Source: Vermamoeba vermiformis | Lineage: Eukaryota | DNA length: 64,000 nucleotides | Assembly: GCA_045837725.1 (NCBI GenBank) | Contig: JBEWZL010000309.1 | Span: forward strand, 1 to 64,000 | Direction: 5' to 3' | Shown here: in pieces, positions 1-64,000 of the stretch | Numbering within the stretch: position 1 is the stretch's first letter | Layout: each line of letters opens with the position of its first letter | Program-made: the position numbers and the translations under genes | Notes under the pieces: generated by a model | What the model was told of the DNA's origin: nothing | Database searches by the model: none | The model's input: the letters and a program-made list of their open reading frames with translations, nothing else

Positions 1-2780
1 GATCATAAATTATCCCTAATGGAAACAAGCTTCAAAAAACGCACCTACCACGACTTGAACATGAGTTTTCCCATAATAACTACTTTAACTAAAAAGATAA
101 AATAGAAAGGAATAAAACACTAAAGCAATGTGAAACATATGCTGATCATAAATTATCCCTAATGGAAACAAGCTTCAAAAAACGCACCTACCACGACTTG
201 AACATGAGTTTTCCCATAATAACTACTTTAACTAAAAAGATAAAATAGAAAGGAATAAAACACTAAAGCAATGTGAAACATATGCTGATCATAAATTATC
301 CCTAATGGAAACAAGCTTCAAAAAACGCACCTACCACGACTTGAACATGAGTTTTCCCATAATAACTACTTTAACTAAAAAGATAAAATAGAAAGGAATA
401 AAACACTAAAGCAATGTGAAACATATGCTGATCATAAATTATCCCTAATGGAAACAAGCTTCAAAAAACGCACCTACCACGACTTGAACATGAGTTTTCC
501 CATAATAACTACTTTAACTAAAAAGATAAAATAGAAAGGAATAAAACACTAAAGCAATGTGAAACATATGCTGATCATAAATTATCCCTAATGGAAACAA
601 GCTTCAAAAAACGCACCTACCACGACTTGAACATGAGTTTTCCCATAATAACTACTTTAACTAAAAAGATAAAATAGAAAGGAATAAAACACTAAAGCAA
701 TGTGAAACATATGCTGATCATAAATTATCCCTAATGGAAACAAGCTTCAAAAAACGCACCTACCACGACTTGAACATGAGTTTTCCCATAATAACTACTT
801 TAACTAAAAAGATAAAATAGAAAGGAATAAAACACTAAAGCAATGTGAAACATATGCTGATCATAAATTATCCCTAATGGAAACAAGCTTCAAAAAACGC
901 ACCTACCACGACTTGAACATGAGTTTTCCCATAATAACTACTTTAACTAAAAAGATAAAATAGAAAGGAATAAAACACTAAAGCAATGTGAAACATATGC
1001 TGATCATAAATTATCCCTAATGGAAACAAGCTTCAAAAAACGCACCTACCACGACTTGAACATGAGTTTTCCCATAATAACTACTTTAACTAAAAAGATA
1101 AAATAGAAAGGAATAAAACACTAAAGCAATGTGAAACATATGCTGATCATAAATTATCCCTAATGGAAACAAGCTTCAAAAAACGCACCTACCACGACTT
1201 GAACATGAGTTTTCCCATAATAACTACTTTAACTAAAAAGATAAAATAGAAAGGAATAAAACACTAAAGCAATGTGAAACATATGCTGATCATAAATTAT
1301 CCCTAATGGAAACAAGCTTCAAAAAACGCACCTACCACGACTTGAACATGAGTTTTCCCATAATAACTACTTTAACTAAAAAGATAAAATAGAAAGGAAT
1401 AAAACACTAAAGCAATGTGAAACATATGCTGATCATAAATTATCCCTAATGGAAACAAGCTTCAAAAAACGCACCTACCACGACTTGAACATGAGTTTTC
1501 CCATAATAACTACTTTAACTAAAAAGATAAAATAGAAAGGAATAAAACACTAAAGCAATGTGAAACATATGCTGATCATAAATTATCCCTAATGGAAACA
1601 AGCTTCAAAAAACGCACCTACCACGACTTGAACATGAGTTTTCCCATAATAACTACTTTAACTAAAAAGATAAAATAGAAAGGAATAAAACACTAAAGCA
1701 ATGTGAAACATATGCTGATCATAAATTATCCCTAATGGAAACAAGCTTCAAAAAACGCACCTACCACGACTTGAACATGAGTTTTCCCATAATAACTACT
1801 TTAACTAAAAAGATAAAATAGAAAGGAATAAAACACTAAAGCAATGTGAAACATATGCTGATCATAAATTATCCCTAATGGAAACAAGCTTCAAAAAACG
1901 CACCTACCACGACTTGAACATGAGTTTTCCCATAATAACTACTTTAACTAAAAAGATAAAATAGAAAGGAATAAAACACTAAAGCAATGTGAAACATATG
2001 CTGATCATAAATTATCCCTAATGGAAACAAGCTTCAAAAAACGCACCTACCACGACTTGAACATGAGTTTTCCCATAATAACTACTTTAACTAAAAAGAT
2101 AAAATAGAAAGGAATAAAACACTAAAGCAATGTGAAACATATGCTGATCATAAATTATCCCTAATGGAAACAAGCTTCAAAAAACGCACCTACCACGACT
2201 TGAACATGAGTTTTCCCATAATAACTACTTTAACTAAAAAGATAAAATAGAAAGGAATAAAACACTAAAGCAATGTGAAACATATGCTGATCATAAATTA
2301 TCCCTAATGGAAACAAGCTTCAAAAAACGCACCTACCACGACTTGAACATGAGTTTTCCCATAATAACTACTTTAACTAAAAAGATAAAATAGAAAGGAA
2401 TAAAACACTAAAGCAATGTGAAACATATGCTGATCATAAATTATCCCTAATGGAAACAAGCTTCAAAAAACGCACCTACCACGACTTGAACATGAGTTTT
2501 CCCATAATAACTACTTTAACTAAAAAGATAAAATAGAAAGGAATAAAACACTAAAGCAATGTGAAACATATGCTGATCATAAATTATCCCTAATGGAAAC
2601 AAGCTTCAAAAAACGCACCTACCACGACTTGAACATGAGTTTTCCCATAATAACTACTTTAACTAAAAAGATAAAATAGAAAGGAATAAAACACTAAAGC
2701 AATGTGAAACATATGCTGATCATAAATTATCCCTAATGGAAACAAGCTTCAAAAAACGCACCTACCACGACTTGAACATG
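1..2780. repeat. Tandem array of a 143-bp unit, 19.4 copies, truncated by the window edge; candidate mitochondrial telomere
   Basis: GATCATAAATTATCCC recurs at 1, 144, ... 1431, ... 2718 (period 143). Copies look identical by eye. Identity ends at 2780. Confidence 0.98.
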
Positions 2781-2829
2781 GAACCTCCACTTTCGAAGAG
2801 TGTTGCTCTACCAATTAAGCTATAGATGC
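2757..2829 (-). tRNA. trnR: tRNA-Arg(UCG)
   Basis: Acceptor GCATCTA/TAGGTGC, loop CT-TCG-AA, T-arm CCATG-TTCAAGT-CGTGG. The 3' 24 nt lie inside the last repeat unit. Confidence 0.9.
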
Positions 2830-2830
2830 A

Positions 2831-2918
2831 AGGGCAGAACGGGATTTGAACCCGTGTCAGGTTTTTGGCCTGAACTAATTTTCAAGAATAGCGCTTTAAA
2901 CCACTCAGCCATCTGCCC
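2831..2918 (-). tRNA. trnS: tRNA-Ser(UGA)
   Basis: Acceptor GGGCAGA/TCTGCCC, loop CT-TGA-AA, long variable arm. Confidence 0.92.
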
Positions 2919-2933
2919 TATCTATATATCTAT

Positions 2934-3016
2934 TGAGGAGGGCGGGATTCGAACCCGCGAAAACCGGAGTTAGTAGATTTACAGTCTACCGCCTTTGACC
3001 ACTCGGCCACCCCCTC
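2934..3016 (-). tRNA. trnY: tRNA-Tyr(GUA)
   Basis: GTAGA-CTGTAAA-TCTAC anticodon arm, long variable arm. Confidence 0.95.
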
Positions 3017-3026
3017 TTAATCATGA

Positions 3027-3107
3027 TGTGGGTAGTGGGAGTTGAACCCACAAGCTTTAGGCGCTACTTTCTAAAAATAGTGTGTTTACCAGTTTCACCA
3101 TACCCAC
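3027..3107 (-). tRNA. trnL: tRNA-Leu(UAG)
   Basis: Acceptor GTGGGTA/TACCCAC, loop TT-TAG-AA, variable arm. Confidence 0.92.
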
Positions 3108-3108
3108 A

Positions 3109-3182
3109 TAAGCCCGGAAGGATTTGAACCTTCATCGCAACCGTTATGAGCGGCGAATTTTAACCATTTAAACTACGGGCTC
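3109..3182 (-). tRNA. trnI: tRNA(CAU), probably the lysidine-type tRNA-Ile; copy 1
   Basis: CCG-CTCATAA-CGG anticodon arm resembles mitochondrial trnI(CAU). Two other CAU tRNAs cover the Met roles. Confidence 0.8.
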
Positions 3183-3272
3183 TTATAAACTAAACTTTAA
3201 TACATCTTTGTCTTTATTTGTTAAATTATAAATTTTATATCGTTTATCTTAACTCCTCCGAATACGCATAAA

Positions 3273-3569
3273 TTAGCTTTTAAGCAAGTTTATAAAATCA
3301 ACCGAAATCGTACCGAATAAACGATAATAAACAACTAAAATAGCAAGACCAATGGAAGACTCCGCAGCAGCAACCATTAATACAAACAAAGAAAATACTT
3401 GACCAACTATATCATCCAAATAAACCGAAAAAACAACGAAATTTAGATTTACTGAAAGTAAAATTAACTCTATTGAAATTAAGATTAAAATTAAATGTCT
3501 ACGGGTAAGAAAAACACCAAAGACACCCAAGATTAAAAGCACAGCCGATAATAACAAGTAACCTAACAT
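3273..3569 (-). CDS. nad4L: NADH dehydrogenase subunit 4L (98 aa)
   Basis: [22 protein letters not shown] and [14 protein letters not shown] motifs; ATG at 3569. Confidence 0.96.
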
Positions 3570-3570
3570 A

Positions 3571-3984
3571 TTAAGAATACCACATATACTTAGGATCATA
3601 ATATTTCCTATAAACCATAAATCATCTTTCAGTAACTTCATTTTGAATAAATTTTTGAAGTTCTTTTCTAGAATCATCTCTTCTTATCGTATTTTCAATC
3701 TGCTCTACCGCTTCCTCAATAGCATCGGGCTCATAAAACCAAGCCTCATACAAAGCAGAGTACTCAATAAGATCACCATACTCAGAAAAAAAAGTTTCAC
3801 GACTAAAGGACTCGTCAAAAGCAAAATTTTCGCTAATTAACTCTGCCAGAGACGATAAAGGTCTACCCCCCAAAAACCTATAAACATAATTTTTTTTTGC
3901 ATGAAAATAGTAAAACATAAATGAAAAGCAAACCAAAAAACACAACTCTGAGGAAGCACAATCACTAAACCCCAAGTAAAACAT
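3571..3984 (-). CDS. Unassigned ORF (137 aa), hydrophobic N-terminus and acidic middle
   Basis: Open through the TGA at 3622 to TAA at 3571. Sits exactly 1 nt from nad1 and 1 nt from nad4L. Confidence 0.75.
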
Positions 3985-3985
3985 A

Positions 3986-4978
3986 CTAAAAATCAAAAGG
4001 TGGAAAACCATCTAGAAAATATAAAATACTAGCAGTGAAAAAAAATCAGCCGAGTGACAATGGTAAAATAACTTTCCAACCAAACGACATAAGCTGATCA
4101 TAACGTAAACGCGGAACGCTAGCTCGAACCCATACAAATAAAAACATTATAAAAAAAATTTTTAAAGAAAAAAAAAAAGCAGACTGCTCCACAGAAAGTC
4201 ATTCAAATGGGGTATACCAACCACCTAGAAACATTATAACAGAAAGAATGCTCATAAGTATCATATTAGCGTACTCAGCAATAAAAAAAAGTACAAAAAG
4301 AATACCGGAATACTCAACATAGTAACCTGCAACCAGTTCACCCTCTGCTTCGACTAAATCAAAAGGAGCTCTATTAGTCTCCGCTAAAACTGAAATAAAA
4401 AATAAAATAAAAGAAGGAAATAAAGGAATAATATATCAACACTCTTCTTGTGCATACACGATTGTTGATAAATTTAATGAACCTGCGCACATAACTACTG
4501 TCATAATGATTATACCTATAGAAACTTCATAAGATATCATCTGAGCAGCAGAACGAAGAGCGCCTAAAAAAGCATATCGGGAATTACTCGCTCAACCGGC
4601 AATAATGACAGAATAAACATTCAAAGATGAAATAGCTAAAAGATACATAACACCAACATTTATATCAGCCAATACTTTTACTTTATCAATTGGAATAACA
4701 ACATAACTTGCTAGTGATAAAACTAAGGCAAGAATAGGGGCTATTATAAAAAGATTATAATTAGACGTTTTAGGTATTACAGGCTCCTTTACAATAAGTT
4801 TTAACGCATCAGCAAAAGGTTGTAAAAATCCAAAAAAACCAACAACATTGGGTCCTTTACGTCGCTGCATAGAAGCCATAGCTTTTCTTTCTAAAAGCGT
4901 AAAAAACGCGACGGAAAGCAATACAGGAACTATTAATCCAAGAGACTGGAGAAGGAATTCTGTTAATTCTAATAACAT
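3986..4978 (-). CDS. nad1: NADH dehydrogenase subunit 1 (330 aa)
   Basis: [20 protein letters not shown] and [15 protein letters not shown]; continuous when TGA is read as Trp. Confidence 0.97.
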
Positions 4979-4979
4979 A

Positions 4980-6998
4980 TTATTTATACGAAACATTATT
5001 AATATTAATTATAGAAGCACATTTAGACATAATTTTTGAATTATAGGAAAGTAAGTCATTTCAATAATAATTTAATACCCTAATCGAAAACAAAGAATTT
5101 TTCAAGAAACCCCCAATAGTAACGTTAGGGCCAAAATAATTAGTATTCTCAACCCAAAAAGGAAAAAAATTTGGGAGTTTTATACTATAATTATAAAATA
5201 TACTTGTAATGTAATCAGGCTTAATAGAGTTTAAATTCAATAGAGAATTAAACTCTATTAAGGCCATAAATATCTCCCAATCTTTTCTAACTAATTTATC
5301 ATGAGATACCGCAGCATGTGATTTCTGTGTTAAACCCTCTAAATTTAAAAAATGAGAAGATTTCTCACTAAACACAGGCACCGGCATTATAATAAGCGAA
5401 TCAACAGTTACATTGTTGCCATGGTGGCCTTGATATATTAAAGGTGAATACTCCAAACTAGTATCAAGCCCAATGGAATAAAAACAATTTGCCTCATAGC
5501 CGTGTTTTACAAAAAACTGATTTTTTAACCCCAAATGAGAAAGCATAAGGTCTGATAACGAATTATCGATTTTTATAAAAGCAGGACTAAAGAACAACTT
5601 AAAAAATTTGCTAAAAAGATAAAAATAATCTTGTTTATAAAATACTACAAAACGATTTTTTAATTTCATTAAAGTTTTACTTAGGTAACTTTTCCCTATT
5701 AAAACTCTATTCAACGAATTAACATTATTAGAAACAAGCATAACAGGGTAAGTAAAATAATTAGTACCCACACCTGCACAAAAAAACTTAAAAGATGACA
5801 TATAATAGTTATTACTCTTTCTAACACGAGTATTTAAAAGAGGGATCTCATTTCTTAAATAAATATTAACGGACAAAAAAGAGGAATAAGCTTCAACATC
5901 CTTAACACGTATCGAAGAAAAATAAGATGAAGAATAATCATGATTATAAGCACGACAGTTTAAAATACCTAACAAAGAAAAATTATGTTTAAAAGAACAA
6001 ATAGTTTCCAAATCTAAATGAGGGCCAAATGTAAAGTTAATTCTATAAGTATTTAAAAAATGCAAGCAAACCAACAAAATTTGTTTTCAAGAAACAGAGA
6101 TTCACAATTTCACGTTATGGTACCCCGTTAATAAAGAAGCGAAACTGGATAAGTTTAATAAAGGGGTAGATATCCTTTGTAAGTCGAAACTATCATATAT
6201 ATAACGTGTTTTATTAGATAGCCAATCCTCATTTAGTTGTTCGTTAATTCGAGGTAAAATACGTTTAACCTTATTACCATAAACACTTAAACGGATATTA
6301 CTACAAAGAGTATCAAAAACGTCAACCGACTCAATACTATTTAGTTCCCAGGGTCGACTAGTAAAAGAATAAGGTTTAGATGTTAAAGCACCAACAGGAC
6401 AAAGGTCGATTATATTAGAAGAAAGCTCATCCATCAAAGCCCGAGTAATATACGTTCCAACCTCCATTCTAGTACCTCTACCAGTAGTACCCATATCTGG
6501 ATAGCCCGACACTTCTGAGATAAACCGTATGCATCTAGTGCAATGAATACACCTAGTCATGACAGTTTTTATTAGAGGCCCACAATATTTGTCCTCAACA
6601 GCACGTTTTTCTATCTCATAAAACCGACCACGATCAGAACCGAACGCTACAGTTATATCCTGCAAGTCACATTCACCACCCTGATCACAAATTGGGCAAT
6701 CAAGAGGGTGATTGGCAAGCAAGAATTCCAAAACACTTTCCCTTGCTTTTTTAACCCTTAAATTATTGGTATAAATTTTTAAACCTTCTGATACAGGAAC
6801 AGCGCACGAGGCAACAAGTTTTTTACTATTACTTACTTCAACCAAACACATCCTACAATTACCTGCTATAGAAAGCTTTTCATGATAACAAAATCTCGGA
6901 ACTTCAACCCCCGCCGCACTACATGCCTGCAAAACAGTAAAAGTTTTGGGAACTGAAGTATAAATATCATCAACTCAAAAATTAATAAAGGAAGACAT
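4980..6998 (-). CDS. nad11: NADH dehydrogenase subunit 11 (672 aa), unsplit, with divergent C-terminal half
   Basis: Fe-S motifs [40 protein letters not shown] and CPVGAL; one frame joined across TGA codons. Confidence 0.95.
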
Positions 6999-6999
6999 A

Positions 7000-7308
7000 C
7001 TAAAAAACTAGACTTTCACGATTAAGTTTATTACGTAGATAAAACAGCTTCGACGCACGGTAAGCAAACCGTTTTCTTTGATAGTCATACAAATTAAAGC
7101 TCAAAATAATATTTAAATGAAGAAAAAAACAAAATTCCATACCATTTTTGTGTAAATAATTCCTCACAGTCAAACCCGAATTGCGATTAACCAAAGAACG
7201 GCCTCTTACGGAAATACACAAACCTTTAAAATATTTAGCGAAACCGTTTATAAAAATTTTTACATCTAAAACATCACCTGGAAGGGTTTTAGGAAAATCT
7301 AAAAGCAT
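7000..7308 (-). CDS. rpl19: Ribosomal protein L19
   Basis: PGDVLDV, FKGLCIS, TVRN and RASKLFYLR match the L19 pattern. Confidence 0.85.
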   Translation of the reverse strand: MLLDFPKTLPGDVLDVKIFINGFAKYFKGLCISVRGRSLVNRNSGLTVRNYLHKNGMEFCFFLHLNIILSFNLYDYQRKRFAYRASKLFYLRNKLNRESLVF

Positions 7309-7309
7309 A

Positions 7310-7564
7310 TTAATTAAATTTTAATAAATTCAGTAATAATTTTGATAAACGGCCCCGAACTTTAGCACCGTGAGATAGTCAAAAACCTAGATCTTTTAGA
7401 TTAATAAAAAAAAATCTGCTACTATAAAGAGGCAAATATAACCCAATTTTTGAGTAAAATTTTGTATGCTGTTTTTTGTTACCTTTAGTCACAACTACAT
7501 TATAAAGAGGGGCCTTGTATCTCCCTACTCGCTCAAATCGAATAATGATTTTACTAGAAGGCAT
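7310..7564 (-). CDS. rps16: Ribosomal protein S16 (84 aa)
   Basis: IIRFERVGRYKAPLYNVVV, KIGLYLP and FWLSHGA (W=TGA). Confidence 0.88.
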
Positions 7565-7565
7565 A

Positions 7566-9050
7566 TTAAAAATACCAAGAAAATATCAAATTTATCAGTC
7601 AAACGGACACAGCATTCTGAAACACCATTATAAATATATTTAAAATTAAAATAGAAATAATAATATTTGATTGAACTAAGTTTATAGGCAAATAATACGT
7701 CTTAACTTCGTAATCCTTAAAAAATACAATTTTTATAATTCACAAATAATAAACAGCACTAACAACACTAGTAACAATGACTATAATTGAAGCTAAATAA
7801 CTTCCAACTTTTATAAGAGACAAAAATACAAATAATTTACTAAAAAAACCAGCTAACGGAGGTATTCCAGCTAAAGAGAACATAAAAATAGAAAAAGAAA
7901 TAGCAATAACTGGGTTATTTCTAAATAAGCTTGAAAAATCTGATAAACTTTTAATTTTTAAATAATTAGTATATTTACGAACAGATAAAAGAATAATAAA
8001 AATAGCGAGCCCTGTAAATGAATAAACTAAAAGATAGTAGTAAGCAGCAAAAAAACCTTCAATACTGTTAGATGAAATAGCCAGCATTACGTACCCCATA
8101 TGAGCTATACCACTGTAGGCTAAAAGTCGCTTTATCTTATCTTGATAAAGTGCAGCAATACTAGCAAAAACAACTGAAAGCAAACCTAAAATTAAAAAAA
8201 TACGAAATCAATAGAAAGAAAAAGAAAAAAAAACATACATGTATATTTTTATAAAAGCAACAGCTATAACAAATTTTGAAACCGCCGCTAATATGGTCGT
8301 TACTATAGTCGGAGAACCCTCATAAACATCGGGAACTCACATATGAAATGGGAACACACCTAGTTTAAACAAAAAGCCAACAGAAAAAAAAATAAAACCC
8401 ACCAAAAAACCCACATTAGAAGATAAAACTTCAGAGTATAGATAAAATAAGGAATAAATATCATCAAAATTAGTACTACCACTAAAACCGTACATAAGAG
8501 ACACACCAAATAATAAAATACCCGAAGAAAAAGCACCTAAAACAAAATATTTTAAACCCGCCTCAGACGAAAAAGCATCTCTCTTATACGCGCAAAGGAC
8601 ATATAATACAAAACTTTGCAATTCTACACCCAAGTAAAGAGAAAAAAAATCATTAGATAAGAATAACAAATAAACACCAATAAAATAAAAATATGCCAAA
8701 ATGGCGAACTCAAAAGTAAAAACTTCCTCATATTTAAAATAAGTATAAGAACTTATAAAAACCATAATTAATAAAAGAGATACAACTATCAAAGAAACAT
8801 TAGAAATTAGATCTCAAGAAAAGTAAAAATTAAAAGATTTTCAATCTAAAGAAATTTGATTCAATAAAAGAAACACAAACAAGGATATACAAAACGCAAC
8901 TTTTAAAGTAATGTCTTCAACAAGAAATTGAGAAAATAAGCTTTTAGAAACAAAAACAGAATAAAGAACAATTATCAAAAGAGTAAAAATTAAAAATAAA
9001 CCCGGAGATAATAAAATCAAATCAGAAGAAAATAAATTACCGTAAAACAT
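7566..9050 (-). CDS. nad2: NADH dehydrogenase subunit 2 (494 aa)
   Basis: SEAGLKYFVLGA, FKLGVFPFHMW, KRLLAYSGIAH and SLAGIPPLAGF. Confidence 0.95.
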
Positions 9051-9057
9051 AATAAAT

Positions 9058-10512
9058 TTAAAATAAAATATGCTCATAAAACATGTACGCATAAGGAGAC
9101 ATTATGTCTAAGAATAGAGATGGATAAAAACCAGTAAAAATAACGAAAAAGAAAAGAATAAACATTATAGTAAATTCACGAAAAGTTACATCAGAATAAA
9201 ACTTTATAAACAAAGATTTCAAAGAACCGGTTAACAATCTATTATATAATCATAAAGAATAACCGGCACTAAAAACCATTCCTAAAGAACCTATTAAAAC
9301 CGCAACAGAATTAAAAGAAAACAAACCTAACATTATTAAAAACTCACCTATAAAACTACTTGTACCTGGTAATGCCATATTAGCCAATGAAAAAGAAAGA
9401 AAGAAAAAAGAATATATTGGCATTAAAGTAACTAAACCACCATAATAAGGTAAAAGACGAGTTTTATATCTTTCATATATAAAACCAACTAAAAAAAAGA
9501 GACCACCAGAAACTAAACCATGACTCAACATTAAAAAGATGCTACCCGAAATAGCTTGAATATTAAAACCAAATAACCCTAAAACAACAAAACTCATATG
9601 GGCAACAGAAGAATAAGCAACAATTTTTTTCAAATCAACCTGAACTAAAGTAGCGAGAGAAGCATAACAAACCCCTAATAATGAAAATACAAAAACAAGT
9701 GGAGCAAAATACATAGAAGCAACTGGGAAAAGTGGAATTAAAAACCTTAAAACGCCATAAGTCCCCAATTTTAAAAGAACCCCCGCCAAAAGAACAGAAC
9801 CGGCAGTTGGAGCCTCAACATGAGCCTCAGGAAGCCATATATGCACGGGAAACATTGGAACTTTTATAGCAAAACCAAAAAAAAATAACACCCATAAGAT
9901 AAACTGACGATTTAAACTAAAGCTAACGTAACTCAAAGTATAAAAATCGGTAAAACCTACATGCAAATAAACAAAAATGATAGCGATAAGCATAAAAACA
10001 GAACCAAATAAAGTATATAAAAAAAATTGATAAGCAGCCCACACTTTACGTTCTCGCGAACCTCAAATACCAATCATTAAAAATAAAGGCATTAAAATTG
10101 CTTCAAAAAATATATAGAATAAAATCAAATCCCCAACACAAAAAACATTTAATAAAAAGAATTGAACAAAAATAAGACATATAAGAAACTCCCTTAGTTT
10201 ATAAGCAGAAGATCAATTTAAGAGAGTACACAAAAAAATTAATAAGTTTGTTAAAAAAACAAAAAGCATGGAAAGGCCATCCAAGGACAATGAATAATCA
10301 ACGTTAAAAAAGGTCGAATGAAAAAAATCCAATTTAAATTGAGAATCAAAACTTGAGTAATTAAAAAGAATTATTAACAATATAGTAAGAAAAAAAGAAA
10401 ATAAAGTTAAGAACAATGTAATCAAACGATTATAAAAATTAAAAAAAAACAGATAAAAAATATTCAATAAGGGAATAAAAAATAAAATTTTAAAAAAAAG
10501 CTGGAACAGCAT
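9058..10512 (-). CDS. nad4: NADH dehydrogenase subunit 4 (484 aa)
   Basis: KVPMFPVHIWLPEAHVEAPTAGS and DLKKIVAYSSVAHM. Confidence 0.96.
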
Positions 10513-10533
10513 ATCAAATAAAAAAAACGTAAT

Positions 10534-12006
10534 TTAGTTAGCTAACTCAAATTCGACGCCCGCTTCTGAAAAACGACTAGATAATCAATTTGAGTAATTT
10601 CAAAGAGAGACAGCTTCAATAACAATAGGCATAAATGCATGATTAACACCACACAACTCACTACACTGACCATAATAAACCCCAGGTCGTTTAATAAAAA
10701 GAGTTAACTGATTCAACCTACCAGGTACAGCATCAGCTTTAACATTCATCGAAGGAACAGCTCAAGAATGAAGAACATCACCCGCTGTTATCAATACCCT
10801 AATATGAGTATTAATAGGAAGCACTACCCTATTATCTACTTCAAGTAATCTAAACTGCCCTAACTCCAAATCATTTTCTGTAATCATGTAACTATCAAAA
10901 TTTATCGAGTTTTCTTCAGTATAGTCAGAGTATTCGTACGATCAATACCATTGATGTCCAATTGCTTTTAAAGTGATTGACGGATTAATGACTTCATCTA
11001 AAGAATAAAGCAATATAAATGAGGGAACAGCAATAAAAATTAATATAATTGTAGGAATAATGGTTCATATAATCTCTAACTTAGTGTTGTGAACAGTATA
11101 AGATTGAGCATTTATAAAAGAATAAAGCGAACGAGGGGTTGCAACATCAACTGGAGAAAGTCTATTAAAAGAACTTACATATAATGAATTGCTGAAATTA
11201 AATTTATTCTTTAAAAAAGAGCTAAAAAATACTGAAAAATGAGAACTTAGCTCTACAATTTGAGGTATTTTATTATAAGAATAAAGATTTTCTAGAGAAT
11301 TTAAATCTAAGCTATTTACAATGGACCGAGAAGATAATTTGTATGCACTTTCTTTTGATAAATTATAGAAATGAGTGAATAAGAATTCCCTATTTTTATA
11401 AAAATTTTTATAATCTAAGTCGTTGAAAATTGAAATTATAGACAAATAAGAGATAATGTTAGATAAATACATTAAATAAGAAGATGAATTACGAGTTTTA
11501 TAAAAGAACCCATTAGAAACAATACTATTAGGGAACAAATTTTTGTATCCTAAGTTACTATAATCACCAAAGAGTTTAGCTACAAAAGACTCAAGTTTAG
11601 AAAACACTGACAAAAAATTTAAAGACAAAGATTTAACAAACATTATTAACCTTAATAAATAAGTAAGATAAGAGGAACCTTTCGTAGCGATAATGTAAAC
11701 TAGATCAGTTAAAGTATTTATTATCCACGAGTAAAATCTAGAATAATACGAAGAATAAAGAAACTTATTAAAAGCTGGAAAAAAAATGGTATTCAAAAGC
11801 GCGGCTTTTAAAAACCCCACGCTACTAAAAATATTAACATAAAAGTAAGACTCCCTAACACGAGTTATATTTATAGCATTAATAAGTATAAATATAACAA
11901 CACTAACAATTACAACTAAATAAAACATAATTTCATGATGTAACTCAACTAAAGCTTCAGCGAAGGGGGTAGCCGAGTCTTTAAAGGTAATAGAATTAAA
12001 AAACAT
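10534..12006 (-). CDS. cox2: Cytochrome c oxidase subunit 2 (490 aa) with a ~250-aa in-frame insertion
   Basis: N-terminal FKDSATP...LHHEIMF; C-terminal [22 protein letters not shown] and [13 protein letters not shown]. Confidence 0.95.
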
Positions 12007-12053
12007 AAAAAGAAAGAAGAAAAATTTCTATAAACGTTAGCTCCAATTTCACA

Positions 12054-12127
12054 TAAGCCCGGAAGGATTTGAACCTTCATCGCAACCGTTATGAGCGGCG
12101 AATTTTAACCATTTAAACTACGGGCTC
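12054..12127 (-). tRNA. trnI: tRNA(CAU), probably Ile; identical copy 2
   Basis: Identical to 3109-3182. Confidence 0.8.
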
Positions 12128-12163
12128 TTATAAATTTTTAATGTTTTAACTAGTTAAAAAAAA

Positions 12164-14170
12164 TTAGTTAAAAAGTAAAATAACTAAAGTGCTGAAAACA
12201 ATAACAAACAACAAACCAGGTTCAAAGAGATACAACCACGGAAAATTAAAAGCAAATAAAGTCAAAAGTAATAATAGGCCTAATAGAAAAATAAAAGCGT
12301 AATGGTAGATTAAACCAGACTGGAAACCAGAAACCTTATATGAAGCAGACCTAAAAAAATTCATTAAACCTAACGGACCTAAAAATTCTAAAATACCCTT
12401 ATCTACTGATTTTACAAAAAAATAATAGCCAAAATTTATTGTTTTACTCATCACAAAGTCATTGTAAACATTATCAAAATATCATTTTCTATTAAAAAAT
12501 AAGTATATACTATTTAAAATGGACGCCTGTTTTGTGAGAGTAGAGGTAAACATTGAAAAATTATAAATAAAAAATGAAATAAAGCAGCCTAACAAACTAA
12601 AGCATAACGGCATTAGTTTTAAAGACGGTGATAATAAGTGAGCGTCCCAAAAAACACTATTAGATAATCAGAATGTTGTAGAATTAGACCAAAAACCGGA
12701 AGCTGGAGATAAAATTATATCCTTAAAAATAAAACCAGAAAATATACTTAAAAAAGATAAAATTAAAAGAGGAATATACATAATAAGTGGAGCATCATGA
12801 CAATGATCTAAGTAAGAACGGTAACTAGACGGATATTGAAGAAAAGTTAAATAAATAATTTTAAAGGAATAAAAAGCCGTAAAAAAAGCACCTAAAATCG
12901 CAAGCCAACCTATTATAAAAGCATCAATCCTAAACGACGAAAATACAAGTTCTATTATAAGATCTTTTGAATAAAACCCAGCCAAAAAAGGAAAACCCAT
13001 AAGCGCTAAGGAACCTAACCAAAATAATACATATGAAAACGGCAATAAAGAAATAGTACCACCATAACGACGCATATCTTGTTCATCACCCAGCGCGTGT
13101 ATAACAGAACCAGCACCTAAAAATAACAGCGCTTTAAAAAAAGCATGAGTAAACAAATGAAAAAAACTTACAAAATATAAAGACATACCTGCAGCTAAAA
13201 CCATGTAACCTAGCTGACTACAAGTCGAATAAGCTATTACACGTTTTATATCATTTTGAAAAACCCCAACCGTAGAAGCAAGAAAAGCCGTTAAAGCACC
13301 AAAGAATGTTACAACACCAAGTGAATAATTTGAGTATTCAAAAAATATGGAAGCCCTAACAAGTATAAAAACACCAGCAGTCACCATTGTAGCCGCATGT
13401 ATAAGAGCTGAAACGGGTGTTGGGCCTTCCATAGCGTCGGGTAACCAAACATGCAACCCAATTTGCGCCGATTTACCAGCGACCCCCACAAACAAAAGCA
13501 ATGATATCAAATCAAGCGAATTAATAGAAAAATTTAAAAAGCTGTAGTCCATATTATGCAAATAAGGAACTAAAGCGAAAACTGAGCCATAATTTAGAGT
13601 ATTAAAAAGATCAAAAATAACTAAGATGGCTATAACAACACCTATATCACCAACCCTATTAACTACCATAGCCTTGATAGCAGACTTATTAGCAGCCAAT
13701 CGAGTAAATCAGAAACTAATCAATAGATACGAAGCCAACCCTACGCCTTCCCAACCAACAAACATCTGTAAGAAATTGTCCGCCGTAACCAAAATTAGCA
13801 TAAAAAAAGTAAAAAGCGAGAGATAAGAAAGAAATCTTTGAAGATGAGGATCGTGATCCATATATGAAATGGAATACAAGTGAACAAAAAATGAAATCGT
13901 TGTTACAACAATCAACATCAAAGCTGTTACCGAATCAAAAAGAAAACCCCAAGTAATATCTAAAACATCAATATTCAATCAAGTAAAAAGGTTCAAACGG
14001 ATTAAGCTTTTTGAAACACCTAATTCAAAAAATGAAAATCAAGACAACAAGGTTGTAAGAAACATTAGAGAAAAAGCAATAATAGCAGAACCTTGACGGC
14101 CAAAAAATCTACCAAATAGACTTAATAAAAAAAAGGAAAGCAAAGGAAAATATAAAACTAACAAATACAT
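12164..14170 (-). CDS. nad5: NADH dehydrogenase subunit 5 (668 aa)
   Basis: [48 protein letters not shown] and [10 protein letters not shown]. Confidence 0.97.
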
Positions 14171-14179
14171 ATTATTTAA

Positions 14180-14872
14180 TTAAGTTATATCATTTAATCT
14201 ATATATATCAAGTAAAACAGGAAAAGATATATCCTTTAAGTTGGGGTTAGAAAAAATGCAAGCGAACATCATTTTAGAATTCAAAAAAATATACCTAGGA
14301 GTATTAAAATACACCATATTGTTTCTTAACCTAAAAACAAAATTCGAACGTAATTTAATTACAGTACGCGGCAATAATCTAACAATTTGAAAAGGTTTAA
14401 TCATAAAATTATTTGTTAACGGAATTTTTGCATCTACTATGACGTTACCATGATTTATAAATTGACTTAAAAACAGTATATTTGGTACCCAATTCACTCT
14501 ATAAAGAAAAGTTGAAATACGAGATTCCACTAAAAGTAAAAAATTATTAACCCACAAACCAAAAGAAGCAGACGACATTCTGGAAAAGTTAAAAACCTTA
14601 CGCTGATTTATACCCTTATAAAATAACCTAACAAGCTGCATAGACACAAATTTTCATTTCTTTCGCTTGTGGGCTTTATCTGGGTTAATTATATCAATCC
14701 GATAAATAAATTGTCTAAATCTTTGTTTTGCCCTCTCAGCCCTATAACGGTAGGAATCCTGAAAAAATTTAACAACAGGATGACCAAAAACGGGGTTGCT
14801 GTTTAACAACCCCCAAACGTCCAGCTCGAACCTTTTGTAAAGTTTAAACTGATACTTTATCAACTTCGGCAT
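14180..14872 (-). CDS. rps4: Ribosomal protein S4 (230 aa)
   Basis: S4 domain ESRISTFLYRVNW...QFINHGNVIVD; two ORF pieces joined by the TGA at 14654. Confidence 0.82.
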
Positions 14873-14891
14873 AATTTTTTTCTATATAGAT

Positions 14892-19402
<4,511 letters not shown>

Positions 19403-19410
<8 letters not shown>

Positions 19411-22144
19411 ATATTTTTTTAATTTTTTTTATTATTTTTATTATAAACTCTTTTATCAAAAAAAGAGAAAAAAGAACAATCATCATAAATATACAAATCC
19501 AAAGCACAAAAAATGTTTTAAAAAAGTAAATTAAAAAAACAAAAACCTTTTTAGACCTTGACCACCTACTTATAGAAGTATGAATATACTCACGTCAACG
19601 CACATAAAGTACCGTCATAAATTCAAAAACATTTGTACGAAAAAATGTGTAAAAACCACCAAAAAAAGAAAAGGAACCAGTAAAAAAGTCTGACATGGTA
19701 TCATTATAATTTTTTTTTCGTTGAGCATTAAGTTTTTGTTCAAAGTTCATAAGACGAACTGATTTTTCTACATCATCTGAAATTTCTTCTTCAAAGCTCT
19801 GTTTTTGTACCTCAAATCGCTTCCTAAAAAGAGAGTTAAAAGAATCAACGCCAAGAAATTTTTTAAAATGTATTAAATAAGAATTATATAAGTCGATGGA
19901 CTTATCAAAGTTGACATCGTAATAGTCTTCAAATTTATTTACATTTAAAAAAAGTTTTCCCATCATACGCTCATAAAACGCAAAGACATATCACCCAACC
20001 AAATGGCGCGCTTTTTCAGCGTAATCATTAAAAAAAGAATGTATTTTAACAGCGTTGGGGGTAGCAAGAACAGAATAGTAGTAGTAAACTACACGAATCA
20101 ACAATGCATCATAATAATCTCAAAAAAAATGAAGCAATTTATCATAATACTTAACATGGATTAAATGCCATTGCGTAGAAGCGCTTAACGATGATAATTT
20201 GAAATACTGCGAATTATTTAGAAAACCAGTAACTGCTGTAGAAGTATACAATTTAAACTTCTTAATCTTAAACAATTCAATAAAGTCATTAACTAAAAGA
20301 GAAAAAATCTGAGATGCCGAAGAATTAAATAATTGTATAAAGTCGTGAGCGTATATTGAACTTGTATCAAGTATAGTATTAGTATTTAAAAAACTAAAAT
20401 AATTCCAATAGAACTTTAAAAAGTTAAAAAAACCATAAACATGAAATTTAGGGTGTAATAACCCTTGGTTTAAGGAATGTGCTTGCCGAACAAATGATCA
20501 ATAATAAGGCAACTCGTATTCAAGCTCCAATCTTGAATATTCCAAATCAAAAAGTCTCTCAAAATAGTACATAGGGTATTTGCTATTTAAGCCGATTTTT
20601 AAAAAAGACTTAATTTGGTCAGGCGTAATTCGAGAAGCTTTTTGAGTTTTAAAAAAGTAAGGAATAAATTGAACATTATTAAATCTTAAAAAATATGGTC
20701 GTACTCTTCTAAAAATATAAGAGGTATTATAATATAACAAATTAGCATAATGAGGGTTTACACCAAAAAAGTAGTTTAAAATCGATCTTAAGTTTGAATT
20801 AAAACGAAATAATCTTTTTATAGAAAAAAAATCTTCAATATTAGAAAAAACTAAATAATTTAATGATCTAAGCTTAAAAACAACATAATAAAAAAGCAAA
20901 TAAAAGCGACCGATAATTGATGAAAGGTTGGGGGTTTTAAAAAAAATAAAATACTGAAAAATAGCTAAATATTTTTGAGAATAAAAATAATAATATTTAA
21001 TTAATACAAAACGGTATAAAAAGTAAGATAATAATAAAACTGCAAGAATATAAACAATCGGAACTAAGTAAGCAAGAACTAAAACCAGTTTTAAAAGCAA
21101 AATACCTGCAGTTAATAAAGAATAAATGTAAATAAACTTAAAGGGTACATAAAATAGTAAATAAAAAAATTGTAAAATATATAAAAAATTTATTATTATA
21201 AAATAAATCAAAACAAAACTAAAAATAATTAAATTAAAAAAAACTCTACTAAATGGCCGTACTATATGAAATATATAATAACCATTTAAAACATCTTCGT
21301 AATCAAAATAACAATCCCTCAATAGAGCAAATTGTCAAACTTCATGCTTAATAACGCGAGTATCGGGTTGAATATCCTCAAATTGAGGATATTTTTTCGA
21401 AATACCAGGTTTAAAAATCAAAACAAAAGGTAAGTCACTTCAAACAAAAAGTAACTTTATTCAAATTATCATTCTTAAAATTAATTTTATCTGCTTTTTA
21501 GTCTTTATAATTTTTTTACGACGTAAAAATCTCAATAAAGAGACCAAATAACCAGTGATATACCAAAGACCGAATTTCAATAAAAGTTGAATAGGATAAA
21601 AAAGTGTTACAATACCCAAAAAAAATTTTATTAACCTGCGCCCAATACGAAACCTATGACCAACCCGCGTAGGTGAAGATGGTAAGTTTCAAATTTTTGA
21701 TCAAAGCGATCCTAGCGGTTGAACCGAACGCTTTATTAATAAAGCGTTCGGTTCAACCGCTAGGATCGCTTTGATCAAAAATTTGACCGAATAACCACAT
21801 ACATAATAAGACCGTCTATAAAAGTAATAACGGCGCATCAAACGCTCTTTTATTACTTTTAAAGTACCAAAATGATACACCAATTGAGCATATGGTTCAA
21901 TTATATGAGCTACTTTTATATAAGATCAAAACCCCAAAAACTTATAAAACAAAGCAACAAAGATACTCCGAAAAAGAAACAACGAAAGTAAAAAAACAGA
22001 CTTAAAAAGAAAAACGATGTAAATAGGTAAAAAAACTAAAAAATAAAATAATTTAAACAAAAATAAAAGAAAATACCTCACAATCAAAAGAAAAGAAAAG
22101 AAAATAATTTTAAAAAATAAAATAAATAACCTAAAAACTAACAT
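19403..22144 (-). CDS. Unassigned giant ORF (913 aa), several hydrophobic segments
   Basis: Four ORF-track pieces share one frame and the gaps contain only TGA. Overlaps the next ORF by 8 nt. Confidence 0.85.
21689..21786. repeat. 98-bp perfect palindrome with no loop, inside orf913
   Basis: TCAAATTTTTGATCAAAGCGATCCTAGCGG...TTATT|AATAA...; centre at 21737/21738. Confidence 0.97.
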
Positions 22145-23814
22145 AAAAAATTATTATTACTATTATTATTATTAACCCTCTTTGTAGGACTCTTTGAATT
22201 CAAAACATTAAAATGAGTGTTATATTGTCGCGAAAAAAACCAGTTTTCACTCGCTTCAGCAACTCCAAAAACATTTTGGTTTAAACTAAAAAAAAAATCA
22301 GCACCCCATATCGGCAAATCGTTTACATTAAAATAATCTAGATACAATGGAAAAGGTGGTGGTAAAATAGAAGCAGAAAAAAAAGACAACTTATTTGTAG
22401 TTAAGTACATATTTTTAGGGAAAAAAAAGCCATTATGGTGGCGATAATTATCAATATAGGAAGATGTAATGGAAAATATGTTAGAAAAAACCCTGTCCTT
22501 TTGATAAATATAGTAAAAAATTTTATCAACAGTTTTCTTACTGTTATAAGTAAAAGTTAAATTAGAAGATAACAAAAAATCATATATATTCCTCTTTTCA
22601 AAAAAATTTAAATTTTTTTGAAAAGAGGAATATATATAACGATAAAATTTCACTAATAAATTCTTTGAAGTCTCCTTTAAAGAAGCTTTATATAAATTCA
22701 TCTCAAAGTTAAACTGACCTGTTGATACTAAATCTGAAATTTTTACAACACGAGCTAAAGTGGCATAAAAAAAAGCTCATAGGTGCGCATGAAATAGCTT
22801 AAATATAAAAACTAAAGTGACATTAAAAATAGGCAAAACTATTTTTGAATATAAAAAACGCCGAATATTAAATCTGTTAAAATATGTAAAAAACTGAACT
22901 AAAAAGAATATACGTCAAAATATAAAAATAAAACCAAAAGTCGTAGCTCAGCCCATAAAGTGTAAGTCTATAAATTGATCATAATAAAACATGGAGGCAG
23001 CAGACTGAGAGACACCCCAACAAATTAAAAAAGAAAACAGAAACATAAAAAAATAAATTTCTCAACGATAAAAATGCCCATTGTCATCTCATTCAACAGG
23101 ATGTTGCGGATAAGCGAAATTCACCTCTTCATTATCTTCGATAGACGGCTCAATAACACCACGTCTATCTTCACGAAAAAAATATCAATGATTTTGAGCT
23201 TCCTCCTCATCAATCTCCTCAGTTTCTCGTCTATTTAAGGAACCATCCTCTATCATACGAGTATAAGTAAACGAAAAAAAATAAATCATACCTAAATAAA
23301 TCGAAGCATAAAACATCTCCAGAGTAGAATAAAAATGATGTCGCTTAAAATAAAACATTACAAAAGAGGAAGACATAAGCTTAGGACTAAAGGCATAGCA
23401 TTCAAGAGTATGTGAATAGAGCAATAAAAAAATACGCGTATGCTTCATAGCTCACGCATGTTTTTTCGATTTTCCGTAAGTACGAACATTATAATCACCA
23501 AACATTCGATCTACATTAAGCAGATTTCTATATGGTTTCATGTGTTTATTATAAGCAGCGTGCAAATAGGTCTGGCTAAAATATGTTCTATAATTATAAT
23601 TATAATCTAACTTCATAAAGCTTAGATTTTGAAACCCAAAATCTGAATTAAAGGAATAACTATAAGTAGAACCAAAATTATTAAAAAATCAGAAAAACAT
23701 AGAATGTAAAACTTCTAAGGTAAAATCATAAAAAAATAAATCAGAAAAAAAAGAAAGCTCAGGTTGAGCAATTAAAAGAACCAATAAGGCAGAAGATAAA
23801 ACAACCAAAGGCAT
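22138..23814 (-). CDS. Unassigned ORF (558 aa)
   Basis: ATG at 23814 to TAG at 22138 with only TGA in between. Overlaps orf913 by 7 nt. Confidence 0.83.
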
Positions 23815-23913
23815 ATATTTTTATTTTATTTTTATTTTTATTAAATAAAGTCGATACCGCATACGACTTAGCCTCAAAAATGTTTTATAAACTTCTAAAG
23901 CGCATCTTAAACA

Positions 23914-24114
23914 CATCCGGAACAAGCAGGCTACTGCTTGGTATGTGTTGTGTTAAGTGCTCGTGCGTCAGGGTTGGCAGGGCGGCGGGACTTGAACCCG
24001 CAATTTCTGGTACCCAAAACCAGCGCGTTAGCCAATTCCGCTACACCCTGCCAACCCTGACGCACGAGCACTTAACACAACACATACCAAGCAGTAGCCT
24101 GCTTGTTCCGGATG
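23914..24114. repeat. 69-bp perfect inverted arms (23914-23982 / 24046-24114) enclosing tRNA-Pro
   Basis: CATCCGGAACAAGCAGG...GTTGGCAGGG and its exact reverse complement. Confidence 0.97.
23977..24050 (-). tRNA. trnP: tRNA-Pro(UGG)
   Basis: Acceptor CAGGGTG/CGCCCTG, loop TT-TGG-GT, T-arm GCGGG-TTCAAGT-CCCGC. Confidence 0.93.
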
Positions 24115-24146
24115 CGGCAATAGGCGGGCGCATAACCACCTATTGC

Positions 24147-24218
24147 TGTCCGAGAGTGGAATCGAACCACCGACCTAATGATTTTCAGTCATTCGCTCTA
24201 CCACTGAGCTACTCGAAC
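24147..24218 (-). tRNA. trnF: tRNA-Phe(GAA)
   Basis: AATGA-CTGAAAA-TCATT anticodon arm. Confidence 0.95.
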
Positions 24219-24220
24219 GG

Positions 24221-24307
24221 CAAGGAAAGTGGGATTTGAACCCACGATGCGGGAGACCGCAAAGTTCCTTAGCAAAGAACCGCCTTAAACCGCTCGGCCA
24301 TTTCCTC
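24221..24307 (-). tRNA. trnS: tRNA-Ser(GCU)
   Basis: Loop TT-GCT-AA, long variable arm. Confidence 0.93.
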
Positions 24308-24326
24308 ATTATGGTAAGCAACCGAC

Positions 24327-24399
24327 TGGAGTTGACAGGACTTGAACCTGCAACCTTTTACATGCAAAACAACCGCTCTCCCAATTGAGCTACAACCCC
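24327..24399 (-). tRNA. trnA: tRNA-Ala(UGC)
   Basis: GGGGTTG/CAACTCC-A with G3.U70; loop TT-TGC-AT; weak anticodon stem. Confidence 0.9.
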
Positions 24400-24418
24400 T
24401 TTTCTGACTTAATAGAGA

Positions 24419-25219
24419 TTAACTTATTACAATTCAATTACCTCAACAATAAACAGAAAAGTAAAGGAAAAGTCAAACTACGTCCACAAAGTGTCAGTAT
24501 CAAGCAGCAAACTCAAAACCTAAATGGTGGCCAGGAGTAAGATGTTTCTGCATAAATCTTATAAAACAAACAATCAAGAAAATCGTACCCACAATTACAT
24601 GAAGGCCGTGCAAACCTGTAAGCATATAGAACGCTGAACCATACACACCATCAGAAATACCGAATGGAGCAGAAACATACTCTTGAAGCTGCATTAAAAT
24701 GAATAAAATTGCTAAAGTAATAGTAGCGACAAAACCCCCGACAGCATATTCGTACAGCTTTCCTAAAACAGCTCTATGGGCTCAAGTAATCGAAGCACCA
24801 GAAGTTAAAAGAATTAAAGTATTTAAAAGTGGAACACCATATGGACTAAAAACAGATAAACCAACCGGAGGTCATTCAGCACCAACTCAAATAGAAGGAA
24901 CCAAACTAGAATGAAAAAATGCCCAAAAAAAGGCAGCGAAAAACATAATTTCTGAAGCAATAAATAATATAAAACCAATCTTCAACCCTCTTTGAACAGC
25001 AGTTGAATGATAACCTAAATAGGTAGACTCCCTAATAACATCTCGTCACCAAGCCACTAAAGTTATTACTAACATTATAAAACCAATCATTGCTAAGTAA
25101 CCACCGAATAAATAAAAGTGCATATACATAACAGTACCTGTAGTCATAAAAAGCAAGCTAAAAGCTGTTAAAAAAGGTCAAGGACTACGATCAACCAAAT
25201 GGAATAAATGTCTTTTCAT
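24419..25219 (-). CDS. cox3: Cytochrome c oxidase subunit 3 (266 aa)
   Basis: [23 protein letters not shown] and AAWYWHFVDVVW (W=TGA). Confidence 0.97.
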
Positions 25220-25299
25220 AAAATTTTATATTAGTTATTTTTATATTATAACCTGTACATTTCACCACATTTATAATCCCGTTATTCATAAACTTAATC

Positions 25300-25604
25300 C
25301 ACAAATTTCATAAAAATTAGTATTAGCTAGCTAACATATTGCGATGTTTGTACTGCTAACCTATTTCGTCTTAGTATTAGACTTTCATGTATAAGAACAT
25401 TAAAGAATTTTTCCTACTTATATTATTTCAGCAGTTAAAAATAATGTATGTAGCGTCCCAGCAATGCGACTAGTGTGACAGCTGGATAACAATTGATACA
25501 CCCAAAACAAGTTAAACTTTAAACATCCGGTCCTCTCATACTAGGCTTAGGGCTTTAACATTCTCATTCTCACAGTAGATAGGGACCAAACTGTCTCACG
25601 ACGT

Positions 25605-25655
<51 letters not shown>

Positions 25656-25669
25656 AACCTACTTCTGCT

Positions 25670-25704
<35 letters not shown>

Positions 25705-25921
25705 GATCCCGGCGATGAGGACTCTTGGGGATCATTAGCCTGTTATCCCTAGCGTACCTTTTATCCGTTGAGCGATGACTTTTCCACATAATATCACCGG
25801 ATCACTATGACCGACTTTCGTCCCTGTTTGGCGTGTCTGCCTAACAGTCAAGCAAACTTATACCATTGCGCTCTAAAGATTCAGAAAATCTTGAGTTTAC
25901 CTTTGCACGCCTCCGTTACTT

Positions 25922-25952
<31 letters not shown>

Positions 25953-26228
25953 AACCATGCATTGTCTTAAATATCAATTAGTTCAAAAAAAATAAAAGAA
26001 CACTATTTCATTGTTGCCTCAAAAATTGGCCGGAGCCAAGTTCTCATAGGCTAATGTCTATCCTACACATTTATTTTTCTTAAACAGTACAAAGGTGAAG
26101 TAAAGGTGCATAGGGTCTTTCCGTCTTGCTGCGAGTACTCCGCATCTTCACGAAGAATTCAATTTCGCTGAGTAGGTACTGGAGACAGTGGGGAAGTCGT
26201 TACACCATTCATGCGCGTCAGCAATTAA

Positions 26229-26268
<40 letters not shown>

Positions 26269-26322
26269 AGCCGCCGTTTACTGGGGCTTCAATTCTTGGC
26301 TTTAACCAATCCTTTTTACCTA

Positions 26323-26360
<38 letters not shown>

Positions 26361-28065
26361 ACGATTTAGCAGAGTCCTGTGTTTTTATTAAACAGTCGCT
26401 ACCCCCTATTCTGTGCCACCTTTCTAACTAGTATAAACCTTTAGATATTACTCTAAAAAGCTTTCATGTAAAAAAGGTACTCTTTCTCCCGAAGTTACAG
26501 AGTCATTTTGCCGAGTTCCTTCAATACCCTTCTCTCAGTCACCTTAGTATTCTCTACTTAACCACCTGTGTCGGTTTTCAGTACGGTTAAAACTACTAAT
26601 GTAATAGTAGTAAGTTTTAGTTATTTTGTAGTAAGTCATTTTAAATAGAATTCCAAATCTAAATGGAATTCTATTTAAAATGACTTACGTCACTAAAACT
26701 AGTTTGTAAATATTAATCACAAAACCCATTATATCAAATTATCATTTAATACTTAGGGGCCGACTAACTCTTCGTGGTAGAACCTAGCGAAGAAAACTTT
26801 GGTTATTCGGTGATAATGATTTTTAAAAACATTATTTGCGCTACTCATGTCAGCATACTTAAAACAGAAGGCTCGATTAAAACTTACATTTTAACTTCAA
26901 AGCGTACAGTTCATTCTACTACCAAAAAAATTAATCTGTAGTTTCGGTGTAAATCTATAAAACCTATTATTGTTGAAACTCTAAAACAAATTGTTAGTGA
27001 GCTGTTACGCTTTCTTTAAAGGATGGCTGCCTCTAAGCCAACCTGCTAACATTAAACGTAAAAGAGCAATCTTAATTATTTAGAATTAACTTCCGGACCT
27101 TAACTTACAAGAGGGGCTGTTCCCCTTTTGACCAACGAATCTTCGCACTCGCAGTCTGATTAAAGCGCTTAAAATTTAGTCATTCGGAGTTTCAATAAGT
27201 TCAAAATATTATTATCGAAATCCCTAGCTTATTTAGTGCTCTACCTACTAAATTTATAACACCTCACTCTACCTAAATAGATTTCGTAGAAAACCAGCTA
27301 TCACCAAGTTTGTTTAGCCTTTCACTCCTAACCACAAGTCATCCGCGTCTCTTTCAACAGACGTCGGTTCGGTCCTCCAATAGTGTATTACGCTACCTTC
27401 AACCTGCTCATGGTTAGATCACTTGGCTTCGGGTCTAATTTATCTAACTTAACGCTCTAATTAAAACTCGCTTTCGCTACACCTAAACTTAAAATTTTAA
27501 GTTTGCTAGATAAATTAAGTCGCTGACCCATTATGCAAAAGGTACGCCGTCACTTTACGCTCCGACTGCTATTTAGCCGTTAATTTCAGTATCTTTTAAA
27601 TTTTCTTTATGAATTTCTTTTTAACCGTTTCCCTCACGGTACTTGTTCGCTATCGGTAACTTATATTTTAAAGGCTTAGTAGGTGGTTCTACTTTATTCA
27701 GACAAAGTTTCACAGGCTTCGCCGTACTCATAATTAAAAAGGGGTTCCATAATACGGGGCATTCACCCTCTACGGCTCTAACAATTTCCAACTAGGTATT
27801 CTTATGGTAAACCCAAATTAAAAGACCTTATACAGTTTCGCTCACCACTACTACCGTATTCTCGATTGATTTCAACACTACAGGTACTGAGATGTTTCAC
27901 TTCCCTGCAGTCATTTTTATAAATTTATAAATTTCGTTTACAAAAATTGGAAAAATAAACTTTATTGACTCTTTAAAGCTCAGTCTATATTTTCGATATT
28001 AGTATCGTCCAAGAATAAGTTCCTAGGCATCCTTCAACGGCTTTGTCTAATGCTAGATCAAGTTT
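25300..28065 (-). rRNA. rnl: Large subunit rRNA (ends approximate)
   Basis: Conserved motifs GAAGTGAAACATCTCAGTACC, GGTAGCGAAATTCCTTGTC, GGGATAACAGGCT and GGCACCTCGATGTCGGCTC. Confidence 0.96.
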
Positions 28066-28083
28066 ATATACCAGCAATTGGTT

Positions 28084-28159
28084 TGACGGGGGAATGGATT
28101 TGAACCACCGACCTCCAAGTTATGAGCATGGCGAGCTAACCGGACTGCTCTACCCCGCC
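28084..28159 (-). tRNA. trnM: tRNA-Met(CAU), initiator-like (IR left)
   Basis: GGCGGGGTAGAGCAG...GCTCG D-arm of fMet type; loop CT-CAT-AA. Confidence 0.85.
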
Positions 28160-28169
28160 TTATTTGAGT

Positions 28170-28385
28170 TTAAATAAAACAACAAATAAAAATTAAAATA
28201 AATAAAGAAAATTTTAAATTTTCTTTAACTATTGTACTTAAATAAGAAAAATCTCTAAAATTTGAAAAAAGAAATAAAAAATAATCTTGAACCAAGTAAT
28301 AAAAACCAATTATAAACGGATACTCCAAATTATTAACGGAAAAAAAGTACAAAAAAGTATTAGCTAGGTACTTATAGTTTAGCAT
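28170..28385 (-). CDS. Small hydrophobic ORF (71 aa), possible divergent sdh4 (IR left)
   Basis: IIGFYYLVQDY resembles the Sdh4 G...DY motif; size fits; weak match. Confidence 0.4.
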   Translation of the reverse strand: MLNYKYLANTFLYFFSVNNLEYPFIIGFYYLVQDYFLFLFSNFRDFSYLSTIVKENLKFSLFILIFICCFI

Positions 28386-28418
28386 AAAAAAATATTAAAA
28401 ATCGTGATTAAAATAGTA

Positions 28419-28503
28419 TGCTCGCTATCGGACTTGAACCGATACTCTTCCAGAAAGAAATAAGTTTTGAGCCTATCGTGTCTACCAATTACACCAAGCG
28501 AGC
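28419..28503 (-). tRNA. trnL: tRNA-Leu(CAA) (IR left)
   Basis: ATAGG-CTCAAAA-CTTAT, variable arm. Confidence 0.92.
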
Positions 28504-28517
28504 TTATTTTTATTATT

Positions 28518-29132
28518 TTAGTAAAATCTTCAAAAATTTAAGTCATTTACAGGGCGATCTACCTGATCAGAAATTGACTGTTTCTTTGTATAAATGTAAG
28601 AGGACTCTGCAGAATTAGGAATATCTAATGTAAGCATAATACTACTTATCATAGCTAGTAATAACAAAATACCGGAAATTATTAAAAATGGACTAAAATA
28701 AGTGTACAAAACCAACCCTAATGATACAACATTTGAGTGGCTTAAAAAACTCTTATACCAGTCTACATAAAGTACAGTTGAATAACTATAACCGATAGAG
28801 AAATAAAGAGAAAAAACAATTTCAAAAAAAATTAAAAACCCTACAATAGTTGCTAGTGGAAAATATCTATTTAATATTTCACTTAACTCAACAACTCGTA
28901 TATTTAGCATCATAACAATAAAAAGAAATAAAACAGCAATAGCACCAACATAGACAATAATAAGAACCATGGCCAAAAAGTCGACTTCGAGTAAAACAAA
29001 CAACTGAGCGGATAAACAAAAAACAACTACAAGAAAAAGAACTGATTGAACAGGATTTTTCGAAAAAATCACAAGCAGCCCAGCTAAAAATATCATAACA
29101 GCCAAGCAAAGAAAAACAATGTCCGTCAACAT
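28518..29132 (-). CDS. nad6: NADH dehydrogenase subunit 6 (204 aa; IR left)
   Basis: KNPVQSVLFL and IIVYVGAIAVLFLFIVMMLN. Confidence 0.95.
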
Positions 29133-29142
29133 TAATGCTACG

Positions 29143-31191
29143 CTACCCTATATTTCCATGTTCCGAAATAAATAAAGAATAAAAACGCTTAAAAGCGATA
29201 TACTCTGCGACAACCCTTTCCTTATAAAATAAAAGCTCTGAAGAACTAATAAAAGCGGAATATACTAAAAAATCAGATAAAGACTTATACGAATCTCAAG
29301 TTTTATTGTTTATAGAGTTAATAATAAATAATTTATTCGAAAATACTACGCCATTATTAGATAAAAAAGATATTAAATATTCAATATAACCCGACTTTAA
29401 GTCCGGGGTACTTTGATCACCAGAAAAGAATTTTACCAAAAAAATTAATTTTTTTTGGTAAAGATTAAAAAGAGTCATAACATGACTACCATTAGTTCTA
29501 ATAAGCGGAAAAAAGTTTACCAAGAAAGAGTCATTTAAAGCTTGTTTGAAATCAGGTTTAAGCTGATCTAATGGATTTATATAGTTGTGGGAACCTCTTA
29601 TAACTTTACGGAATTTCCTCCGAAATTTATAAAAAAATAAAGGCAAAGTATTTAATTTTCAAGCAAAATTTAAAACTAAAAAGCTTCGAGAATCAATATA
29701 ATCAGGATGTTTAAAGTAATCGATATAGTAACGCTTGGTTGAAGGATAAAATAAATTCATATATGGGTAGACAACATATTCATGAAGTCGTTCATGTCAT
29801 TTAGGATCAAAGTGACCCATACGCTTTACAGGATAATCAGTTTGAATCCTCCAACCAGGGGTAAGGTAATCTATATTAAAATAAGTTTTATAGTAAGAAG
29901 CTTGAAGCTCAGTAAAAATTTCCTCATGAAATCAAGTCTTGTAAAACCAATGTATATTACTGCTATCAACATTGTTTAAATCAAAAAAAACCTCTTCACG
30001 CCGTTTATCCACAAACCTGGAAAAAAACAAAGGCACATGGTCCTCCCACCAAAGAACATCCTCTCAAGCCCAATGCTCATGAGGATAAGAATCTAAGCCC
30101 TTTTTCAAATTCCAGTAGGAAGGACGAAAAAATGAAAAATATGTTTTTAACTCGTCCCAACCCAATATTTCATCGTCAAGTCTAGAATAGAATATGTGAG
30201 CATACTTGGGGGTAGTAGATGAAAAAAAATTTTTTAAATACCTAAATTTGGTTCCATGAGAAAACTGGTTTGAATTGTAAGAATTTGAGAAGTAAGAAGG
30301 AAGACCAGTATTATTAGAATTAGAAACTGATTCTTTCAAAAGTCAAAAAATAAAAGTAAAATGTAATTGTAAATAGTTGTTAGATCGGAATATATTCATG
30401 AATTCCATTTCAGTAGGAGGGAGCTGAGCAGGCGTAAAAAAATTAGAGCTACGAGGATCAATTAATAAATCTGAGGAATTTGTATTTAAATAGTTATATT
30501 GCAATTGCTGTTTAGCTCAATACTTAAAACTCATACCAGGAGCCCTAAAAAGCCTAAATTCAAATTGTTCGGTCCTGCGTCATCTTAAATAAAAATTACG
30601 CATATTTCTTCTAGCAAAAAGCCATTTTTTTTTACGTAAAGGAAACCAACTATTTAAGGCCATAAAGTTTAATTTTCGAAGTCTAATTAAATTTCTATGG
30701 GCTTCAAAAGTATAGTAATACTTTAGGGCCTTATAATCATTATAGCGAACATATTTTCAACTACTAGTTACGTATTCATGAACATGCTGCGCATTTTTCT
30801 TCGTTTCATGTCGACGTACGGATTCATTTAGTAACGAAAGATAACTAAAAAAAGCCGGTGATTTAGAAACATTAACGGTATTGATTTCAAAAATGTTATT
30901 AATAAAAATTTCAAAAGTCGATAAAAAATTGTAACCCTCAAAACTATAAATAGAATTATTTTTAATTTGTCTTTTGGACCTTAGTTTATTCGTCCTCTCT
31001 GGATCTCTTCGACCAGACCCAGACGGAAATCAATAATAAAAAGAATTTGATTTATCTATAAAAGACAGTTTCTTTAAACTGTACATTTTAGAAAGACTAA
31101 ATTTAGATTTATAAAGTTCCTTATTTATATAATCTAAATAAAGATTAACAGAATTCGGATCAAAATCCAGCATACAAAACAACATATACAT
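29143..31191 (-). CDS. Unassigned ORF (682 aa; IR left)
   Basis: Mirror of 58436-60484; open when TGA is read as Trp. Confidence 0.83.
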
Positions 31192-31207
31192 ATATTATTA
31201 TAAAAAA

Positions 31208-31281
31208 CACGCCCTACAGGAATTGAACCTGTAACCGTTGGCTTAGGAGGCCAGCGCTCTATCCAATTAAGCTAAGGGCGC
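31208..31281 (-). tRNA. trnR: tRNA-Arg(CCU) (IR left)
   Basis: TGGC-CTCCTAA-GCCA. Confidence 0.92.
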
Positions 31282-31283
31282 TA

Positions 31284-31355
31284 AGGTCAGAAACGGACTT
31301 GAACCGTTACCAAAAAATTTGCAGTTTTCTGCACTACCAGTTATGCTATCTGACC
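31284..31355 (-). tRNA. trnC: tRNA-Cys(GCA) (IR left)
   Basis: GGTCAGA/TCTGACC-T, loop CT-GCA-AA. Confidence 0.92.
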
Positions 31356-31738
31356 TAAGCAACAGCAACAGCCGCCCCTCAAATAAGATGTGAAGATAAG
31401 AAAAGTACTGATAGTATAATTAGCAACAAGGAAAAATTGAAAAAAAATTTGAAAAAAGAAACCAAATCTATATCTAAATAGTTTATATTTATCTCGTCAT
31501 AATCTATAAAATCCTCGCCCAACGATGAAATTATATAGAAAGCTACAATAAACTCTGATATAAAAATTATGTCCAAAAAATAACAATATAAAAATTCACT
31601 AAAAATACTAAAAGAAAAAACTGAAAAAATAAAATTAATAAATACAGCTACCAATACAAAACGTAAAAATAATGAAAAAGTAGAATTAGTTTGAGGTTTA
31701 TAAACAAGAATATGCGGTGAATATAATTTTGAACTCAT
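31355..31738 (-). CDS. sdh3: Divergent succinate dehydrogenase subunit 3 (127 aa; IR left)
   Basis: N-terminal SPHILVYKPQTNSTFSLFLR matches the Sdh3 SPHLxIYxPQxTSxxSIxHR pattern. Confidence 0.7.
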
Positions 31739-31740
31739 AT

Positions 31741-32421
31741 TTAATAATGGGGTGAATGAACTTTTTTATACTTTATATATTTTGACATACCAGCAAGTCT
31801 GCCTAGTAGTATAGATTTAGAAACTGTAATAGAACAAAATGTTATAGAGCTCACCGCATCATCATTACCAGGTAATGGATATAAGATATTGCTAGTATCA
31901 ACAGTAGAATCTGATAGGGAAAATATGGGTAAGTTTATAGTTCTGGCTTCTTGGTAAGGTAGAATACTATTACTAACATTAAAAGTAAAAACAGCGGTTG
32001 GAAGTCGAGTAGCACCTCTTAAGTTTTGCATGAATTCTTGGCTTCAAGTTCCAATAAAGGAGCCCTTTTTAAAATCAGGAATTTTCCTTAAAAAAACGAA
32101 TTTTCAATTAGTCAACAAACCACCTCGTCATTTATTCAAAATCATAGGTTGCTGAATGATGTTATTCATCCTATAAAGTAAGTAGTTTAAAGCTGGGTCT
32201 AAATTGACGAAAAGTACAGAGCCAAATTTTGATGATAATCGAGACAATGACAAACAAGCTTTCTTCCAAAAAAACACAGCCTTTGCAGGAGAAATAATTA
32301 ATGTAGAATAACGAACACCAAAAATGTATCACGTTGAAAAATTACTGCTTTGAGTTAAGGGATGTCCAATATGAACAGCGTTATATATAAGCTGCGAAAA
32401 TTTTAATTTTACAATTTTCAT
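31741..32421 (-). CDS. rps2: Ribosomal protein S2 (226 aa; IR left)
   Basis: AVHIGH, WRGGLLTNW and YPLPGNDD. Confidence 0.9.
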
Positions 32422-32453
32422 AACTATAGAATAAATATTACAAATGATAAAAA

Positions 32454-32702
32454 TTAACCGTAAAGGATTAAAAAAGCTATCATGATGGCCAAAAGACCCA
32501 TAGCTTCAGTTAGGGCGAAACCTAAAATAGCGTATCGAAATAACTCAGCACGGATCATTTCATTGCGGGCTGCAGCGTTCATATAACCTGAGAAAACAAC
32601 ACCAATACCCATACCTGCTCCAGCAACACCGATGGTAGCTAAACCAGCACCGATAAATTTCGCTGAAGTGGTTAAAGAAGCAAAAAATACAGAATTTTCC
32701 AT
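32454..32702 (-). CDS. atp9: ATP synthase subunit 9 (IR left)
   Basis: [18 protein letters not shown] and LGFALTEA. Confidence 0.97.
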
Positions 32703-32755
32703 ATTTAATTAAAAATAATAAATTTTATCTTTTTAAATTAGACAAATTTGACACG

Positions 32756-32829
32756 CATGCTTGAAAGGACTTGAACCTTTAACCTTTAAATTCGCAACTT
32801 AACGCTCTAACCAATTGAGCTACAAGCAT
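32756..32829 (-). tRNA. trnR: tRNA-Arg(GCG) (IR left)
   Basis: TTAAG-TTGCGAA-TTTAA; acceptor ATGCTTG/CAAGCAT. Confidence 0.88.
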
Positions 32830-32832
32830 AAT

Positions 32833-32905
32833 AGGCGAAGGTGAGAATTGAACTCACGACACTTGGATTATGATTCCAAAGTTCTACCAACTAAACTACT
32901 TCGCC
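32833..32905 (-). tRNA. trnM: tRNA-Met(CAU), elongator-like (IR left)
   Basis: TTGGA-ATCATAA-TCCAA. Confidence 0.85.
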
Positions 32906-32907
32906 CG

Positions 32908-32981
32908 TAGGCCCGGATGGAATTGAACCATCAACCTCGCACTTATCAGATGCGCGCTCTAACCAATTGAGCTACAGGCCC
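32908..32981 (-). tRNA. trnI: tRNA-Ile(GAU) (IR left)
   Basis: CGCAT-CTGATAA-GTGCG. Confidence 0.94.
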
Positions 32982-32986
32982 ACGAA

Positions 32987-33059
32987 TAGGCACACGGGGA
33001 CTCGAACCCCGAACCCTTGGATTAAGAGACCACTGCTCTACCAATTAAGCTATGCACCC
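32987..33059 (-). tRNA. trnK: tRNA-Lys(CUU) (IR left)
   Basis: Loop CT-CTT-AA; acceptor GGGTGCA/TGTGCCT. Confidence 0.9.
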
Positions 33060-33071
33060 TAAATAAAAAAA

Positions 33072-34567
33072 ATTGGTCCAGCCGCAGGTTCCCCTACGAC
33101 TACCCTGTTACGACTTCGCACCAGTCCTTAGCTTTAATGTTATAAGCAGTAATTTTAATCTATATAAATTTGTGAAAAAAATTGCTTAACAAAAAAAACT
33201 TAAGAATTATAATCCTCTACTTATGTCAACCAAAACTAATTTCCAGCGCGTGACGGGCGGTGTGTACTAGGGCTGAGGGGGTATTCACCGTACCATTCTG
33301 ATATACGATTACTAGCGATTCCAACTTCATGTATCCAATTTTCAGGGTACAATCTGAACTGAGATACGTTTTTTGAGAATTGCTAAAATTTACATTTTTG
33401 CTTCCCTTTGTACGTACCATTGTAGCACGTGAGTAGCCCAGCCCATAAAGGTCATAACGACTTGACATCATCCCTGCCTTCCTCTTAGATTTCCTAAGCA
33501 GTAAACTTATATATAAGTTAAGGGGTTGCGCCCGTTAAAGGAGTTAACCTAACATCTCAAAACACGAGCTGACGACAGCCATGCAACACCTGTGTAGGTC
33601 AATACTCATTAACAATAAATGAGCATAATTTTAACTAAAAAATTTTAAACCTACTTATCAAGAGCTGGTAAGGTTTTACGCGGTATATCGGATTAAACCA
33701 CATGCTCCACCGCTGAAATAGCCCTCCGTCAATTCCTTTAAGTTTGAACCTTGCGGTTGTAGTTCCCAGGCGGAATACTTACGCGTTAGCTTAAATACCC
33801 CCTTACGGTTAGGAGCATTTAGTATTCATCGGTCACTGCATAGACTACCGGGGTCTCTAATCCCGTTTGCTACCTATGCTTTTGCGCTATAGTGTCAGTT
33901 TATAGTAGAAAGTCGCTTTCGCCCGTAGACTGTCCTTCTAATTTTTGCAAATTTCACCTCTACACTAGAAGTACAACTTTCTTCAAATAAACTCAAGCGC
34001 GGCCGTATTTTTAAGGACCTCAAATTATGTTTGAGTATTTAAAAAAAAACGTACCACACCACCTTCACGCCCTTCACGCCCAGTCAAGTTGAGTAACACT
34101 AGCCCCCTCCGTTTTACCGCGGCTGCTGGCACGAAGTTAGCCGGGGCTTCTTTTTCGAATACTGTCATTATCATCTTCGACGAAAGGATTTTACAATCTA
34201 AGCCTTCCTCACCCACGCGGCATTGCTGGATCAAGCTTTCGCCCATTGTCCAATATTCCTCACTGCTGCCAAAAAGTTCGGGATGTAACCGTCCCGCTGT
34301 GGCTGATAGTCCTCCAAGACCAGCTAAGGATCGTAGGCTTGGTAGGCTAAGCCCACTACCAACTACCTAATCCTATACAAATATGTCTATTAAGCGAGAA
34401 ATCTTTAATAACTAAAGTAAGTTAAAATATTTAGTATTAGCTAAACTTAATATACACAATTTGTACGTTACTCACCAATACGCCATGAAATAATTTAATT
34501 CCATACGACTTGCATGTGTAAGGCATACCGCTAGCATTCACTCAGAGCCAGGATCAAACTCTTAATT
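33072..34567 (-). rRNA. rns: Small subunit rRNA (IR left; ends approximate)
   Basis: AGAGTTTGATCCTGGCTC, GTGCCAGCAGCCGCGGTAA and AAGTCGTAACA. Confidence 0.97.
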
Positions 34568-34632
34568 GTTTTATTAATCTACTTAAATAGATTAACATAT
34601 ATGGATCTTTTATTGAAACTGAATCAAAAAGA

Positions 34633-34707
34633 CGAGGGCGATGGGATTTGAACCCACACCTTCTAACATGACAAGCTAGCGTTCTAACCAGTTAGCACTA
34701 CGCCCCC
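34633..34707 (-). tRNA. trnD: tRNA-Asp(GUC) (IR left)
   Basis: CTAGC-TTGTCAT-GTTAG. Confidence 0.92.
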
Positions 34708-34731
34708 AGCTTATATATATATTATTTAACA

Positions 34732-34820
34732 TGCCCGCTGACGGACTTGAACCGTCACCTCCGCTTATAAGAAAGAACAGATTTTAAGTCTGTCGTGTCT
34801 ACCAATTTCACCAAGCGGGC
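34732..34820 (-). tRNA. trnL: tRNA-Leu(UAA) (IR left)
   Basis: ACAGA-CTTAAAA-TCTGT, variable arm. Confidence 0.94.
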
Positions 34821-34841
34821 AAAATAAAAGAAAAAGAGATA

Positions 34842-34915
34842 CGCTCCGGATTGGGATTGAACCAATAACCTCACGGTTAACAGCCGAGCGCTCTAGCCAA
34901 TTGAGCTACCGGAGC
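34842..34915 (-). tRNA. trnN: tRNA-Asn(GUU) (IR left)
   Basis: CGG-CTGTTAA-CCG. Confidence 0.93.
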
Positions 34916-34952
34916 ATTATTTAGCTATATTTTAATACAAACTCAAACCTAA

Positions 34953-35025
34953 TACGCCCTATGGGACTTGAACCCATATATTTGCCGTGAAAGAGCAACA
35001 TCCTAGCCTATTAGATGAAGAGCGC
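34953..35025 (-). tRNA. trnE: tRNA-Glu(UUC) (IR left)
   Basis: TTGCT-CTTTCAC-GGCAA. Confidence 0.93.
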
Positions 35026-35072
35026 AATAACCACAAACCTAACCTTTAAAAAAACAGGTAACTTAATACAAC

Positions 35073-35145
35073 CTGGGGTAGTAGGAATTGAACCTACGCA
35101 TGGTGCATCCAAAGTGCACTGCCTTACCGACTTGGCTATACCCCA
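35073..35145 (-). tRNA. trnQ: tRNA-Gln(UUG) (IR left)
   Basis: GTGCA-CTTTGGA-TGCAC. Confidence 0.94.
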
Positions 35146-35155
35146 ACCTGAAATT

Positions 35156-35254
35156 ATTAAAAAAATATAATTTGATATTATAATGGCACTTTTATTAATT
35201 TATCATTCAAATTAATAAAAGTGCCATTATAATATCAAATTATATTTTTTTAAT
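35156..35254. repeat. Hairpin with 46-bp perfect arms and a 7-nt loop between trnH and trnQ (mirror at 54373-54471)
   Basis: 35156-35201 is the reverse complement of 35209-35254. Confidence 0.95.
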
Positions 35255-35291
35255 TTCAATAAAAAGTACAACTTAAAAAACTTTAATAGAA

Positions 35292-35365
35292 GGCGAGTAA
35301 TGGGACTCGAACCCACAGCCTCTACAGTCACAACGTATTGCTCCACCTATTGAGCTATACCCGCC
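35292..35365 (-). tRNA. trnH: tRNA-His(GUG) (IR left)
   Basis: Loop TT-GTG-AC; G-1 and C73 are encoded. Confidence 0.92.
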
Positions 35366-35376
35366 TATTATTAATA

Positions 35377-35657
35377 CTACTTATTAAAATAATAAGAATA
35401 CCAATACTGCATTAAGAAGCGTTCAAAACTATTCAAAACTGGTAATATTAATAAAAAGTAAGCAAAATAAAAAACTGTAGCAAATTGACCAATTTCATAG
35501 TAAGGTGCTTCAATTGGCTTACCACCTATCCAACCCAGAACCAGACAATCCACAACAAAAACCCAAAACAAAACTTTAGAAAAAGTTCTAAATAATAAAC
35601 TCCTAATAGCAACTTTCAAGTAAAGTGGTAATAATAATAAAACTACTATAGAAGATA
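35377..35657 (-). pseudogene. cob: Duplicated 3' fragment of cob at the IR inner boundary
   Basis: Mirror of 53970-54250; lacks the 5' three quarters of the gene. Confidence 0.92.
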
Positions 35658-35925
35658 TTATATAGTATATCTTATTATATAGTATATCTTATTATATAGT
35701 ATATCTTATTATATAGTATATCTTATTATATAGTATATCTTATTATATAGTATATCTTATTATATAGTATATCTTATTATATAGTATATCTTATTATATA
35801 GTATATCTTATTATATAGTATATCTTATTATATAGTATATCTTATTATATAGTATATCTTATTATATAGTATATCTTATTATATAGTATATCTTATTATA
35901 TAGTATATCTTATTATATAGTATAT
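35656..35925. repeat. 17-bp tandem array (TATTATATAGTATATCT, about 16 copies) closed by an inverted 34-bp arm at 35921-35954
   Basis: Period 17 read directly; 35921-35954 is the reverse complement of 35648-35681. Confidence 0.96.
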
Positions 35926-36349
35926 AATAAGATATACTATATAATATCTTCTATTAAAGTTTTTTTAATCTGTAAATCTTCGCCAAAATTATAACCATAT
36001 TTGTAGACTAATAAATTAACGTTAATTTATTAGTCTACAAATATGGTTATAATCCTATATTACTAGTAAAAAAGAATCAGTCCCGATCAACTATGCGTTA
36101 ATGCATAGTGCTATAATCATTAACCCTTAGAGAAGAGCGTGCCTAGTGAGAAGATTCGTAATTCTTCCACCAGACTTTCGATTTTTACGCTTTCTTTCTA
36201 CATAAAATCTAGCGTTTATGCCTTACGGTTGCGGGAAGGTAGTGGAACAGGATTAAAACAAAGCAACGTGTTAGCTAACACGTTGCTTTGTTTTAATCCA
36301 TTTTTTCTAGATTTTATTTTATATAAAAAAGTTAACTTTTTATAAGATT
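35658..36349. promoter_or_regulatory. Putative control region (divergent transcription start and/or replication origin)
   Basis: Longest internal non-coding stretch; gene strand switches here; contains the tandem array plus palindromes at 35988-36053 and 36250-36299. Confidence 0.6.
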
Positions 36350-37957
36350 ATGTTTAAAACTTTTCGAAACTTAACTGCTGCTGAACTAGAAGCTTTAACA
36401 AATTTACGTTCTACAGTGTTTTCAAAGGATACTCAAGTTGATCGTAAATTTGACGAAAATGAGTCAGGTCGAGTTGTTACAGTAGGTGATGGTATAGCCA
36501 AAGTTTACGGACTAAAAAATGTTACTGCTTCAGAGATGCTAGAATTTGAATCAGGCGTTAGAGGTTTGGCATTAAATCTTGAATACGACAGTGTTCGAGC
36601 TATTTTACTAGGTGATGAGAGATTAGTAAAAGTTGGTGATAAAGTTTGACGAACAAAAAAAATCGTTAGTGTAAAAGTTGGTGATAAATTAGTAGGTCGA
36701 GTTCTGAATGCACTTATTGAGCCTGCGGACGAGAAAGGTGCTTTAGAGTTTGTTGATGAACGCTTAATTAATGTTGCGGCTCCAGACGTTATATCTCGTG
36801 AACGAGTAGCTCAGCCCCTTGAAACTGGTCTTAAAGTCGTCGATGCTTTAATACCAATAGGACGTGGTCAACGTGAGCTTATAATTGGTGATAGACAAAC
36901 TGGTAAAACCGCTATTGCTTTGGATGCTATAATTAATCAACAAGATGCTAGAGATCCTGTTATTTGTATATACGTTGCTATTGGTAAAAGAAACTCTGAA
37001 ATTCGACGTATTGAAAAAGTACTTGAAGCAAAGAATTGTATGAGTTATACTATCATTGTGAAAGCTACAGCCGGTGAGCCAGCTCCGCTTTTATATTTAG
37101 CCCCTTATTCTGGTACTACTGTAGGTGAGTATTTCAGAGATCGTGGTCAGCATTCTCTTATTATATATGACGATTTAAGCAAACATGCCGTCGCTTATCG
37201 ACAAATGTCTCTTCTTCTAAGAAGACCACCTGCACGAGAAGCCTACCCAGCCGATGTTTTCTACCTACACTCTAGACTTTTAGAAAGATCATCTAAATTG
37301 TCAAGTACTTTGGGGGGTGGTTCTTTGACATCGTTACCTATAATTGAAACAGTTCAGGGTGATATTTCAGCTTACATTCCAACTAACGTTATTTCTATTA
37401 CTGATGGACAAATATATTTGGAGCGCTCGCTCTTTAAGGAGGGTATTCGTCCAGCTGTTAGTCCTGGTCTTTCTGTTAGTCGAGTTGGTTCTGCTGCACA
37501 AAATAAAGTTATGAAGCGTGTTGCTGGTTCATTAAAACTTGAGCTTGCTCAATTTAGAGAAGTTGAGCAATTTGCTAGATTTGCTTCAGATATTGATGAA
37601 GCTACGAAAAGACAAATTTATAAAGGTACCATTTTAACTGAGCTTTTAACCCAACCAAAATATTCACCTATAACAGTAGACAAACAAGCAGTTTTACTAT
37701 TTGCCGGTTTGAACGGTTACCTTGATATCGTTGAGAAAAGTTTAGTAGGTCGTTATGAATCAGAGCTTTTATCGTGTCTTGAAAAATTGGCTTCTTTTTT
37801 CCCTTTTAGGAAAAATATCGAAGTTTCTCAAAATTTTGATGAAGCTCAAATAAGAACTTTATTGGAAGGTTTTAATGAACTTTTCACTAAATTTGTTCTA
37901 GTAGCTAAACAAACTACTTCGATTGCTGATTCCCTTAATTCTTCTAGGAAAAACTAA
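36350..37957 (+). CDS. atp1: ATP synthase F1 alpha subunit (535 aa)
   Basis: [45 protein letters not shown] and [12 protein letters not shown]. Confidence 0.97.
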
Positions 37958-37971
37958 AAGAATTAAGATTA

Positions 37972-38044
37972 GGGGGTGTAGTCTAACTGGTTAGAATTTT
38001 GGTCTCCAAATCCAACGATGTGGGTTCAAGTCCCGCCGCCCTCG
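37972..38044 (+). tRNA. trnW: tRNA-Trp(CCA)
   Basis: TTGGT-CTCCAAA-TCCAA; G73. Confidence 0.93.
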
Positions 38045-38071
38045 TTTTTATTAATTTTTTATTAATTTTTT

Positions 38072-38521
38072 ATGCAATTCTTTATTCAAAACAAAACTGT
38101 TTTTAGAGAGCTCTTAACGGTTTTACCCGCCGGCGCGGCCACAACAGGCCCCCCCTTAGGACCGCTATTGGGTCAGTTTGGAGTTAATACTCCATCTTTT
38201 TGTAAGCAGTTTAATGACGCAACTTCAATTTTCTCTTCTTTAATAAAAAACAAACTAGTTTTACTATCTGTCAAAATATATATATATGACGATAAAACCT
38301 TAGCTTTTGAAATTCAAAAGCCACATACTTCGTTTTTAATAAAACAATTAAGGAAAAGGTTATCAGCGTCTGGATCTTCTTTTTATGTTCTTAGTTTACA
38401 CGATTTATTTAAAATTGTTTATTTTAAATTTGGTCCAATTAAAAATGATTTTTCGCTTTTTAGGTTTTCAAAAATTGTTTTGGGCACAGCATTATCTATG
38501 CAAACAATAGTAGTTAACTAG
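38072..38521 (+). CDS. rpl11: Ribosomal protein L11
   Basis: AGAATTGPPLGPLLGQFGVNTPSFCKQFNDAT and GTALSM. Confidence 0.95.
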   Translation: MQFFIQNKTVFRELLTVLPAGAATTGPPLGPLLGQFGVNTPSFCKQFNDATSIFSSLIKNKLVLLSVKIYIYDDKTLAFEIQKPHTSFLIKQLRKRLSASGSSFYVLSLHDLFKIVYFKFGPIKNDFSLFRFSKIVLGTALSMQTIVVN

Positions 38522-38524
38522 ATT

Positions 38525-39073
38525 ATGAAATTAAACTTAAATAAAAGTTTCTTAGCCCCTCAAGCTGACGAGTTATCGTCAATACAACTAAAATTTTTAT
38601 TAATAAACTCGCCGTTTACCGTTATAATAAACAATTATAAATCTAATTTTTCTACTTTAAATTCTGTAAGATCTTTAGTTTTGTTACATAACGGGTTTTC
38701 ATATCATCCTAATAAAAATGTAAAAATTCGAGCATTTAAGGGATTCAATACGGTATTGTCTCCTGATCTGTTAAATGGTCTAGTAATTTTTGCTTTTTTT
38801 GCTCAGTATAAGGATTTAACACATTTTTTAAAAGCTATCGATTCTAAATTTGATTTAACTACTGTAAGTTATTTTTCACTTTTGGTAGACGGGCATGTGG
38901 TCGGAAAGGGTGTATTAAATGACTCATTTAATAATGATAAAATGTTTTTACCAATTAATACTTTATACTCTAGTTGCAATAAAACTATTATTAATAGTAC
39001 GTTTGGGGTTTTCAACCATTCATTAAATAAAATTTATTTTATAATAGATGCCTACACTAAATCAATTAATTAA
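38525..39073 (+). CDS. rpl10: Probable ribosomal protein L10 (divergent)
   Basis: Position between rpl11 and rps12, size 182 aa, weak LLNG motif. Confidence 0.6.
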   Translation: MKLNLNKSFLAPQADELSSIQLKFLLINSPFTVIINNYKSNFSTLNSVRSLVLLHNGFSYHPNKNVKIRAFKGFNTVLSPDLLNGLVIFAFFAQYKDLTHFLKAIDSKFDLTTVSYFSLLVDGHVVGKGVLNDSFNNDKMFLPINTLYSSCNKTIINSTFGVFNHSLNKIYFIIDAYTKSIN

Positions 39074-39428
39074 AGGGCTTCGTGTCTCTAAACGGAGATG
39101 ATGCAAGACCCCCGCCTTCGAGGGTGCGCCGCAACGAAGAGGGGTGTGCTATAAGATTGCTATTGTAACGCCTCGTAAACCTAATTCTGCTCGTCGAAAG
39201 ATAGCTAAGGTTCGTTTGTCTGCTAATAAACGAAGAGTTTTTGCTAATATACCTGGTCAAGGCCATAATCTGCAAGAGTATTCAGTAGTAATGGTTGAAG
39301 GTCATGGACCAAAAGATTTACCGGGTGTAAATTATGCTTTAATTAGAGGTTTATTGGATTTCGTTGGTAAAGAAAGTTTTGAGCGCAGGAAACGAAGATC
39401 GAAATTTGGTGTGAAAAAGAAAGTATAA
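39048..39428 (+). CDS. rps12: Ribosomal protein S12 (126 aa)
   Basis: [25 protein letters not shown] and KDLPGVNY. Confidence 0.97.
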
Positions 39429-39439
39429 TTGCTTTAAAT

Positions 39440-39886
39440 ATGAAAGTTTCTAAATATTTCGATAAAAACTATAGATCCATAATAGCTAGCGCTTTTGTTC
39501 GTAAGGGTTTAAAGGCTAAATCTATTAAATCTTATAATGATTTACTATTGTCGTTAAAAAATTATGGTATAAAAGACCCCGAACATTTTTTAAAAGTCCG
39601 CTTACTAGAATTACAGCCTATAGTAAACTTGCGAAGTGTTAAATTAGGTGGTATAAAATATAAAATTCCATATTTAATAAAAGAGTCTAATCAATTGACT
39701 TTTGCGTCAATTTGATTAACACGTATTAAAAGTTTAAAAAAAACTAGTCGGTCCAGCTTAGTAAAAGCTATAACTGATAATATTTATCAGCTTAGAGACA
39801 AAAAAGGTGCTGCTTACTTGAGGCAACAAGAGTGATATTCAACTGCCTCTCGTAACAGACCTTATCTAAAATATTTGAGAGATTAA
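39440..39886 (+). CDS. rps7: Ribosomal protein S7 (148 aa)
   Basis: RKGLKAKS and VKLGGIKYKIP; follows rps12. Confidence 0.88.
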
Positions 39887-39906
39887 TTTAATAAAAATTG
39901 TAAAAT

Positions 39907-41109
39907 ATGTCTAAAGTTCGTCAAAAAGAAAAATTTGTAAGAGTAAAACCCCACTGCAACATAGGTACTATAGGGCATGTTGACCATGGTAAAACTACTT
40001 TAACCGCCGCTATTACTAAAATCTTAGCTAAAAATATAAAAGGAAATAAATTTATGGATTATAGTGATATTGATCGTCATAAAGAAGAACGCGAACGGGG
40101 AATAACTATAGTTGCTACACACGTTGAATATGAAACTGATAAGCGACACTATTCACATATTGATTGTCCTGGCCACCAACATTACATAAAAAACATGATT
40201 ACAGGAGCTACTCAAATGGAAGGAGCTATTTTAGTTGTATCTGTAACTGATGGTCCTCAAGTACAAACTAGAGAACACGTCATTCTAGCAAAAGAAATTG
40301 GTATTCCTGCCATGGTTGTTTTTGTTAATAAGATGGATGCTTTAAAGGATAAAGATATGGTTGAATTGGTGGAGTTGGAAACCCGTGAGCTTCTTAGTAC
40401 TTACTCGTATCCTTATGATTTGCCTATAATTTTTGGGGCTGCTCGCGTGGCTCTGGAAGAAGACTCTCCTAGCGAATATGGTACTGAATCAATTTTAAAA
40501 CTGATGTCAACTGTAGACTCTTATATACCGCAACCGGAACGACCTATCAATGACCCGTTTTTAATGCCCATTGAAGACGTTTTTTCTATAACTGGTCGGG
40601 GTACTGTCGTAACTGGTAAGGTTGAAAGAGGTACTATTAAGGTTGGAGAGGAAGTAGAGTTGGTTGGACCAACAGTTCTGAAAAGTACTTGTACGGGATT
40701 AGAAATGTACCATAAATATCTAGATTTAGCTCAGGCTGGCGAGAATGTCGGGGCTTTGATTCGAGGTGTATCTTCTGATGCCGTTAAGCGCGGTTTTGTT
40801 CTTGCCAAACCAGGCTCATTAATCCCAGTTACAAATTTTGAAGCAAAAGCTTATATTTTAACTAAAAAAGAAGGAGGCCGCAGCAAACCGTTTATTTCTA
40901 ATTATAAGCCTCAATTTTTTTTTCGAACAGCCAATGTTACAGGAGCTGTAAAACTTTCAGAGGATAAATCTATTGTAATGCCGGGTGATACAGTAAATTT
41001 TAAGGTAGAACTTATTGAAAAGGCCCCAATCTCAGAGGGTTTAAGGTTTACTCTTAGAGAAGGTAGTTTAACTATTGGCGCGGGTGTTATAACCAAAATA
41101 CTGGGTTAA
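39907..41109 (+). CDS. tufA: Elongation factor Tu (400 aa)
   Basis: [23 protein letters not shown] and PQFFFRTA. Confidence 0.98.
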
Positions 41110-41110
41110 T

Positions 41111-41878
41111 ATGCTTTCTAATTTGTTAGCGATTGTTCAAAAAAAGCTTCGCAGTCGCTTGTATAATAAGGGTGGGCGAGGTCACTCCGGGAACATTACT
41201 GTTCGTCATAGGGGGGGTCTTCGCCACCGCAAGGTTTACCGCTATATAAATTTTATAGCGCCTTCGGATGTAGAAGGTGTGGTCTTGAAGATAATGCGTG
41301 ACCCGAATCGTACAGCTAATATCGCTCTTTTATACTATTTGTCGGGTTATTGCGGGTATATTATTGCTGCGGAAGGGTTGAGGGTAGGCTCTACTGTTTT
41401 TTCTGGATCATTCCCTCCTAAATTAGAGGACGCCTTCGCGGTTGGTTCAGTTTTACCCCTAAAGCTCTTACCGATTGGTTTTGTGGTTCATAACGTGGAA
41501 ATAGCCCCTGGACAAGGTGCAAAAATTTGTAGGGCTGCCGGTTCATCTGCTGTTGTGTTAAAAAAACTTGAGGGTAAAGTTCTATTAAAGTTACGATCAG
41601 GGTGAAATATGTGGTTAAATGAAAATTGTTTAGTTTCGCTTGGGGTGGTTTCAAACTCTGCTCACATTGATCGAATTATTCCTAAAGCGGGCCTAGTTCG
41701 TCATATGGGTTTTAGGCCGACAGTGCGGGGAATTGCTAAAAATCCTGTTGATCACCCGCACGGAGGTAGGTCAAATAAGGGTCAACACCCGACTACTCCG
41801 TGGGGTCGTCTTACTAAAGGGAAACCAACCGTATCGACTAAAAGACGCTTAAGTAAAGTAATATATCGTTTTAAATAA
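41111..41878 (+). CDS. rpl2: Ribosomal protein L2 (255 aa)
   Basis: GNITVRHRGG, DPNRTANIAL and NPVDHPHGG. Confidence 0.96.
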
Positions 41879-41879
41879 T

Positions 41880-42161
41880 ATGAATCGCGCTTCTTGAAAA
41901 TTACCTTACGTTAATCATTCTTTTTTCAGGTTTTTCAAAAAGCCTTCGGACAAGCCCCTTAATACTTGGTCTCGTAATTCAATGTTTTTATACCCACATC
42001 TTAGTAAAACCTTTAAAATTTATAACGGTCGAAAATTTGTCTCCGTTCAGGTTAAAAAAGCCCTTTTGGGTTATTATTCAGGTGAGTTCTGTATGTCTAA
42101 GTTTTTAGGTCGTAAAATTCATCTTAGGAAAAAGAAAAAGAAAGCAAACTTAAAAAAATAA
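41880..42161 (+). CDS. rps19: Ribosomal protein S19 (93 aa)
   Basis: MNRASWKLPY (W=TGA), WSRNS, IYNGRKF and GEF. Confidence 0.9.
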
Positions 42162-42162
42162 T

Positions 42163-43203
42163 ATGGGCCATTTAGTAAATCCAGTAGGTGTTCGTTTAAA
42201 TTATTCATTAACTTGATCTGACTCTTGAAATGCAACAAATAGAGTTCATTATTTTAATTATTATGCTAATTCTATTCTGGTAAAAACATATTTAAGTTAT
42301 TTTTTTTCTAGAGAATACATTGAGAATTATGGTATCTTTTTTAGTCATTTTTCGATCTTTTGAAATTCTAATAATTTTTTTGTAGAGGTGAGTTTATATG
42401 ATGGCCGGGTTGAGGATTGAATTGAAACCTGTGTTAACTTGTTTTCCCAAGATTTAAAACGAGTTATCTCTTATAGTTTAAAATCCTTTAAGTTAAACAC
42501 AAAAAATGTAGAGTTTACTAGGTCGATTGATTATAATTTTTTTCGTTTTATTGTTTCTCTTCTTTTGAAATTAATGTTCAAATTTGATGATGAAGCATTA
42601 AAAAAAATGTACTTTAATGTTGATTCTAATAATAGAAAATCAAATTTACTTTTTAGTCTTATAAATTTTTTAGTATTTCGTAGCCGAAAAGAAGATTTAA
42701 TTATTCGTAAGTCTAGTGGTACGCTAAAATTTTTTTTACGCCTTTTTTGTTTAATGTTTTATCAGACCCCTCTTTATACTCATTTGATAAACGATTTAAA
42801 AAATAATTTATTTTCTATGTTGGGCACTCGACCGACGTTGTTAATTTATGGTTGTGAGAATAAGAATGTAACTTCGGCTTTTATCTCTAGATTTTTAGCT
42901 AGAAAATTAGCTCAAAAGTATAAATGAGCTGAATTAATGTCTTCTTTGAGAAAAGAATTAAACTATATGACCGATACGGAAAAATTCTTATACGGTTATA
43001 AGATCCAGTTCCACGGTAGATTCACGCGTCGTTCAAGGTCGGAGGCTGTTACAACAGGTTACGGTCGCGTGTCCACAAGTACTATTAGCGCAATGATTGA
43101 TTACGCTACTTCTAGCCTTACATTAAGGAATGGTGCAGGTTCTGTAAAAGTCTGACTTTATCGTGCCCCAAGATTTAAAACATTTTCTTATAAAATTATA
43201 TAG
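42163..43203 (+). CDS. rps3: Ribosomal protein S3 (346 aa)
   Basis: MGHLVNPVGVRL, GYKIQFHGRF, IDYA and GSVKVWL. Confidence 0.9.
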
Positions 43204-43204
43204 T

Positions 43205-43621
43205 ATGAAAACAAATCCTCAAAACTTAAAGTTTAAAAAGTACCATAAACCTTCAATTGATTTAAATAAAAATAACGTTAATTTTAAATTGAGGTTTGGA
43301 TCACTAGGTTTACAAACTACCTCTAACGGTCCTCTTACATTTGCCCAAATAGAGGCAGGAAGAAAGTCGCTTCGAAGAGTTTTGAAAAAGACAGGGTCAC
43401 TTTGAGTAAGGGTCTTCCCATATAGCCCTATAACTAAAAAACCTTTATCTGTTAGAATGGGTAAAGGAAAAGGACCCGTTAATTCTTGAATTTGTGTTAC
43501 TAAGTCTGGTCAAATAGTTTATGAATTAAAAAATATATCTTTTAGTTTAGCGAGACACGCTATCCGTTCCGCTGTCAAAAAATTACCAATTAAAGGTTCC
43601 ATAGTCAAACAAGTATTTTAG
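43205..43621 (+). CDS. rpl16: Ribosomal protein L16 (138 aa)
   Basis: QIEAGRK, WVRVFP and RMGKGKG. Confidence 0.95.
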
Positions 43622-43622
43622 T

Positions 43623-43991
43623 ATGTTGCAACATGAATCGAGGGTAACAGTAGCTGATAACTCTGGTGCTAAAAGGGTTATGGTAATTCAAAAATTAGGT
43701 GGTTCAAATCGTGGTTTGGTGTGCCAGGGTCAGATTGCTGTCGTTGTTGTGAAAGACAGTGATCTGAGTCGAAAAAAAACTTATAAGTCGACTATACACA
43801 GAGCCTTGGTTTTAAGATCTCGAATTTCTATAGCCCGTACTAGTACTTTTAGAATCCGTTTTGATGAAACGGCAGTTATTATTGTTAATAAAAAAAATTT
43901 ACCTTTAGGTAGTAGGATTAGGGGTCCCGTTTTGCAAGAATTGTGCGAAAAGTTTCCGTTTATTGGGACATTATCTCAAGTAATTATCTAG
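43623..43991 (+). CDS. rpl14: Ribosomal protein L14
   Basis: VADNSGAK, IRFDETA and GSRIRGPV. Confidence 0.95.
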   Translation: MLQHESRVTVADNSGAKRVMVIQKLGGSNRGLVCQGQIAVVVVKDSDLSRKKTYKSTIHRALVLRSRISIARTSTFRIRFDETAVIIVNKKNLPLGSRIRGPVLQELCEKFPFIGTLSQVII

Positions 43992-43998
43992 TAATTTT

Positions 43999-44562
43999 AT
44001 GAATTCTTTTTACAATAAAAATATTTATTCGAATTTAGTTCAGCAAAAATTTTCTATACCAGCAAATTTAATTTCTACAAAAATTTTTGTAGAAATTAAA
44101 TTTGCTGGTATAGAAAATTTAGAGGATGAGTCAATTTTGAAATCTTTTTATTTCTTTTTACTTATATTTAATTTGTTACCAGCTTTTAAAAATTTTCGTT
44201 CTCGGTACCATTTAGGTAAAACTTTTTATCAATTTGAAATATTTCTGAATTTTAATATTTCTTATTTTGATTTATTTTTAAATAATTTTTTGCCTGCTCA
44301 GTTGAGCGAACCGCACAAAATTAATTTTAATTCAAGTATACTCTATAATAATTTTTCTTTAAATATGAATGATTTAAAAAGTTTTTATTTAGTTGAATCA
44401 AATCCTCATTTTTTTAAATGAGAAAAAGACTTGTACATAAACTGTTTTACTTCTCGCAATAAAAAATTAAGTTCTTTAAAAATGTCAAACATAAATTTTT
44501 TCTCTCTTGAAAATTTTAAATCTAATAAGTTTTTTAATTTTTGAAATAGTTATGTGAGCTAA
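43999..44562 (+). CDS. rpl5: Probable ribosomal protein L5 (187 aa, highly divergent)
   Basis: Position between rpl14 and rps14 and size; little motif conservation. Confidence 0.6.
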
Positions 44563-44851
44563 GCAATTAAAAGATAGAAAAACTCGTTTTTATTATAATA
44601 AAAACGAGTTTAAGAATTTACCACTTTCTTTTTTATTGTCGAATCCTTCTTTGGATAGCGTTTATAGATTTGCTTTAAGTAAAAAATTCTCTTTGGCAAA
44701 GAAAAAAAATTTCAGGACTCAAATAAAAAATAGATGTGTCATTAGTCTTAGATCTCGTAGTACTCTAAGGAATTTCCGTTTGTCTAGGATTGTTTTTAGA
44801 TCGTTTGCTTCGAGCGGTCTTCTTTTAGGAATAAAAAAATCGTCTTGATAG
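44552..44851 (+). CDS. rps14: Ribosomal protein S14 (99 aa)
   Basis: IKNRCVISLRSR, FRLSRIVFR and C-terminal KSSW (W=TGA) followed by TAG. Confidence 0.93.
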
Positions 44852-44852
44852 T

Positions 44853-45248
44853 ATGAAAATAAAATTAGCATATTTAATCTCAGCTATTAATAGCGGTATT
44901 TTGAATCGCTCTTTTTCGGTTGAAGTGCCTTACTCTTCTTTAAATTATGAAATTCTGAATTTATTTTTAAAACAAAATTTAATAAATGGTTTTTCATTTA
45001 GGAATAATAAATTTGAAGTTGTTTTGAGGTATTATCAAGGCAGGGGGGTCATAAAGAAATTAAATTTAATTTCGAAATTAAAAAGATATATTTATATGAA
45101 TAAATCAAAATTGCAAAATAAAACTAGGTCGGGTAATGTAAGTGGTTTTTATATTCTATCTACACCTAACGGGTTGGTGACACATTTTGAGTCTTTGAAT
45201 TTAGACGACAATTTAGGTGGTGAGGTGCTGTTAAAGGTAGTTTTATAA
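44853..45248 (+). CDS. rps8: Ribosomal protein S8
   Basis: ILSTPNG and GGEVL. Confidence 0.92.
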   Translation: MKIKLAYLISAINSGILNRSFSVEVPYSSLNYEILNLFLKQNLINGFSFRNNKFEVVLRYYQGRGVIKKLNLISKLKRYIYMNKSKLQNKTRSGNVSGFYILSTPNGLVTHFESLNLDDNLGGEVLLKVVL

Positions 45249-45255
45249 AGATTTT

Positions 45256-45765
45256 ATGATTTTTAGTGGTAATAAATTTTTTTTGGATAATAACGTAGAT
45301 CTCCATTTTGGACCTTCGGGTTATGTATATATATCTGGCCCATTAGGCGTTATATCAAATAAACTTTTTTTTGCTTTTGAATTTAAAAGTAGTGGTTTTA
45401 ATCGCTCGCTTAGGGCTTCAACTTTTAAACATTTATTTTCTTCTATTAAATTTGGTATTTCATCTGTTACTTTGGGGTATTATGTGTTTATTGATTTAGT
45501 AGGTCTTGGTTATAAAATTAAAAGGATCACTAATTTGGTGTACAGGTTTTATTTAGGGCAAGCGCATTACGTATATGTTTATGTGCCTTCAGATGTTTTA
45601 TTTTGGGCTTATCAGAATAAAATAACTTTATTTAGTATTTATGCAGATAAACTTTTCTCTTTATCAACTAGTATTATGTTGCTAAGAAAACTTAATGCTT
45701 ATAAATTACGTGGGTTAATAAGACCTGGTCAAATAATAATTTTAAAAGAAGGTAAACAACGTTAA
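45256..45765 (+). CDS. rpl6: Ribosomal protein L6
   Basis: GPLG, LVGLGYK, NAYKLRG and LKEGK. Confidence 0.88.
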   Translation: MIFSGNKFFLDNNVDLHFGPSGYVYISGPLGVISNKLFFAFEFKSSGFNRSLRASTFKHLFSSIKFGISSVTLGYYVFIDLVGLGYKIKRITNLVYRFYLGQAHYVYVYVPSDVLFWAYQNKITLFSIYADKLFSLSTSIMLLRKLNAYKLRGLIRPGQIIILKEGKQR

Positions 45766-45774
45766 TTTTTTTAA

Positions 45775-46137
45775 ATGTATATTTTTAAAGAGGTAAAATT
45801 TTCTTCAAAAGGGTTGCTATCTTCAAATTTTTCCCGTATATATGGATTGGGTTACAGTAAATCTTTTTATTTACTGGAAAAATTAGGCTTTAATCGTCTA
45901 GCGTGAGTGCGCTCTTTAAACTTGTATAGATTTAATAGTATTATTTTTTTTTTGAAAAAATTTTATATGACCGAAAATGTTTTAAAACGCTCAATTTATT
46001 TAAATATTCAAAAAAAAATAAATATTAATAGTTATGCCGGATTTCGTCATATTTCAAATTTACCGGTCCGTGGACAACGAACCCACACTAATGCTAAAAC
46101 TTCTCGTTCACGTAAAATGTTAAAAGTAAAGGTTTAA
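45775..46137 (+). CDS. rps13: Ribosomal protein S13 (120 aa)
   Basis: IYGLG and YAGFRHISNLPVRGQRTHTNAKT. Confidence 0.94.
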
Positions 46138-46141
46138 AATT

Positions 46142-46591
46142 ATGCTTGTTACTGCTTCTGCTCGTTTTAAAAAGTATGCTAATAGAAATAAGTTTGTTTT
46201 CTCGAAAAAACCGCAGCCTAAAAAAGCCGGTTTTTTTAATGAGTTAGAATATCCCCGCATATATATAAGAAATAATTCAAAAACATTATTTTTTACTTTA
46301 ACGGATAAGTCAGGCCGTGTTCTTTGCGCTTTTTCCTCTGGTATGGTTGGTTTTAAGGGTTCCAAGCGCTTGGGTACTCCTGCCGTAGACTCCTTGTCAC
46401 GTAAAGTCGCTTTATTTGCTAAACAGCTTAACATGAAGGTTATATCTGTTGTTTTAAAAGTCACTAATAATTTGTTTAATATTACAGCTATGAAAATATT
46501 TTTTGATCATGGTTTAAAAGTCTTAAAAATTACTGAACGTGTTCCACTTTCCCATAACGGTCGGCGTTTTAAAAAGTCTAGAAGAATTTAG
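46142..46591 (+). CDS. rps11: Ribosomal protein S11
   Basis: SSGMVGFKGSKR and PLSHNGRRFKKSRR. Confidence 0.92.
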   Translation: MLVTASARFKKYANRNKFVFSKKPQPKKAGFFNELEYPRIYIRNNSKTLFFTLTDKSGRVLCAFSSGMVGFKGSKRLGTPAVDSLSRKVALFAKQLNMKVISVVLKVTNNLFNITAMKIFFDHGLKVLKITERVPLSHNGRRFKKSRRI

Positions 46592-46599
46592 TTATTGTT

Positions 46600-49092
46600 A
46601 TGTTCTCGAATGATTTTAATATTCCATTTTTTTTTGATAATACTTTAAATAAGAAATTTAAAGTTTTCGGGCAGGTTTTGTATATTTATTTTGATCCTAC
46701 TTTTCGCCGTTATGTTTCTGTGATTGATGTGGGCTTAAAGCAAAGGTCTACTATTTTTGTGGATGAAGTTTTTAAATATAGGAAGTCTTTTTTAGATAAT
46801 AATTTTCAGTTTATATTTTCAAAGAAGAAAGATACCTTTTTTTTAAAGCCCGTTCATTTTTTGAATTCAAAAAATGAACGGGCTTTAAAAAAAAGGTATC
46901 TTTCTTTTTCAGACAGGGGGTTTTCATTTTTAAAATTGAATCAGTTTTCATTTTTAAATGTAAAATATTTTACATTTAAAAATGAAAACTGATTCAATTT
47001 TAAAAATGAAGCAATGCTAAGTTTATTAAGTTTGAAGTCTTTGCATTTTTACCGCTTGTTAAAGTCTTATAAAATTTATGCTTTGATTTTTTTAAATTTT
47101 TTAAAAAATTTAAAGCATAAATTTTATAAGACTTTAACAACTTTTATTCTTTTACGATTTTTAGTTCTTAACACTTTAAATATTTATAAATCGTTGCTAT
47201 ATGCATATTATGTTCAACATAAGGTGAATTTATCTCGGTTTTTATCGTGGTTTGATTCATTTAAGAATAAAATCTTAACTATTTTTGTTTATCATTTTTC
47301 CGATTTAAATTTAAAAAAACTACCTTTAAATGAGTCAAATAGTTTTTTTAAATTTAAATCGGAAAAATCTTTAACACATCATTTTGATTTTTTAAAAAAT
47401 AGCAGTAAGTTAAAGAAATTAAAGAAGCGTAAGGTAATTAGTAAATCTAAAAGAATAAATTATTTTTTAAAAAATCAAAATAGACTTTATTTACGAGGTT
47501 TAAATGAAAATTCTAACTTATTTAATCTATCAAAATTTAATTTTGATAGATTAAATAAGTTAGAATTTTCATTTAAACCGTATTCTTTTAAATTTAATAC
47601 TAGTCGGTTTAATTTTTTAAATTCACATTTTGACTCTAGACCTGTAGCTCTTAACAAGAAATTAAGGACCCCTAATTATTTTTCAGTTCTTACCAGGGGT
47701 CGCGCTTACGCTTTAGTTAATAAGTTTTCTTTTTTTAATATTTTTACATATAGCGCATTTTTGCGTCGTAAAATATTTAAGAATTGGTTAAAGTTTTTAA
47801 TATATTATGAAAAATTAAATTATTTAGTTATTTTGAATAATGAAGAAGTTTCGCTTGATAAACGACATTCTTTAAATTTTTTTTATTCTCTGTATTTCCC
47901 TTTAATTTTTAATTTTCGAAATTTATTCTTTAATTTATTGAAATTTTTTAAATCTATAAAGGCTATTCATGAAAATTTACTTTTTAAAAATTTAGGTTTT
48001 TGGTTTTTAAAAAAAAAGAAATTCAATAAACGATTTTTTGGTATTTTGTTAAACTTTTTACTACTTAGTAGTAAAAAGTTTAACAAAATACCAAAAAATC
48101 GTTTATTGAATTTATCTTCGGTGTACTATAAATCTAATTTTAAGGGTTCAAATCTTTCTACCTTTAATAATTTGGGTTTAATAAAATATATGTTTTTAGG
48201 TTTTTTTAATATTTTTTTGGAAAATGTAAATTATTTATATACAAATTTAAAACTTAATGAAAAATTTATAAACAATAGTTTAGCTAAACTATTGTTTATA
48301 AATTTTTCATTAAGTTTTAATACTTTAGTTTATAATAGAAATCATTTAAGTTTAAATACGAATATTGAAGACTCGAAAAGTTATTTAAATACAGCATGAA
48401 TTCCAGTTTTTAAGATATTTAAAAGTTTAAGAATAGTCTCAAAATACGCTAAAAAATATCGCCGTAGAGCAAATTTTTCTAAAAGAAAAAAATTTAAATC
48501 TAATTTTAAAAAACGCGGTCATTTTTTAGCCCCTATTGGTACATCTTTTAGATTCCAAAAATTATTTATTTATCCTTTTAAAGTTAGGTCTCTAAATACC
48601 CAGGATTGATCTGCTTCAATTAGAAGGGTTCGAGTTTCTCCTACTCTTTCGCGTTATGGCGCTTATTTAAATCGCCTTAATGCTTTGTCTAGGAAATTTA
48701 AAAGTAAAGTTAGGCTTTTTCCGCTGAGAGTTTTTAAAAACCGTTTGAGTATGAATTTTGATAAATCAAAGTATTCTTCTTCTTCAAATATTTATTACCA
48801 GCGTTTTTTAACTAACCTTTTACCTAAGACATCAAGAATTAAGAGGTCTTTAAACATTATAAAAATGGATCGCTTTATTAGGAAGTGAGATAAAAATCAG
48901 TTTTTTGCTAATCCCGTTAATAAAAATATAAAACGCAAATTTATTAAAGAGAAATTTAAAAATAGAGAGTTTAATAAATACTCGTTTAACAGAAAAAATT
49001 CTTATAATCGTGCTTTCACACATAAAAGTGTATCTTTTAATTCATCTAAGAGACCCTTTTATAAGAACCGATCTACTAAACGATTCTACTAA
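46600..49092 (+). CDS. Very basic 830-aa ORF, probably an expanded ribosomal protein S1
   Basis: Three ORF pieces in one frame joined by TGA. N-terminal VFGQVLYI...VIDVGLK resembles an S1 domain. Lies directly after rps11. Confidence 0.55.
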
Positions 49093-49122
49093 ATAAGTTT
49101 ACGCTTGATAGCTTTTTAAAAG

Positions 49123-49204
49123 TGATGTTGTTACTGTAATAGGAACACAAGATATTGTGTTCGGTGAAATTGATAGATAAATTTTTTTATAATTTTTTTT
49201 TATG
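49123..49204 (+). repeat. Direct duplicate of the nad7 3' end, spacer and ATG (52259-52341)
   Basis: TGATGTTGTTACTGTAATAGGAACACAAGATATTGTG...TATG is identical apart from one T in a homopolymer. Confidence 0.95.
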
Positions 49205-49657
49205 CCACATCTTGATTATCTTACTTATTTAAGTCAAGTGTTTTGATTTTTATTGTTTTTTTGAATTGCGTACTTTTTGTTTTTTTTTGTTTTTTTCCCT
49301 AAACTTTATTACTCATTTCGTATTCGTAAATTAAAATTTGATTTTCTTTTTGATAAGTACATTTCTAGTGAATATAAGGTAAATTTTTATAGTTTTTTTT
49401 TTAAGGATTATTCTGAAAAATTTACAAATGTTGTTTTTTCTTTTTTAAAGGATTTAAAGTCAAGATACAATTTATCTTTAAACTCTACTTACAAAAAATT
49501 TAGATTAGTGGCTTTTCTTTTAAATACTTATTTAGTCGAATCCTTTTATCTTTATTGAACTAAAGGTGTAGCATTAAATTTTTCTTCTTTTTTGAACGCA
49601 ACCTTTTTTTATGATAAAAAAAGATTTATTATATTAAGTAAAGTTAATTTAATTTAA
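49202..49657 (+). CDS. atp8: ATP synthase subunit 8 (151 aa)
   Basis: N-terminal MPHLDYLTYLSQVFW. Confidence 0.9.
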
Positions 49658-49666
49658 TAATTAGTT

Positions 49667-50161
49667 ATGTACGTAAATTATATTCTGTTATTTTTATTTA
49701 TTTTTATTGGTAAGGGTTTTTTTAGCTGGGATGAGGAATTTCTAATTGCCCTTGGCTTATTTTTGGTTATTTATTTTTTATTTAATCTATTAAAAACTTC
49801 TTTATTTAATTCTTTAATTGAGCAAATAGACAAAATTGCTCTAAAATTTATGTTTTTTTATTCTTTAAACATAATTATGTTAAAAATACTTATAAATAGT
49901 TTTAAGCGTGAATTTGAACTTAAAAGTTCTATCTCTTATGTTTATCTATATTTGAGTTCTTATACAGCTGATTTTTCCAGCATTAATAAGGTTTACTTGG
50001 TTTCAGTTTATAAGAATACGATGAATCAATTATTGTCAAAATTACTATTAAGTAATTTTGAAGTTAACAAGCACTTTTATGTTTCTTCTTCAAATGATTT
50101 ATCAGATTTGAATAAATTTATTTTTTCTTTAGAAAAAGTTTTATTTAATAAAACTTTTTAA
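49667..50161 (+). CDS. atp4: Probable ATP synthase subunit 4 (b)
   Basis: WDEEFLIAL motif between N-terminal hydrophobic segments; follows atp8. Confidence 0.7.
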   Translation: MYVNYILLFLFIFIGKGFFSWDEEFLIALGLFLVIYFLFNLLKTSLFNSLIEQIDKIALKFMFFYSLNIIMLKILINSFKREFELKSSISYVYLYLSSYTADFSSINKVYLVSVYKNTMNQLLSKLLLSNFEVNKHFYVSSSNDLSDLNKFIFSLEKVLFNKTF

Positions 50162-50205
50162 AACTTTTTAAAGAACCCTTAAATTTAAATTTTGTAGCGT
50201 TGGGT

Positions 50206-50559
50206 ATGCTTGTTGAATACGCTAATATTGGTATTTATTGAATATTAATAATTATTATAGCTTTGGCGCTTTGTGTTTTATCCTTTTTGTTGGTTTATCA
50301 TAAACCAGATGATGAAAAGTTGAGCGCTTATGAGTGTGGCTTTAGCCCTTTTGGTGATGCTCGTGGTCGTTTTGAAGTTAAATTTTATTTAGTAGCTATT
50401 TTATTTATAATATTCGATTTAGAGATTACATTCTTATTTCCTTGGTCCGTCGTTGTTGGTCATATAGGGTTTTGGGGGTTTAATTCTATGTTTATCTTTT
50501 TGTTTATTTTAACGATAGGTTTTATATATGAATGGATGAAAGGTGCTTTAGATTGGTAG
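50206..50559 (+). CDS. nad3: NADH dehydrogenase subunit 3 (117 aa)
   Basis: [10 protein letters not shown] and [14 protein letters not shown]. Confidence 0.96.
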
Positions 50560-50560
50560 T

Positions 50561-51115
50561 ATGGTTTTTAGTTTATTACCGTTAATAAAAAATTGACTTG
50601 AAGTTGTTATTTTAAAACCTAATTCTGCTATTTTAGTAGTTAAGCCAAAATACTTAAAAAATGTTATAACATTTTTTAAGTATTTTTTTAACAATAACTT
50701 TTCAGCATTGATGGACGTATGAGGTTCTGATTATCCGTACCGATCTTTTAGATTTGAGGTTAATTTTTTAATTTTGAATTTATCATTACCCTACAGAGTA
50801 ATAATTAGAACCTCAACAAATGAATATATACCTATTTCTACTATAAGTGATATTTATAGTTCTGCGGGTTGATTAGAGCGCGAGGTTTGAGATATGTACG
50901 GGGTTTACTTTTATGGTCATAAGGACTTGAGACGAATATTGACGGATTATGGATTTTCGGGTTATCCTTTAAGAAAGGATTTTCCTTTGACGGGGTATAA
51001 TGAAGTACGTTATGATGATACGAAAAAACAAGTTGTATTGGAGCCTTTGGAAGTTAGTCAGGAGTTGCGATTATTTAATTTTAAAAGCCCTTGGGAAAAT
51101 AATTATATAGATTAA
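50561..51115 (+). CDS. nad9: NADH dehydrogenase subunit 9 (184 aa)
   Basis: WLEREVWDMYG and [24 protein letters not shown]. Confidence 0.96.
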
Positions 51116-51116
51116 T

Positions 51117-52316
51117 ATGGATTTTAAGAATAAAAATTATTTTAAAGAATCAAAAGTTCTTACCTTAAATTTCGGTCCACAACACCCAGCTGCTCACGGT
51201 GTTTTGAGGTTAGTGTTGGAGTTGGATGGGGAAACAGTACTTCGTGCTGATCCTCATATAGGTCTACTTCATAGAGGAACGGAAAAATTGATCGAGTATA
51301 AGACTTATTTGCAAGCATTGCCTTATTTCGATAGATTGGACTATGTTTCTATGATGGCTCAAGAACATGGTTATTGCTTAGCTGTAGAAAACTTGTTGAA
51401 GTGCCAGGTGCCTTTACGCGCTAAGTATATACGTGTTATTTTTTCAGAAATAACACGTATATTAAATCATTTATTGGCTGTGACAACTCATGCGCTTGAT
51501 GTTGGTGCTTTAACTCCTTTTCTTTGGGGGTTTGAAGAACGTGAAAAGTTAATGGAATTTTATGAACGTGTGTCAGGAGCTCGTATGCATGCTGCATATT
51601 TTAGACCAGGTGGCGTTTCACAGGATATTCCATTGGGTCTTTTAGATGATGTATATTACTTCTGTAACCAGTTTTTATATAGAATAGCCGAAATTGAAGA
51701 TTTATTGACCGCCAATAGAATATGAAAACAGCGTCTTGTTGATATTGGTGTCGTGAGTTACCAACAAGCATTAGATTGAGGCTTTTCGGGAGTTATGTTA
51801 CGGGGTTCTGGTGTTTTGTGGGATCTTCGTGTTAATGAGCCCTACGAAGTCTACGACGATTTAAAATTTCTTGTGCCTACGGGTAAACGAGGTGATTGTT
51901 ATGATCGTTATCTGATTAGGGTTGAAGAGATGAAGCAAAGTGTAAATATAATTTTACAGTGTTTAGAGTTGATGCCTAAATCTGGTTTTATAAAGGTTGA
52001 TGATCGTAAGATATCACCCCCTTCCCGCGCTTTTATGAAGTTTTCGATGGAATCGTTAATTCATCATTTTAAACTTTTTAGCGAAGGTTACAATATAAAA
52101 TCGGAAGAGTCATACGCGGTAATTGAGGCACCTAAGGGTGAATTTGGTGTTTATGTTAAATCAGATGGCACGAATAGACCTGCGCGTTGTAGAATAAAAG
52201 CTCCGGGTTTTATGCATCTTCAAGCTTTAGATTTTATGTCTAAATATCATCTTTTAGCTGATGTTGTTACTGTAATAGGAACACAAGATATTGTGTTCGG
52301 TGAAATTGATAGATAA
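51117..52316 (+). CDS. nad7: NADH dehydrogenase subunit 7 (399 aa)
   Basis: [15 protein letters not shown] and DIVFGEIDR. Confidence 0.98.
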
Positions 52317-52338
52317 ATTTTTTTATAATTTTTTTTTT

Positions 52339-53079
52339 ATGTTCTCTCCTATCGAACAATTTGATGTTTATCCAATGTTTTCAAATCCAGTTTTTGATTA
52401 TTTTCAAATTCCTTTTACTAATTCTGCTTTGTATATATTCTTTGCGTTTATTTTATTTTGTTCGTTTTTACTTTTTGGTACTTATAAAGCTACTTTAGTT
52501 CCCGGTACTTGACAATATTTGACTGAAATGTTGTTTAAGTTTGTTTTTAAAATTATTGAGGAACAAGCAGGTAAGCGTGCGTATAAATATTTCCCCTTTT
52601 TATTTGTTTTATTCTTTTTTGTTTTATTTACGAATCTAATGGGTCAAGTACCTTTTGGTTTTACTTCTACTAGTCATGTTATTATTACTTTTTTTGTATC
52701 CCTTAGTATTTGATTCGGCTGTGTTTATGTTGGTCTCTTAGAGAATGGTTTGCGTTGATTTAAATTTTTTGTTCCAGATACTATACCTTTATTTATTCTT
52801 CCTTTTTTTATTGTTTTGGAGATGATATCTTATACAATAAGGGCCTTTAGTCTATCTATACGTTTAAGTGCTAACATGACTGCAGGCCATACTCTTTTAC
52901 ATTTAGTTGCCACTTTAGGTGTAAAAGTTTTTTCTTCTGGTTTTTTACTGTTGGGTATTTCATTCATATTATTAATAATGGTTTTAATGCTAGAAGTTGC
53001 TGTTTCTTTTCTTCAAGCCTATGTTTTTTTAACTTTAATAGCTGTTTATATAAATGATTCTTTAAATTTTGAGCATTAA
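52339..53079 (+). CDS. atp6: ATP synthase subunit 6 (246 aa)
   Basis: SPIEQF, SLSIRLSANMTAGH and LQAYVF. Confidence 0.96.
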
Positions 53080-53083
53080 TATT

Positions 53084-54250
53084 ATGCGATTAGTTAACAA
53101 AAATGTTATATTATTATTTATTTATAGGTTTGGCTTTAACTATCCAGCACCTTTTAATTTAAGTTATTTTTGAAATTTTGGTTCGTTAGCGTTGCTTTGT
53201 TTAGTTTTCCAACTTCTTACTGGTATTTTTTTAGCTATGCACTATACTCCACATGTTGATATGGCGTTTGCGAGTGTAGAGCATATAATGCGTGATGTGA
53301 ATTACGGTTGATTCTTACGTTATTTACATGCTAATGGCGCCTCTATGTTTTTTATAGTTGTTTATATCCATGTTTTTAGGGGTTTATACTATAATTCATT
53401 TACTTATCCTCGTCAATGATTGTGGTTTACTGGTGTGGTTATATTATTATTAATGATATTAACTGCATTCTTGGGTTATGTTCTTCCTTGAGGCCAAATG
53501 AGTTTTTGAGCTGCTACGGTTATTACAAATCTGTTATCGGTAGTCCCTTTTGTTGGTACGGATTTAGTATATTGATTATGGGGTGGTTTTGCTGTCGATA
53601 ATGCTACTTTAAATCGTTTTTTTAGTTTACATTATCTTTTACCTTTTGTTATTTTAGCTCTTTCGTTTATTCATTTAATTTTTTTACATGAATTTGGATC
53701 GAATAACCCTTTAGGTATAGCTTTGAAGGCCGATTTTATCCCCTTTACTCCTTATTATACTATTAAAGATTTGTTTGGTGTAATATTATTTCTTATTTTT
53801 GCGGGTTCTTTTATTTATTTTGCTCCTAATTATTTAGGTCACCCAGATAATTATATTTTAGCTAATCCTTTAGTAACCCCTACTCATATAGTCCCAGAAT
53901 GGTATTTTTTGCCTTTTTACGCAATTTTACGTTCTATTCCTGATAAGTTGATGGGGGTTATAGCTCTTTTATCTTCTATAGTAGTTTTATTATTATTACC
54001 ACTTTACTTGAAAGTTGCTATTAGGAGTTTATTATTTAGAACTTTTTCTAAAGTTTTGTTTTGGGTTTTTGTTGTGGATTGTCTGGTTCTGGGTTGGATA
54101 GGTGGTAAGCCAATTGAAGCACCTTACTATGAAATTGGTCAATTTGCTACAGTTTTTTATTTTGCTTACTTTTTATTAATATTACCAGTTTTGAATAGTT
54201 TTGAACGCTTCTTAATGCAGTATTGGTATTCTTATTATTTTAATAAGTAG
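53084..54250 (+). CDS. cob: Apocytochrome b (388 aa)
   Basis: [24 protein letters not shown] and [17 protein letters not shown]. Confidence 0.98.
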
Positions 54251-54261
54251 TATTAATAATA

Positions 54262-54335
54262 GGCGGGTATAGCTCAATAGGTGGAGCAATACGTTGTGAC
54301 TGTAGAGGCTGTGGGTTCGAGTCCCATTACTCGCC
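54262..54335 (+). tRNA. trnH: tRNA-His(GUG) (IR right)
   Basis: Mirror of 35292-35365. Confidence 0.92.
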
Positions 54336-54481
54336 TTCTATTAAAGTTTTTTAAGTTGTACTTTTTATTGAAATTAAAAAAATATAATTTGATATTATAA
54401 TGGCACTTTTATTAATTTGAATGATAAATTAATAAAAGTGCCATTATAATATCAAATTATATTTTTTTAATAATTTCAGGT

Positions 54482-54554
54482 TGGGGTATAGCCAAGTCGG
54501 TAAGGCAGTGCACTTTGGATGCACCATGCGTAGGTTCAATTCCTACTACCCCAG
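54482..54554 (+). tRNA. trnQ: tRNA-Gln(UUG) (IR right)
   Basis: Mirror of 35073-35145. Confidence 0.94.
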
Positions 54555-54601
54555 GTTGTATTAAGTTACCTGTTTTTTTAAAGGTTAGGTTTGTGGTTAT
54601 T

Positions 54602-54674
54602 GCGCTCTTCATCTAATAGGCTAGGATGTTGCTCTTTCACGGCAAATATATGGGTTCAAGTCCCATAGGGCGTA
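54602..54674 (+). tRNA. trnE: tRNA-Glu(UUC) (IR right)
   Basis: Mirror of 34953-35025. Confidence 0.93.
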
Positions 54675-54711
54675 TTAGGTTTGAGTTTGTATTAAAATAT
54701 AGCTAAATAAT

Positions 54712-54785
54712 GCTCCGGTAGCTCAATTGGCTAGAGCGCTCGGCTGTTAACCGTGAGGTTATTGGTTCAATCCCAATCCGGAGCG
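54712..54785 (+). tRNA. trnN: tRNA-Asn(GUU) (IR right)
   Basis: Mirror of 34842-34915. Confidence 0.93.
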
Positions 54786-54806
54786 TATCTCTTTTTCTTT
54801 TATTTT

Positions 54807-54895
54807 GCCCGCTTGGTGAAATTGGTAGACACGACAGACTTAAAATCTGTTCTTTCTTATAAGCGGAGGTGACGGTTCAAGTCCGTCAGCGGGCA
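54807..54895 (+). tRNA. trnL: tRNA-Leu(UAA) (IR right)
   Basis: Mirror of 34732-34820. Confidence 0.94.
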
Positions 54896-54919
54896 TGTTA
54901 AATAATATATATATAAGCT

Positions 54920-54994
54920 GGGGGCGTAGTGCTAACTGGTTAGAACGCTAGCTTGTCATGTTAGAAGGTGTGGGTTCAAATCCCATCGCCCTCG
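54920..54994 (+). tRNA. trnD: tRNA-Asp(GUC) (IR right)
   Basis: Mirror of 34633-34707. Confidence 0.92.
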
Positions 54995-55059
54995 TCTTTT
55001 TGATTCAGTTTCAATAAAAGATCCATATATGTTAATCTATTTAAGTAGATTAATAAAAC

Positions 55060-56555
55060 AATTAAGAGTTTGATCCTGGCTCTGAGTGAATGCTAGCGGT
55101 ATGCCTTACACATGCAAGTCGTATGGAATTAAATTATTTCATGGCGTATTGGTGAGTAACGTACAAATTGTGTATATTAAGTTTAGCTAATACTAAATAT
55201 TTTAACTTACTTTAGTTATTAAAGATTTCTCGCTTAATAGACATATTTGTATAGGATTAGGTAGTTGGTAGTGGGCTTAGCCTACCAAGCCTACGATCCT
55301 TAGCTGGTCTTGGAGGACTATCAGCCACAGCGGGACGGTTACATCCCGAACTTTTTGGCAGCAGTGAGGAATATTGGACAATGGGCGAAAGCTTGATCCA
55401 GCAATGCCGCGTGGGTGAGGAAGGCTTAGATTGTAAAATCCTTTCGTCGAAGATGATAATGACAGTATTCGAAAAAGAAGCCCCGGCTAACTTCGTGCCA
55501 GCAGCCGCGGTAAAACGGAGGGGGCTAGTGTTACTCAACTTGACTGGGCGTGAAGGGCGTGAAGGTGGTGTGGTACGTTTTTTTTTAAATACTCAAACAT
55601 AATTTGAGGTCCTTAAAAATACGGCCGCGCTTGAGTTTATTTGAAGAAAGTTGTACTTCTAGTGTAGAGGTGAAATTTGCAAAAATTAGAAGGACAGTCT
55701 ACGGGCGAAAGCGACTTTCTACTATAAACTGACACTATAGCGCAAAAGCATAGGTAGCAAACGGGATTAGAGACCCCGGTAGTCTATGCAGTGACCGATG
55801 AATACTAAATGCTCCTAACCGTAAGGGGGTATTTAAGCTAACGCGTAAGTATTCCGCCTGGGAACTACAACCGCAAGGTTCAAACTTAAAGGAATTGACG
55901 GAGGGCTATTTCAGCGGTGGAGCATGTGGTTTAATCCGATATACCGCGTAAAACCTTACCAGCTCTTGATAAGTAGGTTTAAAATTTTTTAGTTAAAATT
56001 ATGCTCATTTATTGTTAATGAGTATTGACCTACACAGGTGTTGCATGGCTGTCGTCAGCTCGTGTTTTGAGATGTTAGGTTAACTCCTTTAACGGGCGCA
56101 ACCCCTTAACTTATATATAAGTTTACTGCTTAGGAAATCTAAGAGGAAGGCAGGGATGATGTCAAGTCGTTATGACCTTTATGGGCTGGGCTACTCACGT
56201 GCTACAATGGTACGTACAAAGGGAAGCAAAAATGTAAATTTTAGCAATTCTCAAAAAACGTATCTCAGTTCAGATTGTACCCTGAAAATTGGATACATGA
56301 AGTTGGAATCGCTAGTAATCGTATATCAGAATGGTACGGTGAATACCCCCTCAGCCCTAGTACACACCGCCCGTCACGCGCTGGAAATTAGTTTTGGTTG
56401 ACATAAGTAGAGGATTATAATTCTTAAGTTTTTTTTGTTAAGCAATTTTTTTCACAAATTTATATAGATTAAAATTACTGCTTATAACATTAAAGCTAAG
56501 GACTGGTGCGAAGTCGTAACAGGGTAGTCGTAGGGGAACCTGCGGCTGGACCAAT
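55060..56555 (+). rRNA. rns: Small subunit rRNA (IR right; ends approximate)
   Basis: Universal SSU motifs; mirror of the left copy. Confidence 0.97.
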
Positions 56556-56567
56556 TTTTTTTATTTA

Positions 56568-56640
56568 GGGTGCATAGCTTAATTGGTAGAGCAGTGGTCT
56601 CTTAATCCAAGGGTTCGGGGTTCGAGTCCCCGTGTGCCTA
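56568..56640 (+). tRNA. trnK: tRNA-Lys(CUU) (IR right)
   Basis: Mirror of 32987-33059. Confidence 0.9.
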
Positions 56641-56645
56641 TTCGT

Positions 56646-56719
56646 GGGCCTGTAGCTCAATTGGTTAGAGCGCGCATCTGATAAGTGCGAGGTTGATGGT
56701 TCAATTCCATCCGGGCCTA
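56646..56719 (+). tRNA. trnI: tRNA-Ile(GAU) (IR right)
   Basis: Mirror of 32908-32981. Confidence 0.94.
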
Positions 56720-56721
56720 CG

Positions 56722-56794
56722 GGCGAAGTAGTTTAGTTGGTAGAACTTTGGAATCATAATCCAAGTGTCGTGAGTTCAATTCTCACCTTCGCCT
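56722..56794 (+). tRNA. trnM: tRNA-Met(CAU), elongator-like (IR right)
   Basis: Mirror of 32833-32905. Confidence 0.85.
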
Positions 56795-56797
56795 ATT

Positions 56798-56871
56798 ATG
56801 CTTGTAGCTCAATTGGTTAGAGCGTTAAGTTGCGAATTTAAAGGTTAAAGGTTCAAGTCCTTTCAAGCATG
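56798..56871 (+). tRNA. trnR: tRNA-Arg(GCG) (IR right)
   Basis: Mirror of 32756-32829. Confidence 0.88.
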
Positions 56872-56924
56872 CGTGTCAAATTTGTCTAATTTAAAAAGAT
56901 AAAATTTATTATTTTTAATTAAAT

Positions 56925-57173
56925 ATGGAAAATTCTGTATTTTTTGCTTCTTTAACCACTTCAGCGAAATTTATCGGTGCTGGTTTAGCTACCATCGGTG
57001 TTGCTGGAGCAGGTATGGGTATTGGTGTTGTTTTCTCAGGTTATATGAACGCTGCAGCCCGCAATGAAATGATCCGTGCTGAGTTATTTCGATACGCTAT
57101 TTTAGGTTTCGCCCTAACTGAAGCTATGGGTCTTTTGGCCATCATGATAGCTTTTTTAATCCTTTACGGTTAA
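56925..57173 (+). CDS. atp9: ATP synthase subunit 9 (IR right)
   Basis: Identical to the left copy. Confidence 0.97.
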
Positions 57174-57205
57174 TTTTTATCATTTGTAATATTTATTCTA
57201 TAGTT

Positions 57206-57886
57206 ATGAAAATTGTAAAATTAAAATTTTCGCAGCTTATATATAACGCTGTTCATATTGGACATCCCTTAACTCAAAGCAGTAATTTTTCAACGTGATA
57301 CATTTTTGGTGTTCGTTATTCTACATTAATTATTTCTCCTGCAAAGGCTGTGTTTTTTTGGAAGAAAGCTTGTTTGTCATTGTCTCGATTATCATCAAAA
57401 TTTGGCTCTGTACTTTTCGTCAATTTAGACCCAGCTTTAAACTACTTACTTTATAGGATGAATAACATCATTCAGCAACCTATGATTTTGAATAAATGAC
57501 GAGGTGGTTTGTTGACTAATTGAAAATTCGTTTTTTTAAGGAAAATTCCTGATTTTAAAAAGGGCTCCTTTATTGGAACTTGAAGCCAAGAATTCATGCA
57601 AAACTTAAGAGGTGCTACTCGACTTCCAACCGCTGTTTTTACTTTTAATGTTAGTAATAGTATTCTACCTTACCAAGAAGCCAGAACTATAAACTTACCC
57701 ATATTTTCCCTATCAGATTCTACTGTTGATACTAGCAATATCTTATATCCATTACCTGGTAATGATGATGCGGTGAGCTCTATAACATTTTGTTCTATTA
57801 CAGTTTCTAAATCTATACTACTAGGCAGACTTGCTGGTATGTCAAAATATATAAAGTATAAAAAAGTTCATTCACCCCATTATTAA
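57206..57886 (+). CDS. rps2: Ribosomal protein S2 (IR right)
   Basis: AVHIGH, WRGGLLTNW and PGNDD. Confidence 0.9.
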
Positions 57887-57888
57887 AT

Positions 57889-58272
57889 ATGAGTTCAAAA
57901 TTATATTCACCGCATATTCTTGTTTATAAACCTCAAACTAATTCTACTTTTTCATTATTTTTACGTTTTGTATTGGTAGCTGTATTTATTAATTTTATTT
58001 TTTCAGTTTTTTCTTTTAGTATTTTTAGTGAATTTTTATATTGTTATTTTTTGGACATAATTTTTATATCAGAGTTTATTGTAGCTTTCTATATAATTTC
58101 ATCGTTGGGCGAGGATTTTATAGATTATGACGAGATAAATATAAACTATTTAGATATAGATTTGGTTTCTTTTTTCAAATTTTTTTTCAATTTTTCCTTG
58201 TTGCTAATTATACTATCAGTACTTTTCTTATCTTCACATCTTATTTGAGGGGCGGCTGTTGCTGTTGCTTAG
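57889..58272 (+). CDS. sdh3: Divergent succinate dehydrogenase subunit 3 (IR right)
   Basis: SPHILVYKPQ motif; reads through the TGA at 58246 to TAG at 58270. Confidence 0.7.
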
Positions 58273-58343
58273 GTCAGATAGCATAACTGGTAGTGCAGAA
58301 AACTGCAAATTTTTTGGTAACGGTTCAAGTCCGTTTCTGACCT
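58272..58343 (+). tRNA. trnC: tRNA-Cys(GCA) (IR right)
   Basis: Mirror of 31284-31355. Confidence 0.92.
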
Positions 58344-58345
58344 TA

Positions 58346-58419
58346 GCGCCCTTAGCTTAATTGGATAGAGCGCTGGCCTCCTAAGCCAACGGTTACAGGT
58401 TCAATTCCTGTAGGGCGTG
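58346..58419 (+). tRNA. trnR: tRNA-Arg(CCU) (IR right)
   Basis: Mirror of 31208-31281. Confidence 0.92.
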
Positions 58420-58435
58420 TTTTTTATAATAATAT

Positions 58436-60484
58436 ATGTATATGTTGTTTTGTATGCTGGATTTTGATCCGAATTCTGTTAATCTTTATTTAGATTATAT
58501 AAATAAGGAACTTTATAAATCTAAATTTAGTCTTTCTAAAATGTACAGTTTAAAGAAACTGTCTTTTATAGATAAATCAAATTCTTTTTATTATTGATTT
58601 CCGTCTGGGTCTGGTCGAAGAGATCCAGAGAGGACGAATAAACTAAGGTCCAAAAGACAAATTAAAAATAATTCTATTTATAGTTTTGAGGGTTACAATT
58701 TTTTATCGACTTTTGAAATTTTTATTAATAACATTTTTGAAATCAATACCGTTAATGTTTCTAAATCACCGGCTTTTTTTAGTTATCTTTCGTTACTAAA
58801 TGAATCCGTACGTCGACATGAAACGAAGAAAAATGCGCAGCATGTTCATGAATACGTAACTAGTAGTTGAAAATATGTTCGCTATAATGATTATAAGGCC
58901 CTAAAGTATTACTATACTTTTGAAGCCCATAGAAATTTAATTAGACTTCGAAAATTAAACTTTATGGCCTTAAATAGTTGGTTTCCTTTACGTAAAAAAA
59001 AATGGCTTTTTGCTAGAAGAAATATGCGTAATTTTTATTTAAGATGACGCAGGACCGAACAATTTGAATTTAGGCTTTTTAGGGCTCCTGGTATGAGTTT
59101 TAAGTATTGAGCTAAACAGCAATTGCAATATAACTATTTAAATACAAATTCCTCAGATTTATTAATTGATCCTCGTAGCTCTAATTTTTTTACGCCTGCT
59201 CAGCTCCCTCCTACTGAAATGGAATTCATGAATATATTCCGATCTAACAACTATTTACAATTACATTTTACTTTTATTTTTTGACTTTTGAAAGAATCAG
59301 TTTCTAATTCTAATAATACTGGTCTTCCTTCTTACTTCTCAAATTCTTACAATTCAAACCAGTTTTCTCATGGAACCAAATTTAGGTATTTAAAAAATTT
59401 TTTTTCATCTACTACCCCCAAGTATGCTCACATATTCTATTCTAGACTTGACGATGAAATATTGGGTTGGGACGAGTTAAAAACATATTTTTCATTTTTT
59501 CGTCCTTCCTACTGGAATTTGAAAAAGGGCTTAGATTCTTATCCTCATGAGCATTGGGCTTGAGAGGATGTTCTTTGGTGGGAGGACCATGTGCCTTTGT
59601 TTTTTTCCAGGTTTGTGGATAAACGGCGTGAAGAGGTTTTTTTTGATTTAAACAATGTTGATAGCAGTAATATACATTGGTTTTACAAGACTTGATTTCA
59701 TGAGGAAATTTTTACTGAGCTTCAAGCTTCTTACTATAAAACTTATTTTAATATAGATTACCTTACCCCTGGTTGGAGGATTCAAACTGATTATCCTGTA
59801 AAGCGTATGGGTCACTTTGATCCTAAATGACATGAACGACTTCATGAATATGTTGTCTACCCATATATGAATTTATTTTATCCTTCAACCAAGCGTTACT
59901 ATATCGATTACTTTAAACATCCTGATTATATTGATTCTCGAAGCTTTTTAGTTTTAAATTTTGCTTGAAAATTAAATACTTTGCCTTTATTTTTTTATAA
60001 ATTTCGGAGGAAATTCCGTAAAGTTATAAGAGGTTCCCACAACTATATAAATCCATTAGATCAGCTTAAACCTGATTTCAAACAAGCTTTAAATGACTCT
60101 TTCTTGGTAAACTTTTTTCCGCTTATTAGAACTAATGGTAGTCATGTTATGACTCTTTTTAATCTTTACCAAAAAAAATTAATTTTTTTGGTAAAATTCT
60201 TTTCTGGTGATCAAAGTACCCCGGACTTAAAGTCGGGTTATATTGAATATTTAATATCTTTTTTATCTAATAATGGCGTAGTATTTTCGAATAAATTATT
60301 TATTATTAACTCTATAAACAATAAAACTTGAGATTCGTATAAGTCTTTATCTGATTTTTTAGTATATTCCGCTTTTATTAGTTCTTCAGAGCTTTTATTT
60401 TATAAGGAAAGGGTTGTCGCAGAGTATATCGCTTTTAAGCGTTTTTATTCTTTATTTATTTCGGAACATGGAAATATAGGGTAG
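58436..60484 (+). CDS. Unassigned ORF (682 aa; IR right)
   Basis: Read from ATG at 58436 to TAG at 60482; only TGA interruptions. Confidence 0.83.
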
Positions 60485-60494
60485 CGTAGCATTA

Positions 60495-61109
60495 ATGTTG
60501 ACGGACATTGTTTTTCTTTGCTTGGCTGTTATGATATTTTTAGCTGGGCTGCTTGTGATTTTTTCGAAAAATCCTGTTCAATCAGTTCTTTTTCTTGTAG
60601 TTGTTTTTTGTTTATCCGCTCAGTTGTTTGTTTTACTCGAAGTCGACTTTTTGGCCATGGTTCTTATTATTGTCTATGTTGGTGCTATTGCTGTTTTATT
60701 TCTTTTTATTGTTATGATGCTAAATATACGAGTTGTTGAGTTAAGTGAAATATTAAATAGATATTTTCCACTAGCAACTATTGTAGGGTTTTTAATTTTT
60801 TTTGAAATTGTTTTTTCTCTTTATTTCTCTATCGGTTATAGTTATTCAACTGTACTTTATGTAGACTGGTATAAGAGTTTTTTAAGCCACTCAAATGTTG
60901 TATCATTAGGGTTGGTTTTGTACACTTATTTTAGTCCATTTTTAATAATTTCCGGTATTTTGTTATTACTAGCTATGATAAGTAGTATTATGCTTACATT
61001 AGATATTCCTAATTCTGCAGAGTCCTCTTACATTTATACAAAGAAACAGTCAATTTCTGATCAGGTAGATCGCCCTGTAAATGACTTAAATTTTTGAAGA
61101 TTTTACTAA
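60495..61109 (+). CDS. nad6: NADH dehydrogenase subunit 6 (IR right)
   Basis: Identical to the left copy; ends at TAA 61107. Confidence 0.95.
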
Positions 61110-61123
61110 AATAATAAAAATAA

Positions 61124-61208
61124 GCTCGCTTGGTGTAATTGGTAGACACGATAGGCTCAAAACTTATTTCTTTCTGGAAGAGTATCGGTTCAAGTCCGAT
61201 AGCGAGCA
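61124..61208 (+). tRNA. trnL: tRNA-Leu(CAA) (IR right)
   Basis: Mirror of 28419-28503. Confidence 0.92.
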
Positions 61209-61241
61209 TACTATTTTAATCACGATTTTTAATATTTTTTT

Positions 61242-61457
61242 ATGCTAAACTATAAGTACCTAGCTAATACTTTTTTGTACTTTTTTTCCGTTAATAATTT
61301 GGAGTATCCGTTTATAATTGGTTTTTATTACTTGGTTCAAGATTATTTTTTATTTCTTTTTTCAAATTTTAGAGATTTTTCTTATTTAAGTACAATAGTT
61401 AAAGAAAATTTAAAATTTTCTTTATTTATTTTAATTTTTATTTGTTGTTTTATTTAA
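61242..61457 (+). CDS. Small hydrophobic ORF (71 aa), possible sdh4 (IR right)
   Basis: Mirror of 28170-28385. Confidence 0.4.
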   Translation: MLNYKYLANTFLYFFSVNNLEYPFIIGFYYLVQDYFLFLFSNFRDFSYLSTIVKENLKFSLFILIFICCFI

Positions 61458-61467
61458 ACTCAAATAA

Positions 61468-61543
61468 GGCGGGGTAGAGCAGTCCGGTTAGCTCGCCATG
61501 CTCATAACTTGGAGGTCGGTGGTTCAAATCCATTCCCCCGTCA
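61468..61543 (+). tRNA. trnM: tRNA-Met(CAU), initiator-like (IR right)
   Basis: Mirror of 28084-28159. Confidence 0.85.
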
Positions 61544-61561
61544 AACCAATTGCTGGTATAT

Positions 61562-63266
61562 AAACTTGATCTAGCATTAGACAAAGCCGTTGAAGGATGC
61601 CTAGGAACTTATTCTTGGACGATACTAATATCGAAAATATAGACTGAGCTTTAAAGAGTCAATAAAGTTTATTTTTCCAATTTTTGTAAACGAAATTTAT
61701 AAATTTATAAAAATGACTGCAGGGAAGTGAAACATCTCAGTACCTGTAGTGTTGAAATCAATCGAGAATACGGTAGTAGTGGTGAGCGAAACTGTATAAG
61801 GTCTTTTAATTTGGGTTTACCATAAGAATACCTAGTTGGAAATTGTTAGAGCCGTAGAGGGTGAATGCCCCGTATTATGGAACCCCTTTTTAATTATGAG
61901 TACGGCGAAGCCTGTGAAACTTTGTCTGAATAAAGTAGAACCACCTACTAAGCCTTTAAAATATAAGTTACCGATAGCGAACAAGTACCGTGAGGGAAAC
62001 GGTTAAAAAGAAATTCATAAAGAAAATTTAAAAGATACTGAAATTAACGGCTAAATAGCAGTCGGAGCGTAAAGTGACGGCGTACCTTTTGCATAATGGG
62101 TCAGCGACTTAATTTATCTAGCAAACTTAAAATTTTAAGTTTAGGTGTAGCGAAAGCGAGTTTTAATTAGAGCGTTAAGTTAGATAAATTAGACCCGAAG
62201 CCAAGTGATCTAACCATGAGCAGGTTGAAGGTAGCGTAATACACTATTGGAGGACCGAACCGACGTCTGTTGAAAGAGACGCGGATGACTTGTGGTTAGG
62301 AGTGAAAGGCTAAACAAACTTGGTGATAGCTGGTTTTCTACGAAATCTATTTAGGTAGAGTGAGGTGTTATAAATTTAGTAGGTAGAGCACTAAATAAGC
62401 TAGGGATTTCGATAATAATATTTTGAACTTATTGAAACTCCGAATGACTAAATTTTAAGCGCTTTAATCAGACTGCGAGTGCGAAGATTCGTTGGTCAAA
62501 AGGGGAACAGCCCCTCTTGTAAGTTAAGGTCCGGAAGTTAATTCTAAATAATTAAGATTGCTCTTTTACGTTTAATGTTAGCAGGTTGGCTTAGAGGCAG
62601 CCATCCTTTAAAGAAAGCGTAACAGCTCACTAACAATTTGTTTTAGAGTTTCAACAATAATAGGTTTTATAGATTTACACCGAAACTACAGATTAATTTT
62701 TTTGGTAGTAGAATGAACTGTACGCTTTGAAGTTAAAATGTAAGTTTTAATCGAGCCTTCTGTTTTAAGTATGCTGACATGAGTAGCGCAAATAATGTTT
62801 TTAAAAATCATTATCACCGAATAACCAAAGTTTTCTTCGCTAGGTTCTACCACGAAGAGTTAGTCGGCCCCTAAGTATTAAATGATAATTTGATATAATG
62901 GGTTTTGTGATTAATATTTACAAACTAGTTTTAGTGACGTAAGTCATTTTAAATAGAATTCCATTTAGATTTGGAATTCTATTTAAAATGACTTACTACA
63001 AAATAACTAAAACTTACTACTATTACATTAGTAGTTTTAACCGTACTGAAAACCGACACAGGTGGTTAAGTAGAGAATACTAAGGTGACTGAGAGAAGGG
63101 TATTGAAGGAACTCGGCAAAATGACTCTGTAACTTCGGGAGAAAGAGTACCTTTTTTACATGAAAGCTTTTTAGAGTAATATCTAAAGGTTTATACTAGT
63201 TAGAAAGGTGGCACAGAATAGGGGGTAGCGACTGTTTAATAAAAACACAGGACTCTGCTAAATCGT

Positions 63267-63304
<38 letters not shown>

Positions 63305-63358
63305 TAGGTAAAAAGGATTGGTTAAAGCCAAGAATTGAAGCCCCAGTAAACGGCGGCT

Positions 63359-63398
<40 letters not shown>

Positions 63399-63674
63399 TT
63401 AATTGCTGACGCGCATGAATGGTGTAACGACTTCCCCACTGTCTCCAGTACCTACTCAGCGAAATTGAATTCTTCGTGAAGATGCGGAGTACTCGCAGCA
63501 AGACGGAAAGACCCTATGCACCTTTACTTCACCTTTGTACTGTTTAAGAAAAATAAATGTGTAGGATAGACATTAGCCTATGAGAACTTGGCTCCGGCCA
63601 ATTTTTGAGGCAACAATGAAATAGTGTTCTTTTATTTTTTTTGAACTAATTGATATTTAAGACAATGCATGGTT

Positions 63675-63705
<31 letters not shown>

Positions 63706-63922
63706 AAGTAACGGAGGCGTGCAAAGGTAAACTCAAGATTTTCTGAATCTTTAGAGCGCAATGGTATAAGTTTGCTTGACTGTTAGGCAGACACGCCAAA
63801 CAGGGACGAAAGTCGGTCATAGTGATCCGGTGATATTATGTGGAAAAGTCATCGCTCAACGGATAAAAGGTACGCTAGGGATAACAGGCTAATGATCCCC
63901 AAGAGTCCTCATCGCCGGGATC

Positions 63923-63957
<35 letters not shown>

Positions 63958-64000
63958 AGCAGAAGTAGGTTCCAAGGGTTCGGCTGTTCGCCGATTAAAG
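61562..64000 (+). rRNA. rnl: Large subunit rRNA (IR right), 3' end beyond the window
   Basis: Mirror of the left copy. Confidence 0.96.

Follow-up and report, generated by a model that had tools for sequence, protein, structure and literature searches.

The sequence analysed here, hereafter the window, comprises positions 1 to 64,000 (64,000 nt) of contig JBEWZL010000309.1 in the Vermamoeba vermiformis assembly GCA_045837725.1 and belongs to a gene-rich mitochondrial genome in which TGA has to be read as Trp for the long reading frames to be recovered. Among its genes are tufA and rpl19, both of which are reported for Hartmannella mtDNA in the note to Table 2 of PMC3590771. Together with the name of the Rfam family that the array units match (see below) and the kinds of samples in which the DNA occurs, these traits point to the Vermamoeba (Hartmannella) vermiformis complex or a close relative. 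The left edge of the window is occupied by a tandem array that adjoins the last tRNA gene of a leftward gene block (Table 1). Tandem Repeats Finder reports 100% matches and 0% indels for this array, with about 19.4 copies of the unit; the consecutive 143-nt blocks from 1 to 2717 are all identical (19/19), and block 20 diverges from the unit at offset 63, which corresponds to window position 2781. The initial annotation considered this repeat terminal, an apt description of the window edge, where the array runs off base 1, that holds for the window alone. Each unit is made up of a 124-nt RNA gene and a 19-nt spacer, which add up to the 143 nt of the period.

Table 1. Features of the window that bear on the array, its RNA genes and its genomic setting
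Feature	Position	Strand	Source
Tandem array, 143-bp unit x 19.44, identical copies; runs off the window start	1..2780	-	Tandem Repeats Finder and block comparison
20th hveRNA copy, 5' part, cut by the window start; no separate Rfam match	1..37	-	Array periodicity
19 copies of the tRNA-derived 24-mer (40-63 ... 2614-2637)	40..2637	-	Word count and Rfam alignment
19 complete 124-nt hveRNA genes, one per unit (57-180, 200-323, ... 2488-2611, 2631-2754)	57..2754	-	Rfam matches and covariation
20th 24-mer, the actual 3' end of trnR(UCG)	2757..2780	-	ARAGORN, Rfam, word count, cloverleaf
trnR(UCG), final tRNA of the leftward gene block	2757..2829	-	ARAGORN and Rfam; same gene in L001 and L002
tRNA cluster trnS(UGA), trnY, trnL(UAG), trnM, upstream of trnR	2830..3182	-	ARAGORN and Rfam
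Inverted-repeat arm A, visible extent: rnl, rns, tRNAs, 281-nt cob 3' fragment	25627..35657		Self-comparison
Perfect tandem array (17-bp x 15.9) between the two diverging gene blocks, bordering arm A on its inner side	35656..35925		Tandem Repeats Finder and self-comparison
Arm B of the inverted repeat, the exact complement (100%) of arm A; cut by the window end	53970..64000		Self-comparison

All 19 of the 19 complete units match the Rfam model RF02555 (hveRNA) over its full length (1-124/124) with a score of 76 bits and an E-value of 2e-12, on the strand of the tRNA. RF02555 is Rfam's mitochondrial 5S-like rRNA of Hartmannella (Vermamoeba) vermiformis. The hveRNA is reportedly an abundant small RNA that cosediments with mitoribosomes, and the mitochondrial 5S-like rRNA of H. 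vermiformis is said to have been described by Bullerwell and colleagues in 2010. The units of homologous arrays in two metagenome contigs, L001 and L002, likewise match the model from end to end (1-124/124), with 72.3 bits (E 3.2e-11) and 82.1 bits (E 2.1e-13), respectively. None of these copies, with their 72-82 bits, reaches the curated 90-bit gathering cut-off, so that by Rfam's own rule they are not members of the hveRNA family, and the window, L001 and L002 therefore represent lineages that are diverged relative to RF02555. In the remainder of the window (2781-64000), no further hveRNA or 5S match was detected at E <= 0.01, and the canonical 5S families of Rfam match neither 2350-2850 at E <= 10 nor 2781-64000 at E <= 0.01. 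According to PMC4267664 (Valach et al., 2014), which makes no mention of Hartmannella, tandem repeats or telomeres, six amoebozoan mtDNAs have expressed '5S-like RNA' loci to which the mt-5S models are blind.

The helices of the model are retained across lineages. In a model-guided alignment of the three sequences, which is fitted to the model structure so that the covariation leans toward it, 77 of the 93 pair cells are standard and 6 of the 31 pairs change on both sides; when the 3' partners were slid by 1-3 columns, the controls yielded 35-46 standard cells and 0-1 pairs changed on both sides, and 0 of 2000 partner shuffles reached 6 such changes. The longest stop-free stretches of the unit span 45-51 codons and none is longer than 51; short-word BLAST of the unit against the remainder of the window yields no similarity above 18 nt; one 20-mer conserved in the unit has 19 occurrences, every one of them within the array, and no further match in the window with up to 3 mismatches. 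Folded as single-stranded DNA, the unit does no better than shuffles (z = -1.10 and -1.58, with a third z of 0.01), and a promoter and terminator scan of 2400-3400 found 2 and 1 sites, respectively, against 3.0 and 0.8 expected. The array is probably the mitochondrial 5S-like rRNA gene amplified in tandem, with a scrap of the neighbouring tRNA between the copies.

The tRNA itself is identified by ARAGORN as tRNA-Arg(tcg) (2756-2830, minus strand), and with the Rfam tRNA model, whose cut-off is 29 bits, 2757-2829 scores 60.7 bits. The initial annotation was right that the final 24 nt of this gene belong to the innermost repeat unit, the 3' end of the tRNA (2757-2780, minus strand) being the first, partial unit of the array, and the 20 visible occurrences that it noted are recovered: the 24-mer, obtained by reverse-complementing 2757-2780, recurs every 143 nt, with 20 occurrences in all (starts 40 ... 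2757) and none on the opposite strand of the window. The piece common to trnR and the unit consists of four of the five bases of the T-stem 5' strand, the T-loop, the T-stem 3' strand, the acceptor 3' strand and the discriminator. In a cloverleaf reading checked on the Rfam tRNA alignment of the L001 homologue, the T-stem 5' strand is CCAUG; because identity with the unit starts at the second base of this strand, the edge of the array lies inside the T-stem, as had been noted before. The sharing of the 24-mer is not a matter of chance, since the piece simply belongs to the repeated unit. Within each 24-mer of the array, an RNA gene ends with the first 7 nt (CAUGUUC) as its 3' tail; the remaining 17 nt together with TT make up the 19-nt spacer ahead of the next one. 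The hveRNA model begins at 2754, 2 nt past the trnR discriminator at 2757, and the copies are on the same strand as every gene of the left arm; given that the RNA gene starts 2 nt behind a tRNA-type 3' end, the tRNA scrap is its spacer. The modelled 3' tail of the RNA (CUCAUGUUC) extends into the tRNA-derived piece, and such an overlap in an ancestral single copy is not predicted by a simple duplication model. The units have no detectable tRNA-like fold of their own: in 2350-2850 the Rfam tRNA model at E <= 10 matches only trnR, and ARAGORN at default settings likewise calls trnR and no tRNA in the array units. Canonical recognition of the internal copies by RNase Z is therefore doubtful. Relaxed ARAGORN settings (metazoan-mt mode, 80% threshold) produced 15 overlapping calls in 692 nt, which were treated as noise.

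The metagenome contigs L001 and L002 carry the array at the same trnR junction and represent lineages that are about 20% diverged in coding genes (79.5/82.2% identity to the window for nad4L and 81.7% for nad1). In 3 of 3 lineages, CATG is followed by GAACCT at the gene and by AGTTTT within the array, and an empty site, that is, a trnR lacking the array, was seen in none of the three. The 24-mer is identical to that of the window at 24 of 24 positions in both L001 and L002, and outside the tRNA-derived piece the unit (119 nt) shows 79.8% identity to the window in L001 and 85.8% in L002, whereas identity in intergenic spacers is 5/14 (both lineages), 5/8 and 3/8, and 23.8% and 15.6%. The constraint on the unit between lineages thus resembles that on coding genes and is unlike that on spacers. 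Within each array, the neighbouring copies are identical (55/55 nt in L001 and 127/127 nt in L002). Because the same junction is present in two lineages that are about 20% diverged, the arrangement is old and does not stem from recent amplification.

DNA of the window occurs in hot-spring, aquifer, bioreactor, biofilm and water runs (20 of the 24 matches listed, from 15 studies). Three runs (X5, X9 and X15) contain variant units with 16 substituted positions and 3 indels, all within 2646-2738, and no variants in the tRNA-derived stretches covered. Rough contig depth of the unit and the flank is 122.8 and 9.34, respectively, in run X1 and 75.7 and 12 in run X9, values that are not copy numbers; neither are the resulting unit-to-flank ratios of about 13 (X1) and about 6 (X9), to be set against the 19.4 copies in the window. 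Run X1 also yielded a closed unit contig of 173 nt (143+30). Contigs from the RNA-library run X15 contain the unit and the joint between units; such contigs do not show transcription. Loose ends at 2805, 2876, 2975 and 3011-3013 fall in tRNA genes and were read as tRNA genes of other organisms. Positions 3248-5000 lack contig cover in X1, a gap to which no weight is given. Searches of collections of genome contigs and viral contigs with the 24-mer returned 0 and 0 loci. With the nad1 protein, 3 pattern matches in viral contigs were obtained, none of them confirmed; in genome contigs, 577 of 583 candidates were confirmed, the best 80 of which all show at most 61% identity and carry bacterial titles, with no mitochondrial relative recognised.

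The array is probably the product of a local tandem duplication that began inside trnR and was subsequently homogenised by concerted evolution. The ancestral order would have been trnR followed by a single 5S-like gene; the first repeat would have arisen by tandem duplication, via slippage or unequal recombination, with breakpoints in the trnR T-stem on one side and where the RNA gene ends on the other, and later expansion would have proceeded by unequal exchange, the innermost 24 nt of the repeat being the original 3' end of the tRNA. Unequal crossing-over or gene conversion would hold the copies identical within one genome, and the conservation of the unit between lineages would reflect selection that acts both on how the RNA folds and on the 3' end of the tRNA. 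The tRNA scrap would give each RNA copy the upstream context of the first one, with the 5' end 2 nt behind the discriminator. Processing of tRNA 3' ends by RNase Z cuts at the discriminator, and the scrap may act as a processing signal for the RNA copies; more gene copies would also raise the dose of the 5S-like RNA, which is reportedly abundant. We infer, rather than observe, the origin by duplication, because no relative with the single-copy arrangement was found.

The initial annotation proposed a different origin, namely, that amplification followed the recombination of a 143-bp circle or unit with the trnR 3' end, creating a tRNA-anchored telomere on which the gene came to depend. Spelled out, this scenario has a telomeric element amplified by the rolling-circle route and a tRNA gene with a foreign 3' end. 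The location of the array at the window edge and on the outer side of an inverted-repeat arm is what this scenario would lead one to expect, as are the 24-mer that bounds every unit, like an insert at a tRNA 3' end, the termination of three assemblies within the array and the closed 173-nt contig of X1, although any tandem array gives rise to such a contig. Nevertheless, the scenario is highly improbable and gives way to the evidence on the unit: 124 of its 143 nt are a conserved, structured resident RNA gene, co-oriented with the tRNA, showing compensatory changes and having no other copy in the window. The unit contains no frame above 51 codons and no similarity above 18 nt to the window, and the examination of frames, BLAST matches within the window and Rfam matches reveals neither integration or replication functions of its own nor a foreign origin. 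The identity of the junction in lineages about 20% diverged leaves no sign of a recent or mobile event, and local duplication covers the same facts with one step fewer. It is also improbable, albeit not quite to the same degree, that the perfect identity and the copy number were created when a collapsed repeat went through consensus polishing, in which case the array would really be shorter, longer or heterogeneous. Identity of 100% over 19 copies is indeed what polishing of a repeat is expected to yield, and variant and canonical units co-occur in X5, X9 and X15, where the variants perhaps belong to other strains; yet the single 173-nt unit contig of X1, which has no variants, bears all the depth, neighbouring copies are identical in L001 and L002 too, and the objection bears on the copy number, not on the identity of the unit.

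So, if the array is an amplified RNA gene, could it also mark the end of a DNA molecule? The array lies on the outer side of a large inverted-repeat arm, and arm A perhaps reaches outward as far as the array. The two arms are identical (100%) over all 10,031 nt visible in the window and are separated by a single-copy region of 18.3 kb; the cob 3' fragment is joined to the 17-bp array at 35657/35658, intact cob continues into arm B at 53969/53970, and the motif ATATCTTCTAT is found both in cob (from 53969) and beside the 17-bp array (from 35944). The position of the array is where the telomere of a linear mtDNA would be. The assemblies of the window, L001 and L002 all stop within the array, as contigs do at any long repeat. 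Given its place at the outer end of the arm, there is a reasonable chance, somewhat short of an even one, that the array also buffers the ends of a linear molecule. A search of the literature found no description of Vermamoeba mtDNA as linear or as possessing terminal inverted repeats, and a search combining 143 bp with mitochondrial telomeres returned nothing relevant.

The order of priority could be reversed, in that the array would chiefly buffer linear ends, the innermost RNA copy being the one used and the others being passengers kept identical by the recombination that maintains the ends. This we consider unlikely. It is in line with the location of the array on the outside of an arm whose visible 10,031 nt are 100% identical to the other arm, with the 51,040-nt contig behind L002, which ends in the array and nearly equals in size the sum of one arm and the single-copy region (in the window, about 51.2 kb), and with the difference between X1 and X9 in the unit-to-flank ratio, to the extent that depths, which are not copy numbers, can be compared. 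However, the contigs analysed include no molecule ends and give no read-level sign of free ends, and contigs break off at any long repeat. Conservation of the unit does not discriminate here, because homogenisation could constrain the whole unit even with a single functional copy. Alternatively, the array might be internal to a circular-mapping genome of about 51-54 kb that consists of one arm and the single-copy region and has all its genes on the same strand. On such a map the non-coding region upstream of atp1 would be the neighbour of the array, which would amount to no more than an amplified gene cluster; the second, inverted arm would be explained as an isomer, as a rearrangement specific to the strain or as a product of assembly. 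We regard this arrangement as possible, if on balance doubtful. It conforms to the statement in a 2020 review (PMC7194472) that amoebozoan mitogenomes are circular, 29-58 kb in size, with most or all genes on one strand; furthermore, the inner edge of arm A (35657) coincides with the near-palindromic 17-bp array, the presence of ATATCTTCTAT in cob and beside that array creates a setting prone to recombination or misjoins, and the single contig of 51,040 nt is compatible with it as well. Against it, the window includes both of the junctions that a genuine inverted repeat has, with arms that are 100% identical, and a simple fold-back artefact would also duplicate the single-copy region; in addition, the mitochondrial contig of another long-read assembly of V. 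vermiformis is given as 61.7 or 67.1 kb in a preprint (10.1101/2021.04.23.440484), which exceeds the arm plus the single-copy region.

Our preferred reading is that the array is mainly the result of gene amplification rather than a telomere made from a tRNA, and that it may additionally cap a DNA end. Tentatively, this can be extended to a model, possible but less likely than not, in which Vermamoeba-type mtDNA would be linear, about 90 kb long, with 35-kb terminal inverted repeats and telomeres that consist of arrays of functional 5S-like rRNA genes, the copies being punctuated by the tRNA-Arg scrap. If that were true, the same sequence would supply the only copies of a mitoribosomal RNA, would raise the dose of this RNA at the far end of a 33-kb transcription unit and would serve as expendable end sequence renewed by unequal recombination, and the tRNA-Arg 3' scrap would be kept as punctuation that releases each RNA copy.

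Because the copies score below the cut-off, a default Rfam scan leaves 2.8 kb of 'anonymous repeat', which actually contains the window's only copies of a ribosomal-type RNA gene. Concerted evolution in an organelle can be seen cleanly in this natural example: any one genome has identical units, those of different lineages are about 15-20% diverged and marked by compensatory changes, and the 3' end of trnR is tied to this process. Should the array turn out to be the physical end of the DNA, working genes would form the telomere of a mitochondrial genome, and amoebozoan mitogenomes would not be uniformly circular with genes on one strand, contrary to the 2020 review (PMC7194472).

Compared with known systems, the RNA gene is closest to the hveRNA of Hartmannella vermiformis, with which it shares a full-length match in every unit, the four-helix shape, compensatory changes and location in mtDNA, as well as the company of tufA and rpl19 in the genome; unlike that RNA, the array units score 72-82 bits, under the 90-bit cut-off. 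Tandem duplications that include part of a tRNA gene are known in the control regions of animal mtDNA, and tRNA punctuation and the t-elements of plant mitochondria serve as RNA-processing signals. The array resembles the former in having a breakpoint inside a tRNA gene and a tRNA fragment repeated with each unit, and the latter in that the 5' end of an RNA adjoins a tRNA 3' end; it differs from both in that a functional rRNA-like gene is repeated along with the fragment, and in that the fragment itself is the same (100%) in all the lineages and, taken alone, has no detectable tRNA-like fold. The mtDNA telomeres of Tetrahymena consist of 31-53-bp units, with a terminal inverted repeat that holds rnl, and those of yeasts of the Candida parapsilosis type consist of 738-bp units and involve t-circles. 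The array shares with these telomeres its perfect tandem repetition, its place at the outer end of an rRNA-bearing inverted-repeat arm, and units homogeneous within a genome and diverged between lineages; the telomere units, however, are non-coding, whereas 124 of the 143 nt here are a structured RNA gene, as seen in contigs. A single-copy region between long, gene-bearing inverted arms, as in the window, is also described for Palpitomonas bilix, Proteromonas lacertae and Acavomonas peruviana in PMC5174734, linearity being a property of these mtDNAs, whereas the window is known as a contig. Palpitomonas bilix, according to that source, differs in its standard code, the presence of ccm genes and the lack of detected terminal repeats, and its code and ccm genes led to its being set aside as the origin of the DNA, whereas the window, with TGA as Trp, is amoebozoan-like; the single-copy region is nevertheless of comparable size (18.3 kb in the window and about 16 kb in P. 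bilix), and Acavomonas peruviana also possesses telomere-like tandem repeats (PMC5174734).

The window opens with a perfect tandem array: the tandem-repeat search returns 19.4 copies of a 143-bp unit with 100% matches and zero indels, 19 of 19 consecutive units are identical base for base, and block 20 departs from the unit at 2781. The unit includes the final 24 nt of trnR, a 24-mer found in 20 copies, one every 143 nt, with none on the opposite strand; the 5' strand of the trnR T-stem, CCAUG, is identical to the unit from its second base on. The initial annotation, which described a repeat built on the 3' end of this gene with its edge inside the T-stem, is thus correct throughout on this point, and the tRNA genuinely terminates in repeat sequence.

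Features of the window and their coordinates
Feature	Position	Strand	Remarks
143-bp array	1-2780
Identical blocks	1-2717		19 units
hveRNA matches	57-180 to 2631-2754	minus	one per complete unit
tRNA-derived 24-mer, innermost copy	2757-2780	minus
tRNA-Arg(tcg)	2756-2830	minus	ARAGORN
trnR	2757-2829		Rfam tRNA, 60.7 bits
trnM(CAU)	3109-3182; 12054-12127		identical copies
rpl19-nad2 "spacer"	7309-7565
Long frames lacking a Pfam match	16525-23814; 29143-31191; 46600-49092		five frames: 961, 913, 558, 682, 830 aa (TGA = Trp)
Palindromes, 80-100 nt	21689-21786; 46822-47010; 47497-47579; 48014-48118
Inverted repeat, 69 nt	23914-24114		flanks trnP
trnP	23976-24050
Arm A	25627-35657
Truncated cob	35377-35657
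17-bp array with its flanks	35635-35967		TATTATATAGTATATCT, 15.9 perfect copies
trnW(CCA)	37972-38044
cob	53069-54250
ATATCTTCTAT within cob	53969
Arm B	53970-64000

So what is the unit? The default Rfam scan gives no match in the array. In an E-value-based scan all 19 complete units match, on the minus strand, RF02555 (hveRNA, mt-5S-like H. vermiformis), each over the full model (1-124 of 124) with E 2e-12 and 76 bits, which is sub-threshold by Rfam's rule (curated cut-off, 90 bits). Given that 2781-64000 is free of hveRNA and 5S matches at E <= 0.01, the only copies in the window are those of the array. The model starts at 2754, 2 nt past the tRNA discriminator (2757), and the final 7 nt of the match (CAUGUUC) are the opening 7 nt of the next 24-mer; the unit therefore combines a 124-nt RNA gene with a 19-nt spacer, and spacer plus RNA tail make up the tRNA scrap. 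What has been amplified is a 5S-like rRNA gene, with the tRNA piece as its spacer. The RNA family itself is already known, and reportedly goes back to work of Bullerwell and colleagues in 2010 on abundant 5S rRNA-like mitochondrial transcripts in Amoebozoa. A description of tandem amplification, of a conserved tRNA-derived spacer or of a location bordering a large inverted repeat was not found in the literature covered, which does not include the likeliest source paper.

A search with the 24-mer yielded two metagenome contigs, L001 and L002, and no matches among genome or viral contigs. Both carry trnM-trnL-trnY-trnS-trnR followed by the repeat, with the array edge at the same base as in the window; their units, 140 and 143 nt long, match hveRNA at 72.3 and 82.1 bits, respectively. 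Comparison of the identities shows that the unit is conserved like the genes and not like the spacers.

Identity of the two relatives to the window (reference)
Region	L001	L002
nad4L	79.5%	82.2%
nad1	not covered	81.7%
nad11	not covered	72.1%
tRNA genes	95-100%	94-100%
Spacer trnS-trnY	5/14	5/14
Spacer trnY-trnL	5/8	3/8
Spacer trnM-nad4L	23.8%	15.6%
Unit, 119 non-tRNA nt	79.8%	85.8%
Unit, tRNA-derived 24-mer	24/24	24/24

Adjacent copies are identical inside each contig (55 of 55 nt in L001, 127 of 127 in L002), and Logan contigs of other runs contain variant units that differ at 16 positions and by 3 indels, all within 2646-2738, with no variants in the tRNA-derived stretches covered. When the window, L001 and L002 are placed on the hveRNA model by the gap positions of the model alignments, standard pairs fill 77 of the 93 pair cells, and in 6 of the 31 pairs both partners are changed (helix I, two; helix II, three; helix IV, one), in a test of only three sequences whose alignment is fitted to the structure. 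Sliding the 3' partners by 1-3 columns leaves 35-46 standard cells and 0-1 such pairs, and none of 2000 partner shuffles reaches six. The array, then, is a series of identical genes for a conserved, structured RNA, all in the same orientation and immediately behind trnR. Three diverged lineages share this arrangement, with uniform copies in each genome and divergence from one genome to the next. Apart from this, the anticodon-stem pair 27-43 of trnR is A-U in L001 (172-244) and an A-G mismatch in the window and L002, and the rpl19-nad2 "spacer", at 76.7% identity to L002 far above other spacers, may hold an unannotated small gene.

Nothing supports the earlier proposal that a circle integrated at the tRNA 3' end. 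The ancestral order would have been trnR followed by one 5S-like gene, with the repeat created by a tandem duplication that had one breakpoint in the trnR T-stem, so that the innermost "24 nt of the repeat" would be the original tRNA end. Expansion and homogenisation of the array would then be due to unequal exchange or gene conversion, and selection on the tRNA and the RNA fold, acting via homogenisation, could account for conservation of the whole unit. The scrap may have been kept because each copy then has the same upstream context as the first, whose 5' end would adjoin the tRNA 3' processing cut site; however, Rfam and ARAGORN detect no tRNA-like fold in the scrap, which counts against such a role.

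In the surrounding mitochondrial genome, tightly packed long reading frames appear only under TGA = Trp. Pfam identifies nad1, 2, 3, 4, 4L, 5, 6, 7, 9 and 11, cox1-3 and cob, atp1, 4, 6 and 8, and, for translation, tufA, rpl19 and numerous further genes for ribosomal proteins (a note to Table 2 of PMC3590771 records tufA and rpl19 in Hartmannella mtDNA); the tRNA genes found by ARAGORN and Rfam in the 64 kb number 39, and rns and rnl are each present twice. Well over 100 in-frame TGA codons coexist with a sole trnW with anticodon CCA, which implies anticodon modification, editing or an imported tRNA. Both trnM copies belong to the left arm, on one strand and 9 kb from each other; cox2 (490 aa) has a long insert that separates the transmembrane domain from the periplasmic one; and the fully complementary inverted repeat overlapping both ends of trnP could permit its inversion. 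The perfect or near-perfect palindromes within the long unassigned frames orf913 and orf830 look like hairpin elements inserted in frame; weak matches of some to plant microRNA hairpin families were taken as chance. The presence of tufA and rpl19 makes a member of the Vermamoeba vermiformis complex the most likely source, in keeping with the habitats of the runs that contain this DNA (hot springs, an aquifer, a bioreactor, water and biofilm; 15 studies, 20 of 24 rows).

Every gene left of ~35.7 kb is encoded on the minus strand and every gene to the right on the plus strand, which puts the array right at the downstream end of the leftward block. The arms are 100% identical over 10,031 nt, a lower bound because only the window end stops the repeat. 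The boundary at 53970 falls inside cob, so arm A carries a truncated second copy, the final 281 nt of this gene. The near-palindromic 17-bp array lies precisely on the inner border of arm A, between the two diverging blocks, with one inverted unit at its end and a ~28-nt flanking inverted repeat; this region may be a candidate origin or promoter, or the recombination site that set the repeat boundary. Since ATATCTTCTAT, next to this array, recurs in cob, the inverted repeat may itself be a rearranged isomer or a misjoin, although the two junctions that a true inverted repeat should have are both present in the window.

Is the array, as originally proposed, a telomere? Its position is telomere-like, at the outer edge of the inverted-repeat arm, and that part of the proposal stands, while the repeat itself is the amplified 5S-like gene with its tRNA-derived spacer. 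Three assemblies terminate inside the array, but contigs end at any repeat; the 51,040-nt contig behind L002 approximates one arm plus the single-copy region; and the rough unit-to-flank ratio varies between sequencing runs (~13 in X1, ~6 in X9), although these are contig depths and not copy numbers. With the evidence coming from assembled contigs, and the far end of the record beyond the window, we consider a physical DNA end quite possible, if somewhat short of probable. According to a 2020 review, the mitogenomes of Amoebozoa are circular and keep their genes on a single strand (PMC7194472), and a report on a V. vermiformis long-read assembly gives a mitochondrial contig of 61.7 or 67.1 kb, whose structure it does not describe (10.1101/2021.04.23.440484). 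As for the gene that is amplified here, expressed "5S-like RNA" loci that 5S models missed are recorded, in PMC4267664, for six amoebozoan mtDNAs.

What the first reader, a model, noticed from the sequence alone, without database searches (positions are those of the whole stretch)
23914..24147. tRNA-Pro acceptor stem extended by 64 perfect base pairs
Seen: the flanks of the only trnP are exact reverse complements, about 50% GC in an AT-rich genome and continuous with the acceptor stem, so the precursor would be a tRNA on top of a long dsRNA rod. Position 73 is C rather than the A typical of tRNA-Pro; alternatively CCA follows the stem with no discriminator. A second hairpin (GGCAATAGG...CCTATTGCT, about 24116-24147) abuts it, and the element sits just upstream of the orphan ORF cassette. 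Established: RNase P and RNase Z normally act on unpaired leaders and trailers. Inference: this needs unusual processing (for example an RNase III-type cut or 3' repair), or it acts as a processing or attenuation element for the cassette, or it is the scar of an element inserted at the tRNA.
Basis: partly seen in the sequence, partly recalled or inferred. Interest (0 to 1): 0.72.

Follow-up and report, generated by a model that had tools for sequence, protein, structure and literature searches.

The report
Mitochondrial tRNA-Pro inside a long palindrome
The only proline tRNA gene seen in this amoeba-like mitochondrial genome sits in the loop of a real, 60 to 69 base perfect inverted repeat that differs between strains and is most likely one product of a palindrome-making copying error that has shaped the whole genome.

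Summary
Arms 23914-23982 and 24046-24114 are 69 nt and 100% complementary, with trnP(UGG) on the minus strand in the 63-nt loop. Five acceptor pairs run straight into 64 leader:trailer pairs, and base 73 is C.

Two things change the reading.

First, the window is a mitochondrial genome (TGA=Trp, tufA, identical rRNA inverted repeat) with 17 other distinct long perfect palindromes, 13 of them inside ORFs. Ten of 10 shuffles gave none.

Second, contigs of two independent DNA runs carry a variant that lacks 9 nt on the trailer side. That variant has 60-nt arms, A73, and a 9-nt bulge beside the RNase P site. The in-register 69-bp rod with C73 was seen only in the window.

The 9 nt occur nowhere else except as their reverse complement in the opposite arm. 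That is the signature of hairpin-templated copying; a deletion in the other direction is not excluded.

I read the element as a strain-variable template-switch palindrome seeded at the acceptor stem. A designed processing device or an insertion scar fits less well. The RNA consequences, a 55-64 bp leader:trailer duplex, are inferred and untested. I class it as a new variant of a known kind, of moderate interest.

The parts
23977..24050 (-). tRNA-Pro(UGG) gene. C1-G72. Base 73 = C (23977) in this strain. No other trnP in the window.
   Evidence: ARAGORN (23976-24050); Rfam RF00005, 61.5 bits; sequence read
24046..24114 (-). Right arm: 64 nt of 5' leader (24051-24114) plus tRNA positions 1-5.
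   Evidence: 69 nt, 100% complementary; unique in the window
23914..23982 (-). Left arm: tRNA positions 68-72 plus 64 nt of 3' trailer (23914-23977). After tRNA release it would lie in the 5' UTR of orf558.
23969..23977 (-). Nine bases present in the window but absent from contigs of runs X3 and X7. They turn A73 into C73 and put the long helix in register with the acceptor stem.
   Evidence: table 4 (9 left out at 23969; loop contig of 132 nt with 0 other differences); (the 9-mer occurs once, its reverse complement once at 24051, and it is not a tandem copy of its neighbours)
24051..24059 (-). Complement of the variable 9 nt. Present in all strains seen. In the 60-nt-arm strains it is the 9-nt unpaired leader bulge next to the RNase P site when the tRNA's own acceptor stem forms.
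24117..24146 (-). Second hairpin (11-bp stem, 8-nt loop, GC-rich) between the trnF 3' end and the right arm. It has one G.U pair on the transcribed strand only.
   Evidence: folds; sequence
24147..24399 (-). Upstream tRNA cluster trnA-trnS(gct)-trnF, preceded by cox3 (24419-25219). Same transcription direction.
22138..23814 (-). orf558, first of three large ORFs without a Pfam family (orf558, orf913, orf961), downstream of trnP. It contains its own perfect palindrome at 22582-22637.
47056..47140 (+). Context: coding palindrome in orf830. Here the window strain carries a derived 9-nt deletion that broke a perfect palindrome with 47-nt arms.
21689..21786 (-). Context: perfect 49+49-nt palindrome with no spacer inside orf913. 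It is one example of the 17 other distinct perfect palindromes.

Best explanation
The element is a long inverted repeat made by intramolecular template switching during mitochondrial DNA synthesis, and later remodelled by the same process. A nascent strand ending in the tRNA's 3' acceptor strand (CCCTG) folded back onto a CAGGG in or just upstream of the tRNA's 5' end. It then copied the opposite flank as a reverse complement. This genome does the same at many places, which is why it holds many unique, perfect palindromes. At trnP the repeat exists in two states. The common state has 60-nt arms, A73, and a 9-nt unpaired stretch next to the RNase P site. The window's state has 9 more bases, exactly complementary to that unpaired stretch. 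They fill the bulge, put 64 leader:trailer pairs in register with the acceptor stem, and change base 73 to C. At the RNA level the consequence is inferred only. Pre-tRNA-Pro carries a 55-64 bp leader:trailer duplex that a helicase or a double-strand-specific nuclease must open before or after the RNase P and RNase Z cuts. The window's bulge-free version should be the poorer substrate. I take the rod to be a tolerated by-product of the mutational process, with no built-in regulatory purpose. Shown: the repeat, its two states, the genome-wide palindromes, and the templated nature of the 9 nt. Inferred: the copying mechanism, the direction of the change, and every RNA-level step.
For: (1) The repeat is real outside the window's assembly. 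In 2 of 2 DNA runs laid (X3, X7; different studies, with SNPs against the window) the contig graph breaks as an inverted repeat should. There is a 60-nt arm unitig fitting both 23914-23973 and 24055-24114, and a 132-nt loop contig with 30-nt overlaps. The stretch is held by 20 of 24 listed runs from 15 studies.
(2) The strain difference is a 9-nt block whose only other occurrence in 64 kb is its reverse complement in the opposite arm. It differs from its left and right neighbours at 6 and 3 of 9 positions, so it is not a tandem duplication.
(3) Genome context: 28 perfect hairpins with arms of 16 nt or more, against 0 in 10 of 10 shuffles. That is 17 distinct loci besides trnP, each with its own sequence, and 12 of the 17 have a spacer of 0-1 nt. 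Thirteen lie in ORFs, including nad9 and rps14. The 9.7-kb large repeat copies are identical at 9739 of 9739 positions.
(4) The palindromes are dynamic. At 47056-47140 another strain's protein (P0006) matches exactly the 31-residue peptide of a perfect 47-nt-arm palindrome built from the window's left half. A 58-60% identical relative (P0008) also has the 3 extra residues.
(5) No other tRNA behaves this way: 1 of 148.
(6) Literature: template switching is proposed for perfect mitochondrial coding palindromes with concerted arms (PMC6649704, passages and Results part 2). It is also described as creating and maintaining RNA hairpins (PMC8794818, abstract).
(7) A relative in run X18 has 70 unlike letters in place of the 95 between trnP and trnF. 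The arm is therefore not conserved beyond the species.
Against: The direction of the 9-nt change is not established. A slippage deletion between the two CAGGG repeats, starting from an ancestral 69-bp form, explains the data equally well, and the one palindrome I could polarise (47056-47140) changed by deletion. I did not lay the two runs that may be the window's source. That the 69-bp form is in their reads rests only on their word shares (0.99 against 0.96 or less in the other 12 DNA runs). The arms are 50-55% GC in a spacer background of 29%, while all other palindromes are AT-rich (GC 0.05-0.39). A pure by-product model does not explain this, and it could point to selection on RNA stability or to origin from an older structured RNA. 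The 60-nt arms show no difference between the haplotypes seen, which also fits selection. No DNA of a close outgroup could be obtained.
Confidence: 0.6

Rival explanations
1. The rod is a selected RNA processing or regulatory device. A leader:trailer stalk, like the stems that loop out bacterial rRNAs, is cut by a double-strand-specific nuclease or unwound in a controlled way. This releases tRNA-Pro and sets the 5' end, stability or translation of the orf558-orf913-orf961 message, or it attenuates read-through from the rRNA/tRNA/cox3 region.
For: The arms are unusually GC-rich for this genome's spacers (0.55 against 0.29). The 60-nt arms are identical in every haplotype seen. A second GC-rich hairpin with a strand-specific G.U pair abuts the rod. 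The position is exactly between the tRNA cluster and the orphan ORFs. Extended acceptor stems with a bulge at -1 are known to promote RNase P cleavage in some precursors (PMC8457004 passages), and the common strain form has such a bulge.
Against: There is no covariation, because the arms do not vary. Perfection cannot count as evidence here, because 17 other palindromes, most in coding DNA, are equally perfect. The arm is not conserved in the nearest relative seen (X18). The window's strain has lost the bulge and changed base 73. No RNA end data are available, since all runs were contigs.
Confidence: 0.2
2. The inverted repeat acts at the DNA level, as a cruciform or hairpin that serves as a replication origin, a recombination or resolution site, or a pause site.
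For: Long perfect inverted repeats can extrude hairpins on single-stranded DNA. It is the longest-armed hairpin in the window.
Against: The cumulative GC skew turns at about 35-36 kb, where gene orientation flips and a repeat-rich non-coding region lies. It does not turn at 24 kb. A 63-72-nt loop disfavours cruciform extrusion (general knowledge). Nothing marks this palindrome apart from its tRNA loop and its GC content.
Confidence: 0.07
3. It is the footprint of a mobile element with terminal inverted repeats, or of a GC-rich hairpin element, that inserted at or carried the tRNA gene.
For: The arms are GC-rich against an AT-rich background. GC-rich hairpin elements are known in some fungal mitochondrial genomes (recalled, not checked here).
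Against: The arm is found only at its two places in 64 kb, allowing up to 3 mismatches, and short-word BLAST finds no partial copies. There is no direct repeat at the outer ends. The trnP 34-mer has 0 matches in viral contigs and genome contigs. No Rfam family matches.
Confidence: 0.05
4. The perfect 69-bp form is an assembly or polishing artefact of the window, and only the 60-nt form exists.
For: Only the 60-nt form was seen directly in laid contigs. Palindromes are hard for assemblers.
Against: Two runs flagged as possible sources hold 0.99 of the sampled words. The other 12 DNA runs hold 0.95-0.96. That gap is about what I estimate the loss of the words spanning the 9-nt junction would give, since X3 and X7 show no other difference inside 23600-24500. 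This is inference; I did not lay those two runs.
Confidence: 0.05

Closest known systems
Template-switch (quasipalindrome) mutations that create or perfect hairpins (abstract of PMC8794818; start of the abstract of PMC7202029 in the listing)
   Same: A reverse-complement copy of nearby sequence makes a perfect stem in one event. The 9-nt strain difference is complementary to the opposite arm, and the switch points sit at short inverted microhomology (CAGGG/CCCTG).
   Different: Described cases are mostly short stems of a few to about 10 pairs. Here the stem is 60-69 pairs, the seed is a tRNA acceptor stem, and the result alters a discriminator base. The direction of change is not proven here.
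[quoted passage not shown]
   Same: There are many long, unique, mostly 100% perfect inverted repeats in a mitochondrial genome, including inside conserved genes. Arms evolve in concert, and differences lie at distal positions or are indels. This window has 13 such repeats in ORFs, and some of the peptides they encode are conserved in 58-66% identical relatives.
   Different: This is a protist with TGA=Trp. The arms here reach 49 nt in ORFs, against up to 284 bp in hairworms, and most are AT-rich. The passages I read describe no case with a tRNA gene in the loop.
Extended acceptor stems of nuclear pre-tRNAs and the MALAT1 mascRNA (passages of PMC8457004)
   Same: Leader:trailer pairing extends the acceptor stem coaxially. 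A bulge just 5' of the RNase P site matters. A paired trailer delays RNase Z.
   Different: Those extensions are of the order of 6-10 pairs, not 55-64. They are not perfect palindromes at the DNA level. Processing of the present precursor has not been observed.
Processing stalks that loop out bacterial 16S and 23S rRNA and are cut by RNase III (recalled textbook knowledge, not checked here)
   Same: A mature RNA sits in the loop of a long duplex formed by its own flanks.
   Different: No nuclease, cut site or conservation is shown here. The stalk is strain-variable and absent from the nearest relative seen.
Palindromic genes of the Polytomella magna mitochondrial genome (PMC3787674, part 1 of the text read)
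   Same: A mitochondrial genome dominated by distinct, identical-armed palindromes, with possible links to expression.
   Different: There the genes themselves are duplicated within arms of 240-3100 nt. Here the gene is single and sits in the loop, and only its flanks are repeated.

Membership tests
tRNA (Rfam RF00005), proline isoacceptor UGG | Cloverleaf covariance-model score above the gathering threshold, with a Pro anticodon | tested here: met
   61.5 bits against 29; ARAGORN anticodon tgg
tRNA-Pro of bacterial/organellar type | A73 discriminator with C1-G72 (recalled as typical; not checked against a database here) | tested here: inconclusive
   C1-G72 is present. Base 73 is C in the window but A in the contigs of runs X3 and X7.
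Template-switch-derived inverted repeat | The difference between relatives is a reverse-complement copy of adjacent sequence, not a local duplication | tested here: met
   The 9-mer is unique. Its reverse complement is unique in the opposite arm. It differs from its neighbours at 6 and 3 of 9 positions.
Template-switch-derived inverted repeat | An ancestral state lacking the repeat or patch, shown with an outgroup | not testable with these tools
   No close relative's DNA was obtained. The only hint is 70 unlike letters in the X18 relative.
Genome-wide mitochondrial palindromes with concerted arms (Nematomorpha-like) | Strong excess of long perfect inverted repeats, including inside conserved genes | tested here: met
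   28 observed against 0 in 10 of 10 shuffles. Thirteen lie in ORFs, including nad9, without an insertion relative to the Pfam model.
RNase III-type processing stalk | The flank duplex is conserved across species with compensatory changes, and a defined double-strand cut exists | tested here: inconclusive
   There is no variation in the arms among the haplotypes seen, and the leader is unlike in the X18 relative. RNA ends cannot be read from contigs.
Mobile inverted-repeat or GC-hairpin element | Multiple dispersed copies and a target-site duplication | tested here: not met
   The arm matches only itself. The outer flanks share no direct repeat.
Replication origin or control region | Coincides with the skew switch, the strand switch and a non-coding repeat region | tested here: not met
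   The skew minimum and gene-strand switch are at about 35.4-36.3 kb, with a 17-nt array, not at 24 kb.

The most novel reading that the evidence does not exclude
The 55-64 bp leader:trailer duplex is a maintained RNA device. In the common form the 9-nt bulge lets RNase P in. The remaining duplex then keeps the excised leader annealed to the 5' UTR of orf558 as a double-stranded cap that controls stability or translation of the orphan ORF cassette. It would be kept perfect and GC-rich by hairpin-templated, GC-biased conversion. The window's strain would be a natural mutant in which the bulge is filled and the discriminator changed.
Probability: 0.15. Interest if true: 0.75.

Novelty: new variant of a known kind. 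Interest (0 to 1): 0.52.

Why it matters
Leader:trailer pairing is known to tune RNase P and RNase Z, but only over a few base pairs. Here nature supplies a precursor with a 55-64 bp duplex, and it comes in two versions. One has a 9-nt bulge and A73. The other has no bulge and C73. Both occur in a protist whose sequence turns up in water, biofilm and soil data sets. That makes a ready-made comparison for asking how mitochondrial tRNA processing copes with double-stranded flanks and with a changed discriminator base.

The locus is also a clear example of a single reverse-complement-templated patch that either perfects or erodes a long stem. This bears on how RNA hairpins arise and stay paired.

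The wider observation may be the more valuable lead. This protist mitochondrial genome holds many perfect palindromes, 13 of them in ORFs, with some of the encoded peptides conserved in distant relatives. That resembles the hairworm case. The two searches I ran listed no paper whose title described this for this kind of genome.

Tried and rejected
1. Close relatives' DNA. The search for related loci with cox3 in metagenome contigs kept 80 loci, all only 47-61% identical. The TGA codons probably pushed the true relatives down the tblastn ranking. I used those loci only as a tRNA control.

2. A 34-nt trnP pattern found 0 matches in viral contigs and 0 in genome contigs.

3. No whole genome is held for the window. 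I could not see the end of the large repeat or check for a second trnP outside the window.

4. Earlier findings of the scan. There was nothing for this genome. The single look-alike by sequence is an unrelated bacterial tRNA-trailer repeat.

5. RNA runs. The X15 contig covers 24055-24800 and stops at 24055, followed by letters that I recall as a library adapter. The X18 contigs cover orf558 only up to 23781. These are contigs, one run each, so I draw nothing from them about RNA ends, expression steps or attenuation.

6. Word shares of runs I did not lay serve only as a weak argument that the 69-bp form sits in the two possible source runs.

7. Arm origin. Short-word BLAST of 23815-24146 against the window found no source for the arm. 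It found only a 21-nt identity between the T-arm/acceptor of trnP and trnW. A permissive Rfam scan gave only sub-threshold microRNA-precursor-like hits, meaning 'a long hairpin'. The idea that the 96-nt trnF-trnP spacer is a decayed tRNA gene therefore has no support.

8. Exact look-up of five window proteins. Only nad9 is in the collection. Its cluster shows the palindrome-coded residues conserved but gives no DNA.

9. The Polytomella magna 'palindromic genes' turned out to be a different architecture, with genes in the arms.

10. A GC-rich spacer at 32422-32754 was tested as a possible small RNA: no Rfam match at E up to 1.

Full report
WHAT THE WINDOW IS

Pfam finds cox1, cox3, nad5, nad6, nad7, nad9, atp1, atp6, cob, ribosomal proteins and an EF-Tu gene. 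Long reading frames appear only when TGA is read as Trp. Rfam finds bacterial-type large and small rRNAs twice, in inverted orientation. The two copies of this large repeat are identical at 9739 of 9739 compared positions.

This is therefore a gene-rich mitochondrial genome. All genes from about 35 kb leftwards, including trnP, are on the minus strand.

A review passage says that a mitochondrial tufA has been reported for the amoeba Vermamoeba vermiformis (PMC7194472). A preprint gives 61.7 or 67.1 kb for its mitochondrial contig (10.1101/2021.04.23.440484). The stretch also turns up in wastewater, aquifer, biofilm, soil and root data sets. All of this is consistent with that species or a close relative. 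It is inference only, and nothing below depends on it.

THE OBSERVATION

The arms are 23914-23982 and 24046-24114: 69 nt, 100% complementary, 63 nt apart. The tRNA-Pro(UGG) gene lies on the minus strand at 23977-24050.

Reading, C1-G72 up to position 5-68 are the inner five pairs of the repeat. 6-67 is a T.G pair and 7-66 is G-C. Outside the tRNA, -1 (24051) pairs with 73 (23977), and so on for 64 pairs.

Base 73 is C, and the minus strand reads C-C-A-A after G72.

Controls:
- The arm is unique in the window; 0 of 100 shuffles gave a match.
- Ten of 10 dinucleotide shuffles had no perfect hairpin arm above 14 nt.
- Of 148 tRNAs (39 in the window, 109 in 80 unrelated loci), none but trnP had more than 7 leader:trailer pairs, even with a lenient choice of register.

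The second hairpin (11-bp stem) is there too.

FIRST CHANGE OF PERSPECTIVE: THE GENOME IS FULL OF PALINDROMES

A scan for perfect hairpins with arms of at least 16 nt and loops of at most 120 nt gives 28 entries. Eight belong to a 17-nt tandem array, and two pairs are the same site in the two large-repeat copies. That leaves 18 distinct loci, trnP being one.

Features of the other 17:
- Each has its own sequence.
- Arms run from 16 to 49 nt.
- Twelve have a spacer of 0 or 1 nt.
- GC is 0.05-0.39.
- Thirteen lie inside ORFs: eight in orf830, and one each in orf913, orf558, an unnamed 187-codon ORF, rps14 and nad9.

In nad9 the Pfam alignment shows no insertion at the palindrome.

Homologues of orf830 that are 58-66% identical keep several palindrome-coded peptides almost unchanged, while the surroundings diverge. 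This is the picture described for hairworm mitochondria: perfect repeats, arms evolving in concert, and template switching proposed as the cause (PMC6649704).

Perfection of the trnP stem is therefore not, by itself, a sign of a designed RNA device.

SECOND CHANGE: THE STEM DIFFERS BETWEEN STRAINS

Twenty of the 24 listed runs, from 15 studies, hold the 901-nt stretch or part of it. I laid four runs, all as Logan contigs.

In both DNA runs (X3 and X7; different studies; same SNPs against the window) the graph breaks exactly as at an inverted repeat:
- a flank contig ending 30 nt inside the arm;
- a 60-nt unitig that fits 23914-23973 and 24055-24114;
- a 132-nt loop contig covering 23944-24084, with 9 letters left out at 23969 and no other difference.

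These strains therefore have 60-nt arms and a 72-nt loop. After G72 their trailer starts with A, so the usual A73 is present. The nine leader bases 24051-24059 have no partner.

Folding the two forms:
- Window form: MFE -196.3 kcal/mol, acceptor stem in register, no unpaired leader base at the RNase P site.
- Other form: MFE -174.2 kcal/mol, with tRNA positions 68-72 paired to the upstream CAGGG.
- Other form with the tRNA's own acceptor stem enforced: -165.9 kcal/mol. The nine bases then form a bulge directly 5' of the cleavage site.

Passages in PMC8457004 state three relevant points. Pre-tRNAs with extended acceptor stems need a bulge or mismatch at -1 for efficient RNase P cleavage. Continuous coaxial extension is harmful. 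A paired trailer inhibits RNase Z. By that standard the common form looks processable and the window's form looks worse.

WHAT THE NINE BASES SAY ABOUT MECHANISM

The 9-mer occurs once in 64 kb. Its reverse complement also occurs once, at the mirror position in the other arm. It is not a copy of either neighbour (6 and 3 mismatches of 9).

If it was inserted, the only available template is the opposite arm. That is the textbook signature of a quasipalindrome template switch: the nascent 3' end CCCTG pairs with the tRNA's own CAGGG, copies nine bases, then returns.

If it was instead deleted from a 69-bp ancestor, slippage between the two CAGGG repeats suffices.

I could polarise one other palindrome. 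At 47056-47140 the window lacks three codons that both a 98-99% identical strain protein and a 58-60% identical relative have. A perfect 47-nt-arm palindrome built from the window's left half encodes exactly the other strain's 31 residues. Small deletions that erode perfect palindromes therefore do happen in this lineage.

Both directions are live at trnP. I lean 60:40 to the 60-nt/A73 form being older. It has the canonical discriminator and the bulge. It was the form in both DNA runs laid. All 12 non-source DNA runs listed have the lower word share that the indel alone would produce (weak inference).

Either way, the origin of the long arms needs an inverted copying event primed at CCCTG/CAGGG. 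The locus is unstable at its inner edge.

WHAT REMAINS UNEXPLAINED

The arms are 50-55% GC. The only other intergenic 64-nt windows at or above 50% GC are at 32561-32609 and its repeat copy. I found no source for the arm sequence.

A more distant relative present in one RNA run has 70 unlike letters in place of the 95 between trnP and trnF. The arm is therefore young or fast-changing, yet it shows no substitutions among the haplotypes seen.

This leaves room for the rival that the duplex is selected at the RNA level. I give that rival 0.2. I give 0.15 to the bolder version, in which the annealed leader caps the orf558 message.

REJECTED READINGS

- A mobile-element scar: no other copies and no target duplication.
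- A replication origin: the skew and strand switch lie at 35-36 kb.
- An assembly artefact for the repeat as such: it is in independent runs. For the extra nine bases, an artefact is unlikely but not directly excluded.

COMPARISON AND VERDICT

The element works like a template-switch hairpin and belongs with the perfect mitochondrial palindromes known from hairworms. As an RNA it is an extreme case of an extended acceptor stem.

In the passages and abstracts I read I found no tRNA gene in the loop of a 60-69 bp perfect repeat, no such repeat with natural bulge and no-bulge variants, and no description of this for an amoebozoan mitochondrial genome. The searches listed nothing to that effect by title. 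I did not read all of the listed papers. One strain-comparison paper on these mitogenomes that I recall is not in the library and was not seen.

I file it as a new variant of a known kind, of moderate interest. The genome-wide palindromes are a lead at least as good as the trnP locus itself.

Noticed in passing
window 21689-21786, 22582-22637, 44047-44120, 44580-44611, 46825-48320 (eight sites), 50647-50686: Thirteen perfect palindromes (arms 16-49 nt, mostly no spacer) lie inside ORFs, including nad9 and rps14. orf830 alone has eight. Several palindrome-coded peptides are better conserved in 58-66% identical relatives than their surroundings.
   Followed up: partly
window 47056-47140: The window strain has a 9-nt deletion in the right arm of what is, judging by another strain's protein, a perfect 47+47-nt palindrome. 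A distant relative also keeps the three residues.
   Followed up: yes
window 1-2780: The window begins with a 143-nt tandem array, 19.4 copies at 100% identity and with no ORF. It ends inside trnR(tcg), so each unit carries a piece of that tRNA. It could be a chromosome end, or the place where the assembly stopped.
   Followed up: no
window 35366-36349: A non-coding region at the point where gene orientation and cumulative GC skew turn. It holds a 17-nt x 15.9 perfect tandem array (35656-35925) and two perfect palindromes (35988-36053, 36250-36299). It is a likely control region.
   Followed up: no
window 37972-38044 and many ORFs: TGA is used as Trp throughout (for example 10 times in cox3), yet the only tRNA-Trp in the window has anticodon CCA. 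Either C34 is modified or edited, or another tRNA-Trp lies outside the window or is imported.
   Followed up: no
window 23979-23999 and 38022-38042: trnP and trnW share an identical 21-nt T-arm/3' acceptor segment and the 5' GGGTGTAG (79% identity overall). Their anticodons are reverse complements of each other. This suggests gene conversion or recruitment between them.
   Followed up: partly
window 39907-41109: A complete EF-Tu (tufA) gene in a mitochondrial genome, which a review passage notes as rare outside jakobids.
   Followed up: partly
window 32422-32754 and 56873-57205: A 333-nt spacer in the large repeat with a GC-rich core (32561-32609). It has no ORF and no Rfam match at E up to 1. 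It is a candidate divergent small RNA such as a 5S rRNA.
   Followed up: partly
window 25627-35657 and 53970-64000: The large inverted repeat copies are identical at 9739 of 9739 compared positions, and the repeat extends 292 nt beyond trnH. Its outer end lies beyond the window.
   Followed up: partly
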